A DNA stretch of 64,000 nucleotides, taken from the NCBI GenBank assembly GCA_964016885.1, contig OZ024742.1, forward strand, positions 94,178,001-94,242,000. Direction: 5' to 3'. The first letter of the stretch is position 1. Each line of letters begins with the position of its first letter. The notes below the pieces were generated by a model, which was not told the origin of the DNA, did no database searches, and saw nothing but the letters and a program-made list of their open reading frames with translations. Positions 1 to 64,000 of the stretch are shown here, piece by piece. Both the position numbers and the translations under genes were made by a program. Source of the stretch: Eledone cirrhosa. Taxonomy: Eukaryota.

Positions 1-970
1 TTCCTTCTTTGCTCAGATGGCATCTTTGATCACGTGATTGAACCAAAGTGTGTTCCTGCAACATGGTGCCACACCGAGCCACTTTCATCCACAACAGCTA
101 ACAGTTGAAGCCGAAACTGCCATTCTGAATGGTCTCCACTTTCTTTCAATGTCCTCAGATTGTTCAAGGAGTTCTCTGAATTTGGTTACAATAGTATCCA
201 CATAATTAGTCCTGACTTTCTCATCAGCCAACAATTCCTACTTTATCCTGTAAATCCTGTAAATTGAGATGGACCTGCTAGTTTTGTGATTTTTTTTCCA
301 TTAGGTAGGTTCAGATTGCAGAGATGTAGATGTTGTTTAGTTGCCAGCTCAGCCCCTCTCTTAACAAGAACATCCGGCCTAGAATTGAGAATTGAAGAGA
401 TCATAGACGATACAAAAGTCGATTACGGACCTCTATCCCCAATTTCCTTTATATCATGTATACTTAAGGATATTTTTGTGTTGTAAGGAAGTGTCCATAA
501 CAGAGAGCCCTTTACTAGAACATAAGACCTCTCAGTTTACAATTAGATCAGGGTTGTCGTTTCCTGTAAGCTGATCAGTGTTAACATATGCATTGAAATC
601 TCACATTAGGATATATAACTCAGTTCTAATTACATCTGATGCTACAGTGACTTCATCAAGAAAGGATCTGGATTCAGACTCTCTGTTTGGCATATAATCT
701 TGCACTATCCACAGAGGCCTATCTTTCATCCTAAGCTTCAAGAAGTAAATCCTCCCTCCCAATAGGTTCCATTCTATAACACATTCTAACAGCTGGGGAC
801 ATTCTCGCATCATACCTGAATAGTGGAGTTTCCATCCAAGTTTATGTAACAGAGTTACAGAATTTGTTGAAGAAACCTTGACCTTATCAAGCTGGTAATG
901 TTTGGCCTCCTTTACTAGTTCTTGTTCCTTACCTGTAAGAGTTGTAATGTTCCAGATGCCATTTTTTATT
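1..970 (-). mobile_element. Degenerate RTE-type LINE fragment, APE endonuclease region
   Basis: ORF 601..1056 contains 'IWNITTLTGKEQELVKEAKHYQLDKVKVSST', a typical APE N-terminus. The decayed frame continues toward position 1. Confidence 0.7.
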
Positions 971-1307
971 AATGTTAGACCCCTTCTGGACCCTCTTTGG
1001 GGTTTTAAGGTATGCAAACTTTGTGCATCTATCCAACATCTTATAGGACAGATCACTGGCCCATCACCACTTTTTAAGCATTAGATGGTTCCTGCAATAT
1101 ATGTTTCAAACAGGCCTCTCTACATAAGACTCAATTGTGTCCCTTGTTACCCTGCACAAAGGATGGTGCAGTATGATTACTTTCATTGAATCTGACCCCA
1201 CTGCAGTTTTTAGTGGTCTTATTCATGCCTGTCATGGATTTGGTAATTTTCATAGATCCATGACACAATTAGTATATAGCATAATATATAGTATTATACA
1301 TTTAACA

Positions 1308-1399
1308 GGTTGACTTTGCCTTTCATCCTTACGGGGTCGATAAAAAAAGTACCAGTAATGCACTGGGTAATTTCTGGCCTTGTGCCTAAAGTAGAAACA
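1308..1399 (+). mobile_element. SINE-A (tRNA-derived), 5'-truncated copy with 15-bp TSD
   Basis: GTTGACTTTGCCTTTCATCCTTACGGGGTCGATAA...CCTTGTGCCTAAAGTAGAAACA, flanked by ATTATACATTTAACA at 1293-1307 and 1400-1414. Confidence 0.85.
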
Positions 1400-2094
1400 A
1401 TTATACATTTAACATCCATGAGCTTGGCTGGTCACACTTGGGATCAAGCCTAATCAGCCGGAGAGAGTGTTTGAGGACTCTTCTCCCATAACCCTCTCAG
1501 GAATAAGTGGGTGAAGAAAATAAAGAAGGTATATACCTTATTCTGAAGTCATATGCCACATAAAAATATTGCTAAGCCTCACAAGTGTGGCATGCAAACT
1601 ACCTTGGGAAACACAGCTTTAGAATAACCTAAATAATATTTAGAACAGTCAAACTATACTGGCAAACACTGTAGAAACCTTCCTTTTTTTCATGAAATCC
1701 CAGATCTAGTTTGGACCCAACTGTTGATACTGTTGAAAAACAACAAAATTAAAACAAATCACTGTTACATAGCCAAAAACAACAAAACTGCACTTGCTGG
1801 TGCAATGAAGCCATGCAATAAAAATGAGACGAAAGGAAAACAATCTATGTAATTAAATGCTACAAACTGTTGTAAAATTGTTTTAAAAATCACAGGAAGA
1901 CAACATAAAGTAAATTAAGAAAAATTAACAGGAATAATGAAGCAACTGTAAATAGCAATGTGAGATATCACGTAATACTTACATTGTTCTGAAACTAATT
2001 ACAACAGGCTTGCCTAATTAAAATAAAATGTTGCATTGGTGTATAGTGTCTTGTAGTGACAGCTATTACATACTCAATAACTACACGCAATAAA

Positions 2095-2214
2095 ATATAT
2101 CACACATGGTTTTGTATATATATATATGTATGTATATGTATATCTACATACCTAAATATATATATATATATATGTATATATATGTATATATATATATGCA
2201 TATATATATATACC

Positions 2215-2264
<50 letters not shown>

Positions 2265-2440
2265 TACAAACACATACATATATGTATATATATATACATA
2301 TATATATATCTTTATTTATTTATATATTATGCACTCACATATATAGTTGTAAGGAAAAATAATGTTAATTAAATATATATATATAGATATATAATTTTAT
2401 ATATACAATTATATATGTGAGTATGTATATATGCATAGTC
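2095..2440. repeat. (TA)n/(TACA)n microsatellite
   Basis: Visible dinucleotide run; explains the YIYI ORF. Confidence 0.95.
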
Positions 2441-2744
2441 ATACACACAGTACCACATACATTTTTTAAGTTATTGTTCATCTTCTATTTTTGTTCTTTT
2501 ATAACAACGTAATTTTAAACTTACAAAATTTAATCAAAATTATTTATATTTTAATTAAAAAGCTATGATTAGAATTACATTGAAGTTTACATATTATCAT
2601 TATTATAAATGTGGTGGTTAGCATAATGAAATGGCAGAATTGTTAGCGTGATGGACAAAATATATTGCGGTATTTAGTTATGGCTCTTTGCATACTGACT
2701 TCAAATTCCACTAAGATCAAATTTTCTTTTCATTTATATGGGGT

Positions 2745-3045
2745 TTCTTCTTTGTCTTCTTCTTTGTCCACTTATCCTTGGAGGATTGTGGGAGTAAAGT
2801 TCTAAGACACACCTTTCAGAGGCTTCTATCAGAAGCAACCATCTCCAATTGATCTGGCTGGATCCCCAATTGAGACCAACTGAGCTCATGGATGTTACTT
2901 GTGGTCTTCCTCTGGGTCTTCTGCCAGCTGGCTTTCCCCATAAAATCCCTCCAGTGGTTCTTTCCTTAGACATTCTGTCCATATGTCCTTAATACTAGAG
3001 CTGCAGTTTCTTGATTCAGCAGTGTGATGGCTCCACTTCCTGGAG
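2745..3045 (-). mobile_element. RTE-type LINE 3'-terminal fragment
   Basis: 'RMSKERTTGGILWGKPAGRRPRGRP' is the usual RTE ORF C-terminus; (AAG)-like tail; similar to 16290-16525 and ~63350-63600. Confidence 0.7.
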
Positions 3046-4189
3046 TCGATAACATAAAGTACCAGTCACACACTGGGGTCGATATAATCGACTACCTCAC
3101 CCCCAAATTACTGGCCTTGTGCCTATACAAGAAACCATTAGTATCATAATCATTACTGTGGAGGTTGTCACCATATTGAAGAAATACAAGTTGGTAAAAG
3201 GAGTGTGCATTAACCAGGACAAATTGTCAGGCTGGCAGATTGTCAGTTGGAGAGGCAAGTCCAAGCTCAGTGGCATCATGCAATGATTGATCTTGAGATC
3301 TTATGATGCTTGGGCTGTCGTTTTGTCCAAATCTCCAAATATATTGTAATTGGAGCTAGGTTACAAGCAGGATAGCCAGTCTGACATAGAAATAGGCTGA
3401 GAGGCAGCTATCACTGAAAGGTAGAGTGAAAGTGGCAGACATATACATCACTTTTGTTATTTGTTATTTGTTATTGCTTGACAATCATCAGATCAGGTTG
3501 GAGAATCTAGTGTTTAGCTTGCTGTAGCAAGGATATAACCACTGGGCCAGTAGTCCTTCTGATATTAAACGCCCTCTGTTTAGAAGGGTTATCATAATGC
3601 AGAAGATGTACAAGATTGCACTGAGTTGTGATATTTGTTGAAGTTCTTGACCAGTAAGCAGTTGTGGGCACCTTTTGTGAGGCATATATTCTTATCACTC
3701 ATGGTTTCGATGGAGCTGCAGTCATATTTCAAGTGTAAAACAGTAATTTGATGCATGGTATAGCAACTCGGCTAGGGAAATATCAATTCTTGCATTTCAA
3801 AGAGCAAGAGTGACAATGTTCATGGAAATATTCTTGTTGTTGTGAAAGATCAAGTCAACAGTCTATTTCAGATTAACATCATCCTGGAGACTATCGCTGT
3901 GGTCCAAACTTAGCAAAGTTATCCTTTGGATTAAGTTAACAAATATCTAATTGTTACACATTGCACAGTATAATTGGCTTACATGTAACCATTGGGTTTA
4001 CATGTAATGAATAATATCTATGTTCCACATTCTGTACTAAGTTGAGTAATGGTTTTACTAGTTATTTAAGCTGTAATATTTAACCACACACATATATATA
4101 TATATATATATATACATTCATTTTTCAAGGTTGACTGAGGACTGATGGGGCAGCAACAGACTATCACAGGGTTAACCCTTGGTTCCAGC

Positions 4190-4640
4190 CGGTATTCATT
4201 TGTTTTTAGGGTTTTTTTTCTTTGTTTTCTTTTTGGAGTTGAGGTAACTATAGAAATGTAAAATGAAATGTCTTGCTCAAGGAGGCAATGTGCTGCCTAG
4301 TCATGGAATCAAACTCATGGCCTTATAATCATAAACCCTTGACCCTAATCACTAGGCCCCATATCTTGACTAGATTTTGAAAAGTTGACCTATTATCACA
4401 GGCATTCTAGTCATGATCATTCTGTCAACAGTCTAACCACGAGGTTCAGCAACATAATGGTCACAACTAAACTGACTCAGAAATCCTGGCCACATCCATA
4501 GTTAAGTAGTTCACTTCATAATCATGAGTTCTTGAGTTTAACCCCACTGCATGGCATTTTGGACAAATGTCTTTAACTTGGCCCTGGGTTGGCCTAAGCT
4601 TTGTGAGTGAAATTGAATTGACAGAAAATGTGTAGAATCT
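4190..4640. mobile_element. Two degraded SINE-B (CORE-like) fragments in opposite orientations
   Basis: GTCTTGCTCAAGG motif on one strand at ~4270 and a tRNA-like head (GGTTAAGTAGTT...GAGTTTAACCCC) at ~4500-4545. Confidence 0.5.
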
Positions 4641-6336
4641 AGTTGGATAAATTGTACCTGTAATTCAAAGTCCATATTATGTCATGCTGATTTCACTTAT
4701 GAATTATATTAAGGATGCAAGTGCCTGTGAAATACTCAGCTCCTTACGTATTAATTACACATTAATTCAGGAGTTGGACAAACAGCTGAATACTCATCAT
4801 CAAAACTGACGGAAGATCTAGCATCATGATTATCATTAACAGCAAAAAGGATTGAAAATAATATGGACATATTGTCTACAATTCAAATTTACAATCAAAG
4901 ATAAGAAGCTGAAAATCAGTAGGTAATATTAAAAACTACTTCAACATAAGCAAAGCTATATTTACGGTAAAATTTCTTTCATTATTGAAGAACCAACAGA
5001 TTCATAATACATCAGGCTTAATGGAAGAACAAAAAAGAAAAAAAGAGTAACAAATCTAAGAACAAAGTATTAAGTAATATGAAAGAAAAAATGTACTTTT
5101 TAAATTCAGAAAATTCAAACAAACAGATGCAAAAGATAAATAAATGTAGAAGAACAAAAGCAATGTGAATAATAAGTGGTTAATAATAGCATAGAAAATA
5201 GGAGAAAATGTACAAAATAATTAGAAAAAAGTTAATTTAGAAAATAGAAAATAAAATAGTGAAGAAAAGGAATAGTTGGAAATAATGTGAATGGAAGTTT
5301 TTAGAAGAAAAACTGAAATATGAATGTGATAAATGACATATAGTGCCGTAAAGGATTGATATAAAATCAAACATGTGTATAATCATATATTGATATACAC
5401 ATGCAGATACATAGATATATTCATATACATATGTATAAATATAATAGATATTTATAGACATTCATATACACCTCTATCATGGTCATAGATATAAAGATAT
5501 ATTCATATACACAGGTAGAAAATTAATAGATATTAATATGCATTCATAAAAAATATGTATAAAAATATCAGTTAATATATATACTTCTATCAAAGTAATA
5601 TATTTAAAGATATATGGATATACACTTGAATAAAAGTAGAAGACATATTATAATAGGCTGAAAAATATATTCATATATATATATATCTATTATAGTAATA
5701 CATATTATATATTCATATACACTTCTATTAAAGTAGTAGATATAAAGATATATTCATACACACATATAATAAAATAATAGATCATTATCATCATCATCAA
5801 AATCATCATCATTATTTAAAATTCATTCTTTCTGCTAGCAAGGGCTGGACAGGTCATCAGATACCAAGTTAGTATGTAATTGGAGTTACAGAACTCTCAG
5901 ATGGGTCAGAGGTACATCTCACTTACATATGTTCTTGTATTCTACAGAGTATACTAGGCATATTCTAACATGACACTAGGGAGGTTATCACAACTTTGAC
6001 ACAACTGATGAGTCCTCTCGACCCTTTGTTCAGTAAGGTTTTTGCAACTGGTAGCCCTTCTTATCAACAACAACATTACAGAGTGTACTGGATGCGTTTT
6101 ATCATGACACCAATGATAGAGTGGTTGGTGTGCCATTGACACAAATGAAGAACCTACTCCACCAATTTTTGCCATAGTATCTACAGCTAAATGCCCTTCT
6201 ATTATTAACCAATTTTGTGCATATAGGTAGGCGTGTATAATACTGAGCCCATGTGTATTTTCATATTCCTCAGAATAATCATTTTATAATTGGTATAAAT
6301 GTAAATTCATATGTACATGTATAAAAGTAATACATA

Positions 6337-7196
6337 CGAGTTATACTCAAGAACATTCGAGATGTTTTTCTTTTCAGGCACTTTTAATTGACCTAGGTAA
6401 CATTCACTCTAATACATCCTTGATATGGTTATAATAAGCTAACATGCAAAATCTATTTTTTTCCAGGTTAAAGGCCCAGACTGCTACAGCACTTTTAAAA
6501 CTACTCTTCATACACGTTTTGTCATAGCTGACTGGTTCTACAATGCAGTTGGGACGTGAGAACAACTTGGAGGCTTGATTTGCAATAAGGAGTCAAGCTT
6601 GGTAAAAATGCCACAGAAATCTATGAAATGATGACAACTGCATATGGACTAACTTTCATGAGCAGGGAACCTGTTTTCTGCTGACACAAGAGGGACAACG
6701 AGAGATGTAACAGGGGGAGGGATACCAGGACGCTAAAGTTGGTTGATGAAATTTGCAAATTTGGGGATGAAGACTGTTGTGCATTTCTTCAGATGATTGC
6801 TAAGCAATTTGAAGTGGCTAAGAGCATTGTACACAGAGTCATTGATTATGATCTGAACATGTGCAAAGTTTATTCACAGGGTGCTCATTAAAATCAAAGG
6901 CAGAGGTGCATTAAAGACAGCATGAAGATAGTTGAGTGGATCACTTCGAATACAAGTGTCTTTGAGTATCTGGTCACCTGAGACGAGAGCTGGGTCTACT
7001 GTTACGATCCAGACACCAAAAGACAGAGTGCCCAGTGGAAGAATTCTGACTCCCCATAACCCAAGAAGGCCAGGCAAAGCAGGTCCACTGGGAAGCTCTT
7101 GATGATTCCATTTGAAAGAGACTAGAGTTTTGAGTTGATCTGAGTTAAATAAATGTATATCTGATAAAAGTTTCAAAACTTCTTGAGTGTACCTCA
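6337..7196 (+). mobile_element. Internally deleted mariner (Tc1/mariner) transposon
   Basis: Imperfect TIRs CGAGTTATACTCAAGAA (after TA at 6335) and TTCTTGAGTGTACCTCA. Decayed transposase 'VKLGKNATEIYEMMTTAYG' and 'LVT*DESWVYCYDPDTKRQSAQWKNSDSP*PKKARQSRSTGKLLM'; the C-terminal part of the catalytic domain is missing. Confidence 0.85.
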
Positions 7197-7239
7197 TTGC
7201 ATTACGATAATAGTAGTAAAGATATATTCATAAACAACA

Positions 7240-7560
7240 TCATCATCATCATTTAACATCCCTTTATCCATGCTTGCCTGAGTTAGAAGGGTTGTCACAA
7301 TATGAGACAGGTCAGGGCTGGAGACCACATTTTGCTCATATGGATCTGTATTTTGGCTTGGTTATATGGCTGGATACCCATCCTAACACCAACCAAATTA
7401 CAGTGTAGACTGAGTTCTTTTTATCATGGCACCAAAATGACCACCTTACAGGGTGAACTGGGTCCTTCTTGTCATGTCACCAGCACGACCATCTTACAGT
7501 GTGGATTAGGTGTTACCAACATGATCACCTTACAAAATGGAGTGGGTTGTTGCAGCACCA
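7240..7560 (-). mobile_element. SINE-B 3' portion with degenerate internal tandem repeats
   Basis: (CAT)n tail, CCATGCTTGC, GGCTGGATACCCATCCTAACACCAACC, then repeated TTACAG...CACCA units. Confidence 0.55.
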
Positions 7561-7849
7561 GATCAGCATACAAGGTGAACTTTTTGTCATAGTAATGGCA
7601 GTGTGGCAGATCACATGTTGAGTGTTTCCAGCTTTCATGGACTGGTCAGGTGAGGTGTATTTGGGCTCATGTGATGCAGGTAAGGGAGTACAACATCGAC
7701 TAGATGCATGGAATATTTAAAAGGTGTGAGCAGGGTATTAAGATGGGAGGGGAGTGGATAAGATGGAGGGGGAGAGACGATTGTTACAGGCTAGTGTGTC
7801 TTCTGCATGTTTGTTTCATTTTGATTTTGTTCTCATAGGTTGGGGTAGG

Positions 7850-8650
7850 GTTTTCTGCAGTACAGCATAACACCAGAGACCTTGCACTTGTATCATCATT
7901 GTGAGGTTTAATTAGGCAAGACAGCTTTTATCACTTCCTCCCTAGTTTTTGAGTGCCCTACATCGCTCATCCATCATATGCATCGGATGTCTAAACCACT
8001 GCAATCTCTTCCCTTGTATATTGTATCTAACACCTCTTATGCTTAATTTCACTATTTGCACACTGATTCTTTGCTGTTCAGGCACACTAATATTACACAT
8101 CCAGCGGAGCCTGTAAGCTTCATTTCTTTCCAATCTTAGTAGGTCCTCTACACATATTGCCCGGGTCTCACTTCCATGCAGCATTGCTGTTTGTACATAA
8201 GCTTCACACAATCTACTTTTCATTTTGTGGGGAAAACCTTTTGTAGCTAGCAGAAATAGTAACTACCTGAACGTTTTCCATCCTGTTTTCATTCTGGCTC
8301 CTACTTTCAGAACATCCACCTCTACTGCTAATTTGGTCCCCTAGGTAACAGAAGCAATCAACTACTTCTATGGAGCCTTCTTGGCATTTAAAGGGACTTG
8401 GATCCTGTGCTCCTTACTGCTCCTTTACATCGACCACATACAAATTCTACATTCTTTGCTAGCCTGTGTGAGATCCCACTACATCTCTTGAGTAACCACA
8501 GTTTGCATTTGAAACATAGAATGGAATTTCTAGCTACTCCTATCTTTCACTCTTTGCAAGGCTATTTCTCCAAATGGATTTGGGCCCTGTTTTCTTTTCT
8601 ACTTAAGAAAACATTAGTCTTTGTTAAGTTGATTTAAGACCTTTTGTTTC
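7850..8650 (-). mobile_element. Degenerate RTE-type LINE, C-terminal RT region with Cys-rich insert
   Basis: 'KSRLCEAYVQTAMLHGSETRA..RLERNEAYRLRWMCNIS', 'EVVDCFCYLG', 'INLTKTNV' and 'CFKCKLWLLKRCSGI..FVCGRCKG'. Confidence 0.75.
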
Positions 8651-9560
8651 TAGATCATGATTCCAGTTACAAATTTTGTCTCTAATTCTGGCACAGATTC
8701 AGCTATATTGGTTAGATAATCTGCATATAACAACAGCAGCAGTAACAACAACAACATCATCTGTGGCAACAACATCTTATGGAGCAATGACAACAACAAT
8801 TACATCGTCTGAGGCATCAACAACATTAATAACAACATATGTAGCAATAACAAGTGCAACAGATCAGTGGAAAAATAGTGAACGTTTTCAACACCAGTCT
8901 GTTACAACCACAAACAGCAATGTCAGATTAATAGAAATAAAATCTGAACCATTGTGGTAACAACATACTCATTCAAAAAACAAAAGCGCACACACACACG
9001 AACTGTAATGAACTCTATTTAAAAAAATGCTGTACTGTTTATTACATTATTATTATTATTTTCTTCCTTTCCACCTTCATTGTATCATTCTGCATGTAAT
9101 TTGTTTTATATGTTTACAGACACATGCACTTGCATACACATGGTTACGAATGTTTCAGATTTTTTGCACACACCACTAGATCTGTGTAATTGATTTAGGT
9201 GGAATTTAATGAGATAATTCTTTCTACTCTTGCTTATCTCTACTAGTTTTAAAGTTATAGAAAAGTTATCAAGTCATAACCACCTCAAGACAGACATTTG
9301 CACTTGTTCTATTCATATATTCATACATACAACTGCACACAAATAGCCACAGCTTTAACTTCATAATTTAGTTTCCGCCTCCCTACAAATTGAGGAATGC
9401 TCACTTAGCTTACACAACCACATTTAGAGACTCACAGCTCTGTGTGTTGGCAACCAGAAAGATCTCAATTCTAATTATTTTAAAGCATACATATGCAGTT
9501 CGATTCACTACCTCTTATATTATTGATTGCTGCTCCCACATCAATCTGGGTAAGGAAATA

Positions 9561-9690
9561 ATTGTTTCTACTTTTGGCACAAGGCCAGCAAATACCCAGT
9601 ACATTACTGGTACTTTATTTTATTGACCCCGTAAGGATGAAAGGTAAAGTTGACCTCGGCGGGATTTGAACTCAGAATAGAAAGGGCCGT
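9561..9690 (-). mobile_element. SINE-A partial copy
   Basis: Reverse complement of the SINE-A body and B box (GGGATTTGAACTCAG). Confidence 0.8.
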
Positions 9691-10920
9691 AGGAAATAAT
9701 GTAGCACAATCTCATCATATTTTTCTCACAATGTTTTTCTAAGCCTGCCACTCACCATAATCAAAAGACTGACTTGTAACCTCAGAACCAAATATCTAGA
9801 TAATATTCTCCTGTAGGAAGCTTACGGTGTCAGATTGTCCAAAAAGAGGACAGTTGAAAAGGCCATGTTTAATGTGCTGGGGCAACCTAATTCTTATATA
9901 TACAAAAGATTTTTTATCCCCGTAACATACTGCTTTTCGACTGCAAAATATAGCCTGCTTTTGATCCTGCAACAAACAGACACTTTGTTTGGTCTGTCTA
10001 GCAATATAATCACACAGACACTCATTAACCAGCCATGTCAGATTCGGCACTAGCTGAGATTGTTACCAACACAGGTTAGTAAATATTACCACTATTGTAT
10101 TCCACACATAACATACTGCATACATACTTGCATCTTTTTCCATTGTTCATTGCTTCATAATTTCAAAGTAAATCATGTTACTAATAAAAACATTTAAATT
10201 AGCAGTGTCTTCTTCATTTGTTAATTCTTATCCATGTAATTGGGGAAAATCATCTTCCCCTTGGTAAATAATTTGACAAGTGAGTACAACTAAATGTTTC
10301 CTTGAATATAGCAAAACTTCTCTTGACTCACTGAGACACACTTGCCATTACTCAACCAACAAGCTACTCACTCATCATCTTCACACTTCATCACTAATAT
10401 CACAAATGAACAAATCCATCAGGCAACCAAACCATTGCCAAAACCAATATTTATCATTACACCCGCTATATATATATACACACATGCAGATTTGGAGTTA
10501 AGGAATATAGTTCTATATTGAACACTTCCCATAGTATTTATACCCATAACAGCCAATTTTAGCCTGGTTCTATATAAATTCTATCACTTCAACATACTCA
10601 TCTGTGCCAGTTGCTTATATAACCAAGCACAAGTGAGACTGACTCTATATGTTCACAAGTTACAATGAATATTGACGTTTTGATACCACTGGATGAAACG
10701 AATTCTCATAGCAGCAAATGCTATTCATAAAAGATACTATATGGGAGTAGTACACATAGGAACTATACATTAGAGATTCATTCTTTTCAAAATATTTCTT
10801 CTTTTCATAATATGTCAATTATAAGTTGAGCAATTTCATTGAGTAAAACTTTAATTAGTTGAGTTGAGAGGAACTCTGTTAGGTTGCTGTGAGTCTGACA
10901 ACAGCAGAATTTATCAATAA

Positions 10921-11124
10921 TGGTTTCTTATATAGGCACAAGGCCAGCAATTTTGGGGGAGGGAAAAGTTGATTAAATTGATCCCAGTGCGTGACAGGTA
11001 CTTTATTTTATCAACCCCGAAAGGATGAAAGGCAAAGTTAACATCAGCACGATTTGAACTCAGACCATAAAGGGCCATAACTCAATGCATCTGACCTCTA
11101 CCGATACTGCCAACCAAACGCCCA
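10921..11124 (-). mobile_element. SINE-A copy (longer variant)
   Basis: Complete reverse-strand copy; tail reads CCTTGTGCCTATATAAGAAACC followed by ATTATT. Confidence 0.8.
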
Positions 11125-11631
11125 TAGAATTTGTCAACAATACCAAGAACAGCAAACATAAACAACAACAATTACAACAATTGTAGCAGAAACATGAACA
11201 ACAATATCACCATCAGTAGTAACAGCCATAGCAGCAGCAGCAGTCACATAACAACATAAACAAAAGCAAGTGTAGAAAACCTTGTATGAAATATGAAGAT
11301 AAAGGAAGAAATTGTGTGAAAATGATGTTTAAGGAGACAGCACAACAGCAATGATGACAACAACAGTAGTAACAGCAAAAACAAGAACATCAGCAAAACA
11401 AAACAGACACTAATAACAACAACAACATCAAAAACAACAACAATAGTAACAGCAAAACCAGCAAGATTAGCAACAACATCAACACAACAGCAACAACATG
11501 AATAAAAACACTAGCAACAACCACAACAAGAGCATCAACAATATCAACAACAACACCAACAATAACAGCAATAACAACAATAAGCATAACTGAAAGCTGG
11601 AGAGATTGTGGTGGATGATGAATAGTTATAG

Positions 11632-12230
11632 TAGATTGGCAGTATCAGTAGAGCGTTGGACAACATGATTTGCGGTATAAACTTATGTCCCTTTACGTTC
11701 TGAGTTCAAATCCCACTGAGGTTAGATTTGCCTTTCATCCTTATGCGGTTGATCAAATAAAAGTACCAGTAATGCACTGAGATTGATTTAATCGACTTTC
11801 TTCTCCCGCAAAATTGTTGGCTTTGTGCCTAAATCAGAAACCATTATTACTAGGGGCAGTGGATTGGCAGTATCGGTAGAGAGTCAGACGCCATGCTTTG
11901 ACGCATAGTGTTACGGCCCTTGCCATTCTGAGTTCAAATCCCACCAAGGTTAACTTTGCCTTTCATCCTTACAGGGTCGATAAAATAAAGTACCAGTAAT
12001 GTACTGGGTAATTGCTGGCTTTGTGCCAAAAGTAGAAACAATTATTACTATTATTAATATTATTAAGGGCAGTGGATTGGCAGTATTGGTAGAGCATTGG
12101 ACAACGTTTTGTGGCATAGAGGTATGACTCTTTACATACTGAGTTCAAATCTCGCTGAGGTTAACTTTCCTTTCAAACATACAATTTTCATAAATAAAGT
12201 ACCAAAATGTTGGCTTTGTGCCTAAAAACT
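11632..12230 (+). mobile_element. Head-to-tail trimer of SINE-A
   Basis: Three GGATTGGCAG-type heads (~11633, ~11861, ~12074), each with a GAGTTCAAATC B box, separated by ATTATT spacers. Confidence 0.85.
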
Positions 12231-12269
12231 ATTATGAATTTCATATCTCAGTTATTAATATTATTTAAT

Positions 12270-13505
12270 CAGAAAATTTACCCAAAAGAACATCAAACTG
12301 CTACCAGTAGCCTCAGACATTCAGGACATATCAGGATGTCCTTGCTGTTCCTAGAAGTCATACCATTTGAAGTTTTCCCAAAGCAGGTCCTGGGATAATG
12401 TTTGCAGCATTACCAAGTGCTTCTATGACAATGGGGATAATCTTCATCTCATGGGAGTGCCAAATCCTTTTCAGTTCCCACTTTAGATCCTGGTTCTGGT
12501 TAATTTTCTCCTCCTTTTCATGTACAGTTGTGTTAATGGGGAAAGTTACATCTATAATCAAGCAAGATCTGTTTTCCTTGTCAAAAACTTGTAGGTCAGG
12601 CATATTGTGTTTTAATTATTTTTATTTGCTTGGATCCTGAAATCCTACAGTACCTTCATCTGATCAAATTCTATGACCGACTCTAGCTTATGCTTATACC
12701 ACTTCTCAGAGTGGTATACATTATTCTATTTGCATAAATGTCAGTGGATCACTTTTCCTGTGATATCATGCCTCCATCATTTATAATGAACCTGGGCCTG
12801 GGTTTAGATTTAACCCACAGTTTCCTCTCTCTCCACAGATCCTACAGTGGGCTAGCTTCCTCCTTGTCAACAGGATGTTTCATCCATTTATACTAAACAT
12901 TGGCTCATTATTCTCAGACACATAATTATGTAAATCATTCATCTCCATCTGAACACAGTCCTCTTAAGTATAGTTTATCAACATCACTTTTCTTATGAAA
13001 TATACTGTAGGTAGTCATTACTTCCCTTATCTTTCTCTCTAGTTCTTTTCACTCATTTACATTCCCTTTAATAATTCCTGCACAGTACTTAATAATAGCC
13101 ACAGCTTAGGTATTTATTGCACTTACAGCATTCCTATTATTCAGATGTGATTTTAGTATTTTTCTTACTCTCCTTATGCATTCAGATCTTATTATCTCCT
13201 TCATTTTATCGTCCTTGATGTTGTTTGCTTCTACAGCCTCCTATATCCTTCTTCAGTGTCAATCTCTTTTATCACTCACTCGTTCGTATCTTGATAACTT
13301 TGCTACACTTCAATTTACCTCATATTAATACCAAATTTCATACAAATATCATTGCTGAAAATACGAACAGTGTTAACAAGTACATCCATCTCCTTTTCAG
13401 TATTTTAGGTCATCTATGAAGAGATCTCGTCTTCCCAGTTTGTATCCTGCCTTCACTTTTCTCAATACAAGGGGCAAGGGTATGAGGGTGAGGACAAACA
13501 ATAAA
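12270..13505 (-). mobile_element. Old degenerate R4/Dong-clade LINE, 3' half
   Basis: 'PDLQVFDKENRSCLIIDVTFP..QDLKWELKRIW..IIPIVIEALG' is homologous to the C-terminus of ORF 34771..38163; many deletions. Confidence 0.85.
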
Positions 13506-14099
13506 GTTATGGATTGGGGTGTCTGTTATGATTCGAGACAGGGTTGATTGTGTGTTCCATTTATGGTATTGTTTCTACAGCTTGATGTTCTTATCACCCA
13601 ACACTTTATAAAATGTACTAGGTGCACTTTATCGTGACACCAGCACTAGTGAGTTTGCTTTGACTAAAGGAGCACTCACTACCCAATGCTATCTCCATAA
13701 TTAACTATATTATCCTCTGGTACACATTTTATTGGCTACAGAAACTTGATAGGCAAACTCAACTTCAACTGGATTTGAACTTTTAAAGATTAAACAAACA
13801 CTATTCTAACACTACATTTTTTTGCCATAAACTTCCCTCAATAATAATGGTGATTTCTAATTTAGGCACAAAGACAGAAATTTGTGGGAAAGGAAAATCA
13901 ATTATATCAATTATGCTTTATTTATTATCAACCCCAGAAACATAAAAACAAACTTAATCTTGGCAGGATTTGATCTCCAGCAGTAAAGAGCTGGAACAAA
14001 TAATGAAATGCAAAACATTTGTTCAATACTCTAATAACTCTGCTAATCCCCCATCCTAGTCTAGATAGTAATAATGATAATAATATTAATAATAAAAAT

Positions 14100-14262
14100 A
14101 ATGGTGATGATGATGATGATGATGATGATGATGTTTTTGATAAGAAAAAATAACAATATCAATAAAACATAGATGGCTAGAAGAAGAAGAAGAAGAAGAA
14201 GAAGAAGAAGAAGAAGAAGAAAAAGAAGAAGAACAACAACAACAACAATAACAACAACAACA
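14100..14262. repeat. Compound (GAT)n/(GAA)n/(CAA)n microsatellite
   Basis: Visible runs. Confidence 0.9.
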
Positions 14263-16289
14263 AAAGAAGAGCAAATGAAAGTATGAAGATGGGGTAGGGT
14301 GGAAGAAGAATAGACCCACAGGAAGACTGTTAATGAATTTCTATTTTGGATAAAATATGAAGAAAAGAAAGAATTAAATAATGGTTATATATGTGTGTAT
14401 ATATGCATGTATATATATATACATATATGTAAATGCACATATATAACCATTATTTAATTCTTTCTTTATATGTATATATTTAAAAAATGTAAATTACATC
14501 TAATAAAGCAAAATTATAAAAATAGGCAGCTGTAAATGACCGACATAGAAATGATTATAGTAGTAGTATTAATATCATGTGCACACTTATGCACAAGTCC
14601 ATAATCACATATGCACAAACATATTTTAGATTGGATCCAAGAAAGGAGCACTGTGTGTAATTTTAGAAAATACTCCACTTACCAGAACTGAACAAAACAT
14701 CTATGTTATTGCTGAAAATGTTTACTGTAGCAACCAAAGTCCTTCTAACCAGTACCATAGTGTTTTTAACATGGAACCAGGGTGCTTTCAGGCAGTTTGG
14801 TATCAAAAGGGTTTAGCTGTGTTTCTTTGAGAAAACTCAGCCACTATGTGGGATCACTCATCCGGTTAGAAATAGCAGCCAAATTTCCCTTCAAATTAAA
14901 TCCTCCAATTTCAACATTGAGTTGTGTATATAGACATGACCTTGTTATTTATCTTGACACAATTCTATATAATTTATAAATTATTTGAAGCCAGCACAGG
15001 CTTAGTACTTATATTATGTGCCTTGGAAGGATGTTAATCAAAGTTAACTCCAGTAGGGTTTGAACTTAAATGTAATTTAAATACGACAACTAATTATTTA
15101 GTCTGTCACTACTGAAGAAAAACTATTAATTTGCAAAATGGATAAACAACATTCAGGTGTCAATAGCTAGAAGCTCAAAAGCAATTCAAGAAATCAAAGC
15201 TAATTAGTGGTGGTCTGCAGATGTAAATATTTTTTTACTGGTAACATTTTTATAGGTAATGAATTGATGAAATCATTATAGTGTTGAATAGAATGGTTTG
15301 CTGTATGTTCTGGTATTCTGCTCTTTGAGCGCAAATTCTGCCAAGGTCAACATTACATTTGACCCATTCATTGCAATATTTCTAATAAAATAATTTTCAA
15401 ATAATTTTGGAAATAATCAAGAATTTAAAGAGATTTTGTAATATAACTAACTTTCTCATCATCAGTTTGGTGATGGAACATAACTTAAAAATATTTTTAC
15501 ATAAAATTATAATGGAAGGTTTTCAAATAAATATAAACGATTTAAAATAAACAGTTTTAGAGGTGATTTGGAATAAATAGCATTAAACTTTTTATGATAA
15601 ATAAAGAAGCAATTTAAGGTGATAGATTTGTAAAATTCTGTTTCTTTGTATTCTGAATTCAATTCCACCTCTTATCATTAGACTCAAAACAGAGGGAACA
15701 CAGGTATATAACAGTGACAGGTATATAATTTTAATTGTGCAGTGGGACCAAACCAACTGAAGTAACTTATTTGTTGAATTAATAAAATAAGTGCATCCTG
15801 GATAAATGCAATGAAAGAAAAGGTATTAGAGAAAAAAGTCTTTATGTTTCAGACCAAGTTCATCATCGGTGAGAGAGATAAAAGGTTTTTGTAGCCTTTA
15901 GCTACCGAAATGAGGTGGAACGGAATTTTACCTGTGAATATGTTTGTGCATGTATGTGTGTGTGTGTAGGTGTGTGTGTGTGTGTGTGTGTGAGGGAGAG
16001 AGGCAGGAAAGAAGGACAATTAAGAGAGAGTAAAGAGAAACAGATTGGGTGTTGTTGAAAGAGAATAAGGTTATATAGGAGGAATGGGGATTTATTGGTC
16101 AGAGCAATGTAGCTAAGAGGGAAAGTTAGTGGTTAGTGGGTCCTTAAAATAATTCTGAGTTCAATAACAATATAAACACATACATATATGCACAAACACA
16201 TAAATACATACAGATGTGTGTATTCACAAACACATAGATATATATATGCTCCTTTTACAAGTCTATATGATAAACAGGGGACAGAGTCC

Positions 16290-16525
16290 TCAAACACAGT
16301 GGGTCCTGTCAGAAGCAACTATCTATAACTGATCTGGATGGATACCCAATCGAGACCAGCCAAGCTCATGGATGTTATCCAACCATCTTGCTTGGGGTCC
16401 ACCGCTGAGTCTCCTGTTGTTTGGTTTTGCCTGTAAAATCTTTCTAGAGACATTGTAACCACATGCCCATAGTATTGGAGCTGGGATCTTTCAGTATGGA
16501 GAAATTGCGGCTCTACCTGGAGTGT
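16290..16525 (-). mobile_element. RTE-type LINE 3' fragment
   Basis: Similar to 2820-3030 (GATCTGG..CCCAAT.GAGACC..AGCTCATGGATGTTA). Confidence 0.6.
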
Positions 16526-17100
16526 TATGCTTTAAACAATAATTAACTGAGGAAGGAAATTGAAGGCATAATTAGAATTTTTAGCATAATGAAATAAACT
16601 TAAGTGTTATGTTTTATGAAACTATAAGTATGAAATGGTATTGAAGATATAAACAAAATAATTAAAACAATTATTTCAAATTTTAGCACAAGGCCAGCAA
16701 TTTGGGAGGGATGGAATGGTGATTATATTGCCCCCAGTACTTCACTCTTATTTCATATTGTTGACCATTGAAGGATGACAGGAAAAGTTGACCTTGGCAG
16801 AATTTGATCTCTGACTGTAATGAACTGGAACAAATACTGCTAAGTGTTTTTCTGATGCTTAAATGGTTCACTCAACCCACCAAATCTTTAGAATAATGAA
16901 ACAATATTGTGAAGATCTATAAATTCATGTGTAAAAATAGAAATATTATAGAATGCTAGACAACTTCACAGTAAACAACAATATATATACAAGCTTTTAC
17001 AGATATAGTTTTTACTATAAATTGTGAGTTTTATTTATATTTGAGTATGCATTTGTGTGTGTGAATATGAGGGTGTAGATGCATCTGTGAATGTGTTTGT

Positions 17101-17497
17101 ATCATCATCATCATCATCATCATCATTTTACGTCTGCTTTTTCCTGCTTGCAAGGGTGGGACGGGAACTGATTCTGGCTTGATTTCTACAGCTGGATGCT
17201 CTCCCTAACACCAACCTCATTTACAATGAGTGCTGGGTGCTTTTTTTTTGTGGCACCTACACGACCACTTTACAGTGTGGGCTGGGTGTTTTTTTGCTGT
17301 GGCACCTCCACGACCACTTTGTAGTGGAATGATAGGGACCCCAGTCCCTATCATCTCATTTCTACAGCTGAGTAAACTGGAGCAATGTGAAATAAAGTGT
17401 CTTGCTCAAGGAAACAACACATCATCCGGTCTGAGAATTGAACTCACAACCTTTCGATTGCAAGGCCAATGCTCTAACCACTAAGCCATGTACCTAC
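17101..17497 (-). mobile_element. SINE-B: tRNA-derived CORE-like SINE with (TGA)n tail and internal ~47-bp tandem units
   Basis: Head TGGCTTAGTGGTTAGAGC...GAGTTCAATTC, CORE-like CCTTGAGCAAGACACTT, (TGA)n tail; matches the copies at 21108-21550 and 56592-56895. Confidence 0.85.
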
Positions 17498-18248
17498 ATA
17501 TGTATGAATATGAGGCTGGGAGCATGCACATGCCTTAAGTATGTACATGTGTACAAGTGTATAACTATATGAGCAAGAATATATACACACATTTATGTAT
17601 GTATATATGTATTATGTGTGTCTGTATGGATATATATATGTATTATGCATGTGTCTCTGTATGGATATGTGTGTGTGCATTAGAGAATGTGTGTATGTAT
17701 ATAAATGTATGTTTGAATGTAAAGGCAAGGTTATACAAACAGCTGTATGTATCATTGTGAATATATGTGAATATAGATGCGTTTACACACACCTTTATGT
17801 ATGTTTGTAGGTGTGTATGTATGTATATACGTATGTATGTATATATGTATGTATGTATGTATGTTCTACTGGTTTTATGATTTTATCAGTTTTTACCAAG
17901 AGAGAGTTGGTTTCTAACATAGATACAATACTCTCTCATTGGAATTTATACAACATCAACTAGGTAGATATGTATGCATGTCTACATGCATACATGTGTG
18001 TGCAGGTATGGATGTTATTGTACATGTGGATATGGATGTTTTGAGTTATATGTGTGCATGTGCATATGTTTTGTATCCATACATGTGTACATGCAGTTAT
18101 TACATGCAGAATGTTTGGTATGTTTTACATATTTTTTACTGTTCCATTAATGGATTGTACTTGTAATTTCCTAACTAGTCATGTTCTTTCTGCTTCTGTA
18201 TGTATGTATTTATGCATCTATTATCTCTTTCTCTTAATTTCGAGTATA

Positions 18249-20985
18249 TTTTTTTGACCGGCCACCTTCCTGGTGGCAAGGTTGTAAAAGAAAAGAAATT
18301 GTCATCCCTTGAATTGCAAGAATGTTTTGCAAATTTTGAAGGTGCCAGCTATCGCAGCCATTTGTAGACTATGAATTAGGGAGCTGCGCTTTTTGTCCGC
18401 AAATCCAAGTTCAGTCATACTTTGGTCCAAGCGGGTTGGCATATAACCCGTAGCTCCAATAATGATGGGTATGAAGCTAAAGTGTATCTTGGATAATGGA
18501 TTTGTAAACTCCTCATCAATGGTCCGTAGATGTCCTCCTTCTCCTGTATTTTTCTGACAACGTTTACATCAAGTGGGCAGCTGATCTCCACAACAGAACA
18601 CATTTTCAATGTGTGGTCCCAAACAACAATATCAGGTCGGTTGTGCTTTAATTTGGTGGAAGTTTTTATTTTCAGGTTCCACCAGTATTCCTTAGTGCCA
18701 TCTGTCTCAATATATTCTTCCTCGTTTTCTGTTAATTTTGTTTTCCGAAGTGCGTTCCAGATGGATCTAGCTATCCCATCGTGTCTCATGGGGAGGTAGT
18801 AGCTAGATGACATTCTTTCACAACTGGTAACATTGTGGCTTTCATCCTCGATCTTTGTTTTACATAGCCTACATTTATTGTCAGCTGCTGGCCCTCCCTT
18901 TTCTGCAGCAGATATTTGGTAGGGAGTTCTTGTATTGCATAGAAATATTCCTCAAGGTGTGATGTCATAAACTTGTCGGAACTCCATGCCAGGCTCTTTG
19001 AGTGGTTTATCCCCTCTATGGTCTGTGTTTTACGTCTCAAGTATCCATGCACAACCTTTTCTGTAAATTGGTCAATTTTTTCATCTTGTTTGAACATTTA
19101 ATAGGATCTTCCGATTTCTCTGGGTGAGAGATTTATATCAGGCTTTATTCCATATCTCTCCTCCACATCAGTCGCTATTCTAATGATTATTTTTTTTTCA
19201 TGCTCATAAACCTGGGCACGATGGTTGCCAACCTTTTTCCTCTGTTGAAGATGTTACTTCAGTGTTACTATCCGGGTCTCATATGTTGTTAATATGGATT
19301 TTAGACCCCGGCCACCTTCCTTGCGTGAGAAGTATAGCCTATCCACATCACCATTGATCTTAAAGTTCCCAGTCACACTGAGAAGTTTGCGAGTTCTAAC
19401 ATCCATCTCACTTAGTTCTTGCAATGACCAGTTCAGCAGGCCAAATGTTGGCATTATAATTGGCACAGCATAAGTATTGTGGGCAATGTATTTGTTGTAC
19501 GCTGACAGTTCTGAAGGCCATATTTTCTTTACTCTTCTGAGGTATTCAGTTCTGGTTCTCTCCTTATTTATGGGTCCATCATATCTGACATTCTCATCCT
19601 GTCCAAGATATCTGTAGTTGTCACCTGACTGTAGAGGTTGTATTGTCAGGCCGTTCATCTCTAGATTTCTAGAAGAGGGCACAGCTTTTCCACGTTTTAC
19701 TGCCAAATATGCACACTTGGAGTCACCAAATTTCATTTTGATGTCTGTTGAAAATTGTGTAATGAGGTCCAATTGTTTCTTGATGTCATTGATGTTTGGC
19801 CCATACAACTTCAGGTCATCAACAAAGAAAAGATGGGAGATACTTCTGGACCCACTTCTTTGTCTTGTCTACCTTGTTTCCTGAGTAAGATAGTGGATTT
19901 AGTGAGAGAACGAAGAGTAGCACTGACAAGCTATCACCCTGAAAGATGCCCTTCTGGTAATGTATCTTATCAGTCTTAACTTGCTCCTTCTCACCTCTAA
20001 GGATCAAATTGGTGTACCAGTTCTTGCTCAGGCGTTCAACAGCAGCTACAAATGTTTGTGTGACTTTGGCTAACTGTAAAGCCTTAATAATCCACCCAGG
20101 AGGTACACTATCAAATGCTTTTTGATAGTCCAGCCACACCACAGTCATGTTTCTGCAATTCTTTGTTGTTTTTTCCTGAATCATTTTATTAGTTAGTAGG
20201 TGATCTATGCAACCCCACACCTCCCTCTTTCCACCAGCTTGCTCAGGTGTTATGATGTTGTTGGTAGCACAGTGATCCTGTAAGAACAGGTTAAGGCACC
20301 CAGTATATAATTTATATATGATGTTTTGGCAGGCTATTGGGCGGTATTTTTAGCAAGGGTGGTTTGGCTATTTTTGGGAATGAGGAGAGTAGTGGCAGTT
20401 GATAACCATCTGGGCAGTTCTTGTGTGCCTTTAATGGTTTCTGTAAACAGCCATATGAGATCTTGCCGATAGAAAGTGAAATTCTTCAACCAGTATCCTG
20501 TAATGAGGTCTGGGCCTGGTGATTTCCTATTCGACATTTTCTGTAGAGCTGTTTCCTGTATTGACCCATATATGTCATATTGTTTTGTCTGGACATGTTG
20601 GCAGTAGTCCTGTTCCAGTTCTTTTAGCCAATTAGTTTGTCTGTTGAAGCCGTCATCCGTTTCCCATGCAGATCTCCAGTAGCTCTCAACCTGTTCTTTT
20701 GAAGGGGTGTCATTTACAGGGATTGAGCTTTTGCCACCGAAGCTGCGTTAAACGGATTTAGGATCTCTGGCAAACAATCTATTTAGCACTTGTCGTTTAT
20801 GTGCTGTTAACTTATATTTTAGTCTTTCTGTTGTAGCTGTGAGTTGTTGTTTCAACTGGTGTAATTTGGAGTTCAAAGTTTTAAATTTTGTATCTCCAAA
20901 TCGTCTCTCTAACTTTTTTTTTAGGTCTTCCTGGTGTCGTGTGAAGTTGCTCTCTATGTAGCATTTCATAACGACTGCGATGTGT
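18249..20985 (-). mobile_element. Degenerate, 5'-truncated REL-endonuclease LINE (R4/Dong-related, second family) ending in poly(A)
   Basis: Frameshifted pieces 'KSPGPDLITGYWLK', 'WLDYQKAFDSVP', 'KGIFQGDSLS', 'YRYLG', 'EGGRGL', 'HNRPDIVVWD..VEISCP'. 3' hairpin GCCACC-AGGAA-GGTGGC then A7. Confidence 0.9.
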
Positions 20986-21107
20986 GAGATATTTATGTAT
21001 GCATGTTTGTATATATGTATTAATGTATGTATGTGTGTATTTATGTGTGTATGTATTTATGTATGTATGTATGTAGGTTTGTATGTATATAGGTATGCAT
21101 GTATGTG

Positions 21108-21550
21108 TCATCATCATCATCATCACCGTTTTACGTCTGTTCTTCCACGCTAGCATGGGTTAGATGGGTTGTCCTGTTGTGGGCAGTGTCCAGTCGGCTG
21201 ACCTTGTCTTGCTCATACGGGAACTGATTCTGACTTGATTTCTACAGCCGGATGCCCTTCCTAACACCAAACTCATTTACAGTGAGTGCTGGGTGCTTTT
21301 TTTCCGTGGCGCCTACACATCGATTTTACAGTGTGGGCTGGGTGCTTCCTTGCCGTGGCACCTCCACAACCACTTTGCAGTGGAATGATAGGGACCCCAG
21401 TCCTATCATCTCATTTCTACAGGTGAGTAAACTGGAGCAATGTGAAATAAAGTGTCTTGCTCAAGGAAACAACACATCAACCGGTTCAAGAATTGAACTC
21501 ACAACCTTTCGATTGCAAGCCCAATGCTCTAACCACTAAGCCATGTGCTT
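21108..21550 (-). mobile_element. SINE-B full-length copy
   Basis: Same head, CORE-like motif, internal tandem units and tail as 17101-17497. Confidence 0.85.
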
Positions 21551-21871
21551 ATGTGTGTGTGTGAATATTGCTAAAAATAACAGATGAATAGCTACAATAC
21601 CAATAACAACAATTACAACAACAATTCAATAATTCCACTAACAACAACAACCATATCAACTATGACAACTCCAACAACAACAACTATAACAGCAATAACA
21701 ACTAAAACTACAACAGCCATAGCAAATAGGACAACAGCTCCAACAATAACAACTATAACAGCCACAACAACTACAACAACCATATCAAATATGACAACAG
21801 CTCCAACAACAATAACAACAGTAACAACAACAACAGTGTTAACAGTAACAACAACCACCATTATAACAACT

Positions 21872-22059
21872 GGATTGGCAGTATCGGTAGAGGGTCGGAC
21901 GCCATGCTTTGGAGATACGGCCCATGGAGTTACGGCCCTTGCCATTCTGAGTTCAAATCACACCGAGGTTAACTTTGCTTTTCATCCTTATGGGGTCGAT
22001 AAAATAAAGTACCACTAATACACTGGGTATTTGCTGGCCTTGTGCCAAATGTAGAAACA
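21872..22059 (+). mobile_element. SINE-A with 12-bp TSD
   Basis: ATTATAACAACT at 21860-21871 and 22060-22071. Confidence 0.85.
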
Positions 22060-22131
22060 ATTATAACAACTACAACAAGTAAAATAACAATGGTGTCAAC
22101 AGTTACGGAACACAAACGTTACTATAATAAT

Positions 22132-22250
22132 TGTTTCTACTTTTTAGCACAAGGCCAGCAATTACCAGTACATTACTGGTACTTTATTTTATCGACCACG
22201 TAAGGATGAAAGGCAAAGTTAACCTCGGCAGGATTTGAACTCAGATCATA
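22132..22250 (-). mobile_element. SINE-A partial copy
   Basis: Reverse complement of body and B box, ending next to ATAATAAT. Confidence 0.8.
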
Positions 22251-22349
22251 AATAAAATTTGAAATATTTTTTCTTAACAGAAAAAGGGAAAAATCTGTTT
22301 TCAGTTAAACAAGAAAACCTTGATATCTGAAAGAACTTCTAATGAAGGG

Positions 22350-23045
22350 GATGATGAGAGGATGGTAGCGGTGGTGGTAGTGACAGGGTGGTGGTGGTAG
22401 TGACTGTGGTAGTGATGTGATGGTATTGTTGGAGTGGGTGATGATGTTGTGGACTGTGATGATGAGAGGATGGTAGTGGTGGTGGTAGTGACAGGGTGGT
22501 GGTGGTAGTGACTGTGGTAGTGATGTGATGGTATTGTTGGAGTGGGTGATGATGTTGTGGTCTGTGATGATGAGAGGATGGTAGTGGTGGTGGTAGTGAC
22601 AGGGTGGTGGTGGTAGTGAGTGTGGTAGTGATGTGATGGTATTGTTGGAGTGAGTGATGATGTTGTGGACTGTGATGATGAGGTGGTAGTGACAGGGTGA
22701 TGGTGGTAGTGACTGTGGTAGTGATGTGATGGTGTTGTTGGAGTGAGTGATGATGGTGATGTTGTGGTGGTGTGGATTGTGATGATTGAGAGAGTGGTGG
22801 TGGTGATGGTGTGGTGAAATGGATGGTGGTGTTGGTGAAGGTGTGGTGATCGGGATGATAGGAGTTGAGCGAGTGGTGGTGGTAGTGGTGTGGTGAAGTG
22901 GACGGTGGTGTTGGTTGTGACAGTGGTGAAGGTGTGGTGGAGTGGTGATGGTGATGGGGATGATAGGAGTTTAAAGAGTGGTTGTGGTAATGGTTGTGAG
23001 AGTGTTGGTGATGGTGATGTTGAGGTGGAGTGTTGGTGATGATGA
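22350..23045. repeat. 108-bp GGT/GAT-rich minisatellite (~3.5 copies) decaying into (GGT)n-like sequence
   Basis: ATGATGAGAG recurs at 22351, 22459 and 22567. Confidence 0.85.
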
Positions 23046-23789
23046 GGACAAGGATAACTTCCTATTAATTAATGGCTAGTATATCCCTCTGCCCATCAAT
23101 GGGAATACATACACACACACATAATACTCACACATGCACACACACATACACACACACATATATACATATGCAGACTCAAACACATATGTTATATACATAC
23201 ACACACATATACACATAGGTATACACAAACACACATTACATACATATACATTCAAGCAAACACATGTACATAAACATATATGCATGCATATATACACATA
23301 CAGACACAAACACACATACCACACATTACACATACACACACACACCATACACGAATACACATACACACACAGAGACACAAACACACATACCCTGCCATAC
23401 GCATGCACACACTCACCATAGATACTTACATAAATGTGTATACAAATACACATACATATTCAAACACACACATTTACCAGCTGCCTCTTAGATTTAGAAA
23501 TGAAGACATTTGAAAGCCGACAAAAAGATCAGATTAAATGAAATTACTTGTAAAACTTTTAAAATGTTCGAATTATAAAAATTAAAACATATATTAATAA
23601 ATACTGAAATATAAAACAATAAATTATAAAAAAAAGGATTTAAAAAAATGGCAATTAAATTAAGAAAGATAAGAAACAGTTAACAATTTTTCTTGGTATT
23701 TTTTACTAGAAGAGTAAGAAAGGCCAGCCTGAAATCAGTACTCAACACATTGAAGACACCATGATAAAATACTCTCTGTACACTTTGTA

Positions 23790-24945
23790 AAGTGACAGTG
23801 CTGGTGTCATAATAAAATGCACCCAGCACATTCTGTAAAGTGCTAGACCTGGTGTCATAATAAAATGCACCCAGTACCTTCTGTAAAGTGCTAGAGCTGG
23901 TGTCATAATAAAATGCACCCAGTACCTTCTGTAAAGTGCTAGAGCTGGTGTCATAATAAAATGCACCCAGTACCTTCTGTAAAGTGCTAGAGCTGGTGTC
24001 ATAATAAAATGCACCCAGCACATTCTGTAAAGTGCTACAGCTGGTGTCATAATAAAATGCACCCAGCACATTCTGTAAAGTGCTAGAGCTGGTGTCATGT
24101 TAAAATGCACCCAGCACATTCTGTAAAGTGCTAGACCTGGTGTTATAATAAAATGCACCCAGCACATTCTGTAAAGTGCTACAGCTGGTGTCATAATAAA
24201 ATGCACCCAGCACATTCTGTAAAGTGCTAGAGCTGGTGTCATGTTAAAATGCACTCAGCACATTCTGTAAAGTGCTACAGCTGGTGTCATAATAAAATGC
24301 ACCCAGCACATTCTGTAAAGTGCTAGAGCTGGTGTCATGTTAAAATGCACCCAGCACATTCTGTAAAGTGCTAGACCTGGTGTTATAATAAAATGCACCC
24401 AGCACATTCTGTAAAGTGCTAGACCTGGTGTCATAATAAAATGCACCCAGCACATTCTGTAAAGTGCTAGACCTGGTGTCATGTTAAAATGCACCCAGTA
24501 CCTTCTGTAAAGTGCTAGACCTGGTGTTATAATAAAATGCACCCAGCACATTCTGTAAAGTGCTAGAGCTGGTATCATAATAAAATGCACCCAGTACATT
24601 CTGTAAAGTGCTAGAGCTGGTGTCATAATAAAATGCACCCAGCACATTCTGTAAACTGCTAGACCTGGTGTCATAATAAAATACACCCAGCACATTCTGT
24701 AAAGTGCTAGACCTGGTGTCATGTTAAAATGCACCCAGTACCTTCTGTAAAGTGCTAGACCTGGTGTCATAATAAAATGCATCCAGTACCTTCTGTAAAG
24801 TGCTAGAGCTGGTGTCATAATAAAATGCACCCAGCACATTCTGTAAAGTGCTAGAGCTGGTGTCATAATAAAATGTATCCAGCACATTCTGTAAAGTGCT
24901 AGACCTGATGTTATAATAAAATACACACAGAACAATCTGTAAAGT
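23790..24945. repeat. 48-bp tandem array, ~24 copies
   Basis: Unit GCTGGTGTCATAATAAAATGCACCCAGCACATTCTGTAAAGTGCTAGA; 16-aa periodicity in the ORF track. Confidence 0.95.
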
Positions 24946-26305
24946 GGTTGGCATATACTGACTCTAACTGTAGAAATCATGCCAAAATATGGAATGTATG
25001 AGCAAGATGTGGTCTATCTGACCTACTTAGACTCTGACCATCAGAACCTGTATAACCCTTGAAAACATGGAAAGGGGACAGAGAATAATGATGATGATGA
25101 CAATGATGATTTAACTTTTCTAGAGACTCCATTGTTTCTTCCTAACCCAGAGTTGATCACAGTGTTAGTATTATTGTAATGGACCTCAGTTACTTTTAAC
25201 AATGGCTGTTTCAGTTTTTCAATCAACAGAACATGTTCATGACAATAACATATAAGTGGTTGACAATTCCACAGACCCATGTAACCTTAACATAATTCAC
25301 AAGGAAATTCAACTTAACATAATTCACAAGGAAATTCAACTTAACATAATGTGTGACAAGGTTGACCATTTGAATTACAGATACAGTCTATCCAATGGGC
25401 TTCTAAATAGTTTCTGTCTATCAAATTTCACCCACATATAATGGGTCATCACCATTACCATCATCGGTTTTACGTCTGTTTTTCCATGCTTGCTGGGCTG
25501 GACAGGTCCATTTCAACCCAGCATCTCTCCATACGCTGTGTTCCTACATCATCTTCTATGTCAGTCCTACCAATTTGAGATCAGTTCTCACCATCTCCAC
25601 CCATGTCTTCTTTGGTCTAACTCTACTACAGGTTCCTTCCACTGGGATTTCCTGGCACTTCTTCAGCATGTTAAAATAAATGACATGCTGGTGAATTGAA
25701 CCTGGGACCTAATACGTAATTATAAAGCACACTCCTTAACAATTTGTCCATGCTGTGGTCATATTTATTTAATACATATGTAAAATAAATATCCCTGTGG
25801 CCAACTATGGGTTAGTGAGAAATATTCTTTGTAAGTGTTGAATAATATTAATAAAATACAGGAAGCAGTTAATAATATATTTGACAAAAAAGTGAACGTA
25901 CTTCTCATGAATTGTTGATTAAACGGTGTCTTTAGCAGGGAAAAAGGGTAGAAAAACTTATATATATATACATATGTATTTGTGTGTGTCTCTGAGTGTA
26001 CATGTATATACGTAAAATGATGATGATGATATATCAAAATCGTTGCATTATGTCAAACAGAATTTTGTGTTGTATGGAGTATGCATGTATGTTTGTATAT
26101 ATGTAAATAGATGTGTGTGTGTGTGTGTGTGTATCGATATAGATATCAAATGCATGTGTACATGTGTGTGTGTGTGTGTGTGTGTGTGCATATATAAACA
26201 TTGACACGCACACACATAATTCTGTACGTATTTATCTATCATCAATATCTAGAAATGTATAATTATGTTGCTGTTTGTATGCTCACTCATAGGCATATGA
26301 TGATG

Positions 26306-26309
<4 letters not shown>

Positions 26310-26364
<55 letters not shown>

Positions 26365-26565
26365 GTATATATATTAATATATATATATATAAATATATAT
26401 ATATTATATATATACAATATATATATATTAATATATATATGTATATATATAAATAGATAGATTTCTATGTCTATTTATTGGCAGAGAGTTTATCCAACTT
26501 TTTACATAACTCCCATACATGCATATATATAGGAATATATATGTATATGTATATATATCTATATA

Positions 26566-26629
<64 letters not shown>

Positions 26630-26865
26630 TATATATTTATATATACACACATACATATATATACACACATGTATATATACATATATACATGTATATACAT
26701 ATATACATATATATACATATATACATATATACATATATATACATATATACATATATATACATATATATACATATATATACATATATACATATATATACAT
26801 ATATACATATATATATACATATATATATACATATATATATATATATATGTGTGTGTGTGTATATA
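26310..26865. repeat. (TA)n/(TACATA)n microsatellite
   Basis: Visible run. Confidence 0.95.
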
Positions 26866-27695
26866 AAGATAGAAATTTAGATACAAAGATAGCTGAATAT
26901 ACAGGAACATTCCATACATATGAATACAAAAACAGTAAAAACACAAAACCACAAAGCCACCCACCTGCGCTTACACACCCATCCTTTCACCCTACACTCA
27001 CAGTCCTCCCCCTATATACACATTCTCCACACCCCTACCACACAGTCCTTCCCCTACACATTATGGAATAAGTTAAACTGAACACAAAGGAGATCATTAA
27101 GCTTTTGTTCATGGAATAATGAACAGTGAAATAAAGGTCTATAATTATCACACACATACAATAGTAAAAAATATACATCACATACATACATACACATAGA
27201 GTGATACATGTACATTTACATACACACAGATATACATTACACTCACATATATATACACACCTACAGAGACACACACATACACCCATATATATACACACAC
27301 CTACAAAAACAGCACATACAAGCACAAATATATACACACATACATACACACATATAGATAAATACACATGCATATATACACATACATACATACATGCACA
27401 TTTAAAACAACCAATACCATTACAATCATCTGTACCACTACCATAACAACAACATCAAGAGAAATCAAGGTTAGGTTCTCCGTTTTCTCCACCACCGTCA
27501 ACCTTACTCCCCACCCCTACCACGTCCCTAACACACCCTGCTCCCGAACACAGGGAAAAGACTTTTTTTTAAATTGCAGGCTGCTTCCTAATTAGTAGCA
27601 ATAGTAATTGCAGCAGCAGCAACATCTACAGTGACGGCAGATGTTGTGGTGATGGTGGTTTTAGTAGTAGTAGTAGCAGAAGCAGCAGAAGCAGT

Positions 27696-27727
<32 letters not shown>

Positions 27728-27816
27728 CAGTAGTAGTAGTAGTAGTAGTAGTTGTTGTATTATTATGAGCAATAGTGTTTTCTTTTATTTCTTATACTGA
27801 CTGTTTCCAAATGCCC

Positions 27817-27853
<37 letters not shown>

Positions 27854-27855
<2 letters not shown>

Positions 27856-28682
27856 TTTCTTTATTAACCACAAGGGTTTACATAAAGTAGACATTAAGGA
27901 CAGTGCAGGACAATGCAGGACGGTACAAATGGGCATTTCTGCATGTAAAAAACAAAAACAGAGGATGTAACAAAAAAATAACAATGAAAATAACAATGAA
28001 AAATTCCCCAATAGGGGGGAGACTTCGGAGGGACATTTGTGGAGAAAGCCCAGTAAAAAGCCACAATGACCTGACCACCAAGGCAAGTGCCCTCTCCCAG
28101 TTTTCCACCTTTAATTTACAGATATATACTCAGAGTAGGCCCATTCACTCGGGCCATTCTTGCTTCTCTCACCCATCTTTCAACAAAATGCTGGGAAGAG
28201 AGCACTTCCCTCTCTACTCTGATTTTCCTTTTCAAATGAAATTTGCACACCTGTTTCGTCGCTGTCGTCGTCGTCGTGGAGAAACCTTGCACGCTTTGCA
28301 CGAGACTTTTCTTTTCTTTCGTCACTTGCGAAAGAGAAGGGAGGGAGAGAGACACATTTAAAGAAGGGAGGGAGAGAGACAATCTTCTCTCTGCTGTAGT
28401 GATGATTGAGGAAGAAGAAAACGGAATGAGTGGGAGTGACGTATGAAATTTCTTTTTCGTAGCCATGTTGTTTTTTTGTTTAAAATGAAATTTTGGGTAC
28501 AAAACCCCAATAACTGGTTATTTAACCCCGAAGGGCCAAATAACGGACAGAAAGACCCCTCTCACGAGGAGGAGGGTGTCTTTATCAACAATTTGGTTCA
28601 AGTTTTAAACAATTTACAATTGTTTTAACGGTTAAAAATTACTATACCTTACAGAGCCGAGCCTCCGTCAACCATGGCATTC
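27854..28682 (-). mobile_element. Bipartite non-autonomous Tx1 derivative (5' end joined to 3' end) in (AAT)n
   Basis: 27854-28245 matches Tx1 28716-29095 and 28246-28682 matches Tx1 34010-34450; (AAT)n on both sides. Confidence 0.9.
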
Positions 28683-28717
<35 letters not shown>

Positions 28718-28965
28718 TTTCTTTATTAACCACAAGGGTTTACATAAAGTAGACATTAAGGACAGTGCAGGACAATATAGGACGGTACAAATGGGCATTT
28801 CTGCGTGTAAAAAACAAAAACAGAGGATGTAACAAAAAATAACAATGAAAAATTCCCCAATAGGGGGGAGACTTCCGAGGGACATTTGTGGAGAAAGCCC
28901 AGTAAAAAGCCACAGTGACCCTGACCACCAAGGCAAGTGCCCTCTCCCAGTTTTCCACCTTTAAT

Positions 28966-31900
28966 TTACAGATACGTACTCAGAGTAGGCCCATTCACTC
29001 GGGCCATTATTGCTTCTCTCACCCATCTTTCAACAAAGTGCTGGGAAGAGGGCACTTCCCTCTCTACCCTGATTTTCCTTTTCAAATGAAATTTGAAAAA
29101 GTTAATCAGGGCTTCACCGAAGAGGTAAGTGCTCGACTTCAGCCCTTTCAACCGTGTCCACCATACTATCTCTTTCGCCATGGCCACCAGACAGATAAAA
29201 ACTGCCTGCCCTTCCCGGCTAAAGGAAGAGGGCGGGGCAATCCTCACGATGTACCCAGCTGATAGCCGGATCCGTCCTACACGCGACAGCAGGTGTTCGA
29301 CATAAACCCACAAGTCAGCAATTTTCGGACACTGGACGAGTGCCTGCAGGACGGTTTCGTCGCCCTGCGCGCATCACGGACATGCCTGGCTGACGGCACC
29401 TCCATGCCTGTAGAGTTTATCCCGAACTGGCAAGGCTCCTCGGTAGCACTGCCGGGCCAGAGATTTCTGGAAGTTGTCCATAGGTCACGGCCCGAAAGTT
29501 CTTCCGAAGAGATTGGCTAGTTGATTTTCGTCGACGCCTAGAATTTCCCCAAGTACGTCGTCGCTCTTCCCGTCCACTAATCCTCTATAGAACGCCTAGG
29601 TGGAGTTTCAACCGATCACATTGCCCGATTGGTCGAGGGCTGTGAGCGCCTGAAGACATTCCAGTCTCCAGGCGCTCCCTCTTGGTCTTCGCTTGACCCA
29701 GGACTGCAGCTCCGTCAAGGAAACGAGCTGGGGAAATACGTGTCTAGCAAACGGCGACCACACCTGATCACCGTCGAGGAAGAGGTGGAGATGTCGTAGC
29801 CTGAGCGCGTGTCTGCGCATCATCAGCCACGCCAAGCCCAGCCCTCCACGTAGCGGGTGTTGACAGCAGATGGACCGCCTGACCATCGGAGCGCGTCCCT
29901 TCCACAAAAAGCGAAAGAGCAAACGCTCCAGCGCAGTCAGGCGGGGCTTAGGACAAGGTACGACGGTCAGGCGGTAGCAGATGACAGACGCGATGTACGC
30001 GTTAGCCACCTCCGCTCGACATTTCGGGGATAGCTTCCTCTCCGCCCATTTCTGGGTGAGAGAAGCCACCCTGATCGTCACCTCGTCCCAGTTTTTGTCC
30101 GTCTGGAGGTCCGGACCGAACCAGACCCCTAGCAATTTAACCGCACCGTCCGTCCAGCGTCCGACGACGCTGTTGGACGGCATGGACCTGCCTCTCCAGG
30201 TGCCGAGCTGCAGGCCCACTGACTTTTCCTGGTTGATCATTGTTCCTGTCACCGCTTCGTATTCCCTTAGTGTAGTGCCGATCGCCTCGACGTGTTTGGC
30301 GTTCAACACCACTACGGTGATATAGTCCGCATATACTGACACGGATCTTCCGCATCCTAGTTCGTGCGGGACGCCCCTCAACGTCTCCAGTTTGTGCAGT
30401 AATGGCTCGAGAGTCAATACGTACAAGAGGGACGAGAGGGGATATCCTTGGCGGACCGAGCGCATGATGTTGAACGGTTCCGACAGGTGACCGTTCACTC
30501 TCACCACAGAGCAGATGTCGCTGTGCATGGCAGCGATCCAGCCTCTGAGGACGGGCCGAAAGCCAGCCGCCCTCAGGACTGCCGCTAGGTAACGATGGTC
30601 GACCCTATCGAAAGCTTTCGACTGATCTAAATTGATCAAGGACCCACCGGTGCCAGGTTTCCTAGCTACCCTCTCTACGATGTATCACATGAGGTGGAGG
30701 TTGTCGTGGATGGATCTGTCGGGAATGGCGCATGTCTGCGCCTCTCCCACCAGACCACCAACGACAAGCGCCAACCTCTTTGCTAGCACCTTGGCCAAAA
30801 TCTTGAACTCTATGTTTAGCAGAGTTATGGGCCTGAAATTATCTATGTTATCCCCCTTGTTCGGATCCTTTCTCAGCAGTGCCACCGCTCCTCGGCTCAC
30901 AGATCTGGGAATTCTCCCGTTCTGTTGCGAGTTGCAGTAGACGTCCGCCAAGAGGCCTCCGAACAAGTCTGGCATCTGTACGTAAAGTTCATAGGGTAGA
31001 CCATCCAAACCAGGCGATTTACCCCTTGTGCAGCTAGTCATTGCCTCCCGTACTTCAGCGGCTGTTATCGGCTTTACGCAAAACTCCGCCTCAGTGGCCG
31101 AGAGCCGCGGCAGTCCGTCGAGGTAGACACAAAAGTCCATCCCTCGACCCGGCCCACTGCTGCCCCCGAACAGCTGAGCGAAGTGTCGCTGAAAAGCTTC
31201 ACATATTTGCCCGGGATCGACCAGCATGCGCCCGTCGTGGTCAACCAAAGACCGGATCGTGGCTTTGTTGCCACGGCGCACCTCCGACACTCGGGCCCAT
31301 TGAACGGCTTTCGTCCCCTCGTGTCTGAGAGCACGCAACTTAGCTCTGACAACGCAGCCTTCATGCTTTGCATTGAAGAATTGGTCAAGGGCCAATTTCG
31401 CCGCAAGTACGTCGGTCGCGATGCCTTTGCTAAGCGCCTCGTCTAATTTTCTAACTAATTCTCCCTCTATTCTATTTTTCTCTATTGCTAAAGCCTTACT
31501 AAACCTAATGGACTCTATTCTAATTGCTCTTTTCAGAGCAAACCACCACTTGTTGCTGACGATGGCCCCCGTCAACGCCCGCTTAACTAGCTCGCTAATC
31601 CGGTCTCTGTATGCCTTGCGCGCTGGTAAGGACGCGTTCAGCTTCCAGTAGCCGGGTCCTCGTCTATGAAGCCTATCTAAGTCAAGCACACAGATCACGA
31701 ATTTGTGGTCCGTGTAGCTGACTATCTTGAATTGTGGACAGCCTATGCTAGACCTATCTATTTCCCTACAAAATACTCTATCTAGATATGATCTGGATGA
31801 CCCTATGCGATTTGTCCAAGTCCACATTGGCACATTCGGGAAATCCAATCGGTACCTGTCAGACAGTTCGTAGCCGCCGAAGATCGGTGCGAAGGCCCGT

Positions 31901-32034
31901 GCTTGGGAGATTCTGGTCTCGCTGATGGCCACTATATCTATGTTTAGTGACCTGAGGTCGTTGATCAGGTGACCCTGCTTTCATGACGACCCCAAGCCAC
32001 GCGCATTTATGCTGGCTATTCTGAGTGAGGTCAT
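28966..32034 (-). pseudogene. Tx1 ORF2 (APE-RT-CCHC), disrupted
   Basis: 'MTSLRIASINARGL', 'ISET', 'SYLDRVF', 'YTDH', 'GYWKLN', 'KSPGLDGLP', 'NFRPITLLN', 'LDQSKAFDRVDH', 'VRQG.PLS', and YADY in place of YADD; early stop and frameshifts. Confidence 0.9.
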
Positions 32035-32141
32035 GTTTAAAATAGAGTGGAAAAGATGGGAAAGACCACTTACCGTACTTTTCGTAGAGGAAGGATGGTT
32101 TCTCCATCCCTTTTCACTTGATCGTCTGTTGAAGGGACCGT

Positions 32142-34235
32142 TCAATCGTCCCTTCGGCTGGTCGTCGGCTCTTCTATGAGTATGTCCGAATATACTCTCC
32201 GGTTAAGAGTCCCTCCTAGGTCTCTAAAATCACCAACTGCGTTGGGGAATTTCGTTTTAATGTTTGTGTATTGTTTCTGTGCTATTTTTAGCAGTCTTAT
32301 GTTAGTTGGCGTTTTGATTGGTGCTGGTATTATGTAGTCGTGCTGTGAAATGTCTGTGTGTTCAATTATGTAAGTCATTAGTTTCTTGTTGTGTGTATTT
32401 ATTGCCGTGCATTTGTTTGTCTGGGGGTGGGGTGTGGTTCTGCTATTTTCTTGTTGTTGCTGGGTGTGTGTGTTTTGTTGTTGTGTTTGCGATGTTGGTG
32501 CTTGTGGTGGTGGTGTTGAAGGTGTTGTTGTTGTTGGCGGTGGGGTTTTCGCCGGTGGTGATGGTGGTACTAGTGTGGGTGGTGATGGTGTTGGTGGTGT
32601 TGCTACTGTGAGTCTCTTTGCAGTAGCCTTTACCCTTTTTTCATTTCTTTCCTCCCCTTTCGAAGGCGACGATGCGCTGCTTCTGCGTTTGTGCCTTCTT
32701 ACGACGTTTTGCCATCCCTCTCCCACCTCACACTCCATGTCTGATTCTGTGAGGTCGGGGAGGGGTACCAGCTCCACTCTTTCACTTGTTGTTGTTGGTG
32801 ATGTTTGCAGCGGAGTCTCTGTTGCAGCTGCATTTGGTATTACTGTTGTTGTTGTTAATACTTCCACTGCTGCTGCTGTTCTTGATTTCGGTGGCGTGGG
32901 TATGGGTGCCACGGACCTATCGTTCCTGGTTGCCGCTTGTCCTGTTGCTGGTAGCCGTGGAGCCGGTTTCGGAAGGAAGGGGGTTTTCTCCTTTCTCAGG
33001 GTTTCTCGTTGCAGAAGGCCCTGAGGTGAGTCTTCGATCCACAACGAAAACATTTCGAGCGTTTGCCCTCAACACTTATGGGCAGTTGAGTGCCGTAATC
33101 GAAGTCTATCACATCCGGGATAGCTTTGATGCACTCCTGGTTGATTTTGATTAACATCTCAATGGAGGTGCCGACCCAATCTTCTCTTATTCTTTTCTGT
33201 ACTTGCAGTACAGTTGTTTTGTCCTCGATTCCTACGAGAACAGACGCGGCCAGCCAAGAAGGGGCCATCTCGGGGAGGGGAGGGGGGGGGAGGACGTGGG
33301 TCAGTTTGACCCTCTCAATTTTTTGCCCGCAGTAGGAGGGCACCAACACCATTTCCTCGCTCCTTAGGGTCACTAAGGATTGAGCCTTTGCCTCCTGGGG
33401 TGTGGCAAAAAGCACGTCTACGGTGGCATATTTCTTGCCTCGGGTGATGTGCGTTTTCCGCTGCCACACAGACCCTTAGGCTTTTTGTATTTGAGCCTCT
33501 GTGGCTCTTTCAACCCTACGGGATTTTGTGCTTACTGTACGGTTCGTGACCGTACAGTGCTGTTGGGTTTCGAAAAATTTTTCGGCTGCCTTGCAGATTG
33601 CTCGGTGTCCGGTTTTCGTCGCCATCTTCTTCGCTTCCTCTAATTCCTTATTTGTTATGAGGATGGTTTTCAGGTTCTTTGCGATACCTGCAAACGAGAT
33701 GGGTTTTTCTTTGCTGCTGTTGTTGTTGTTGTTGTTGTTGTCGTCAGAGCTGCTGTTACTTTTGTTGTTGCTGCAGGTACTACGACAACTGCCGCCACCG
33801 CTGTTGCTGTGGTTGTTGTTGTTGTTGTTGCTGCTGCTGCTGTTGTTGTTGCTGTTGCTGCTAATGCTGTTGTTGTTTATGCTGCTGCTGATGCTGTTGC
33901 GGCTGCTACTGTTGTTTTCCTTGTCACAGTTGCTGCTGCTGCTGTTATTACGGCTGCTACTGCTATTATTCATGACGTCAGACGAATGAAATGGGTTTTT
34001 GTATTTTCCGCACACCTCTTTCGTCGTTGTCGTCGTCCTCGTGGAGAAATCTTGCACGCTTTGCACGAGACTTTTCTATTCTGTCGTCACTTGCGAACGA
34101 GAATGCGGGGGGGGGGGGAGACACATTTAAAGAAGGGAGGGAGAGAGACAATCTTCTCTCTGCTGTAGTGATGATTGAGGAAGAAGAAGACGGAATGAGT
34201 GGGAGTAACCTATGAAAATTCTTTTTCGTAGCCAG
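32142..34235 (-). pseudogene. Tx1 ORF1 (gag-like, zinc knuckle), disrupted
   Basis: Pieces 33476..34066, 32996..33469 ('CFRCGSKTHLRAFC') and 32142..33053. The likely start is CTG at 34235 here but ATG at 28466 in the derivative. Confidence 0.75.
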
Positions 34236-34468
34236 TTTTTTTTTTGTTTAAAATAAATATTGGGCACAAAACCCCCAATAAGCGGTTATTTAACCCCGAA
34301 GGGCCAAATAACGGACAGAAAGACCCCTCTCACGAGGAGGAGGGTGTTTTTGTCTACAATTTGGTTAACGTTTTAAACAATTTACAATTGTTATAGGGGT
34401 CAAAATTTACAATATCTTACAGAGCCGAGCCTCCGTCAACCATAGCATTCAATAATAATAATAATAAC

Positions 34469-34504
<36 letters not shown>

Positions 34505-34539
34505 CTAAATAATAATAATAATAATAAAAAACTAAAACT

Positions 34540-37500
34540 AAGTCAGACATTCGAACACTACATTACAATGAAACTTATGCTTATTCATCTCTGGGGCCCT
34601 TTCTGCCTGTGTGTTTGTTTGTTTATGTGTGTTCGTATACAGCGTGGTGATAATGCCACACAAGGGCCAAGTGGAATGGCGGATCCACAGATGGCTATGT
34701 AAACATACATTCGCCAATCCTCGATAAGAGTGTTTAAATATCGAACATAAACAGTTCGAATAACGGTGAAATGGAGACTAGAACGTCATGTGACAGACTC
34801 TCACCCAACAGGTGCCCCCTGGCTCAGCAGCAGGAACCTGACTGTCAACCAAATACTGCTGATGTTGGAGGAAGGAGAAGAAGGAAAGGGGCCAGAACCA
34901 ACTGGACGAAAGAATTGAATAGAACTGTTATGCAATGCTACCTGAAAAGTAACCCCAAGGAGAGGGGCTACAGGAGACGGATGCATAACATCTGGAACGA
35001 GATTGGTTTATTTAAATTAGATGAACAAAAATTGGCCGGGCAGGCTCGGGTAATAAGAACTAATGGGTGGATAAGCGAGCTGGAACTGGAGGAACTGAGC
35101 AGAGAGAATGGCTTGGAGATGGCGGGTGTAGTATGCCAGACAAGCGAGCCGGTGGGAAATGAAGGTGAGGAGGTCCTGAGAACGGAGGAACCACCCGAAG
35201 CAGACAATGATCTGAGTACTGAGATAAATAATACCTGGAACAGAGATACGGCCACTGAGGAGATGAATGCTGACGGGCTAGGACAAGATTCGGTTGACAT
35301 CCTAAATTTAGTGGTAGATGAATTGAACAATGATAGTGGGAGACCTATGAACCTAAGATTTGTAGACAGGAAAAAGTTAAAAGAAACAACAGCTAAGGTA
35401 AACAAAGTCATCCCATACCTTGAGGCGAGGAGCCTTCACCAGTGCAACAATATCCTCAGAGCAACAGCAAATACGGTGAGGAAACTACTTGGTATAAAAG
35501 CGAGAGGAAACAACAGACAAGAAAGAGCAGAGCCGTGGTGGAAGAAGCGACTGAGTGGGCAAATCGGGGAAATGAGAAATGACATAGGAAAGCTTGAGTC
35601 ACTACTGAATGGGACACTAAAAAACATAGGCACTAAAAATAGACTGGAAATAAAATACAAAACTAGGAGTAAAAAGCTAAATATTATCATAGAGGAATTG
35701 AAGCAACGCATTGTAGCAAAGAGTGCAAAAATCAGGCGATACGAGAACAGAGTCAGTCAGTATAAACAGAACCGCATGTTCGACAACAACCAGAAGATGC
35801 TGTTTGGACAGCTTGAGGGCAAGGAAAGAGGCAACGACTTGATCCCTGGGGCGGAGCAAACTAAAACATTCTGGAGAGGAATATGGGAGCAGGATGTTAG
35901 ACACAATGCCCAGGCAGGGTGGATTGAGACAGTACAGAGGGAGATTGGTGAGCAGGCACAGCAACAGACTGATTTGAGTATCACAGTTGAAACTCTTAAG
36001 GGGCAAGCCAAAAAACTAACCAACTGGAAATCACCAGGCCCAGATGGTGTGCAGGGGTATTGGATTAAACATCTAACATCCCTCCACCCGAAGCTGACGG
36101 CCATGTTCAATGACTGCTTGGTGTCGGGTGAGGTGCCAGAGTGGTTGACAAAAGGTACCACAGTTCTGATAATGAAAGACCGAATCAAGGGTAATGATGC
36201 TACCAACTATAGACCTATCACATGTCTGCCCGTAATGTGGAAACTGTTGACGAGCATTGTGTCTGAGGAAATCTACCATCACCTCCACACAAACAACTTG
36301 TTACCGGACGAACAGAAAGGATGCCGAAAGAAGTCACGTGGTACAAAGGACCAGTTGCTTATTGATAAGATGGTAATGGGGAATTGCAGGAGGAGACACA
36401 CTGATCTTGCCATGGGATGGATAGACTACAGAAAGGCATTTGACATGGTGCCTCATTCCTGGATCACCAAAAGCCTGGAGATCTTCAGGGTGGCAGATAA
36501 CATCAGACAGTTGCTAGGCAGGAGTATGGGGTCCTGGGAGACAGAGTTGACATCAACTGGAGTATCCTTGGGAAGCGTGAAGATCAAGAGAGGTATCTTC
36601 CAGGGAGATAGCCTGTCCCCTCTGCTGTTTGTCCTTGCCCAGATGCCCTTGACCATTATGCTGCGAAAAGTGAGAGCAGGATACAAGTTGGGAAGGGGAG
36701 AGCTTACCATCAATCACCTCCTCTTCATGGACGATCTTAAGCTCTTCGGGAAAAGTGAGAAGGAGTTGGATGTGCTTGTTGACACTGTCCGTATTTTCAG
36801 CAGTGATATATGTATGCAGTTTGGTATTGGTAAATGTGGAGTCATTGTGATGAAGAGGGGTAGGTTGAGCAGAAGTAACGGGATCCAGATACCAACAGGT
36901 GAGATGATAAAGGAAATTGACTCTGAGGAAGGATACAAGTATTTGGGCGTTCTGGAGGCTGATGGCATAAAGAACAAAAAAAAGAAGGAATTGTTAAGAA
37001 CTGAATACATTCGGAGAGTAAGGAGCGTATTGAAGTCACATCTGAACAGCAGAAATGCCATAAGCGCAGTAAATTCCCGAGCTGTGTCTATTATTAGGTA
37101 CAGTGCGGGAATTCTGAGATGGAATGTTGCTGAACAGAAAGAAATGGATAGGAAGACTAGGAAGCTATTGACTATCTACAACATGTTCCACAAGAGGAGT
37201 GATGTCGATAGACTCTACCTAAGGAGATCTGAGGGTGGAAGAGGTCTTATCAGCATAGAGGACTGTGTTCAGATGGAGAAAAACAACCTATACAAATACG
37301 TGACCTATAGTAAGGAGTCAATGCTCAGAGCTGTACTGAAGGAGGGGACAGTAGGCCAGGGGATGTCCAGGGAGGAAATAACATCAAGGAGGAAGAGCAG
37401 CCTTAAGGGAAAACCCCTTCATAGTACCTTCTTTGAGAAAACTGAATTTAGAGATCCACAGACATGGAACTGGTTGAGAAGAGGAGACCTCAAAAAGGCT

Positions 37501-38237
37501 ACAGAAGGAATGCTAATGGCTGCGCAGGAGCAGGCCCTCAAAACGAAGTGGTTGAAGCACCATATCTACAAGGAGGAGGCCAGCCCACTGTGCAGGATCT
37601 GTGGAGAGAGAGAGGAGACTGTGGCTCACATTGTGTCCGAGTGTAAACACCTAGCCCAAACCCACTATAAGGGCTGGAGACACGATGTGATGGGCAGGGT
37701 GATCCACTGGCACCTGTGCAAAGTAAACAATCTACCACATTCTGAGAAATGGTATGAGCATAGGCCAGAGGCGGTGATGGAGAACAATCAGGTGAAGGTG
37801 CTGTGGAATTTTAGGATACAGACGGACAAAAAACTGGAACACAATAGACCTGACCTGGTGGTTGTGGACAAAGAAAAAAGATCGTGCCTGATTGTGGATG
37901 TGGCCTGCCCGTTCGACACGAGAGTGCAAGAGAAGGAGAGGGAGAAAATTAACCGATACCAGGACCTAAAGTGGGAGGTGAAAAGGATTTGGAACTGCCA
38001 TGAAGTCAAAGTGATCCCGATTGTCATAGGTGCACTGGGGACTATCTCCAAAAGTTTCCAGGGATGGTTAAAGAAAATCGGCCCCTTCACGCTTTTTGGA
38101 ACGCTTCAAAAGGCATGCTTGCTTGGAACAGCAAGAACCCTCCGATACGTCCTGAATATCTGAGGCTGCAGGTAGTGGCTTGATATTCAATCCAACGGAC
38201 TTTCCAGTTAACCAACATCAATGACTGAGATTCAAGG
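34540..38237 (+). mobile_element. Apparently full-length R4/Dong-clade LINE in (AAT)n
   Basis: Single long ORF with short UTRs, (AAT)n on both sides. Dong elements are known to target TAA repeats. Confidence 0.92.
34771..38163 (+). CDS. Intact 1130-aa retrotransposon protein: RT, CCHC knuckle, restriction-like endonuclease
   Basis: 'WKSPGPDG', 'NYRPITCLP', 'WIDYRKAFD', 'GIFQGDSLSPLLF', 'LFMDDLK', 'YKYLG', 'CRICGEREETVAHIVSEC', 'RPDLVVVD..VDVACP..EK..RY'. Confidence 0.95.
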   Translation: METRTSCDRLSPNRCPLAQQQEPDCQPNTADVGGRRRRKGARTNWTKELNRTVMQCYLKSNPKERGYRRRMHNIWNEIGLFKLDEQKLAGQARVIRTNGWISELELEELSRENGLEMAGVVCQTSEPVGNEGEEVLRTEEPPEADNDLSTEINNTWNRDTATEEMNADGLGQDSVDILNLVVDELNNDSGRPMNLRFVDRKKLKETTAKVNKVIPYLEARSLHQCNNILRATANTVRKLLGIKARGNNRQERAEPWWKKRLSGQIGEMRNDIGKLESLLNGTLKNIGTKNRLEIKYKTRSKKLNIIIEELKQRIVAKSAKIRRYENRVSQYKQNRMFDNNQKMLFGQLEGKERGNDLIPGAEQTKTFWRGIWEQDVRHNAQAGWIETVQREIGEQAQQQTDLSITVETLKGQAKKLTNWKSPGPDGVQGYWIKHLTSLHPKLTAMFNDCLVSGEVPEWLTKGTTVLIMKDRIKGNDATNYRPITCLPVMWKLLTSIVSEEIYHHLHTNNLLPDEQKGCRKKSRGTKDQLLIDKMVMGNCRRRHTDLAMGWIDYRKAFDMVPHSWITKSLEIFRVADNIRQLLGRSMGSWETELTSTGVSLGSVKIKRGIFQGDSLSPLLFVLAQMPLTIMLRKVRAGYKLGRGELTINHLLFMDDLKLFGKSEKELDVLVDTVRIFSSDICMQFGIGKCGVIVMKRGRLSRSNGIQIPTGEMIKEIDSEEGYKYLGVLEADGIKNKKKKELLRTEYIRRVRSVLKSHLNSRNAISAVNSRAVSIIRYSAGILRWNVAEQKEMDRKTRKLLTIYNMFHKRSDVDRLYLRRSEGGRGLISIEDCVQMEKNNLYKYVTYSKESMLRAVLKEGTVGQGMSREEITSRRKSSLKGKPLHSTFFEKTEFRDPQTWNWLRRGDLKKATEGMLMAAQEQALKTKWLKHHIYKEEASPLCRICGEREETVAHIVSECKHLAQTHYKGWRHDVMGRVIHWHLCKVNNLPHSEKWYEHRPEAVMENNQVKVLWNFRIQTDKKLEHNRPDLVVVDKEKRSCLIVDVACPFDTRVQEKEREKINRYQDLKWEVKRIWNCHEVKVIPIVIGALGTISKSFQGWLKKIGPFTLFGTLQKACLLGTARTLRYVLNI

Positions 38238-38273
38238 AATAACAATAACAATAATAATAACAATAATAATAAT

Positions 38274-39950
38274 GTTTTCTTTATTAACCACAAAAGTTTA
38301 CATAAAGTAGACATTAAGGACAGTACAGGACAATACAGGACGGTACAAATGGGCATTTCTGCGTGTACAAAACAAAAACAGAGGATGTAACAAAAAAATA
38401 ACAATGAAAAATTACCCAATAAAGGGGAGATTTCGGAGGGACATTTGTGGAGAAAGCCTATTAAAAGGCCACAGTGACCCTGACCACCAGGGCTAGTGCC
38501 CTCTCCCAGTTTTCCACCTTCAATTTACAGGCACATACTCAAGTAGGCCCATTTACACAGGCCATTCTTGCATCTCTCACCCATCTTTCAACTAAATACT
38601 GGGAAGAGAGCACTTCCCTCGCTTTCCTGATTTTCCTTTTTAAATGAAACTTGAAAAAGTTAATCAGGGCATCCCCGAAGAGGTAAATGCTCGTCTTCAG
38701 CTCTTTCAAATGAGTCCACCATACTATCTCTTTCGCCATGGCAACCAGACAGATAACAATTGCCTGCCCTTCCCGGTTAAAGGAAGAGGGCGGGGCAATC
38801 CTCACGATGGACTCAGCTGACAGCTGGATCCGTCCTACACGTGACAGCAGGTGTTCGACATAAACCCACAAGCCAGCAATGCTCGCACACTGGACGAGTG
38901 CGTGCAGGATGGTTTGGTCGCCCTGCACGCATCTCGGACATGCCCGGCTGACGATACCTCCATACCTGTAGAGTTTATCCCAAACTGGCAAGGCTCCTCG
39001 GTAGCACTGCCAGGCCAGAGATTTCTGGAAGTTGTTCATAGGCCCCATTCTGAAGAGATTGGCTAGTTGATTTTCGTTGACGCCTAGAGTTTCACCAAGT
39101 ACGTCTTCGGTCTTCCCCTCCACTTATCCTCGATAGAACGCCAAGGTGGAATCTCCACCGATCACATTGCCCAATTGGGTCAAGGGCTGTGAGCGCCTGA
39201 AGGCTTTCCAGTCTCCAAGCGCTCCCTCTCGGTCTTTGCTTGACCCAGGACTGCAGCTCCGTCAAGGAAACGAGCTGGGGAAAGACGCATCTAGTAAACG
39301 GCGACCACACCTGATCACCGTCGAGGAAGAGGTTCAGATGTCATAGCCTGAGTGCATGTCTGTGCATCATCAGCCACGGCATGCCAAGCCCTTCACATAG
39401 CGGGTGTTGACAGCAGATGGACCGCCTGACCATCGGAGCGCATCCCTTCCACAAAAAGCGAAAGAGCAAACGCTCCAGCGCAATCAGGCGAAGCTTAGGA
39501 CAAGGCACGATGGTCAGGCGGTAGTAGATGACAGATATGATGTATGCATTAGCCACCTCCGCTCGACTTTTCAGGGATAGCTTCCTCTCCTCCCATTTCT
39601 GGGTGAGAGAAGCCACCCTGCTCGTCACCTCGTCCCAGTTTTTTTCTGTCTGGACGTCCGGACTGAACCAGACCCTTAGCAATTTAACCAGTCCGTTCCT
39701 CCAGCGTCCGACGATGCTGTTGTTCGGCATGGACCTGCCTCGTCAGGTGCCGAGCTGCAGGCCCACCGACTTTTCCTGGTTGATCATTGCTCCTGTCACC
39801 GCTTCATATTCTCTTAGTGTAGTGCCGATCACCTCGATGTGTTTGGCTTTTGACACCACTACGGTGACATCGTCCGCATATACTGACACGGATATTCCGC
39901 ATCCTAGTTCACACGGGACCCCCCTCAACGTCTCCAGTTTGTGCAGTAAT
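38274..39950 (-). mobile_element. 5'-truncated Tx1 copy
   Basis: Colinear with 28716-30403; 'VYADDVT' and 'CPRC..HALVQC'; (AAT)n on both sides. Confidence 0.92.
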
Positions 39951-39997
39951 AATAATAATAATAATAATGATGATAATAACAATAATGATAATAATAA

Positions 39998-41827
39998 TTA
40001 TTGATAAGATGGTAATGAGGAATTGCAAGAGGAGGCACACTGGTCTTGCCATGGGATGGATAGATTACAAAAAGGCATTCGATATGGTACCCCATTCTTG
40101 GATAACCAAAATCCTAGAGATCTTCAAGGTGGCAGATAACATCAGACAGTTGTTGAGCAAAAGTATGAAGTCCTGGGAAACAGAGTTAACATCAGCTGGA
40201 GAATCCTTGGGTGCGTGAAGATCAAGAGAGGTATCTTCCAGGGAGATAGTTTGTCCCCTCTGCTGTTTGTCCTTGCCCTAATACCCCTGACCGTTATATT
40301 GCGAAAACTGACAGCAGGATACAAGTTGGGAAAAGGAGAGCTTACCATCAACCACCTCCTCTTCATGGACGATATTAAACTGTTTGGGAAGAGTGAGAAG
40401 GAGTTGGATGTACTTGTTGACACTGTCCGTATTTTCAGCAATGATATATGTATGCAGTTTGGTATTGGTAAGTGTGGAGTCATTGTGATGAGGAGGGGTA
40501 GGTTGAGCAGAAGTAACGGAATCCAGGTACCAACAGGTGAGATGATAAAGGAAATTGACATTGAGGAGGGATACAAATATTTAGGTATTCTGGAGGCAGA
40601 TGACATCAAGAACAAAAAAATGAAGGAATTTATAAGATCTGAGTACATAAGGAGAGTAAGGGGTGTATTAAAATCACATCTAAATGCAGTGAATTCCCAA
40701 GATGTGTCTATTATTAGGTACAGGGAATTCTGAAATGGAATGTTCCTGAACAAAAAGAAATGTAGACTAGGAAGCTATTGACTATCTACAACATGTTCCA
40801 CAAGAGGAGGGATGTCGATCGACTCTACTTACAGAGATCTGAAGATGGAAGAGGTCTTATCAGCATAGAGGACTGTGTTCAGATGGAGAAAAACAACCTG
40901 CACAAATACATGACGGACAGAAGGGAGCCAATGCTCAAAATTGTAATGAAGGAGAAGACAATCGACCAGGAAGAAATAACAACAAGGAGGAAGAGCAAAA
41001 AAATCCCTTCATAGTATCTTCTTTAGGAAAACTGAATTTAGAGATCCACAGACATGGAACTGGATAAAAAGAGGAGACCTTAAAAAAGCTACAGAAGGAA
41101 TGCTAATGGCTGCGCACGAGCAAGCCCCCAGAATGAAGTGGGTGAAACACCATATGTACAAGGAGGAGGCTAGCTCACTGTGTAGGATCTGTGGAGAGAG
41201 AGAGGAAACCATGGCTCACATTGTATCCGAGTGTAAACACCTGGCCCAGACTCACTATAAAGATTGGAGACATGATGTGATGGGCAGGGTGATCCACTGG
41301 CACCTATTCAAAGTAAACAATTTACCACATTCTGAGAAGTGGTATGAGCATAAGCCAGAGTCGGTGATAGAAAACGATCAGGTGAAGGTGCTATGGGATT
41401 TTAGGATACAGACGGACAAGAAATTAGAACTCAATAATCCTGACCTGGTGGTTTTGGACAAGGAAAAAAGATTGTGTCTGATTGTAGATGTAGCCTTCCC
41501 ATTTGACACAAGAGTGCAAGAAAAGGTGAGGGAGAAAATTAACCGATACCAGGACTTAAAGTGGGAGTTAAAAAGGATTTGGAACTGCCATGAAATCAAG
41601 CTTGTCCCGATTGTCATAGGCGCACTAGGTACTATCTCAAAGAGTTTCCAAGGATGGTTAAAGAAGATTAGTCCAGCCCCGCTTTTTGGAACACTTCAAA
41701 AGGCATGCTTGCTGGGACCACAAGAACCCTCCGATACGTCCTGACTATCTTAGGCTGCAGGTAGCAGCTTGATATTCATTTCAACAAACTTTCCAGTTAA
41801 GTACCATCAATGACTGAGACTCAAAGA
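39998..41827 (+). mobile_element. 5'-truncated, frameshifted R4/Dong copy
   Basis: Colinear with ~36359-38237; (AAT)n on both sides. Confidence 0.92.
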
Positions 41828-41849
41828 ACAATAATGATAATAATAATAA

Positions 41850-42215
41850 TATTGATAGATATAGCAGTACTGTCTGATAGGAACACTGGTGTAGAACATT
41901 TTCAAATTCTCCAAATACAAAGTCCTAGAAATAAATATAACTTTTACTTACCTGTAGTGACTGGAGATTTGGTAATGATCTAAAAGGGTGGTAACAAGAA
42001 ACTGACCAAAAATATCAGGTAATCCTAACCTTTTTGAAATTCAGAAAATTAACAACCCACATCCTTCACAAAGCTTTGTCAATTTAATTGTGTCGTATGT
42101 CGAGGGTTGTATTGAAAATATTGTCTTAATGTAGAAGTAGCATAAAACTTGTTAGCCTGACATTCCAAGTAAGAACTTGGTTGACAATGAAAACAAATTG
42201 AGATGAAAAAAAAAC
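41850..42215 (+). mobile_element. 3' remnant of a further REL-type LINE family in (AAT)n
   Basis: Decayed 'IDIAVLSDRN', 'SKYKVLEI', 'PVVTG', 'ISGNPNLFEIQKI', 'HILHKALSI*', followed by an A-rich and then AAT tail. Confidence 0.6.
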
Positions 42216-42231
42216 AAAATTTATAATAATA

Positions 42232-42320
42232 ATATTAACCACCCAGGGTTTACATAAGAGACAATAAAGATGGTACAAGGCGGTTCAGTGTGGATTATAG
42301 AATGGTTTATATCAAAGATT
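42232..42320 (-). mobile_element. Very short 3'-end remnant of a Tx1-related element
   Basis: ATTAACCACCCAGGGTTTACATAAGAGACAATAAAG resembles Tx1 ATTAACCACAAGGGTTTACATAAAGTAGACATTAAG; AAT flanks. Confidence 0.55.
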
Positions 42321-42337
42321 AATGATAATAATAATAA

Positions 42338-42732
42338 TTGTTACTACTTTTGACACAAGGCCAGCAATTATCACAGTGTATTACTGGTACTTTATTTTAT
42401 CAACCCCGTAAGGATGAAAGGCAAAGTTAACCTCGGTGGGATTTGAACTCAGATCATAAAGGGCCGTAACTCTTTGCTGCAAAGCATGGCGTCTGACCCT
42501 CTACCGATACTGCCACTCCACCGCCCTTGATAATAATAATAATAATTGTTTCTACGTTAGGCACAAGGCCAGCAATTACCTAGTGCATTACTGGTACTTT
42601 ATTTTATCGACCCCGTAAGGATGGAAGGCAAAGTCAACCTCGGCGGGATTTGAACTCAGATCGTAAAGGGACGTAACTATGCTGGAAAGCATGGCGTCCG
42701 ACCTTCTACCGATACTGCCAATCCACCACCCT
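42338..42732 (-). mobile_element. Tandem pair of SINE-A copies separated by (AAT)n
   Basis: Two complete reverse-strand copies at ~42338-42527 and ~42547-42732. Confidence 0.9.
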
Positions 42733-43433
42733 TAAGCATAGTGTTGTAAGGCCAGTTTTCCCTGCTATAGCAGAGGCACCATACCAAGCTTCTTATAGGC
42801 ACCTACCAAGCTTCTCCATTTTGCTCTCTCTTCTGAATCTTCCTTACAAACCGCTAGCTTATTTCCTTCTCCATAATCATCAGCAATATCCTTCTTGGTT
42901 TTCCCTTCCTCCAATTCTTTCTCCATTCATTTCCATAATTCATCTCACCAAATCACACTCATCCTTCTTCAACACAGTTTACCTTGAAACCAATAGCCAC
43001 AATCTGTACAATTTCAGCTTTAAGGTAAAACTTATAATCTATTCTAAAATAGGCTTCAATGTGAACATTCATTAATGTTAATAACAGACATATTCCTTTA
43101 TGTGAAAGGTAAAGAACTCTTAAAATTTCACGTGATCAAAATTTAATTCATCAGGGGCAAGTAAGTTTGCATTACAGCTGGACGTATAATTAAAAATATT
43201 TAGAATAACTATGAACATTTAAAAACAAACAGACATTAGTAGTTTTCATTTGTGTTGCAAAGAGTTGTGTTTTGAGATTTTGCTTGAAATATTCCTGACA
43301 ATAATATTGTTTTTATTCCTGATGTGTGTGAGGGACTGCTTGAGTCACTGTTTTATGGGCATTATGTATCTGAGAGTAAAAGAATTATCCCATTCACAAA
43401 CAGGGATAACCTCTAAGTGCTACTGATAATAAT

Positions 43434-43619
43434 TGTTTCTACTTTAGGCACAAGGCCAGCAATTACCCAGTGCATTACTGGTACTTTATTTTATCGACCC
43501 CGTAAGGATGAAAGGCAAAGTTAACCTCGTCGGGATTTGAACTCAGATCGTAAAGGGACGTAACTATGCTGGAAAGCATGGCGTCCGACTCTCTACCGAT
43601 ACTGCCAATCCACCGCCCT
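43434..43619 (-). mobile_element. SINE-A with 18-bp TSD
   Basis: AGTGCTACTGATAATAAT at 43416-43433 and 43621-43638. Confidence 0.9.
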
Positions 43620-43732
43620 CAGTGCTACTGATAATAATGTTCAGCTGTGTGAACTGGAGCAGTGTGAAAAGAAGTGCCTTGTTCTATGGCATAACATATC
43701 TGGGAATCAAAACCATGGCCTTATGATTATGA

Positions 43733-43849
43733 GACCACAACATATTCATGGCGTTATTGATGGGAGTCAAGTTTGTTGACTCCTTCATGGTGAATCCTGG
43801 AAACAGATCACTATTATCCGATCTTGATCAGGCGTACAGCAACAAGAAG
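43733..43849 (+). mobile_element. 117-bp retroposed fragment (probable LINE 3' end) with 18-bp TSD, inside a SINE-B relic
   Basis: ATGGCCTTATGATTATGA at 43715-43732 and 43850-43867; insert ends CAACAAGAAG. Confidence 0.65.
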
Positions 43850-44189
43850 ATGGCCTTATGATTATGATCCTTCACAATATTCTTGCTAAGGCAGTCTAGT
43901 AGTTCCTTCTCTCCTACTACTTTTGGTGGATATTGTTTCTGAGCTACTTACAAAAGTCTCTTTTAATCCTTGCTGATCCCCAGCAACTGTTGGTCTCTAT
44001 AGTTTATTGTTATGTTGCTGAAGACTGTTTATTTTGATTCAGTTTAACATATTCCTTACAATAATGTTTCTTTTATTCCTGGCAATGCTATACAATATCT
44101 TTCTTTAAGATATTTCTTTTAGAGGGCATTGTGCTGTGCTACTTAACCTGTTTTGTATGCTATTTCTCATGAAGGACATTGCCTGTGAT

Positions 44190-44368
44190 TTTAAAATAAT
44201 TTTGAAAATAATCATTAAAATAATATTTATTAAGCTGGGTTTTAAAGCACAACTTATTAAAGACCCTTACATAAAATTATGATGGAATGGTTTTAGATAA
44301 ATATAAATATTTTAAAATAAACAGTTCTGTATTGTAGAAGTAGGGGCAGTTTGGTAACAAAAGGGTTA
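44190..44368. mobile_element. AT-rich dispersed repeat, possible piggyBac-like MITE remnant
   Basis: Ends GGTAACAAAAGGGTTAA (GGG plus TTAA); similar sequence at ~15390-15560 and, reversed, ~45800-45900. Confidence 0.35.
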
Positions 44369-45194
44369 AGATGTTTTTTCCTGCTCTTAACAGATCAGAA
44401 CATTTATAGTCTCTGTGTTGTATCTATGCTGTTGTGTTGCTGAAGACTGCGTATTTGGGCTCAGTTCAACATTTTTCTGCAAGTAATGCTGTTTTATTCT
44501 TGACAATTCTTTCTAATAGTTCTTTCTATCCTATTTCTTTTGGCACATATTGTTTCTGAACTACTCAACATCGTTTTTCGGCTCTCAGCTGCTCTCCAAC
44601 AATGTTATGGTCTCCATGGTGTATCTATGGACACTTTGTTGAAAGAATAGAACATGTTCATCTATTGAAGTCTTCAAGTCAGGTAATAAAAAGGATGATA
44701 TTTAAAGTGAAACATGAATCAATTATCAAAAACAAAACCATTTTATATATTATTTATATTTTTATGTTGTTTTATTTTTATTCATAGAATGTGCAGCACT
44801 CTTGGTTATTAAAGAATTTAGCCATAAACATTGCAGCCCATGTGTGAAAGAAATACATGTTTGCAACAACCACATAAAAGTCAACAATAACATTACAACA
44901 GGAAAAACAACAGCAGCATCAGTAACAAGGGCTACAATGACATCAACAGCAACAATAATGTTCCTCAACAACAGAACCTGTTAAAAACAAAAGATTATCC
45001 AAACTGTATTGTGTGTCCCATTTATTTTTCTTTGTCCCTAACACCATATTGTAATTCTTCCAAATCAACATAACCACCATTACTCCAAGAATGGGGAATT
45101 GACAGAAAATGGTAATGTTCTAGAGTAAGGGGCTAGGACGAACCTAATAAATCATTTTCTCTACAATGAGAAAGTAAATCACTATACACTATAT

Positions 45195-45200
45195 ACATAC

Positions 45201-45266
<66 letters not shown>

Positions 45267-45290
45267 ATTTATATTTCTTTTTCTCTCTCG

Positions 45291-45387
<97 letters not shown>

Positions 45388-45405
45388 TTAAATATGTATA
45401 TATAA
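45195..45405. repeat. (TG)n-(TC)n-(TA)n compound microsatellite
   Basis: Visible runs. Confidence 0.95.
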
Positions 45406-46379
45406 GAATATTGTCCATCTCATGCAAGCATGGAAAAATGGATGTAAAAGCGATGATGATGATGCTAATTACTAAAGAGCTTACACATTTTTCAGATGTT
45501 CTAATAAAGACATAATTATAAAACTAGTTATTTTATTCTCTTTTGACAGCTTGTAGTGAAAAGTAAAGTAAAATTAATTGTTACGGGTATTGAATTTATT
45601 CATTCCTGACACCATCAAACCACTAATGAAAGAAAATATATTTAGCTTCAGATCAAATAATCTACTCTCCAAAATGACTGACCTTGAAAAGTGTAAAAGC
45701 GATTTAATTTACACATTCATGGCTGATTTCCTAATGAAATATAATATATTTGAATTAATTAGCCATTTTGAGAGATTTACTAAAATTATTAACTATTTCA
45801 TGGCTAATATAGTAATTTAGCATATGGTTCTTATATAAAATTATGTTGGAAGATTTTAATATAATTAGGAACCCTTTAAATTGGGTGGCTTTTTTTCATA
45901 GAACCAAACTCACTTTTAGCTGGGTTAGTATCAAAAGAGTGAAACATAAAAACAGTAAAGTTTTAAAATTGTATCAATTATTCCCCAAAGTGAATAAATT
46001 AACAAATACAACCGTTTAAAATTTTAAATAATACCTATGTGTTAGATTAAAGATTAAATAAATTGCCCATAAATAAAATTGCAAGTTTGCTTCACAACCA
46101 TATTGTTTTGAGCTCTGTCTCCAATGCATGGCACTGTGGGCAAGTATTTGTCTAAATTTGTGTTGTTCGTTTATGTTCTGTCACTTACTGGTTTGGCAAA
46201 TAGAGATAGATAACATATGTACCAGACTTAACAAAAGCTGGGGTTGATATGATGAAATAAAACCCTTTAAGACAGTGTACGCTAGTATAGTCCTTTCGAT
46301 GCCCAAAACTAGTAAAAGAACAAATATCATATTATTATCAGATAATAAAGCGAAAAAGACAAATATCTAGATGCTAACT

Positions 46380-47020
46380 CCACCAGTTGCAGACTGCGCA
46401 TCAACATGAGCTATTTTTCTCCCTAAAGTTCAATCAACAACGGAGTTTAAAGAGCATAGGTCATGTCCAATCCATAAGTTGACATTATCAAGCCATCGTT
46501 TTGCCTGGCAACTTCTGCTTCTCTTACCAGCCAACTTTCCTTCTATGCATAACTTACTCACACCACGAGTTAATCTTTTGATATGACTATACATTTTAAG
46601 CACTCTTGACCTGACAACTAATGTGATTGGTTTAAGCCAGTGATCTTGAGCTGCCTACTGACACAGAGATGGTTGCTGAGCTGCTTGCCAGTCATAAGTC
46701 TCATGATGTCATTCTGGATTGTAGAGATCTTCTGAAGTGTTTGGCCAGTACATTCAGAAAGTTTTGCAGATCAGTTCTAGAGTAACTCATGATGACCAGA
46801 TCATCTGCATAGCTAAGATTTGATAGGTTTTTACCTACTATTTGACAGTCGGAGGAGCATTCTTCTTCAGTTTGGTAGATAAGTATTGTTATAACTATAC
46901 AGAAAAGTGCTGATTATACATACCCCTGCTTAACTCCCTTCAAGCTGTCTATACACCATGAAGTTCCCAAATCTGTTTTGATATATGCTGTTGAGTTGGT
47001 GTAAATTTCTTTGAGTAGAA
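46380..47020 (-). mobile_element. Degenerate LINE reverse-transcriptase fragment
   Basis: Minus-strand 'GVKQGYIIS' and 'NLSNLSYADDLVIM' at ~46790-46940. Confidence 0.7.
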
Positions 47021-48279
47021 AGCTAAAAGAACAATATATATTATAAAAGAGGACCTCTTTCTTCATCTGTCTGTCCATCACACATACATGTAGGAGGAAA
47101 AAGGGAGGAATGAAAGGGGAGGCAACCCCCTTTTATAAGTTGAGAGGAGAAAGGAGATAACTTATATCATGCATAAAGTTTATTGCAAGTGTTAGGGGTA
47201 ATAAGACAGAGATCTGATGGAGTGGTGGTGATGAGGAGCCAGTGGGGAGGGGGAACTTAGTATATAATAAAATAAACCATATTACATAATGAATGGCAAA
47301 TGTAAACCTTAGCAACAAAATTAAATATAGAAGACTGTAAAATGTCTTGCCTCAATCAAAACCTTTCTTTGTAATAGAAGGTTGGGTGAAGATTAGTGTT
47401 CCCGCCTCAGTATATTTCAGGTATTTAATCTATTGAATCCTCGGTTCATAGGAATTTAGAATGTACATGTATGAGCTTATATAATGGTTTTCCACTTAGA
47501 CATATGGCCACACATTTTGGAGAAAAGACCCATTGATTTTATTGCAATGCATACGAATTTCACTTGTACTTGTACCTGTTTAATAAACCACAATGGATGA
47601 TCTCACTATGTAAATTGACAAAACTAAGTACAATATGGTATTTTATCCAGTTTTCAATCTATTCTGCAATCTTCTATCTTTACACATGGAAAAGAATGTT
47701 TCCTACCCCCATTCCTACTGACTTGTCATACACACAGAAATATATATATTACAACTTTCCTTTCTTAAGATACTAACAGAATTGAGGGAAGAAAAATAGC
47801 TAGAATGAGGGGTCAGCGTTTTGCTACTTTCAAGGCTTCTGGAGAAATCATTGCTGGTCACATAATCAAAATATAAATACAGAAGATTATAACTAGGTCT
47901 ATTAATCACATTTCAGAGATGTAAGACTTTAAATATTTACATCCACACCACATTTCAATAGGTTTGATCTCTGATTGTCATCAATTTTCTCATTCCATAA
48001 TTTGTAAATAGTATGATACTGTAATTGAATAAAGATCTTTTATTTGTAGGAAATGAAAGGAACTAATCATAAGTATAAAACAAGGAAAATATATTTTCAT
48101 TGGTTTTTCCGTTGCTGATACTATCTGCCAGTTACCATTCCTGCTAGAATTGTCACAATCGTGCTAATAACAGGAACTGGGATTTGAACTAAATATGTAG
48201 AGCTGGAATGGATATCTCATCAAACACTGAAAACAATTTCACTAACCTACAACTCTTAGACTGGTATTTTATTTATCAA

Positions 48280-50468
48280 CTGCTATTCCTAGAACACCTA
48301 AGGAACACTATGAGGTTCCCTCTATTTAGCTGCTATTTCTACCATACCAATAGACCACCATGAGGTGCCCCCTTTTTAGCCTATGTAGCTGCTATTTCAA
48401 GAACATCTATGGACCACCATGAAGTTTCCCCTTATTTAGCTGCTATTTCGAGCATAACTATGGACCACTATAAAGTTCCCTCATTAGCTGCTATTTCTAG
48501 CACACCTATGGAACACCATAAGGTTCCTATTATTTTTGATGATGTGGCTGCTATTTCCAGCACACCTATGGCCTCTATAAGGTTTCCCCAGTTCTTGCTG
48601 ATGTAGCTGCTATTTCCCCTGTTTAGCTGTTGCAACTGCTATATCTTGCACACCTATAGCCCACCATGACTTTACCGATTTAGCTACTATGTCTAGCACA
48701 CATATAGACTACAATGTGGCTCCCTGTTTAGCTGCCATTTGTATGACATCTAAGGACCAGCATGAAGTTTGCACCTATTTAGCTGCTATATCTAGCACAC
48801 ATACGGACCACCCTGAGGTTTCCCTATTTAGCTGTTATTTTTAGTACACCTATGGATCACTGTGAGGTTCCCCCTATTTAGCTGCTATTTCTAACACACC
48901 TAAGGAGGAAAATGAGGTTCCTCTATTTAGCTGCTATTCCTCCAACACCTGTGAACGACCATGTCATTCTCCCTTTTTATCTGCTATTTCTAGCCCACAT
49001 ATGGATCAGCATGAGGTTTCTCTTGTTTAGCTGGTGTAGCTGCTATTTCTAGCACACCTATGTACCACCATGAGGTTCCCCTGTTTAACCGATGAAGATG
49101 CTATTTCTAGCAAACCTATGTAACACTATGGTGTTGTCCATTTTGAGCTGCTATTTCTCGTACATCTATGGATCACCATTAAAAACACCTTCCATTTAGC
49201 TGCTATTTCTAGTACGCCTATGGCCACCATGAGGTTTCCTTTATTTTGCTGCTATTTCCAGCATACAGAGGCTCCTCCTCCTTTTTCTCATGTAGCTACT
49301 ATGTCCAGCATACCTACGGACCACCATGAGCTTACCCCATTTAGCTGCTATTTCTAGCACACCTATGAAGCAAAATGATGTTCCCCCTATTCAGCTGCTA
49401 TATCTAGCAAACCTTTGGACAACCATGCATTTCCACCTGTTAAGGTGCTGTTTCTAGCACACCTATAGTCCACCATGAAGTCCCCCTGTTTAGCTGATTT
49501 AGCTGCTTTTGTAGCACACCTATGGACCACTATGAAGAAACCCATGTTTAACTGATGTATCTGCAATTTCTAGCACATCTACGGACCACCATGAAGTTTC
49601 CACCTATTTAACTGAAATATCTATCATGCCTGTGGACCTCTATGCGGTCCCCCCTATTTAGCTGCTATTCCTAGCACACCTATGAAGCACCATGTGGTTT
49701 TCCCTGTTTAGCTGTTATTTCTAAAATGCCTATTGAACATCATGAAGTTCCCCCATTTAGTTGATGTAGCTGCTAATTCTAGCCCACCTCTAGTTCTTCA
49801 TATTTAGCTGCTATGTAGAGCATACCTATGGTCCAAGATGATGTTCTGAACATTTAGATGCTGTTTCTAGCACACCTATAGATCTCCATGAGGCCCCCCC
49901 GCCTTTTCAGCTGCTTTTTCTACCAAACCTATGGACCACAGTAAGGTTTTCCTTATTTAGCTGCTATTCCCAGCAAACCTATGGACTGTCATGATATTCT
50001 CTCTATTTAGTTGCTATTTCAAGTATATTTATGGACCACCATGACGTGCTCCTATTTAGCTGCTATTTCTAGCACACCTATGGCCACCATGATATTCTCT
50101 ATATTTAGTTGCTATATCTAGCATATATATAGTCCACCAAGAGGCTCCCCCGTTTAGCTTCTATTTCTAGCACACGTATGGACCACCATGAAGCCCCTCC
50201 TGTTTAACCAATGAAGCTGCTATTTCTAGTACACCTATAGACCATCATGAGGTACCCCCCATTTAACTGAATAAGCTGCTATTTTTAGCACACCTATGAA
50301 CCACCATGAGGTTTCCCCCCATTTAGCTGTTATTTCGAGCATACCTATAGACCAATATAAGCTTCTCCCCATTTAGCTGTTATTTCTAGCACACCTATGA
50401 ACCAGCATGACTTTGCCCCCTATTTAGCTGCTATTTCTAGCACACCTATGGACCACCATAAAGCTCCT
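48280..50468. repeat. Diverged ~50/59-bp tandem array, roughly 40 copies
   Basis: Consensus ATTTAGCTGCTATTTCTAGCACACCTATGGACCACCATGAGGTTCCCCCT; some units carry an extra ~9 bp (GCTGATGTA). Confidence 0.95.
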
Positions 50469-52434
50469 TCATCCTTCAGGATGAAAAGCAAAGTTAACTT
50501 CAGGAGGATTTGAATTCAGATTGCAGAAAGTCAGAAAAAATATCAACATTTAATCTGACACTAACAATTCTATCAATTTGCTGCCATATTTCTAAGCTCT
50601 GCAGAATAAAGTTCTTATCCATTAGAGTTCTACCACCTGTAGATAAAAACATTATTACACTCAGTTTAACAGTGAAGGTTTCTATTAGTTTGATGTGGAT
50701 AAGGCACTTCATAATGATTGGAATGTTATGTAGATGTAAATACTGAAAAGTCTTTCATCTCTTAACTTTTAATACCAGTAATAAATTAGCAGAAAATATC
50801 TATAAACAAGCTTGTTATTTCAAATGTGAAAATTCTGAAAATCTGCAATCCACTAAAGTAAAGACTAAGTTTTAATGTGGTACAGTCCTAGTGCTGCTTT
50901 ATACTTTTCAAAAATCTCATGCTGATGTGGTTTCATGTGGTACAGAACATTAAGAGTTAATTGTTAACATCCTGTACTGATGTAGCAGCACATGTCTAAA
51001 AGCTGATTTGTTACTGTTTAACCCATGCTAGCGTGGAAGATAGACGTTAAACGAAGACGATGATGATGATGAAATCTTTATATTTTGTTGTGAAAATTGC
51101 AGTATATTAAAGTGAAGACTAATTTTTAATGTGATGCACTCATAGTGCTGTTTTGTACTTTTCAGAAATGTCTTGCTATTAGTTTTATGAAGTACAGGAT
51201 GTTAAGATTTAAGATGAGATTAAAAATTTGGAATATCATAATCCTATTTACAACAATCTGATCTTAGATATTTAGACAAGTAGAATTGTATCAGAACTCC
51301 TACAAAAGGATCTAAAACATTAATAACATAGAATGTTGGTGTCTATTTGATAGATGTAGACAGAGAATGGTTTAATGTTTAATAATGTCCCAGGTTCAAT
51401 CCCACTTCATGGTATCTTGGGCAGGTTTTATTCACCAAAGCTTTGGAAAAATCTAAGTGTTGTGAGTGAACTTTAATAGAGAGAAACTGTTTGGAAGTCT
51501 ATTAGACGGATTGTACTTGTAATTCAAAGGAGTAGCCTTGTAACTCACCGTGTCGCTGAATTTCACTGAGAATTACATTAAGGGTACACATGTCTTTAGG
51601 ACACATACTAACTTATAAGTCAATTTCATGTGCAGTTTGTTTGATTGATAAAAAAACTGAAACAGTCATCATGGAAATCGATGTAGGTCCATTCTGACTG
51701 ACATATTTGAAAAAGGCACTGGATGAAAAACTCTATTGGAAATATGAACAGTGATGTTGGATCAGAATATCTGGCAGGAATAAGTTTCTTTGATTCCATT
51801 GAAAAATCATGTGAGATAAGATGACATGATTGACGTAACAACTTCTCTTTATGTTACAGAAGTTAAGATAAAAAATACTCAAACAACATCGACTGGAGGG
51901 GTACTCAACAACAGTAAAACTACCCCCCGAAAAACAATAACAACTACAACATTAACCACAATCAAACAATAATAAACAATCACGGCTATAAAATCTATCA
52001 TGTAGTTAATCCAGATAACCAGTCCGGGGATAACTTCCTTCTTTCTTTCCTTCCTTCCACCACCCTCTAAGGCCTCTGAAAGTGATAAAAACTTGCACAC
52101 ACACACACACCACTATATATATATATTGTTTTTACATCTGATTTTCCATGATTGCAATATATATGCATGTATGTATATATTCATAGTTTGTGGTACAGGG
52201 ACTGGGAAGACCACAGATCGAAGAAGTCCTCAATACATGGTAAGATGCACATATATATATATGCATATATACATATATAGTTTCGTTGACAAATATATCA
52301 ATGTGCCCAGACACGCAGATATATTGCCCTTAGTATGACTGTGGTTTTAGCTCAATATAGGATAACTAGTACACTACAGAGCCGTTATAATTTTAGGAAT
52401 AACCAAAGAATGCTTAGAAATACATTGTTTTATT

Positions 52435-52481
52435 AGCTAACAGTGTTTCATCCATACCCTATGGCAGGAATCATCAGAGCC
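52435..52481 (-). ncRNA. Minimal type I hammerhead ribozyme motif, Penelope pLTR-like
   Basis: Minus strand GGCU-CUGAUGA-U-UCCUGCC(AUAG)GGUAUGGA-U-GAAAC-ACU-GUU-AGCU, immediately followed by AAUAAA. Confidence 0.65.
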
Positions 52482-53035
52482 TATAAACAAGTGTATATCA
52501 ATAGTTGCATGCTCCATGAAGCTGCCTCACCAGAACAAGGTTAAAGGACCAGCAGGGGGATCCCGAGGCCAGCGCTATATAGAAAAAGGCACAATACATG
52601 ACGCACATAATGTCATAAAAAATTACATCAAAAATTACATCAAAAATTTATCACATAAATGTTGCAATAGATGATAAGGAGGTTGGGAGAGGGTAGCAAG
52701 GAATGAGTGAATGTGTTACTAAGCATGATCAAAAACAATTTAAAAAAAACAAAACAAAAAAAAAAATCAAAGCAAAGCATAGATACATCAAAGCACAAGC
52801 AGTGCAAATACAGGGTGTACAGGCAGATTAAGAGAGCTTGCAAGCATGAGTCTGTGAGCAGACTATTCTTCTCACAGACTCATGCTTGCATATATATATA
52901 TATATATATGTGCATCTTACCATGTATTGAGGACTTCTTCAATTTGTGGTCTTCCCAGTCCCTGTACCACAAACTATGAATATATACATACACACATATA
53001 TGCATAAACTATGAATATATACATACATACATATA

Positions 53036-53113
<78 letters not shown>

Positions 53114-53477
53114 TATATGTGTGGATGTATATATTCATAGTTTGTGGTACAGGGACTGGGAAGTCCACAAATTGAATATATATATTTATATATATAAATG
53201 GAATAGAATGAAACGAAATTTCATTTCTCACTCTTCGTACAGCACTTACTTAAATGTAAGTATGTATGTATGTACACGTACATACATATATGTATACAGA
53301 CGTACAGTGGTATGTATATATATACATACATGCACACATATATATATGCACGTATCGGTTTACCGAACATTTATTATAATGCTCGGTTTGTTTGTTTATA
53401 AACTATCAAACAGCCCGAATTACGCCATACAGTGTTTAGGCAACCACGTCACCTTTTTGTTCAACACTGACACAAGA

Positions 53478-53520
53478 ACGATGTACTAGTTTCAAGCTTA
53501 TTACCTATCGTCAGCATCGT
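53478..53520 (-). ncRNA. Type I hammerhead ribozyme, copy A
   Basis: ACGAUG-CUGACGA-UAGGUAAUAAGCUU-GAAAC-UA-GUA-CAUCGU; perfect 6-bp stem I, one mismatch in stem II. Confidence 0.75.
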
Positions 53521-53647
53521 ATACCTTCCAGCCAGATGGTTGAACATCTGAAAGTATATACTTTCCTTATGCATATTAACGGTTGAGCAGCCTAATTTGC
53601 ATATCGAGTGATTATAATAAACAAACCGAGCATTATAATAAATGTTC

Positions 53648-53834
53648 AGGGCGGTGGATTGGCAGTATAGGTAGAGGGTCGGACGCCATGCTTTCCAGCA
53701 TAGTTCTGTCCCTTTACGACCTGAGTTCAAATCCCGCCGAGGTTGACTTTGCCTTTCATCCTTACGGGGTCGATAAAATAAAGTACCAGTAATGCACTGG
53801 GTAACTAGCTGGCCTTGTGCCTAAAGTAGAAACA
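53648..53834 (+). mobile_element. SINE-A inserted into the retrozyme-like unit, 16-bp TSD
   Basis: ATTATAATAAATGTTC at 53632-53647 and 53835-53850; empty sites at ~54283-54310 and, reversed, ~53355-53380. Confidence 0.92.
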
Positions 53835-54142
53835 ATTATAATAAATGTTCGGTAAACCGATACGTGCATATATATATATGTGTGCATGTATGTATATATA
53901 TACATACTACTGTACATCTGTATACATATATGTATGTACGTATACATACATACATACTTACACTTAAGTAAGTGCCGTACCAAGCGTGAGAAATGAAATT
54001 TCGTTTCATTCTATTCCATTTATCGTTTTCGGTGTGACCGGCCGACTGAACTCACTCGATATGCAAATTAGGCTGCTCAGCCGTTAATATGCATAACAAA
54101 AGTGTATACTTTCAGACGTTCAACCATCTTGCAGGTAGGTAT

Positions 54143-54185
54143 ACGATGCTGACGATAGCTAATAGGCTTCAAACTAGTACATCGT
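54143..54185 (+). ncRNA. Type I hammerhead ribozyme, copy B (core GAAA changed to CAAA, probably inactive)
   Basis: ACGAUG-CUGACGA-U-AGC(UAAUAG)GCU-U-CAAAC-UA-GUA-CAUCGU. Confidence 0.7.
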
Positions 54186-54401
54186 TCCTGTGTCAGTGTT
54201 GAACAAAAAGGTGACGTTGTTGCCTAAACATTGTACGGCGTAATTAGGGCTGTTTGTTAGTTTACAAACAAACAAATCGAGCTTTATAATAAATGTTCGG
54301 TAAACCGATAGTGCATATATATATGTGTGCATGTATGTATATATATACATACTACTGCACGTCTGTATACATATATGTATGTACGTATACATACATACAT
54401 A

Positions 54402-54469
<68 letters not shown>

Positions 54470-54471
<2 letters not shown>

Positions 54472-54722
54472 AGATATTAACAAATGGAAACTATATTTAT
54501 AAAACCATATTTATTTCATTATACATATTTCAAGGGCCACCAAAGCAATCTATGGTGCGCTTTCATGAGATAAAATATAATAGAGGTTAGTTTTATAAAT
54601 AAATAATGACATACCCTGAAAAAATGCAACCATTCTGGTTGGAATCTCCTGGTGGCCCTTGAAATATGTATAATGAAATAAATATGGTTTTATAAATATA
54701 GTTTCCATTTGTTAATATATTG
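54470..54722. mobile_element. 253-bp fold-back/MITE-like element with 73-bp inverted arms, copy 1
   Basis: 54470-54542 and 54650-54722 are reverse complements with one mismatch; TA flanks. Confidence 0.85.
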
Positions 54723-54810
54723 TATATTTACTCCAATAATTTGTTGAGTGCTTTATATCAATTATGAAAATATTTTGGTTGTTGTATCCCAACAAATTAA
54801 ATATAACCTC

Positions 54811-54883
<73 letters not shown>

Positions 54884-54885
<2 letters not shown>

Positions 54886-55498
54886 TGGCTGTGCCAACCC
54901 GTTTTCGAGTACGGCCACTACTTTATATCCATGTAGGAGAACCCGTACCGATGGGCTGAATGAGTGTGACTTTTTAGTCCAGCCAGCGACTTGAAAACTC
55001 TGGTACAAACACTACATTTGTGACAATTATTGACACATAGTGCTGGGCCCATGGTACCATGTGACGACAAATGCAGAGAGATCTCCAGATATGAAGCAAT
55101 GCTTGTGCCGTGAAGCTTTTATAGTGAGCAAAGGCACTGCACAAAGCCAGTCCCACTCACTTAACCAAGATGATATTTACCAAAAAGAAGAACAAGTCAA
55201 CATCATTGGATTCCATCAGGGTTGCAGGTGTTATATCAGAGTTTTCCTTCTCCTAGAATTCTGCCTTGATAAAGGCTAAGGGGTCATCTCTCCCGGTGAT
55301 TTTGGATGGCCATTGACGCTTAAGAGCTCCTTTGCCCTTTGACAGGTTTTGTTTTTAGTTCTGCAGGATGTCCAAAGTCACCCTCCTCACCAAGAAACCT
55401 TGGTGGGGTTGCCAGTTTAGTCACCAACGACCCGACCATGAGACAATTTGTACTGTTACCAGTACATGTTACCAGTAGCACCAACCGGTGACCTGACA
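54884..55498 (-). mobile_element. GC-richer insert between (TA)n runs, probable RTE-type 5'-UTR fragment
   Basis: Minus strand contains CTAGGAGAAGGAAAACTCTGA, which I recall from RTE 5' regions; no ORF support. Confidence 0.35.
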
Positions 55499-55572
55499 TA
55501 ATATGTATGTATGTATGTATATATATATATATATATATATATACATACATACATATATACATACATACATAC

Positions 55573-55660
<88 letters not shown>

Positions 55661-56303
55661 ATAATAATAAAATTGAAGACTAAAATCTAAAGAGGGCTCG
55701 ATAAGGAAAATATATATCAAATATATAAAAACCGTAGAGCAAATATTTATTAAAATAACAGATTAAAGTTTAAGCAAAGAATCGCTGCTTTCACCCTTAA
55801 CGGGATCTTCTGAAACTAACAAAGTCAATCTGTAAACGCAGAATTGGATATTTCAAAAAACGTTGCAACCGGAGGAAGACAGGAAGACGATACTTTGGTT
55901 CGCGGAAAGGTTCTCTGGCAAAGAACGGGAAAAAAACGAATATACGTCATTAATAGGAGTGGTGAAAAATAATTAGGCGCAAAGACAGAACCACGTTTAT
56001 GGTATAAAAGAGGTCGTAGACTAATGTTCTCTTAGGTGGTGCATAGAGACGTTCTCTGGCAATGAACGAAAAAACGAAGATAATAAGTCATATGTTGAAC
56101 GTGGAGAACAATAGCACGCAAAGACAAAACCACGTAAATGGTATAGCAGAAGTCGTAGACTAAAATTCTAACTAGGAGACCAAATGAATCTCCGCTACAG
56201 AGTTAAGAACAAAGTAAATAAATACAATACAGAAGTAATAGAAACAAATAAATACATACACGCAAACAGATACGTACATACACAAGCATACGCAAAACCT
56301 TAC

Positions 56304-56556
56304 CAATATATTAACAAATGGAAACTATATTTATAAAACCATATTTATTTCATTATACATATTTCAAGGGCCAGCAAGGCAATCTATGGTGCGCTTTCAT
56401 CAGATAAAATATAATAGAGGTTAGTTTTATAAATACATACTGACATACCCTGAAAAAATGCAACCATTCTGGTTGGAATCTCCTGGTGGCCCTTGAAATA
56501 TGTATAATGAAATAAATATGGTTTTATAAATATAGTTTCCATTTGTTAATATCTTG
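56304..56556. mobile_element. 253-bp fold-back/MITE-like element, copy 2, same orientation as copy 1
   Basis: Near-identical to 54470-54722. Confidence 0.85.
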
Positions 56557-56590
<34 letters not shown>

Positions 56591-56591
56591 T

Positions 56592-56895
56592 GGAGGCACA
56601 TGGCTTAGTGGTTAGAGCATTGGCCTTGCAATCGAAAGGTTGTGAGTTCAATTCTCAGATCGGGTGATGTGTTGTTTCCTTGAGCAAGACACTTTATTTC
56701 AGATTGATCCAGTTTACTCAGCTGTAGAAATGAGATGATAAGTGGTCGTGGAGGTGCCACGGCAAAATGCACCCAGCACTCACTGTAAATGAGGTGTGTG
56801 TTAGGAAGGGTATCCAGCTCTAGAAATCAAGCCAGAATCAGTTCCCGTCCCACCCTTGCAAGCATGGAAAAGCTGATGTAAAATGATGATGATGA
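56592..56895 (+). mobile_element. SINE-B full-length copy in (TA)n
   Basis: A box TGGCTTAGTGG, B box GAGTTCAATTC, CORE-like CCTTGAGCAAGACACTT, (TGA)n tail. Confidence 0.85.
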
Positions 56896-57369
56896 TATAT
56901 ATATATGTACATATATATATGTATATGTATATATGTATATATATATATATATATATTGGTACGGTTACGCGATGCGCATGAAAGACGACAGCTGTATAAA
57001 AAAGTGCAGGTATATAAATAAGTGCAGCTGTATAAAAAAGTGCGATAAAAATAGACGGTAGCCACGGAGAAAAACCTGGGACAACTTGCTAAATTCCGAC
57101 CTCACACACTTACACCTCTCCAAGACAATGTCACTGGACATACACAGTAATACACAGTAATACAGAAGTAATACAGAATGCCTAAGTACAATGCCTGGCG
57201 ATACACAGTAATACAGAAGTAATACAGAATGCCTAAGTACAAAACGAAACTTACAATCAGTAGGCACTTCTAACAAAAATACACCTCTGCCCCACTACCC
57301 CCACCCTATCCACACCACCTCTTCCAATGTAGAGTTATGTAAAAAAGTTATGTAAAAAATGAGGGCGAG

Positions 57370-57598
57370 TAGGTGTCACGACAAAAAAGCACACAGTCCA
57401 CGCTGTAATGTGGCCGTGTAGGTAACACGGTAAAAACCTCCCAGTCCACACTGTAAATGTGGTTGGTGTTAGGAAGGTCATCCAGCCATAGAAAACCCGC
57501 CAGACAGTCCTGAGCAAGACAACCAATCTTGCCTCAAGTGGGACAATTCCCGTCTAGACCCATACTAGCGTGGGAGATGGACGTTAAACGATGATGAC
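57370..57598 (+). mobile_element. SINE-B 3' portion
   Basis: Internal units, then GTTAGGAAGGTCATCCAGCC...CTAGCGTGGGAGATGGACGTTAAACGATGATGA. Confidence 0.7.
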
Positions 57599-57878
57599 AT
57601 ACATACATACATATATACATACATATACATATACACATATATATAGATATACGGAAAAAATGAAACAAAATTTCATTTCCCACTCTTAGTATGGCTGTTA
57701 CTTAAATATAAGTATGTATACGTACATACATATATGTATACATACGTACAGTAGTATGTATATATATATACATACATGCACACATATATATATGTACGTA
57801 TGGATTCACCAAACATTTATTATAATGCCACAGTGTCTAGCAACCACCGTTGCTCGTTTGTTCAACACTGACAATGGA

Positions 57879-57921
57879 ACGCTCTACTAGTTTCAAGCTT
57901 GTTAGCTATCGTCAGCAACGT
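57879..57921 (-). ncRNA. Type I hammerhead ribozyme, copy C
   Basis: ACGUUG-CUGACGA-U-AGC(UAACAA)GCU-U-GAAAC-UA-GUA-GAGCGU; G.G mismatch next to the cleavage site. Confidence 0.7.
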
Positions 57922-58313
57922 ATACCTTCCTGCCAGATTGTTGAACGTCCGAAAGTATATACTTTCGTTATGCATATTAACGGCTGAGTAGCCCAATTTG
58001 CGTATCGAGTGGGTTAATCGGCCGGGTGCACCGAAAACGATAAACGGAAAAAATGAAACGAAATTTCCTTTCCCACTCTTAGTACGGCTGTTACTTAAAT
58101 ATAAGTATGTATACGTACATACATATATGTATACAGATGTACAGTATGTATACAGTCTGTATACATATATGTATGTACGTATACATACTTATATTTAATT
58201 TCGGTGCACCTGGACGATTAACCCACTCGATATACAAATTGGGTTACTCAGCCGTTAATATGCATAAGGAAAGTATATGCTTTCGGACGTTCAACAATCT
58301 GGCAGGAAGGTAT

Positions 58314-58356
58314 ACGTTGCTGACGATTGCTAACAAGCTTGAAACTAGTACAGCGT
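58314..58356 (+). ncRNA. Type I hammerhead ribozyme, copy D
   Basis: ACGUUG-CUGACGA-UUGC(UAACAA)GCUU-GAAAC-UA-GUA-CAGCGU; stem I extends through GGA/UCC, CUGGCA/UGUCAG and GUUCAACA/UGUUGAAC. Confidence 0.75.
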
Positions 58357-58862
58357 TCCTTTGTCAGTGTTGAACAAACCAGCAACGGTGGTTGCTAGAC
58401 ACTGCGTATGTTTGTTTACAAACACACCGAGCATTATAATAAATGTATGGTTAATCCAAATGTACATATATATATGTGTGCATGTATGTATATATATATA
58501 TATACATACTACTGTACGTCTGTATACATATATGTATGTACGTATACATATATATATATATGTATATACATATATATATACATATATTGAAAATTGCAAA
58601 CTTGACTGTCACCACATATTATGAACCTGAAGAGTGCGAAAGCATGAAAGTACTAGTTCAATTAACACTTAGAATTTAATATTCTATCATACTATTTCAT
58701 TATAATACCATTATAAATTTTAAAGGATTGTAAATAAAACGGTAAATCAGACAAAGTTGGAATTCCTCTTATTAATATAATCTTCTATACACAATCATAC
58801 ACACCCGTGTATATTTATCTATCTATATATATATATATATATACATATATATACATATATAT

Positions 58863-58921
<59 letters not shown>

Positions 58922-58970
58922 TACATATATAGATATATATATACATATATATATATATATACACATATAT

Positions 58971-59014
<44 letters not shown>

Positions 59015-59017
<3 letters not shown>

Positions 59018-59130
59018 GGTGAGTGGTGAGAGAATTGGATTCACAATCTTGAGGTTGTGAGCTCGATTCCTGGACTGGGCGATGCGTTGATATCTTTGAG
59101 CAAGACACTTTATTTCACGTTGCTCCTTCT
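59015..59130 (+). mobile_element. SINE-B-like 5' fragment
   Basis: tRNA-like head and TTGAGCAAGACACTTTATTTCAC. Confidence 0.6.
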
Positions 59131-59242
59131 ACCTGGACTTGCGACCAATAGATAGTATTAGCAACTGGAATGTCCGACGGAAACATTGTTTTCTCAGTCC
59201 GATTTGTCGAAAAGTCGATCGATCCTTTTATATATATATATA

Positions 59243-59316
59243 TAATTTTAGGAATAATGAAAGAGTGCTTAGAAATACATTGATTTATTAGCTAACAGTG
59301 TTTCATCCATACCCTA
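59243..59316 (-). repeat. Truncated second copy of the 52387-52461 hammerhead/AATAAA segment
   Basis: ATAATTTTAGGAATAA..TGCTTAGAAATACATTG.TTTATTAGCTAACAGTGTTTCATCCATACCCTAT between TA runs. Confidence 0.8.
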
Positions 59317-59355
59317 TATATATACATATTGACTGTGTAAGTACTCAACAATAAT

Positions 59356-59570
59356 TGTTTCTTATATAGGCACAAGGCCAGCAATTTTGAGGGAGGGGAA
59401 AGTCAATATAATCGACCCCAGTGTGTGACTGGTACTTTATTTAATCGACCCTGTAAGGATAAAAGGCAAAGTTAACCTTGGCGGGATTTGAACTCAGATC
59501 ATAAAGGGCAATAACTCTATGCTGCAAAGCATGGTGTCCGACCCTCTATCGATACTGCCAATCTACCGCT
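59356..59570 (-). mobile_element. SINE-A (longer variant) with 17-bp TSD
   Basis: AAGTACTCAACAATAAT at 59339-59355 and 59574-59590. Confidence 0.9.
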
Positions 59571-60214
59571 TTAAAGTACTCAACAATAATAAAACAATAT
59601 ACCTATAAATTCTTCATCATCATTATCACCATCAGTAGCAATGATACTAACAATAATCACAGTTTAAAACCAACATTGTCATCATCATCATCGTCACCAT
59701 CAACAATAATAATAACAACAATCCCAGCTGAAAAGATCCATCCTTCCCACTCCACCCAGAAACTGAAAGAGTGAAAAAAATATATAATGCAAGGAAAAGA
59801 AACAGCGGAAACAAATCAAGGCAATCAAAGATAGCGAAGAACTTTAAAATAAACAAATAAATAAATAAATAAATAAATTTAAAATAAAAAATTAAAAAAA
59901 TAAGGAAAATATATTTTTTTAATAGTAAAATAAATTACAACAATAGCAGCAGCAGCAGCGACAAAATAAATGAAATAAACAGGTTTTGAAGACAATTTGT
60001 GGAAGCAATTTAGATTATTTAAAAGAATGATGATTGTAGGTGGGGTTGAATAGGTTGGGTGTGTGATGTGGGGGTGGGTGGGTGGGGTTAATCATGTGTA
60101 TATTATTATTATTATTATTGTTATTATCACCACATCTACTGTTTATTTCAATACAACAAGCTGTTTAATTCTCTCGGATTGCAGCAAAACTGAGAGAATT
60201 GAACTGAAATGGAA

Positions 60215-60255
60215 AGACAAACAACAATAACAACAATAACAACATCAACAGCAGC

Positions 60256-60310
<55 letters not shown>

Positions 60311-60459
60311 GCAGCAACAGCAGCAACAGCAGCAACAGCAACAATAATTTCAATAACAAAAGCAACAGAACCAAAAAATGAAATGGATAATTCAGCAGTT
60401 ACAATAATAAAAATATTGATGATGCTGATAATGTTGATGTTGATGATAATAATGATGAA

Positions 60460-60525
<66 letters not shown>

Positions 60526-60760
60526 AAACAGCACCAGCCCCATCGCTATCATCACAAATACAAGCACAATAAACAGCAGAATGTATTTAAAACAATATAA
60601 CACAGGTATATTATACATATGTGAGAATGAAGGCCTGGAAACAAAGGAAATTACAATGCAAACAACAACAGCTAGAGGAAGAAGAGCAATTACAAAAGCA
60701 GAAAAAACAACAATGGCAGTGACAACAACAACAACAACAACACAACAATGGCAACAACAG

Positions 60761-60796
<36 letters not shown>

Positions 60797-61085
60797 ACAT
60801 GACAACAACAACAACAACACCATCAACAATGGCAACGACAGAAACAACAATAACAACAACAACAACAAAAATGACAACAACAACAACAACAACAACAATG
60901 CCAGCAACAGAAGCAACAATAACAAAAACAACAACAACAATGGCAGCTACAGAAACAACAACAACAACAACAACAACAATGGCAGCAACAGCATCATCAA
61001 CAACAGCAAGAACAACAACAACAATGGCAGCAGCAGAAACAACAACAACAACAACAAGAACAACAACAATGGCAGCAGCAGAAAT

Positions 61086-61122
<37 letters not shown>

Positions 61123-61390
61123 GCAGCAGCAGAAACAACAACAACAGCAACAACAAGAACAACAACAATGGCAGCAGCAGAAACAACAACAATTGCAACA
61201 ACATCAACAATGACAGCAATAATGATAATAACAAGAATGGCGGTAACAACTGCAGCAGTAGCAACATCATTAACAACAATAACAGCAAATGTAGCAGCAT
61301 CAATAACAGCAACAACAACAATAGCAACAACAGAATCAACAACGACAACAACAACAACAACATCAGTAACAACAGTAACAGCAACAATGC
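60215..61390. repeat. Long interrupted (CAA)n/(GAT)n/(CAG)n simple-repeat region
   Basis: Triplet runs with recurring ATGGCAGCAGCAGAA interruptions. Confidence 0.9.
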
Positions 61391-61481
61391 CTACCATTGA
61401 TATAAACCAATTTATATAACAAAAGCGAATACCAATATTATTAACAACTGCTGCAGTAGTGTTGTTAAAGACACAATGAAA

Positions 61482-61539
<58 letters not shown>

Positions 61540-61540
61540 C

Positions 61541-61585
<45 letters not shown>

Positions 61586-61680
61586 GATACATATATATAT
61601 ATATATATATAAATATAAATTATAAATATAAACTCTTATACATAAATACACAAACACACATGCACATACACAAACACATA

Positions 61681-61765
<85 letters not shown>

Positions 61766-62699
61766 TACCATTGATTGGTGGATTTGTCTGTGTATATATA
61801 TATATATACATATATATATACATATATATATATACACATGTATATAAACATGCAAACACACACAGATGCATTGCTCCATACACACACACACCTGCATTAT
61901 GCATATAAATAAATAAATGAATTTAATAAGAGTGAATATAACAGTATAAGAAACGGGCTTATATTAACCTATTTTCTGCTGCAAAGAATGCAACATCAAC
62001 AATGACTGCAACAATAATTACAAGAGATATAACAGGAACTGCAACATTGTGCAGCAGCAATAATTAGAGTGAATGTTGCAGCAAGCCTATTAGTTTATAT
62101 AACTCAAATTACTTGATTATTGCAGTTATATATGCAGGTGTAACCGTGTGGTTTAAAAGTTTGGTTAGAAACCATGTGGTTCTGAGTTTGCACTCACTGT
62201 ATACTACCATGGTTAATTGTCTTCTACCATAGCCTTCAGTTGACCAATCTCTCATGTGCGCACTTAGTAATATGAACTATGCATAAGAGCAAAATGTATA
62301 TAAATATATATATATATTGTTATACTTGGGGAGGGTCATATTGTTGTAATAATATTGCCAGAAATAATAACAGAACACACTCACTGTTTGGTTGGTTTTC
62401 GCTTCTGTATCTTTTATATCTCCACAGTTAATTCATTTGGTCCTCAATGTTTATCATTGACTGACCAACGTTAAAAAATACAGATATAAACACACACACA
62501 CACACACACACAGATATATATATATATAAATATGGATACAATAAGGAACTGGTTAGACCATTACTCACCAGAGTACTCGATACTTGGAGTAGTAGAGTAT
62601 GGTTATATGATAGAGTCTTGGTATGTATATATATATGAGGGAGGGGAGTTGGGGAATGTGGTCATATGCCTTTTTATGGTGTACAGGGTATGAATACAC

Positions 62700-63615
62700 T
62701 TCTTGGCAGTACTCCTGCTATTTATAAAAGACCTGTCACAGTGTGGATATTTGGTGAACTGTGCTGCATCTGCAGCAAAAACCACACTGTTCATAAACAG
62801 GATTGACATGAACAGCTAGGTTTGAAATGGCATTACAACTGGTTATGTATGACCAGTCTGTTGGAATTTGCAGATGACATGGTATTATTTAAATTATCAG
62901 AAGGGGATCTCCGACATGTACTTGATAGGTTTGATTTTGACTGTTGCATGGCTGGAATGAAAATCAGTGTTGCAAAGCCTAAGTGACTTCTCCTCTCAAG
63001 GACGTCTGTATAGTGTACTCTACATGTAAATGGAGTTCCTCTGAAGCAGGTGTAGAAGTTGAAGAATCTCAGGGTCATCTTCTTAAATGATGGAAAGCAA
63101 AAGGCTGACTTGAGTATAAGAATTGCAGGAGCTGGTGCCGTCATGTGCCAGCTCCAGCATTTGGTCGAAAGAAGGGAGGTATGTGTAAAATCCAAACTCA
63201 CTATCTTCAACTCAGTGTTTGTGGGCAACCCTTACTAATGACCAAAATATTACAATTATAAATATAAGCATCTGAAATGGGGTTCCTCCAAAGGGTGGTT
63301 GAAGAAACATTACTCAATAGAGTATGTAGCTCAGAGATCAGAGAGTCCCTACAGGTAGAGCCACTACTTCTTATTGAGAGATCACAGCTGTGAAATATTA
63401 TGGGCATGCAGTTAGAATGTCCCAGGAAAAAATTGCTGGACAGATTTTACAGGAAAAACCAACTGGCAGAAGACTGGGGGATAGACCCCAAGCAAGATGT
63501 TTGGATAACATCCATGAACTCAGCTGGACTAGATCAATGTCTTGAAAAAATGAAATTTGGTAGACAGAAACTACAAAAGACCAACGTATAAGAAATGTCA
63601 GCAAGGAAAAATAAC
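62700..63615 (+). mobile_element. Degenerate RTE-type LINE, RT to 3' end
   Basis: 'TSLLEFADDMVLF', 'AGMKISVAK', 'NGVPLKQV', 'YGHAVRMSQE'. Confidence 0.75.
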
Positions 63616-64000
63616 ACAAGAGAACAATACAATACAATTAAAAGATAGAGTGTGAGAGAGAAGAGAGAATGTTTGAGAGAAAGAAGAAGAAAAAGGAAGA
63701 TAGAAGAGAGTAAGAAAAGAAAGAAAACATGTGTGTTTGCATGTATCCAGTCTGTGTTTATGTTTGTATTCATGTTTATATTCCACACATTAACAGTTCA
63801 ACAAAAGGAGATTGACCAGATAAATACCAGATTTTTAAAAATTCCCACATCCTGGATGCTGCAGTAAATATGAGGGTCACTGCTTCCATAGCTAAATGGA
63901 ATAAAATACTAAAGTACTAGGACTTATTGGTAAACCATTTCTTCCTGTCTGTGGCATTCAAAACATTTAAGGAGCAAGGCCGCTGACAACAGAATTCTTA

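Follow-up and report, generated by a model that had tools for sequence, protein, structure and literature searches.

The window, i.e., the whole stretch of 64 kb analysed, is repeat-rich animal DNA with 38% GC and numerous microsatellites. A single AAT/ATT array at positions 27820-41857 holds five LINE copies, and copies of a SINE family, here termed SINE-A, are found on both strands (Table 1). The Tx1-type LINE with both ends kept is dead, as its ORF2, of the order APE-RT-zinc knuckle, contains stops and has lost about 105 aa of the APE domain; ORF1 is fragmented and carries a CCHC knuckle, which we take to fit Tx1. The domain set of a Tx1-type element was found, comprising two ORFs, APE, RT, a C-terminal zinc knuckle and an RT of the L1 group. 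Among the 78 matches to the LINE protein, 76 bear no element name and the best named one is 'Transposon TX1 uncharacterized 149 kDa protein', while a homologue (P0001, 73% identical to the LINE) aligns with L1 ORF2p structures at 1e-50 versus 1e-24 for R2. A quick RT tree (82 rows) places the LINE on the 'Transposon TX1' side with an SH-aLRT of only 86 and, as almost no named references are among these rows, does not separate Tx1 from the L1 clade. As used here, 'Tx1-type' denotes an element of the L1 group and may cover either of these two clades, undivided by the tree.

Table 1. Coordinates of the LINE, SINE and target-site features in the 64-kb window
Feature	Positions	Strand	Remarks
SINE-A	1307-1399	plus	5'-truncated, 15-bp TSD
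SINE-A	9563-9691	minus	5'-truncated, newly found 10-bp TSD beginning ATTAT
SINE-A, long subtype	10922-11123	minus	newly found degenerate TSD, 14/16 match
Three-copy SINE-A chain	11631-12229	plus	middle copy 11854-12040 with 10-bp TSD inside the ATT tail of the first copy
SINE-A, most diverged with 3' end	16672-16844	minus	predicted two-stem hairpin as in Tx1, other stem letters, 9/9 pairs
SINE-A	21871-22059	plus	12-bp TSD
Mini-Tx1	27854-28682	minus	829 bp, ORF-less fusion of LINE 5' and 3' parts
(ATT)11 tract	28683-28715	minus	separates Tx1 3' end from mini-Tx1 5' end
Tx1 3' end	28737-28716	minus	followed by (ATT)11
Tx1 3' two-stem hairpin (predicted)	28716-28748	minus	loop CUUGU, 4-bp upper stem, bulge, 6-bp lower stem
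L1/Tx1-type LINE	28716-34450	minus	5.7 kb, both ends kept, broken
R4/Dong-like LINE	34537-38237	plus	RT and restriction-like nuclease, AAT tail, 5' boundary estimated
Truncated Tx1 copy	38274-39946	minus	5' part missing, 91% identity, tail-to-tail with R4-type LINE
Truncated copy of R4-type LINE	40008-41826	plus	
Second Tx1-like family, 3' fragment	42233-42310	minus	upper stem the same, loop different, final nt absent
Tandem SINE-A pair	42339-42732	minus	42339-42527 with 16-bp TSD inside the tail of the other copy
SINE-A, short subtype	43434-43620	minus	full length 187 bp, A and B boxes, 18-bp TSD
Empty paralogous target site	53365-53380	minus	begins ATTAT, preceded by C
SINE-A, short subtype	53648-53834	plus	16-bp TSD, filled site
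SINE-A, long subtype	59356-59573	minus	17-bp TSD

Within the array, the APE-type Tx1 and the restriction-nuclease LINE are opposite in orientation and their tails meet at 38237/38274; the SINE-A chain and an older R4-like remnant likewise stand tail-to-tail at about 12229/12240. The label R4/Dong-like is our assumption from the motifs of the element. Its frame is uninterrupted over 1141 aa (34738-38163, plus strand), close relatives reach up to 68% identity, and this copy is possibly recently active. A broken, more distant restriction-nuclease LINE at 18250-20950 (minus strand) is 31-42% identical to the first and has another 3' end. Old remnants, presumably of RTE type by their motifs, lie at 282-1080 (minus), 1415-1530 (plus), 2745-3030 (minus), 16270-16520 (minus) and 62850-63620 (plus), and the two 3' ends that can be read terminate with GAA repeats. 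The LINE mix of the window (RTE, Dong-R4 and L1-Tx1) resembles that given for Octopus vulgaris (PMC13282606; all papers with PMC identifiers are represented here by excerpts).

SINE-A copies and their insertion sites

SINE-A occupies 21 loci in 64 kb, 16 of them with the 3' end kept, and comes in two subtypes, one short (187 bp) and one long (about 218 bp, i.e., about 30 nt more). A and B boxes at a spacing of about 63 nt are present in all four copies scanned; short, non-coding and interspersed, with these boxes and with TSDs, the family has the makeup of a SINE2. Judged by the boxes, SINE-A is probably a tRNA-headed SINE; ARAGORN found no tRNA gene in the window, and the best 150 of 194 Rfam rows hold no tRNA and just microsatellite-driven miRNA matches. 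It presumably resembles the abundant tRNA-derived octopus SINEs OK, OR1 and OR2, reportedly described by Ohshima and Okada in 1994. Identity among copies is 86-98% in the short subtype, 66-86% in the long one and 91% for the Tx1 pair; the divergence ranges of Tx1 (this one pair) and the short subtype overlap, and the long-subtype copies look older than the Tx1 family of the window.

Body words of SINE-A are absent from the available supplements of PMC5786205, PMC13282606 and PMC4758252 (four of five files of the last). The SINE heptamer occurs in the first of these only inside two Sepioth SINEs, never at their ends, and the first of four parts of the PMC4824008 supplement, compared by eye, contains nothing resembling SINE-A. 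Full-text literature matching of four SINE-A words returned a single, unrelated preprint. Contig collections without eukaryotic DNA gave 31 stretches for the LINE protein, none of them confirmed, and no hit for the SINE motif or among plasmids.

TSDs were recovered for nine of the 16 copies with a 3' end, i.e., the five cited in the original prediction, each present on both flanks of its SINE and beginning with ATTAT as claimed, and four new ones (9563, 10923, 11854 and 42339); the Tx1, SINE-end and TSD strings quoted there all occur in the window. Lengths range from 10 to 18 bp (median 16) and exceed 15 bp in five of nine. The 3' copy starts with ATTAT at offset 0, directly at the SINE end, in all nine (background of ATTAT in the window, 0.31% of positions), and the 5' copy of the SINE at about 10922 reads ATTGT. 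The base at -1 is a pyrimidine (C or T) in 9/9 cases, with a background of 0.61-0.68 and P of about 0.01-0.03; two of the nine TSDs are insertions into older SINE tails and hence non-independent, and at the independent sites the count is 7/7. The pyrimidine places the bottom-strand nick at 5'-ATAAT/R, i.e., between T and a purine, as is known of L1-type nucleases (TT/AAAA; PMC13295347).

For one insertion, the unoccupied state can be compared. Positions 53380-53365 hold just once the 16-mer that flanks the SINE at 53648-53834 on both sides, in agreement with the claim that ATTAT is present in the empty site near 53370. Empty and filled sites are provided by a duplicated non-coding repeat (53197-53611, 54020-54400 and 57830-58454) with TA-rich palindromic parts, a candidate MITE- or Helitron-like element.

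The Tn-TA signature of RTE, in which a run of T precedes the TSD by about 10 nt, is found at none of the nine SINE-A sites (background 53/398), as against 108 of 123 for a reptile Bov-B (PMC13295347). TSD lengths sit better in the range of L1 (7-18 bp) than in that of RTE (7-15 bp; PMC6007223). As a clean discriminator between the two, however, TSD length was dropped, since an RTE-mobilised hagfish SINE has TSDs of about 17 bp (PMC7245038) and the lengths are therefore compatible with RTE. SINE-A sites contain lone or short ATT motifs in seven of nine cases, versus a long (ATT)n cluster for the Tx1 copies, all three of which lie within (ATT)n, yet in one cluster only. The match of the TSD to (ATT)n stops after 5-8 nt at eight of nine SINE-A sites.

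The 3' end common to SINE-A and Tx1

Tail sharing between SINEs and LINEs is a standard rule. The Tx1 end and the commonest SINE-A end are identical at 15 of the terminal 22 nt and align without gaps, as originally claimed; copy by copy, 13 of 14 SINE-A ends share 13-16 of the 22 positions with Tx1, the 14th having an extra A. Anchored at both termini, 15/22 identities have P=3.5e-5 from base composition, with the length of 22 chosen post hoc. A profile was built from 14 SINE-A ends, leaving out copy 22132 for its additional A and copy 12066 for its degraded end (the latter is also outside the pairwise identity and ATT-continuation counts). On this profile, the Tx1 terminus ranks first among 120,545 non-SINE positions (22 nt, both strands), the match standing exactly in register with the start of the ATT tail. 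Its rank is 4-23 for other lengths between 18 and 40 nt and 203-1029 for 10-15 nt, and the third, diverged Tx1 copy ranks 16th. Upstream of the heptamer, the identity ends (15-21/40).

As a check on the proposed partner, a LINE with a better-matching 3' end had been suggested as counter-evidence, and the window contains none. The Tx1 end scores +13.6 on the SINE profile, whereas seven other LINE ends, i.e., three R4-type, one other restriction-nuclease LINE and three RTE remnants, with anchors placed by eye and a slip of +/-6 nt permitted, score between -11.7 and -17.7 (-9.6 to -17.7 when the second SINE family is included). For RTE in particular, no shared 3' end was found in the window, the three remnants scoring -12 to -18. 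The common stretch is of the kind found in stringent-type partner pairs, albeit shorter than usual. Tail repeat and polarity are the same as well, with ATT continuing after 15 of 15 SINE-A ends (in one after 3 extra nt) and after all three Tx1 ends, whereas AAT or AAC follows in the two young copies of R4 type.

The shared tail probably forms the same small RNA hairpin in both elements. In Tx1, the predicted structure ends 5 nt ahead of the ATT tail, and the segment 28716-28748 contains the shared 22 nt as well as AATAAA. Bases identical between Tx1 and SINE-A are the 5-nt loop, the C-G closing pair, an A in the bulge and the AAA that stands unpaired ahead of the tail; five of the seven mismatches are located in the stems, the upper one being AACC/GGUU in Tx1 versus UGGC/GCC(A/U) in SINE-A. 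RNAalifold recovered the hairpin unprompted from 3 Tx1 and 13 SINE ends. Hairpin cells are paired in 85% compared with 28-62% in slid controls, and both sides are changed in three of four pairs. For each pair, the covariation represents a single event separating two lineages, and a shuffle count of 1/500 can for this reason not be read as a probability; the empirical joint chance of both stems is about 0.0012, calculated post hoc.

All three Tx1 copies have a fully paired lower stem, and the diverged one ending at 38274 retains the hairpin with U-G as closing pair. Tx1 and the SINE at 16672 have an identical two-stem minimum-energy fold, with P=0.0012 and 0.0003, respectively, against random 5' arms. 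Among the SINEs, 4-7 of 9 lower-stem pairs form in 12 of 14 copies, and the stem lacks significance both in the youngest of the copies tested (P=0.18) and in a long-subtype copy (P=0.48). Also against the hairpin, its probability in whole-length folds falls to P<0.05 in 8 of 11 copies; in the consensus fold at full length, the tail pairs with upstream sequence instead (though only 1/24 pairs covary), and among six SINE 50-mers, all with non-significant z-scores, one folds into the complete hairpin. Loop and closing pair are kept among SINE-A copies just 66-75% alike. As far as these predictions go, Tx1 and the oldest SINE copy form a solid hairpin and young copies a weak one. The hairpin provides good evidence of a common origin of the Tx1 and SINE ends and moderate evidence of a present-day function.

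Probable mobilisation of SINE-A by a Tx1-type lineage

Given the common 22-base tail, the probable hairpin and the ATT sites, SINE-A is probably copied by Tx1-type enzymes. We assign a probability of about 0.7 to the reading that the Tx1-type lineage of the window, either this family or a close or older relative, mobilises SINE-A by providing reverse transcriptase and endonuclease. This core of the original prediction is supported by the best match, the compensatory stems, the ATT polarity and the absence of Tn-TA. It is likewise rather likely that an ATT-tailed L1/Tx1-type LINE donated its 3' end to SINE-A as the last 22-33 nt, or that these imitate it. Instead of the exact Tx1 family in the window, a relative or an older one may be the partner; the families represented by the fragment at 42233-42310 and by an old Tx1-like remnant at about 3160-3740 (62% identical) could have been donors, especially for the older long subtype. 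Downstream of that remnant, a long hairpin at 3950-4030 (plus strand) has an AACC/GG core as in the Tx1 end, a possible tie to the remnant depending on a weak alignment.

The observations, i.e., the common end with its register and polarity, the position of the nick, the lengths of the TSDs and the empty site, would be connected as follows. Pol III would read the SINE through its end into flanking AUU repeats, as suggested by the A and B boxes. ORF2p would then bind the 3' hairpin with its (C/U)UUGU loop closed by C-G and its variable stems, a step suggested by the covariation to which we give roughly even odds. The APE would nick the bottom strand at 5'-ATAAT/R, a position taken from the TSDs with the nuclease presumed to set the motif, and the freed 3' end would anneal to the first AUUAU past the hairpin, where the cDNA would begin. 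Priming on this first AUUAU would account for the lack of any extra tail between SINE end and TSD in 9/9 cases. A second nick 10-18 nt off would yield TSDs of the observed lengths and, since insertions would regenerate ATT targets, SINE chains and the LINE cluster could arise. Whether the hairpin is required, given mobilisation by Tx1-type enzymes, is evenly balanced.

Tentatively, though as a possibility to be taken seriously, Tx1 might mobilise the SINE with ATTAT resulting from primer annealing after loosely AT-preferring nicks and with a dispensable hairpin; this alternative concerns the mechanism and leaves the partner as it is. In other LINE/SINE families, the start of the TSD follows the element's own tail repeat via RNA-DNA primer annealing (PMC6007223), and as such tail-target pairing alone yields tail-repeat TSD starts, ATTAT backs the AUU tail more than a specific nuclease. 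The early end of the (ATT)n match and the poor folding of the hairpin in young SINEs fit this alternative. The base at -1, however, lies outside the primer duplex and is still a pyrimidine at all sites, the phase is ATT throughout, and loop and closing pair persist even in diverged copies. The pyrimidine is the only feature that points to a nuclease preference. The single ATTAT-specific endonuclease postulated for the system goes beyond these data, as annealing also predicts ATTAT starts and Tx1 and SINE sites differ.

Less probable is an unseen LINE (CR1, L2 or an ATT-tailed RTE) as the current partner, with the Tx1 likeness being a relic of an older partner or a convergence of ATT-tailed hairpins. 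This is unlikely, but gains from the 64-kb span of the comparison, a window without a CR1 or L2 end, and from the weak hairpin of the youngest SINE-A copies. Moreover, 13 RTE and 13 CR1 families have been recently active in octopus genomes (PMC13282606, Table 1), and mollusc SINEs swap tails among several LINE clades (PMC11481361, PMC4824008). The exact terminal register and the first rank among 120,545 positions would, however, then need an explanation, and the RTE ends of the window are GAA-tailed and dissimilar to the SINE, with Tn-TA lacking at its sites. Long TSDs such as those of SINE-A are not known to be typical of CR1 and L2.

A coincidence in AT-rich sequence is very improbable, for although the length of the match was picked afterwards and A or T make up half of the identities, the Tx1 terminus ranks 1-23 of about 120,000 over lengths of 18-40 nt in exact register, and the complementarity of the stems adds independent evidence. 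The R4/Dong-like LINE, which targets the same AAT/ATT arrays and has its 1141-aa frame open, was rejected as a partner that is barely conceivable, because SINE and Tx1 read ATT and the R4-type elements AAT or AAC on their own strand and because its 3' ends are dissimilar (about -16 on the SINE profile, 7-9/22 identity).

Mini-Tx1 and known SINE-LINE systems

Mini-Tx1 joins a 5' part of 436 nt (28247-28682) to a 3' part of 393 nt (27854-28246), with a coding core of about 4.9 kb deleted, and its 3' end (27875-27854) is identical to that of Tx1. Compared with its neighbour, the 5' half shows 32/435 differences (7.4%) and the 3' half 11/379 (2.9%; Fisher p=0.005), so a tandem duplicate that simply underwent deletion where it stands is a poor fit, and this unequal divergence hints at a separate history. 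With one copy of mini-Tx1 in the window, a three-member system of Tx1, mini-Tx1 and SINE-A, as originally envisaged, goes beyond the data. A one-off internal deletion or template jump, implying no third mobile family, is slightly favoured by this single occurrence in 64 kb next to a full copy and by a junction with 1-nt microhomology, against which stand the unequally diverged halves and the retention of both termini plus an ATT tail of its own. For mini-Tx1 as a mobile family, the chance is somewhat short of even. It is doubtful that an L1-group (Tx1) lineage with stringent hairpin recognition and an (ATT)n-directed endonuclease drives both the tRNA-SINE and a bipartite derivative while sharing the microsatellite with an opposite-oriented restriction-nuclease LINE. 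Sources of ORF-less bipartite LINEs named in the excerpt of Kojima (2018, PMC5786205) are RTE, Ingi, Vingi and R2 only; if the reading holds, Tx1 would join these four clades.

The probable partnership of SINE-A and Tx1 is of a well-known kind, although the partner is an uncommon one, and represents no new element class. The crocodilian SINEU/Tx1-Mar system (Kojima, 2015, PMC4494074) is similar in its Tx1-clade machinery, shared target preference and tandem TSD insertions, but has snRNA heads, poly(A) tails and a Mariner target, in contrast to the tRNA-type head and the ATT tail and target of SINE-A. For SINEU-1, no LINE with a similar 3' end is given in the excerpt of that paper, whereas SINE-A has the terminal 22 nt and the hairpin in common with Tx1. 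Pairs of the stringent type in the L1 group are ZmSINE2/3 with LINE1-1_ZM (maize/sorghum) and SINEX-3 with L1-1_CR (Chlamydomonas), which like SINE-A combine a conserved loop and 3' flank with a variable, compensated stem (Ohshima, 2013, PMC3747384). These plant and algal pairs share about 50-80 nt and have poly(A) or T tails, in contrast to the 22 nt and ATT of the animal SINE-A. Eel UnaL2/UnaSINE1 and the CR1- or L2-tailed SINEs of bivalves resemble SINE-A in having a 3' stem-loop and a microsatellite tail (PMC3747384, PMC4824008), but belong to the L2 and CR1 clades, the homology in bivalves extending over 35-61 bp (PMC11481361). The eel pair was demonstrated experimentally (PMC3747384). 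Location in microsatellites is shared by the Tx1 of the window with Kibi, Koshi and crocodilian microsatellite-specific Tx1 elements; (TC)n, (TTC)n, (TTCC)n and (TTTC)n, but not (ATT)n, are among the Tx1 targets described in the excerpts, where TAA repeats are listed as a Dong target (PMC3812793, PMC4494074).

In the literature searched, as far as excerpted, crocodilian SINEU is the sole case of a Tx1-SINE link, through target preference and with no common end, and no animal Tx1-type LINE with a tail- and hairpin-sharing SINE was found, Repbase, Dfam and SINEBase aside. The excerpted pair table of Ohshima (2013, PMC3747384) lists neither a Tx1 partner nor a mollusc, and L1-group tail sharing is documented there mainly in plants and algae. 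Likewise, no Tx1 partner is named in the excerpts of octopus and mollusc repeat papers (PMC13282606, PMC8967140, PMC4758252, PMC11481361, PMC4824008), including the one that attributes 11.6% of the O. vulgaris genome to SINEs, with the partner LINE left unnamed in its excerpt (PMC13282606). The pair is apparently unreported, although Repbase, Dfam, SINEBase, Ohshima and Okada (1994) and Albertin (2015) may hold it. If true, it would be the first tail-sharing Tx1-SINE pair and allow a direct test of stringent recognition as ancestral in the L1 group. An ancestral stringent 3' recognition in the L1 clade was left open by Ohshima (2013, PMC3747384), in whose excerpt Tx1 stands beside the F lineage of vertebrates; the question becomes testable in an animal element through a hairpin of 33 nt for which compensatory variants exist in nature.

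A second tRNA-type SINE family is represented at 17110-17511, 21217-21568 and 56578-56896, with an (ATG)n tail and without a match to the Tx1 end. It carries what we take to be a CORE-like motif. Tandem arrays lie at 48322-50459 (2.1 kb), 23786-24946 (1.2 kb) and 60722-61387 (0.7 kb), and the unit of the 1.2-kb array resembles an internal stretch of this second SINE family.

Follow-up and report, generated by a model that had tools for sequence, protein, structure and literature searches.

Metazoan non-LTR retrozymes, as described for coral, mussel and axolotl (PMC7229834), are tandem repeats that lack coding capacity, have units of a few hundred bp and low GC content, and reach thousands of copies; they carry a type I hammerhead ribozyme with a short palindromic helix III in an RNA predicted to form a highly paired circle. 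The repeat family found in the 64-kb stretch of Eledone cirrhosa DNA analysed here (the window) resembles these elements in all of these respects. It differs in that its protein-less unit (~424-500 bp) lies at the long end of the described range, in that the hammerhead has a U.U at positions 10.1/11.1, and in that its insertions are often inverted, carry tails of the kind found in Penelope-like elements (PLEs), and lie in (TA)n; the words 'inverted' and 'rolling' are absent from the main text of PMC7229834. Newt satellite 2 (PMC2220036) is likewise a tandem hammerhead repeat, as are both the window family and a sister family described below.

Retrozymes have been proposed to be non-autonomous derivatives of PLEs (10.64898/2026.07.22.740005), which is the same element class, and the same dependence on PLEs, as is proposed here. 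In the available portion of that study, the argument is built on the pLTR phylogeny and co-occurrence seen across 35 species, none of them a mollusc, local amplification is the favoured origin of tandems, neither 'tail' nor 'target site' is mentioned, and the route of reverse transcription and insertion of non-LTR retrozymes is called open. For the window family, in contrast, the link to PLEs is an integration signature, and comparison of 78 PLE loci, of >10,000 candidates, revealed no autonomous PLE with a pLTR homologous to the unit. A retrozyme family of tens of thousands of copies that bears such a signature is valuable for questions of mechanism.

Endonuclease-bearing PLEs (PMC11167929, PMC3846280, 10.1101/2021.04.23.441226) share with the window family partial tandems, head-to-head inverted arms, a tail at one end, AT-rich or microsatellite targets, and a hammerhead upstream of the 3' ends. 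In contrast to these PLEs as described, the window family has no ORF and consists of the repeat throughout, with a tail of ~55-65 nt rather than 30-40 nt.

The repeat family and its copies in the window

The four 43-nt hammerhead motifs of the original prediction are all present, exactly at the positions and on the strands listed in Table 1. Their predicted core holds for CUGACGA and the palindrome ACUAGU in four of four copies, whereas the predicted GAAAC reads CAAAC in copy 2, and each copy has its own private change relative to the majority letters of the family. What had been taken for partial tandems at two loci are two divergent inverted insertions, each with a minus-strand arm followed by a plus-strand arm, and the arms are 92-95% complementary. 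No same-strand, head-to-tail pair of hammerheads was found in the window, so that a unit-length RNA cannot be released by double cleavage at these loci. Because the copies are mirror images rather than same-strand tandems, they look like products and not like sources of circles, and we infer that the two insertions are older, mutated products of the PLE-driven cycle proposed below. The SINE-like repeat that splits the right arm of insertion 1 has more similar copies at other sites in the window. The stub adjoining insertion 2 has no homology to the repeat unit, and the PLE family to which it belongs is a candidate type of helper.

Table 1. Features of the two inverted insertions and their surroundings (positions in the window)
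Feature	Position	Strand	Remarks
Insertion 1, left arm	53194..53611	-	~0.95 unit, 5'-truncated; terminates in (TA)n at the long, tailed 3' end
Hammerhead copy 1	53478..53520	-	Stem II C>G
Insertion 1, right arm	53612..54404	+	~1.3 units, split by SINE-like repeat; terminates in (TA)n at the short 3' end
Later SINE-like insertion	53648..53834	+	16-bp target duplication (53632-53647, 53835-53850)
Hammerhead copy 2	54143..54185	+	G12>C (GAAA lost) and a stem II change; predicted inactive
Insertion 2, left arm	57646..58154	-	~1.2 units, internal deletion; terminates at the long 3' end; inner boundary approximate
Hammerhead copy 3	57879..57921	-	Position 1.1 C>G, first stem I pair broken
Insertion 2, right arm	58155..58550	+	Terminates in (TA)n at the short 3' end; inner boundary approximate
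Hammerhead copy 4	58314..58356	+	Stem II A>U
3' stub of autonomous RT + GIY-YIG PLE family, adjoins insertion 2	58587..58822	+	Hammerhead at 58627, same U.U/palindrome layout

The window motif is not a chance occurrence. Its 31-nt core has 24,001 exact matches in the E. cirrhosa assembly and the reversed control has none. The exact counts just downstream of the cut (26,047), in the core and upstream (20,114) speak against insertion ends at the ribozyme cut site. The sister family is 65% identical to the window family and has 9,503 matches genome-wide. Elsewhere in the genome, the window family forms head-to-tail arrays that reach 12 units and include two or more intact hammerheads, although the window loci themselves have no such arrays; intact units occur, for example, at L092 and L099. 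Across units, no ORF of at least 150 aa was found except for one microsatellite frame, and the window family, having no RT + GIY-YIG ORF, was rejected as an autonomous PLE. The original prediction of a retrozyme family thus stands at the DNA level with respect to a high-copy, non-coding and tandem-forming repeat with a selected type I hammerhead, and the label of non-LTR retrozyme is supported to that extent; the mutated and inverted state of the window copies, and the Penelope tail and inversion signature, had been missed. The window family would be a new addition to a class that is itself known, and Repbase, Dfam or the supplements of the papers cited may already list both families.

Structure and conservation of the hammerhead

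The usual metazoan type I hammerhead has a helix I of 6 bp, a helix II of 4 bp, and a helix III of 1-2 bp with a palindromic loop, whereas the min-HHR of PLEs has no helix III, a long helix II, and G10.1-C11.1, a pair termed highly conserved (PMC4209133). With its 2-bp helix III closed by a UA loop, and a 4-bp helix II plus U.U, the window-family motif has the former layout, and is not the minimal hammerhead that had been claimed. The window-family hammerhead may cleave poorly, because U.U stands where the highly conserved G10.1-C11.1 is expected. An Rfam check for hammerheads in the window returned no match at the gathering score, and no hammerhead was present among the 150 of 202 weak matches listed.

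The comparison of core with flanks, on which the ribozyme claim could have failed, did not refute it: among copies chosen by a flank motif, the core deviates in 5/565 cases and the flanks in 348/9,129, and the core is intact in 82 of 93 flank-selected copies. Polymorphic columns number 1 of 25 in the core and stems II and III, as compared to 45 of 145 in the flank. The sister family differs from the window family by compensatory changes in stems I and II, six pairs are altered on both sides across families, and 94% of cells are paired versus 32-51% in slid controls. This combination of conservation and covariation supports selection acting on the hammerhead.

In folding predictions, the dimer is favoured (-19.4 versus 2 x -6.7 kcal/mol for monomers), and the circular monomer folds at -144.5 as compared to -97.1 +/- 5.8 for 40 shuffles. 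A TA/CA near-palindrome accounts for much of the low energy of the predicted circle. In the 91-nt hammerhead windows, folding is no better than in shuffles.

Insertion ends and a putative PLE helper

Insertions of the window family are 5'-truncated, contain partial tandems, and often have a head-to-head inverted arm. They lie in (TA)n targets; their 5' ends are ragged, whereas their 3' ends fall at two fixed points ~60 nt apart, and TATATA follows 134 of 140 ends (183/222 in a second count, versus 390/2,820 random positions). Inverted insertions combine one long and one short arm end in 34 of 36 cases, and in 44 of 46 cases in a larger, overlapping set (p 3e-11). In the sister family, one end of each kind is found in 10/11 and 7/7 inverted insertions, with one insertion common to both sets. 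By a count of motif tokens in 119 clusters, 69 are single-orientation, and all 48 simple two-orientation clusters are divergent and none convergent. The token count was preferred to the larger end set, in which 18 apparently convergent pairs are mostly short matches to the TA-rich near-palindrome.

A tail combined with inverted pLTRs is a described signature of PLEs (10.1101/2021.04.23.441226; PMC3846280), in which the tail corresponds to the stretch between two internal start sites of reverse transcription, and both DNA strands are cut and extended (PMC11167929). An autonomous RT + GIY-YIG PLE of the E. cirrhosa genome follows the same rule of one long and one short end in all three scorable inverted pairs. 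From this Penelope-like pattern of fixed ends and mirror-image insertions, the repeat likely borrows a PLE enzyme for its mobilisation. Several PLE families were recovered in the genome by GIY-YIG and protein searches, none of them homologous to the unit among the loci compared; L144 is an example of an intact RT-EN ORF. An apparent 2.7-kb spacing at locus L091 reflects units nested antisense within another PLE, and two relaxed-pattern matches (L278 and L280) were set aside as chance matches.

A candidate rolling-circle template and its competitors

We regard the repeat as probably a non-LTR retrozyme that is copied by a PLE RT/endonuclease, with the enzyme likely travelling round and round a unit-length RNA circle; architecture, ends, target, conservation and copy number are observed, whereas cleavage, circle and helper are inferred. 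Here, a tandem array would be transcribed, neighbouring hammerheads would pair through the ACUAGU palindrome, with a predicted cut after GUA, and the released monomer would be ligated to form a circle. The PLE protein would then nick (TA)n and begin cDNA synthesis at either of two internal start positions, which lie ~215 and ~272 nt downstream of the cut. For ~40% of the insertions sampled, priming would have occurred on both target strands, one per site, creating an inverted insertion with a tail on only one arm. Each cDNA would pass through the ligation junction for 0.3 to >10 rounds before a random stop, and arrays later also grow and mix through local duplication.

The cleanest evidence for rolling-circle copying comes from the sister family and not from the window family. 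For instance, the two arms of one young sister insertion, at 30.83-30.84 Mb of C1, hold 6.85 and 12.93 letter-identical units (~20), and variants present in every unit were found in 11 of 16 young sister insertions, representing seven haplotypes. All-unit variants also occur in the window family (L092, L024, L027 and L094), and rare alleles are common to both arms in 10 of 35 insertions, versus 1.1% of control pairs; the distance and allele counts leave out L030, a duplicate locus, and one further insertion that is nearly a duplicate. The repeated fixation of variants in all units of both arms calls for a monomer bottleneck, and in the young sister insertions such variants favour rolling-circle copying of a monomer. 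Identical units could partly reflect assembly homogenisation. Older arrays (L100, a 31-unit sister array, and the C4 and C28 arrays) have ABAB and mosaic patterns, and local duplication is therefore needed as well. Sharing of rare alleles per insertion is higher in register (11/56 pairs, 1.37 per kb) than out of register (8/88, 0.56 per kb), a pattern to be expected from gene conversion or from a multimer template.

Excess in-register sharing is also what would be seen if the PLE template were a linear transcript that reads through a tandem array and stays uncut; the hammerhead would then be retained to bind protein or to allow slow processing, and a circle would not be needed. At L024, one allele is common to the arms in register and missing from a third unit. 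RNA that had not been processed was the main substrate in vitro (PMC11167929), and U.U at 10.1/11.1 may weaken cleavage. We nevertheless consider a linear template unlikely, if with some chance of being correct, as a 13-unit arm would require 12 successive uncut sites, conservation of the catalytic core extends across master lineages, and the new variants that have come to be carried by every unit of both arms (7 haplotypes, 16 near-identical sister insertions) need a monomer bottleneck. The bottleneck and the tandem products would both be explained by a linear monomer that is cut at both hammerheads and copied by an enzyme jumping template again and again at the cut site, with no covalent circle. 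However, unit junctions are in register in 129 of 130 cases, the columns spanning the cut-site junction (158-161) are without gaps among 212-214 rows, and 5' ends do not pile up at the predicted cut site (2 of 222 lie within 5 nt), making such template jumping quite improbable. Two published observations count against the preferred circular template, namely that hammerhead cleavage is dispensable for insertion in vitro (PMC11167929), and that 8 of 9 tested retrozyme dimers did not cleave (10.64898/2026.07.22.740005).

Unequal crossing-over has been proposed as a route to retrozyme tandems (10.64898/2026.07.22.740005), and the units might on this basis be 3' stubs (pLTRs) of an as yet unrecovered autonomous PLE, with tandems formed only after insertion. 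Such a history would fit the local duplication patterns and the abundance of PLEs (10,597 GIY-YIG candidates in the genome), but is improbable, given that in the 141 segments examined a unit has a further unit, host DNA or an inverted arm upstream of it, that no ORF-linked copy was found among the loci compared, that multi-unit arms flank inversions on both sides without mismatch, and that subfamilies evolve as whole units. The resemblance of many insertions to inverted repeats would also suit a MITE or fold-back DNA transposon with an incidental hammerhead match. This origin is scarcely credible and already largely refuted by the asymmetric ends, as the arms are unequal in length and 5'-truncated with two different fixed end points; in addition, the single-orientation clusters (69/119) and the covarying hammerhead speak against it.

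A bolder reading of the preferred circle model, to which we would give somewhat less than even odds, is that both families are a genome-wide footprint of animal retrozyme movement, in which a PLE protein uses two internal sites of one small RNA circle to prime both nicked target strands, rolls, and writes up to ~20 identical units per mirror-image insertion, some all-unit variants perhaps being A-to-I edits of the circle. Sharp predictions follow, namely that each strand has its own start site, making two in all, and that copying reads through the ribozyme junction. The very young sister family, with its long, perfect two-armed arrays, is a ready substrate, and rolling-circle target-primed reverse transcription by a PLE enzyme becomes directly testable with a published in vitro assay (PMC11167929).

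A>G changes make up 5/11 of all-unit versus 30/306 of unit-private variants, and 9/15 versus 4/44 in a second comparison. Editing by ADAR is a lead only, because the asymmetry of A>G to T>C is unstable over thresholds (5:0, 6:4, 9:2, 15:9) and absent unfiltered (25:22). The octamer ATGCAAAT lies ~80 nt upstream of the core in the window and sister families, and is kept across families, yet it is mutated in a propagated sister haplotype of four insertions and in L092; because of these mutations, a role as a required promoter is likewise a lead only. An octamer is used by the promoter of newt satellite 2.

The hammerhead motif, its family and its conservation

The four hammerheads of the original prediction lie at the positions tabulated below, and the described reduction of stem III to the palindrome ACUAGU is borne out, being formed by a 2-bp stem III. 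The layout comprises a 6-bp stem I, CUGAYGA, a stem II of 4 bp plus U.U that carries a loop of 4 nt, then GAAA and stem III, with cleavage predicted after GUA; folding predicts that stem I continues past a small internal loop. The CUGACGA/GAAAC core attributed to each unit (~430 bp, non-coding) holds as a layout but is broken in copy 2, and all four copies carry private changes relative to the column majorities of ~200 copies. An Rfam search reported no hammerhead, either at the gathering score or among the 150 of 202 weaker hits listed. The "partial tandem at two loci" proves to be two loci, but each is a separate inverted insertion, of a different subfamily; all four copies in the window are mutated and represent passive products.

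Hammerhead copies and related elements
Feature	Position	Strand	Remark
Hammerhead copy 1	53478-53520	-	private change: stem II
Hammerhead copy 2	54143-54185	+	private changes: G12>C plus stem II
Hammerhead copy 3	57879-57921	-	private change: position 1.1
Hammerhead copy 4	58314-58356	+	private change: stem II
3' stub of the L144 Penelope-like family	58587-58822		
Sister retrozyme family	L363-L364, L361-L362, L321 (G000:C1)		very young; 20-unit perfect inverted insertion

The window, whose repeats appear to be of cephalopod type, belongs to a 3.0-Gb animal assembly (G000). There, exact matches to the 31-nt hammerhead core number 24,001, versus 0 for a control, and because only 73 of 93 copies picked by flank fit the core pattern exactly, the genome is estimated to hold ~30,600 hammerheads. 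Units are ~424-500 bp long, fall into at least three subfamilies and form arrays of up to 12. A sister family, found with a relaxed pattern and ~65% identical, has units of 466-470 bp, a G10.1-C11.1 pair, 9,503 pattern matches and arrays of up to 31 units. At L435-L440 (G000:C1:51.78-51.79 Mb), family sequence recurs every ~1,713 bp, as if a larger tandem repeat had taken it up.

The possibility that the core is no more conserved than its flanks was addressed with a single copy from each insertion, picked solely by a motif in the upstream flank. Departures from the subfamily majority affect 5/565 catalytic positions versus 348/9,129 non-CpG flank positions (p = 4e-5), and 1 of 25 columns is polymorphic in the core plus stems II and III versus 45 of 145 in the flanks (p = 0.003). 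None of 11 core columns differs between the three subfamilies, whose four hammerhead differences fall at N7, at one base of loop 2 and at the two paired bases of a stem I pair. Across both families, in a count on 12 distinct, related, hand-picked rows, 94% of cells form pairs versus 32-51% with partners slid, and 6 of 15 pairs are altered on both sides; the latter number, taken alone, was matched or exceeded in 88/500 shuffles. Single-site core variants occur ~200-240 times genome-wide, near 1%, and thus copies decay neutrally while constraint acts on master lineages. The predicted retrozyme family stands as to high copy number, tandem arrays and a selected motif, but not as to intact, simple tandem copies in the window: the family is real, is under selection and belongs, with its high copy number, to the non-LTR retrozymes, a class already known, as defined in PMC7229834 and PMC4209133 and reviewed, with the hammerheads of Penelope-like elements (PLEs), in PMC7761336.

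Integration into (TA)n

Among 119 hammerhead-bearing clusters, 48 are divergent inversions, 69 are in single orientation and 2 are complex, with no simple convergent arrangement. The 3' ends cluster at two points ~55-61 nt apart, and inverted insertions with both ends classable pair one long with one short end in 34/36 cases (44/46 when 141 segments were scored by alignment; 10/11 and 7/7 in the sister family, one insertion being in both counts). In each window insertion the minus arm runs to the long and the plus arm to the short end, both in (TA)n; the first was later invaded by a repeat, presumably a SINE, with a 16-bp duplication. TATATA follows 183/222 ends versus 390/2,820 random positions. 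The 5' ends are scattered, with 2/222 near the cut site; arms pass through that site in 172/222, a figure inflated by the choice of loci, and genome-wide pattern counts around it show no step.

Integration of the PLE type is well supported, the inverted arm and the tail (the extra stretch to the long 3' end) resembling those described for PLE insertions (10.1101/2021.04.23.441226; PMC3846280). According to PMC11167929, the tail corresponds to the RNA stretch that separates two internal start sites of the RT, PLEs cut and extend both DNA strands, and hammerhead cleavage is dispensable for insertion in vitro. A PLE origin of retrozymes has been argued from phylogeny in a 2026 preprint, which leaves open how they are mobilised (10.64898/2026.07.22.740005). 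The main text of an octopus repeat annotation (PMC13282606) lacks the words 'hammerhead' and 'ribozyme', and a literature search, mostly of titles, listed no publication on cephalopod retrozymes or on PLE tails in retrozymes. The value of these families lies in the mechanistic test they offer.

The template for copying

Reverse transcription may proceed around a unit-length RNA circle, giving tandem units, a reading with moderate support from sequence patterns. Opposite arms come from one subfamily in 22/25 cases and have rare alleles in common in 18/72 pairs (10/35 insertions) versus 224/20,694 control pairs. In one sister insertion, arms of 3,207 and 6,053 nt consist of letter-identical 468-nt units with a junction without gap; among 16 young sister insertions chosen by similarity to it, 11 carry variants in all units (seven haplotypes), whereas in 2 a variant is shared by several units and lacking from others. 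In the finding's family, all-unit variants occur at L092, L024, L027, L094 and L261, and at none of several other loci. Junctions at the cut site keep register in 129/130. Several points count against circle copying: ABAB and mosaic patterns in older arrays, produced by local duplication; a greater sharing of rare alleles in arm pairs that are in register than in those that are not; and assembly homogenisation, which could partly account for identical units. The recurring monomer bottleneck, together with the precise junctions, is nonetheless best explained by circle copying.

In energy calculations a hammerhead dimer gains ~6 kcal/mol over a pair of monomers, and a circularised monomer would be 71% paired (z -8.2, 40 shuffles), partly owing to a TA/CA near-palindrome. 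Variants fixed in all units of both families show an A>G excess over unit-private variants, possibly through RNA editing of templates, with weak strand asymmetry. The octamer ATGCAAAT, ~80 nt upstream of the core, is kept in both families at 65% overall identity, but one haplotype that has propagated carries three A>G changes in it.

Autonomous PLEs and neighbouring elements

PLEs are abundant (10,597 GIY-YIG candidates). The L144 family, encoding RT + GIY-YIG, has a hammerhead that likewise combines U.U with a palindromic stem III and gives 5,384 exact matches; it targets (TA)n and obeys the long/short end rule in 3/3 scorable pairs. It has no sequence in common with the retrozyme unit, and no homology to the unit was found at 78 PLE loci compared, apart from nested unit copies; the L144 family therefore stays a candidate helper type only. 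Among the matches listed, many inverted pairs of this family have hammerheads only ~106-122 nt apart, which suggests that copying tends to stop at a particular 5' point or that mini-palindromic derivatives exist.

In several other PLE families (L141, L142, L158, L062 and others), stem II, GAAA and an ACCGGU palindrome persist 3' of the ORF beside a degenerate CUGANGA box, possibly as non-catalytic hammerhead remnants. At L091:4300-7380, units are inserted antisense in another PLE, in the region immediately ahead of its endonuclease domain, and occur in both arms of that PLE's inversion. Two small window elements (54470-54730 and 56304-56564; 97% identical) beside (TA)n carry a hammerhead motif distinct from that of the retrozyme, its core lying at 56403 on the minus strand, with a stem I similar to that of the L113-L140 PLE family. 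Elsewhere in the window, an uninterrupted 1,141-aa frame at 34738-38163 is what we take to be a non-LTR retrotransposon RT, and further LINE-like fragments lie at 18415-20349 and 29608-33475.

Follow-up and report, generated by a model that had tools for sequence, protein, structure and literature searches.

A non-coding unit in head-to-head arms at two loci

We analyzed a 64-kb stretch of E. cirrhosa DNA, the whole of which is referred to here as the window. It has 0 N. As animal DNA it is rich in AT and dense in microsatellites, and it contains SINEs and fragments of LINEs. Minisatellites lie at 23786–24946 (period 48, 24 copies, 92% matches) and 48636–50456 (period ∼50, 36 copies, 64% matches). 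Self-comparison of the window, together with alignment, defined a non-coding unit of ∼448 nt (∼450 nt) at two loci, L1 (53194–54405) and L2 (57646–58550). Self-comparison of the 64-kb window gave no further copies outside these loci, and our sample is hence two loci and four arms. Unit positions are numbered from u1 (54180), the first base past the predicted ribozyme cut. In L1 the unit repeats with a period of ∼448 nt; in the minus arm of L2 the period is 393 nt.

At each locus, a minus-strand arm is followed by a plus-strand arm of the one unit, and the two are joined head-to-head. An earlier, sequence-only reading had proposed this strand order, with inversions near 53610 and 58150. Our alignments bear it out and place the inversion points at 53611/53612 (L1) and 58150/58151 (L2). 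The minus arm of L1 (53194–53611, 418 nt) runs from u321 via the cut site to u292; it corresponds to one unit minus ∼28 nt at the 5' side, and its tail end adjoins (TA)n. The plus arm (53612 to 54405) comprises 591 nt, not counting a SINE and one of the two copies of the duplicated target. It begins with a 5'-truncated, tailed partial copy resembling a pLTR (53612–54023, ∼u84 to u292) and continues into a downstream copy (54024–54405) that starts with u293 at the unit junction and terminates in a tail-less 3' end at (TA)n. The right flank, 54406–54469, is (TA)n. On its left outer side, L1 has a tail (53194–53256, minus strand) of ∼63 nt, a length taken from the internal copy at 53961–54023; the right outer end lacks it.

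The SINE, which lies within the partial copy (53648–53834, plus strand) and is absent from the earlier reading, is flanked by a 16-bp target duplication (53632–53647 and 53835–53850). It matches a copy near 43426–43619 at 185 of 194 positions and is multi-copy in the window. It is a later insertion into the L1 plus arm.

In L2, the minus arm spans 57646–58150 and ends on the left at 57651 if an exact match is required, or at 57646 if one mismatch is allowed. A tailed partial copy (58150–58040, ∼u180 to u292) leads into a full copy (58039–57646) that starts from u293, is 393 nt long and tailed, and has an internal deletion. The plus arm (58151 to 58550) starts with 48 nt that mirror the beginning of the minus arm, jumps 59 nt, and proceeds with the main copy (58199–58550), which starts at ∼u298 and has a tail-less end at (TA)n. 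The sequence around the inversion point forms a fold-back hairpin (58093–58198; 47/47 aligned bases identical, one gap), and the 59-nt jump past it omits almost exactly the tail. The earlier reading had the arms run past the unit boundary into the next unit. This is so for the L1 plus arm and the L2 minus arm, which read through, and for the L2 plus arm by way of the 59-nt jump, but the L1 minus arm stops at the boundary.

Hairpins of this kind raise the possibility that the inversion arose by self-priming on one template, possibly antisense, rather than from both target strands. Self-priming from palindromes at inverted junctions has been proposed for another PLE (Penelope-like element) system (PMC3846280). 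At L2, the center is a 47-nt fold-back and both arms are truncated within ∼6 nt of one unit position, as such snap-back would predict. Yet L1 has no fold-back, and its arms start ∼210 nt apart on the unit. The perfect 43-nt identity at L2 has a probability of ∼0.07 given 6% divergence and so is weak evidence, and snap-back alone leaves two different fixed outer-end sites (see below) unexplained. We consider it rather unlikely as the cause of the inversions.

Hammerhead motifs in all four arms

In 4/4 arms, a descriptor search and inspection identified a type I hammerhead motif, putatively a ribozyme, whose helix III is palindromic. The motif is built from a 6-bp helix I, the core, a U.U opposition, a 3-bp helix II, a palindromic hexamer forming helix III, and a GUA cleavage triplet. 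The palindromic helix III could form a 6-bp dimer duplex. Each of the four copies carries one defect. In the minus arm of L1 (53478–53520, minus strand; predicted cut after 53484), the core is intact and helix II has one mismatch. The motif of the plus arm (54143–54185, plus strand; predicted cut after 54179) has lost a core G through a single substitution in the GAAA box and is probably inactive. In L2, both cores are intact, with one helix I mismatch adjoining the cut site in the minus arm (57879–57921, minus strand) and one helix II mismatch in the plus arm (58314–58356, plus strand).

Across the four motifs, 48 of 52 structure cells are paired. Helix I shows one two-sided change between the two subfamilies (see below), from A-U to U-G, although covariation is not significant with four sequences (93/500 shuffles reach it). 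Predicted minimum-energy folds of the four short motifs did not give the active fold. Searches of the window against Rfam at gathering score gave 0 matches, and so no hammerhead; by E-value, there was no hammerhead among the 150 matches listed of 212 in 51500–60000. The listed matches were mostly to miRNA models on TA-rich hairpins, and we rejected them as composition effects. The hammerhead pattern had 0 matches in a prokaryotic genome collection. In the window, the descriptor gave nine hits, of which eight lie within 52.1–59.4 kb. Local shuffles (n = 30) averaged 0.07 hits, a control that is lenient because the descriptor was loosened after the first hits had been seen.

The motif is of a kind met in PLEs. 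Of the 26 Hydra-clade rows in File S2 of PMC8557442, 14 have a U.U at the helix II base, by our own count, which took in the Hydra rows only. Minimal PLE hammerheads usually keep G10.1-C11.1, and an unstable palindromic helix III implies dimer cleavage (PMC4209133).

Neighboring elements

The 7.3 kb from 52100 to 59400 are a nest of TA-inserted hammerhead elements, with 8/9 descriptor hits and four unrelated families. Two element copies at 54470–54730 and 56304–56564 are 253/261 identical, have inverted ends of ∼75 bp and the same inner junction, and carry a minus-strand hammerhead (cores at 54569 and 56403). These 261-bp elements look like a head-to-head PLE product copied whole, in the manner of a MITE. 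Another element (52159–53001) has 115-bp inverted arms, a minus-strand hammerhead at 52477 and a hairpin at 52839–52890. A 5'-truncated 77-bp copy of it lies in TA at 59241–59317, and a third partial arm (53113–53176) abuts L1. Directly right of L2 is a TA-flanked element (58587–58812) with a compact, intact hammerhead at 58627 (plus strand) whose helix III is palindromic.

Between the two loci, a TA-flanked element at 55655–56300 has a degenerate hammerhead-like motif near 55800 (minus strand) and a 141-bp internal duplication. A 16-nt motif of this element, unique in the window, also occurs by eye (one gap) in the non-coding 3' end of Hydra-1_Obim, which hints weakly at a Hydra relative. Also TA-flanked is a segment at 54921–55118 (minus strand) with a weak C2H2 zinc-finger match (E 0.0016).

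Divergence of the arms and origin of each locus

The two arms are 93.5% identical in L1 (23 differences at 354 aligned sites) and 94.2% identical in L2 (19 differences at 326 aligned sites). Identity between loci is 83–85%, defining two subfamilies. Of the four-way informative columns, 23 pair the arms by locus and one conflicts, which indicates a single event at each locus, with one type of template. The tandem junction, u292/u293, is identical in both subfamilies. As these are only 83–85% identical, the junction must have been templated rather than formed anew. At the octopus rate quoted in PMC13282606, the arms would have separated 8–9 million years ago and the subfamilies 23–26 million years ago, presuming that the arms were identical at insertion. 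No A-to-G editing bias was seen among 30 private substitutions (4/30). The changes at the loci since insertion are point mutation, a deletion and the SINE insertion.

These comparisons bear on whether the architecture was created after insertion, either by rearrangement of a tandem array or by two independent insertions that met head-to-head in a TA hot spot. Both loci do sit in a nest of TA-inserted elements (52.1–59.4 kb). But neither inversion point has a TA tract, the 23 diagnostic columns pair arms by locus, and an inversion that rearranged an array would have had to break, at both loci, where the tail ends. We regard a secondary origin of either type as improbable.

Assembly error is a further concern, in that inverted repeats between microsatellites assemble poorly and the center of L2 is a near-perfect hairpin. 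Fold-back reads give near-identical arms, however, and cannot put a SINE into one of them. Here the arms differ at 23/354 and 19/326 sites and have arm-specific indels, the SINE with its target duplication is confined to one arm, and the pattern is seen twice. An artefact is therefore extremely improbable.

Outer ends are fixed and inner ends vary

We next compared the ends of the arms. Outer ends were placed by comparison with the read-through copy of their own locus, and the L2 offsets were taken from the printed sequences, not from the automatic extension of the script. The left outer ends of L1 and L2 lie at one shared unit position, within 4 nt. The right outer ends fall short of it, by 63 nt in L1 and 66 nt in L2, and likewise agree to within 4 nt. 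Only the left ends carry a tail, of 63 nt in L1 and 66 nt in L2; the right ends have none. Were the ends random, such coincidence would have a chance of ∼4e-4, a post hoc value. Inner ends are variable (n = 5: u321, u84, ∼u180, u182 and u298). The loci had been described as circularly permuted. With outer ends fixed at two unit positions and only the inner ends varying, this is an overstatement; they are 5'-truncated partial tandems rather than free circular permutations.

That both outer ends sit in TA repeats was confirmed: 4/4 are within 6 nt of (TA)≥4, versus 4.2% of window positions. Since the unit itself is TA-rich where the right ends fall, independent evidence comes from the two left ends only (p ∼0.002). 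Within (TA)n, a target duplication is unreadable at L1 and L2.

Several of these features would also suit a DNA element, be it a non-autonomous element of Helitron-like type or a MITE or fold-back element that duplicates a TA target: the arms are inverted, TA lies at both ends, the termini are fixed, and there are hairpins near the 3' end. The ends are asymmetric by 63–66 nt, however, and the inner junction is unlike between loci, which excludes a MITE. The arms also contain partial tandems and, in each case, a PLE-type hammerhead. Overall, we judge a DNA element very improbable. Fixed termini had been named as an observation that would speak against PLE retrotransposition. That expectation was mis-specified, for the termini are fixed, as PLE 3' ends should be.

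The ends and arm lengths also inform the choice of template. The main proposal of the sequence-only reading, the retrozyme model, was that a hammerhead-cut monomer is religated into a circle, along which RT rolls beyond one full turn; circular templates of this sort have been proposed (PMC4209133, PMC7229834). All four arms pass the cut site, two of them are longer than one unit, and the unit is within the retrozyme size range of 51–972 nt given in bioRxiv 10.64898/2026.07.22.740005. Yet the longest arm is at most ∼1.3 units and no arm attains two. No strand has a tandem hammerhead pair, and the palindromic helix III suggests that cleavage depends on dimers. Moreover, uncleaved RNA is the main template in the one PLE tested (PMC11167929). 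The predicted cleavage site coincides with 0/4 outer and 0/5 inner ends. With 0/9 ends at the cut site and no arm above ∼1.3 units, a linear read-through RNA is enough. Circle and linear read-through RNA are inseparable by sequence alone, and we think it doubtful that a circle was the template.

Coding potential of the window

We scanned 287 frames of at least 50 aa against Pfam. Of 256 frames in the first 40 kb, 53 were of low complexity and were left out, as were some from the last 24 kb. In agreement with the earlier reading, no Penelope ORF was found in the window: there was no GIY-YIG or PLE-type domain among these frames. One 50-codon frame is open in all four copies of the unit, and at first it looked like the C-terminus of a PLE endonuclease. 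As a coding remnant it was rejected, with 0 matches in Pfam and 0 among 1.84 billion representative proteins. Having no ORF, the element is not an autonomous PLE.

RT fragments occur near 18–20 kb, 29–32 kb, 34.7–41.7 kb and 46.7–46.9 kb. We did not accept them as a PLE partner, as their motifs and neighboring domains are LINE-like; on this basis they look like ordinary LINEs. An uninterrupted frame of 1141 codons (34738–38160, plus strand) has an RT domain and a zinc finger, with best homologues 48–66% identical, and is presumably an intact R4/Dong-type LINE. LINE-like elements at 29611–34075 and 38542–40001 (both minus strand) have endonuclease and RT fragments in several frames, and related end pieces lie at 27.8–29.4 kb.

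Comparison with known elements

Partial tandem copies and an inverted 5' segment had been put forward as hallmarks of PLE retrotransposition, and they are indeed described as such in PMC8557442, PMC3846280 and PMC11167929. PLE insertions are typified by a partial tandem, an inverted 5'-truncated copy and a one-sided tail of 30–40 nt (PMC8557442; PMC3846280). The pattern of the two loci matches: a partial tandem forms a pseudo-LTR in the L1 plus arm and the L2 minus arm, an inverted 5'-truncated copy is joined at the 5' end in 2/2 loci, the optional tail is one-sided, and hammerhead and (TA)n target are present. The tail of the unit, at 63–66 nt, is longer than the reported 30–40 nt.

Among known PLEs, the Hydra clade (for example Hydra-1_Obim of Octopus bimaculoides) shares with the unit a (TA)n target, a hammerhead near the 3' end and, in many members, a U.U at the helix II base; Penelope-13_HM has an inverted 5'-truncated copy (PMC8557442). 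Almost all Hydra families insert into (TA)n (PMC8557442). Unlike these elements, the unit has no ORF and a loopless helix III, and its hammerhead lies ∼226–290 nt from the 3' ends, whereas that of Hydra-1_Obim is closer (position 2403 of 2507; PMC8557442). Octopus Naiad PLEs also have the (TA)n target, tandem and inverted structures and a tail, but lack canonical hammerheads (PMC8557442). As (TA)n insertion is common to Hydra and Naiad, it is not diagnostic for the Hydra clade. By eye, we saw no match of the unit to the hammerhead and 3' end of Hydra-1_Obim or to the 3' ends of Naiad_Obim and Naiad_Ovul as given in the excerpts of PMC8557442, and four short unit motifs had only coding-region or unrelated matches in the available part of its supplement.

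Two other PLE systems resemble the loci in their ends and joints. Poseidon PAc of Anolis carolinensis has an AT-rich target and, downstream of its hammerhead, an optional tail bounded by two fixed RT start sites; its RT reads past the cut site. This element is autonomous and its tail measures 30–40 nt, as against 63–66 nt in the non-coding unit (PMC11167929). In Adineta vaga, Penelope insertions have head-to-head inverted pLTRs, a tail at one end and palindromes at the inversion, and pLTR sequence suffices for mobilization in trans; the pLTRs flank ORFs or captured genes, with target duplications of 8–10 bp, which at L1 and L2 are unreadable (PMC3846280).

The unit further resembles animal non-LTR retrozymes, which are short and non-coding with a type I hammerhead, and for which an origin in PLE termini and movement via PLE enzymes have been proposed (PMC7229834; bioRxiv 10.64898/2026.07.22.740005). 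Retrozymes have consecutive hammerhead units and expressed circles, whereas L1 and L2 have at most ∼1.3 units per arm, arranged head-to-head. The label retrozyme-like thus fits a 393–448-nt non-coding unit with a type I hammerhead, but not under the strict definition of two or more units in succession, each bearing a complete hammerhead (the same preprint), since each arm has one hammerhead and the two lie on opposite strands. That animal retrozymes are non-autonomous PLE derivatives has already been argued in that preprint. The architecture, then, is already known for PLEs, and what we see is mostly a small, seemingly unannotated family that behaves as expected. We found no account of this unit family in the excerpts of PMC8557442 or in the literature searched; Repbase, Dfam or the Zenodo library of PMC13282606 may hold it.

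A model for insertion of a probable non-autonomous PLE

The unit is very probably a non-autonomous PLE. The best overall explanation of the data, mechanism included, is probably that it is a PLE derivative moved by PLE machinery, and membership in the TA-targeting Hydra clade is somewhat favored. We propose that the final ∼450 nt of a PLE, namely its 3' non-coding region, the hammerhead, the terminus and the tail, make up the unit and propagate as a partial tandem. That such an element is served by a PLE in trans had been suggested earlier, and this part of the proposal is retained: the element is non-coding, its RNA would read across the junction, and PLE hallmarks are present. The circular template that accompanied it is not needed.

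In this model, a source locus would be transcribed across the unit junction, which both subfamilies share. The RT/GIY-YIG protein of an autonomous PLE elsewhere may then nick both (TA)n strands. One target end would prime at the start site of the tail and the other at the tail-less site 63–66 nt upstream, giving the two fixed ends observed. Both cDNAs would pass the uncut or religated hammerhead site, as 4/4 arms do, end at variable points, and presumably be joined head-to-head to give the junctions seen at the loci. At L2, joining may have involved a short snap-back hairpin of the first cDNA, leaving a mirrored truncation and the 59-nt jump; alternatively, the template may have lacked the tail or a deletion may have followed later.

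In the left arms, the top strand has the cDNA sense from the tail end; in the right arms, the bottom strand has the cDNA sense from the tail-less end. The simplest reading of this strand sense is priming from both target strands at two start sites. There is precedent in vitro: both strands of the target are nicked and extended by the Anolis PLE, whose two internal cDNA start sites delimit the tail and whose main template is uncleaved RNA (PMC11167929). Whether two-sided priming is what causes the inversion we consider evenly balanced.

The asymmetry of the ends, seen in 2/2 loci, leads to a sharp prediction. There may be a miniature Hydra-type PLE family in which every inverted insertion is tailed on one side and tail-less on the other, its products perhaps being remobilized whole in MITE-like fashion, as is hinted by the 261-bp hammerhead elements beginning at 54470 and 56304; we offer this tentatively, as a possibility rather than an expectation. 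If true, the inverted insertions of such a family would document that a dimeric PLE enzyme primes from both sides. Short, fully assembled copies such as these, in which breakpoints can be counted in large numbers, offer an approach to how inverted insertions of PLEs come about, whether by two-sided priming, self-priming or a circular template. These data also suggest that some MITEs and unclassified repeats of microsatellite-rich invertebrate genomes are PLE derivatives.

Follow-up and report, generated by a model that had tools for sequence, protein, structure and literature searches.

Metazoan non-LTR retrozymes have been described in coral, mussel and axolotl by Cervera and de la Pena (2020, PMC7229834), who also treated retrozyme circles and their ligation by RtcB. 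The axolotl hammerhead HHR_Amex2 is active despite a U.U mismatch where helix II meets the core, and its dimer cleaves better than the monomer (PMC7229834). A dimer model for metazoan hammerheads, pairing through helix III, has been put forward (PMC4209133), and in the Schistosoma hammerhead the 5' U of the loop UCCA:GUAC pairs with the 3' A of hexaloop II (PMC2632901). For the cave cricket repeat pDo500, variants with compensatory changes in both stem I and stem II are on record, as is an extension of stem I (PMC2837043); newt satellite 2 was reported to have a looped helix I extension, dimers and an snRNA-type promoter (PMC6155905, PMC2220036). A 2026 preprint (10.64898/2026.07.22.740005) proposed that retrozymes originate from Penelope-like elements (PLEs) and found that 8 of 9 Xenopus dimers failed to cleave. 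Since the class, the architecture and the dimer mechanism are already published, as are compensatory changes in such repeats, the gain from the family described here is a new, unusually rich example. The main text of PMC7229834 makes no mention of octopus or cephalopods, ribozyme terms are absent from the main text of PMC13282606, and a count of 235 Rfam hammerheads is available for giant squid. No octopod description of this ~422-bp family was found in the literature covered.

The window, that is, the whole stretch of DNA analysed, comprises 64,000 nt of Eledone cirrhosa contig OZ024742.1 (94,178,001-94,242,000, forward strand). Judged from its sequence, the segment 58289-58375 very likely forms helix I of a type I hammerhead predicted within a non-LTR retrozyme, a non-coding repeat of ~422 bp. 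Four copies of the family lie in the window as two head-to-head pairs (A/B and C/D):

53194..53611, minus strand: retrozyme arm A, subfamily F1b; terminates 3' in (TA)n, at the +275 site
53840..54406, plus strand: retrozyme arm B, subfamily F1b; C in place of core G12; terminates 3' in (TA)n, at the +217 site
57649..58146, minus strand: retrozyme arm C, subfamily F1a; faces D head to head; terminates 3' in (TA)n, at the +275 site
58199..58560, plus strand: retrozyme arm D, subfamily F1a; internal deletions; 3' end runs into (TA)n

The hammerhead cores are at 53514 (A, minus), 54148 (B, plus), 57915 (C, minus) and 58320 (D, plus). The ordered core CUGANGA...GAAA...NUH is intact in D, C and A, and GAAA has become CAAA in B. 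The window copies are thus slightly decayed, with a G.G at the first stem I pair of C and an A to U change in stem II of D in addition to the core change of B. In both head-to-head inserts (53194-54406 and 57649-58560), the arms end in (TA)n, one of them at the +275 site and its partner at +217 or close to it.

Both this family and the non-LTR retrozymes as described in PMC7229834 consist of non-coding, low-GC (35-38%), strongly self-paired tandem units with one type I hammerhead per unit, in a genome that also holds PLEs. The U.U at the helix II base is common to HHR_Amex2 and subfamilies F1a-c (PMC7229834), and units of 420-484 nt lie at the top of the reported range of 150-450 (PMC7229834). 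Unlike those retrozymes, many copies here are two-armed inverted inserts in (TA)n. With the Schistosoma Sm-alpha type (PMC4209133, PMC2632901), the family shares a 6-bp helix I, a 14-nt helix II region ending in a 3' A and a short palindromic helix III, loop 1 being GUAU/UCCU here and GUAC/UCCA there. Unlike the canonical form of that type, F1, F4 and F5 lack the G10.1-C11.1 pair, the triplet is GUA or GUU, and in F5 helix III is longer and not palindromic and the loop is UGA/U. The hammerheads of PLE pLTRs (PMC4209133, PMC8557442, 10.64898/2026.07.22.740005) resemble the family in their type I fold and palindromic helix III, in targeting (TA)n and in occurring as partial tandems and as inverted copies truncated at the 5' end. 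The unit here differs in having no ORF and in carrying the loop 1/loop 2 motif in full instead of in minimal form, and it came with no parent PLE in the loci sampled. Compared with pDo500 and newt satellite 2 as published, there are far more copies and subfamilies in one genome here, together with surviving mismatch intermediates.

The family is very abundant. The pattern CTGANGA-N8-24-GAAACTAGT had 40,666 matches in the genome, against 28 for the reversed control; F5 together with F4 gave 3,887 raw matches, partly double-counted. The units are non-coding, about 420-484 nt long and each equipped with a single type I hammerhead; some are scattered, others arrayed in tandem, with spacings of 418-484 nt. 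In five units the GC content was 0.35-0.38 and 64-69% was paired. One array (G000:C1:5738327-5752443) contains ~32 F2 hammerheads at a spacing of 466-467 nt, with one inverted unit at its end. When 155 F1 copies were followed downstream (8 of 163 were skipped for want of an alignment or sequence), 87 ran into (TA)n within two 10-nt bins counted from the cut site, 48 of them at +210-219 and the other 39 at +270-279. None of the 155 stopped at the next cut site, although copies ending exactly there are under-sampled, since the queries that fetched most loci extended across it.

An octamer, ATGCAAAT, is found 88-100 nt upstream of the core: at -88 in 50/82 F1a, 43/51 F1b and 19/33 F1d copies, and at -100 in 14/19 F2a copies. 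It is present in F4 and F5 too. The newt satellite 2 promoter carries an octamer. In the window, ATGCAAAT occurs at 54061 (plus) and 53595 (minus), and the octamer of arm D at 58232 is mutated to ATACAAAT.

The predicted parts of the hammerhead in copy D are as follows:

58289..58296, plus strand: 5' strand of the outer helix, GUUCAACA; partner UGUUGAAC at 58368-58375
58299..58304, plus strand: 5' strand of the distal helix, CUGGCA; partner UGUCAG at 58362-58367; covaries
58310..58313, plus strand: 5' side of internal loop 1, GUAU; a G58310-C58358 pair is possible, in which case UAU faces U58357
58314..58319, plus strand: 5' strand of helix I, ACGUUG; U58317 is the 5' base of the pair singled out in the original prediction
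58320..58350, plus strand: core CUGACGA, helix II, GAAA and the ACUAGU helix III; cut predicted directly 3' of GUA (A58350); architecture as described in PMC4209133 and PMC7229834
58351..58356, plus strand: 3' strand of helix I, CAGCGU, the first bases past the predicted cut; G58353 pairs with U58317
58357..58360, plus strand: 3' side of internal loop 1, UCCU; the loop II 3' A is predicted to form a reverse-Hoogsteen pair with U58357

The helix I letters are those originally noted (ACGTTG at 58314-58319 and CAGCGT at 58351-58356 in D; ACGATG and CATCGT in A and B), and CTGGCA and TGTCAG are found at the two positions listed. Helix II of copy D has a UAACAA loop and a U.U at its base, and GAAA starts at 58341. 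The segment 58289-58375 had a minimum free energy of -26.3 kcal/mol (z -2.55), which only 1 of 200 shuffles equalled, and its antisense strand reached -19.0 kcal/mol. The fold therefore exceeds chance, and the sense strand folds better than the antisense strand. No Rfam hammerhead model matched 58200-58450 at E<=10, and none matched at the gathering threshold in seven loci. Hammerheads were also absent among the 150 of 194 Rfam matches listed, which were TA-hairpin microRNA artefacts; a match to Rfam is not definitional for a hammerhead. A G10.1-C11.1 pair at the base of helix II is typical of hammerheads, not universal. At this position, U.U is found in F1a-c, C.A in F1d, A.A in F4 and F5, and G-C only in F2, and the subfamilies lacking the pair (F1, F4 and F5) may cleave more slowly.

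Copies A and B and copy D had been noted to differ at one helix I pair, and this single covarying pair had been taken as the sole support for selection on the RNA structure. One pair that differs between two linked master lineages is no test of selection by itself. Covariation was in fact spread over many pairs. The fetched loci gave 324 distinct cores, of which 241 were assigned to eight subfamilies, 53 were other hammerheads or chance cores and 30 remained unclassed. Pair states were compared at 13 helix pairs (six in helix I, three beyond loop 1 and four in helix II), and the majority states were standard in all 104 cells (13 pairs in eight subfamilies). States beyond the first were standard in 18/18 cases, as against 41/145 (28%) private or minority variants (binomial 1e-10); some search patterns fixed certain paired letters, leaving fewer private variants at those positions. 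Without the distant F5, the extra states were standard in 11/11 cases, and within the four close F1 subfamilies, which provide just three testable lineage changes, in 3/3 (p 0.023). Specifically, the pair first noted is U.G, A-U, G.U, U-A or G-C depending on the subfamily, the first pair of helix I is G-C, C-G or A-U, and the fourth is G-C, A-U or U-A. The lineage changes include the transversion swaps G-C/C-G and U-A/A-U, and the majority states on the sense strand comprise 7 G.U and 0 A.C.

Aligned genomic copies led to the same fold. In an alignment of 95 rows (82 distinct, F5 excluded), 97.0% of helix I cells were paired and four of its six pairs showed two-sided change. The helix I covariation score was 0.315, compared with at most 0.099 for slid partners; two of five measures did not stand out from shuffles (146/500 and 222/500), which ignore kinship. 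The RNAalifold check proposed originally recovered, unaided, helix I, three helix II pairs and CUGGC/GUCAG, with two-sided change in 9/14 pairs, and recovered neither loop-flanking register nor the outer helix. Helix I is open-ended and three helices have covariation support, as expected of a type I hammerhead. Because base pairs are kept in eight diverged subfamilies, the fold is very likely real, and the proposed selection on helix I is supported. A hint from one pair has thus become solid comparative support for a very abundant repeat selected as a folded ribozyme RNA.

The history of the pair first noted is probably less direct than a change of both partners from A-U to U.G. Genome-wide, U.G occurs in 7,493, A-U in 2,817, U.U in 250 and A.G in 73 copies, counts that by themselves show linkage only. 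In a midpoint-rooted tree of 91 copies, for which only sequence flanking the ribozyme was used and which had four long branches and numerous open forks, G.U fell at the base and A-U and U.G in separate clades. Several U.U copies lay at the base of the U.G clade and others were nested back-mutants, while the G.U of F1c fell within the A-U clade. Moreover, an old downstream signature was retained in 25/55 G.U, 4/23 U.U, 4/45 A-U and 0/82 U.G copies. Tree and signature together make the routes G.U to U.U to U.G, and G.U to A-U, likely with moderate support, and some U.U copies are likely surviving intermediates. The difference between the copies therefore stands, but both states probably arose from G.U. 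An origin of the U.U and A.G copies as chimeras joined at the cut site is not favoured, because their numbers are unequal and both flanks mostly belong to one subfamily.

The stem I loop had been drawn as a one-sided 6-nt bulge, AGGUAU, followed by GGA/UCC. The letters exist, yet the pairing probability of that register was 0.08, as against 0.85-0.92 for AGG/CCU. The GGA/UCC register gave -22.5 kcal/mol and AGG/CCU around a two-sided loop -25.0 kcal/mol, with 79.5% and 93.1% of aligned cells paired, respectively. The middle GGA/UCC pair is A.C in F1c, F2a, F2b, F4 and F5 (5/8 subfamilies), whereas AGG/CCU is standard in 8/8, with changes on both sides in F5. The bulged register was rejected on these grounds, and the alignment points to a two-sided, Schistosoma-like internal loop (GUAU/UCCU) that fits all eight subfamilies. 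This loop shares 6/8 letters with the Schistosoma loop as published, and helix II and its loop (UAAYAA) span 14 nt. The U at the position of 58357 is present in 80/82 F1a, 51/51 F1b and 22/23 F4 copies; U+7 and the hexaloop 3' A are conserved in F1, F2 and F4, and position -7 is U in F1a/b/d and F4 and A in F2 and half of F1c. A loop 1 5' U, an extrahelical pyrimidine and a loop 2 3' A are all present in the sequence. The stem I loop is thus positioned for docking as had been suggested, and we infer that GUAU/UCCU would dock on loop II. The distant F5 copies (L204, L207 and L208) share the loop 1 geometry and, with their longer helix III, are predicted to be active as monomers. The structure is now fixed for use in cleavage or probing work.

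Helix III and the distal helix also changed in a paired manner. The helix III palindrome ACUAGU is replaced by ACAUGU in F4 (180 matches); the two central bases are swapped and the palindrome is kept (18 rows). A helix III duplex between two ribozymes would contribute about -7 kcal/mol, and the ACUAGU/ACAUGU covariation is as expected if cleavage is dimeric, with two ribozymes pairing at helix III. The distal CUGGCA/UGUCAG helix covaries through G.U/A-U/G-C and U-A/C-G states.

Most probably, helix I of the predicted hammerhead has been kept across eight subfamilies by the copying of self-cutting source RNAs, its pairs likely persisting because only RNAs that fold and cut themselves are copied to new sites. 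The corresponding cycle is modelled on known retrozymes; this genome itself supplies the sequence, copy number, ends and covariation. Tandem copies would be transcribed, and two adjacent hammerheads would pair via the palindromic helix III and cut after GUA, a step that the GUAU/UCCU internal loop would assist when docked on loop II (UAAYAA). Both ends of the freed unit would be kept together by the extended helix I for ligation into a circle, on which a Penelope-like RT/GIY-YIG enzyme, priming at (TA)n DNA on internal UUAU sites, would copy across the junction. Selection would act on the source RNAs, and single-ribozyme arms such as D would likely be dead-end copies, now decaying.

It is possible, though we consider it the lesser probability, that only the core helices serve cleavage and that the distal and outer helices (GUUCAACA/UGUUGAAC) provide only circle closure, stability or compactness, or that the outer one is non-functional. 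The outermost helix is indeed less well supported than the others. Its letters in copy D (GTTCAACA at 58289-58296 and TGTTGAAC at 58368-58375) are as originally given, but the eighth pair is formed in only 26/82 distinct rows and broken in 56/82. Likewise, GTTCAAC/GTTGAAC is kept in copy B as letters, but as a helix it was missed by RNAalifold. Within F1 and F4 its sequence is conserved without clean pairwise covariation; its case consists of this conservation and one wholesale replacement. That replacement, in F2, introduced different complementary strands that themselves vary between U.G and C-G, which, with the covarying CUGGC helix, counts against this reading. Five natural units folded as circles were compact (z -3.7 to -13.2 with 30 shuffles each, values inflated by TA-rich hairpins), and helix I closed the ends in 4/5, the mutated unit L150 not forming it. 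Separate roles for these helices are compatible with the copying of self-cutting source RNAs and do not exclude it.

The remaining explanations compete more directly with such copying. The unit could be just the terminal repeat of a 5'-truncated autonomous PLE that needs the helix, with no independent propagation. Insertion at (TA)n, partial tandem copies and inverted arms truncated at the 5' end are all typical of PLEs, and retrozymes in Xenopus are reported to derive from pLTRs (10.64898/2026.07.22.740005). The genome has Penelope-like ORFs (150 GIY-YIG matches scored; RT and GIY-YIG in 3/5 frames), so that the family co-occurs with autonomous PLEs as retrozymes do. However, in a sample of 30 GIY-YIG loci and 165 hammerhead loci, neither a unit directly downstream of an RT and GIY-YIG ORF nor an autonomous partner sharing its sequence was seen. 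The sole F1 copy in the 30 GIY-YIG loci was antisense to the ORF, and 11 of the 165 hammerhead loci, a non-exhaustive sample, matched PLE proteins, two of them in the same sense, and these only as fragments lacking the endonuclease end. Long ORF-free arrays exist, and the PLEs seen bear other hammerheads, which leaves this origin unlikely. Far less probable is an accident of a few master copies whose linked differences were amplified thousands-fold in the absence of structural selection. The counts of the four pair states would look alike under linkage, and mismatched copies have spread slightly, but per lineage all 18 changes kept pairing, transversion swaps included, as against 28% of private variants, so that this reading is largely refuted. 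We give equally little credence to self-complementarity arising at the DNA or mutation level by inverted repeats, hairpin-templated repair or A-to-I editing. The element does sit in large inverted repeats and has palindromic TA tracts, and F1c has G.U inside the A-U clade. The excess of G.U over A.C is nonetheless strand-specific, the sense strand folds better than the antisense strand, and conservation extends to unpaired bases of the loops and the catalytic core. Editing as the source of G.U was rejected, since private variants had no A>G excess (64/12,800 against 48/11,043 for T>C, p 0.51; 168/189 copies tested).

As a tentative further step, the genome might be regarded as a mutational scan, performed by nature, of a circular-RNA parasite that drives its own transcription. 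Its dated copies, tens of thousands in number, would record which changes to the hammerhead were tolerated by source RNAs. Among these records would be a full compensatory path from G.U through U.U to U.G with the intermediate lineage alive, and a palindrome swap as a mark of in vivo cleavage by dimers. The upstream octamer, retained in every family, would then be comparable to the snRNA-type promoter of newt satellite 2.

A different hammerhead adjoins arm D in the same (TA)n:

58587..58815, plus strand: 3' terminal piece of an autonomous PLE with its own hammerhead, core at 58627

This piece is 98.7% identical over 230 nt to DNA downstream of an RT and GIY-YIG ORF at another locus (L195), whose ORF encodes RT, GIY-YIG and a Cys-rich linker as in Neptune/Nematis. 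The hammerhead at 58627 has the palindromic helix III AGUACU. The A/B locus is interrupted at 53645-53835 by a ~190-bp SINE-like repeat (family D16) with seven more copies; several F4/F5 copies (L182, L183 and L205) carry this repeat too, inserted at one shared ATTAT-rich position. Elsewhere in the window, an open frame of 1141 aa at 34738-38163 (plus) matched RVT_1 (E 2.6e-22), and its C-terminus presumably resembles the restriction-like endonuclease of R4/Dong LINEs. A broken LINE at 29608-33068 (minus; RVT_1 E 5.7e-16), which we take to be L1/Tx1-like, explains the GC-rich block. Additionally, a 48-bp minisatellite (24 copies, 92%) occupies 23786-24946, and a degenerate 50/99-bp array lies at 48636-50456.
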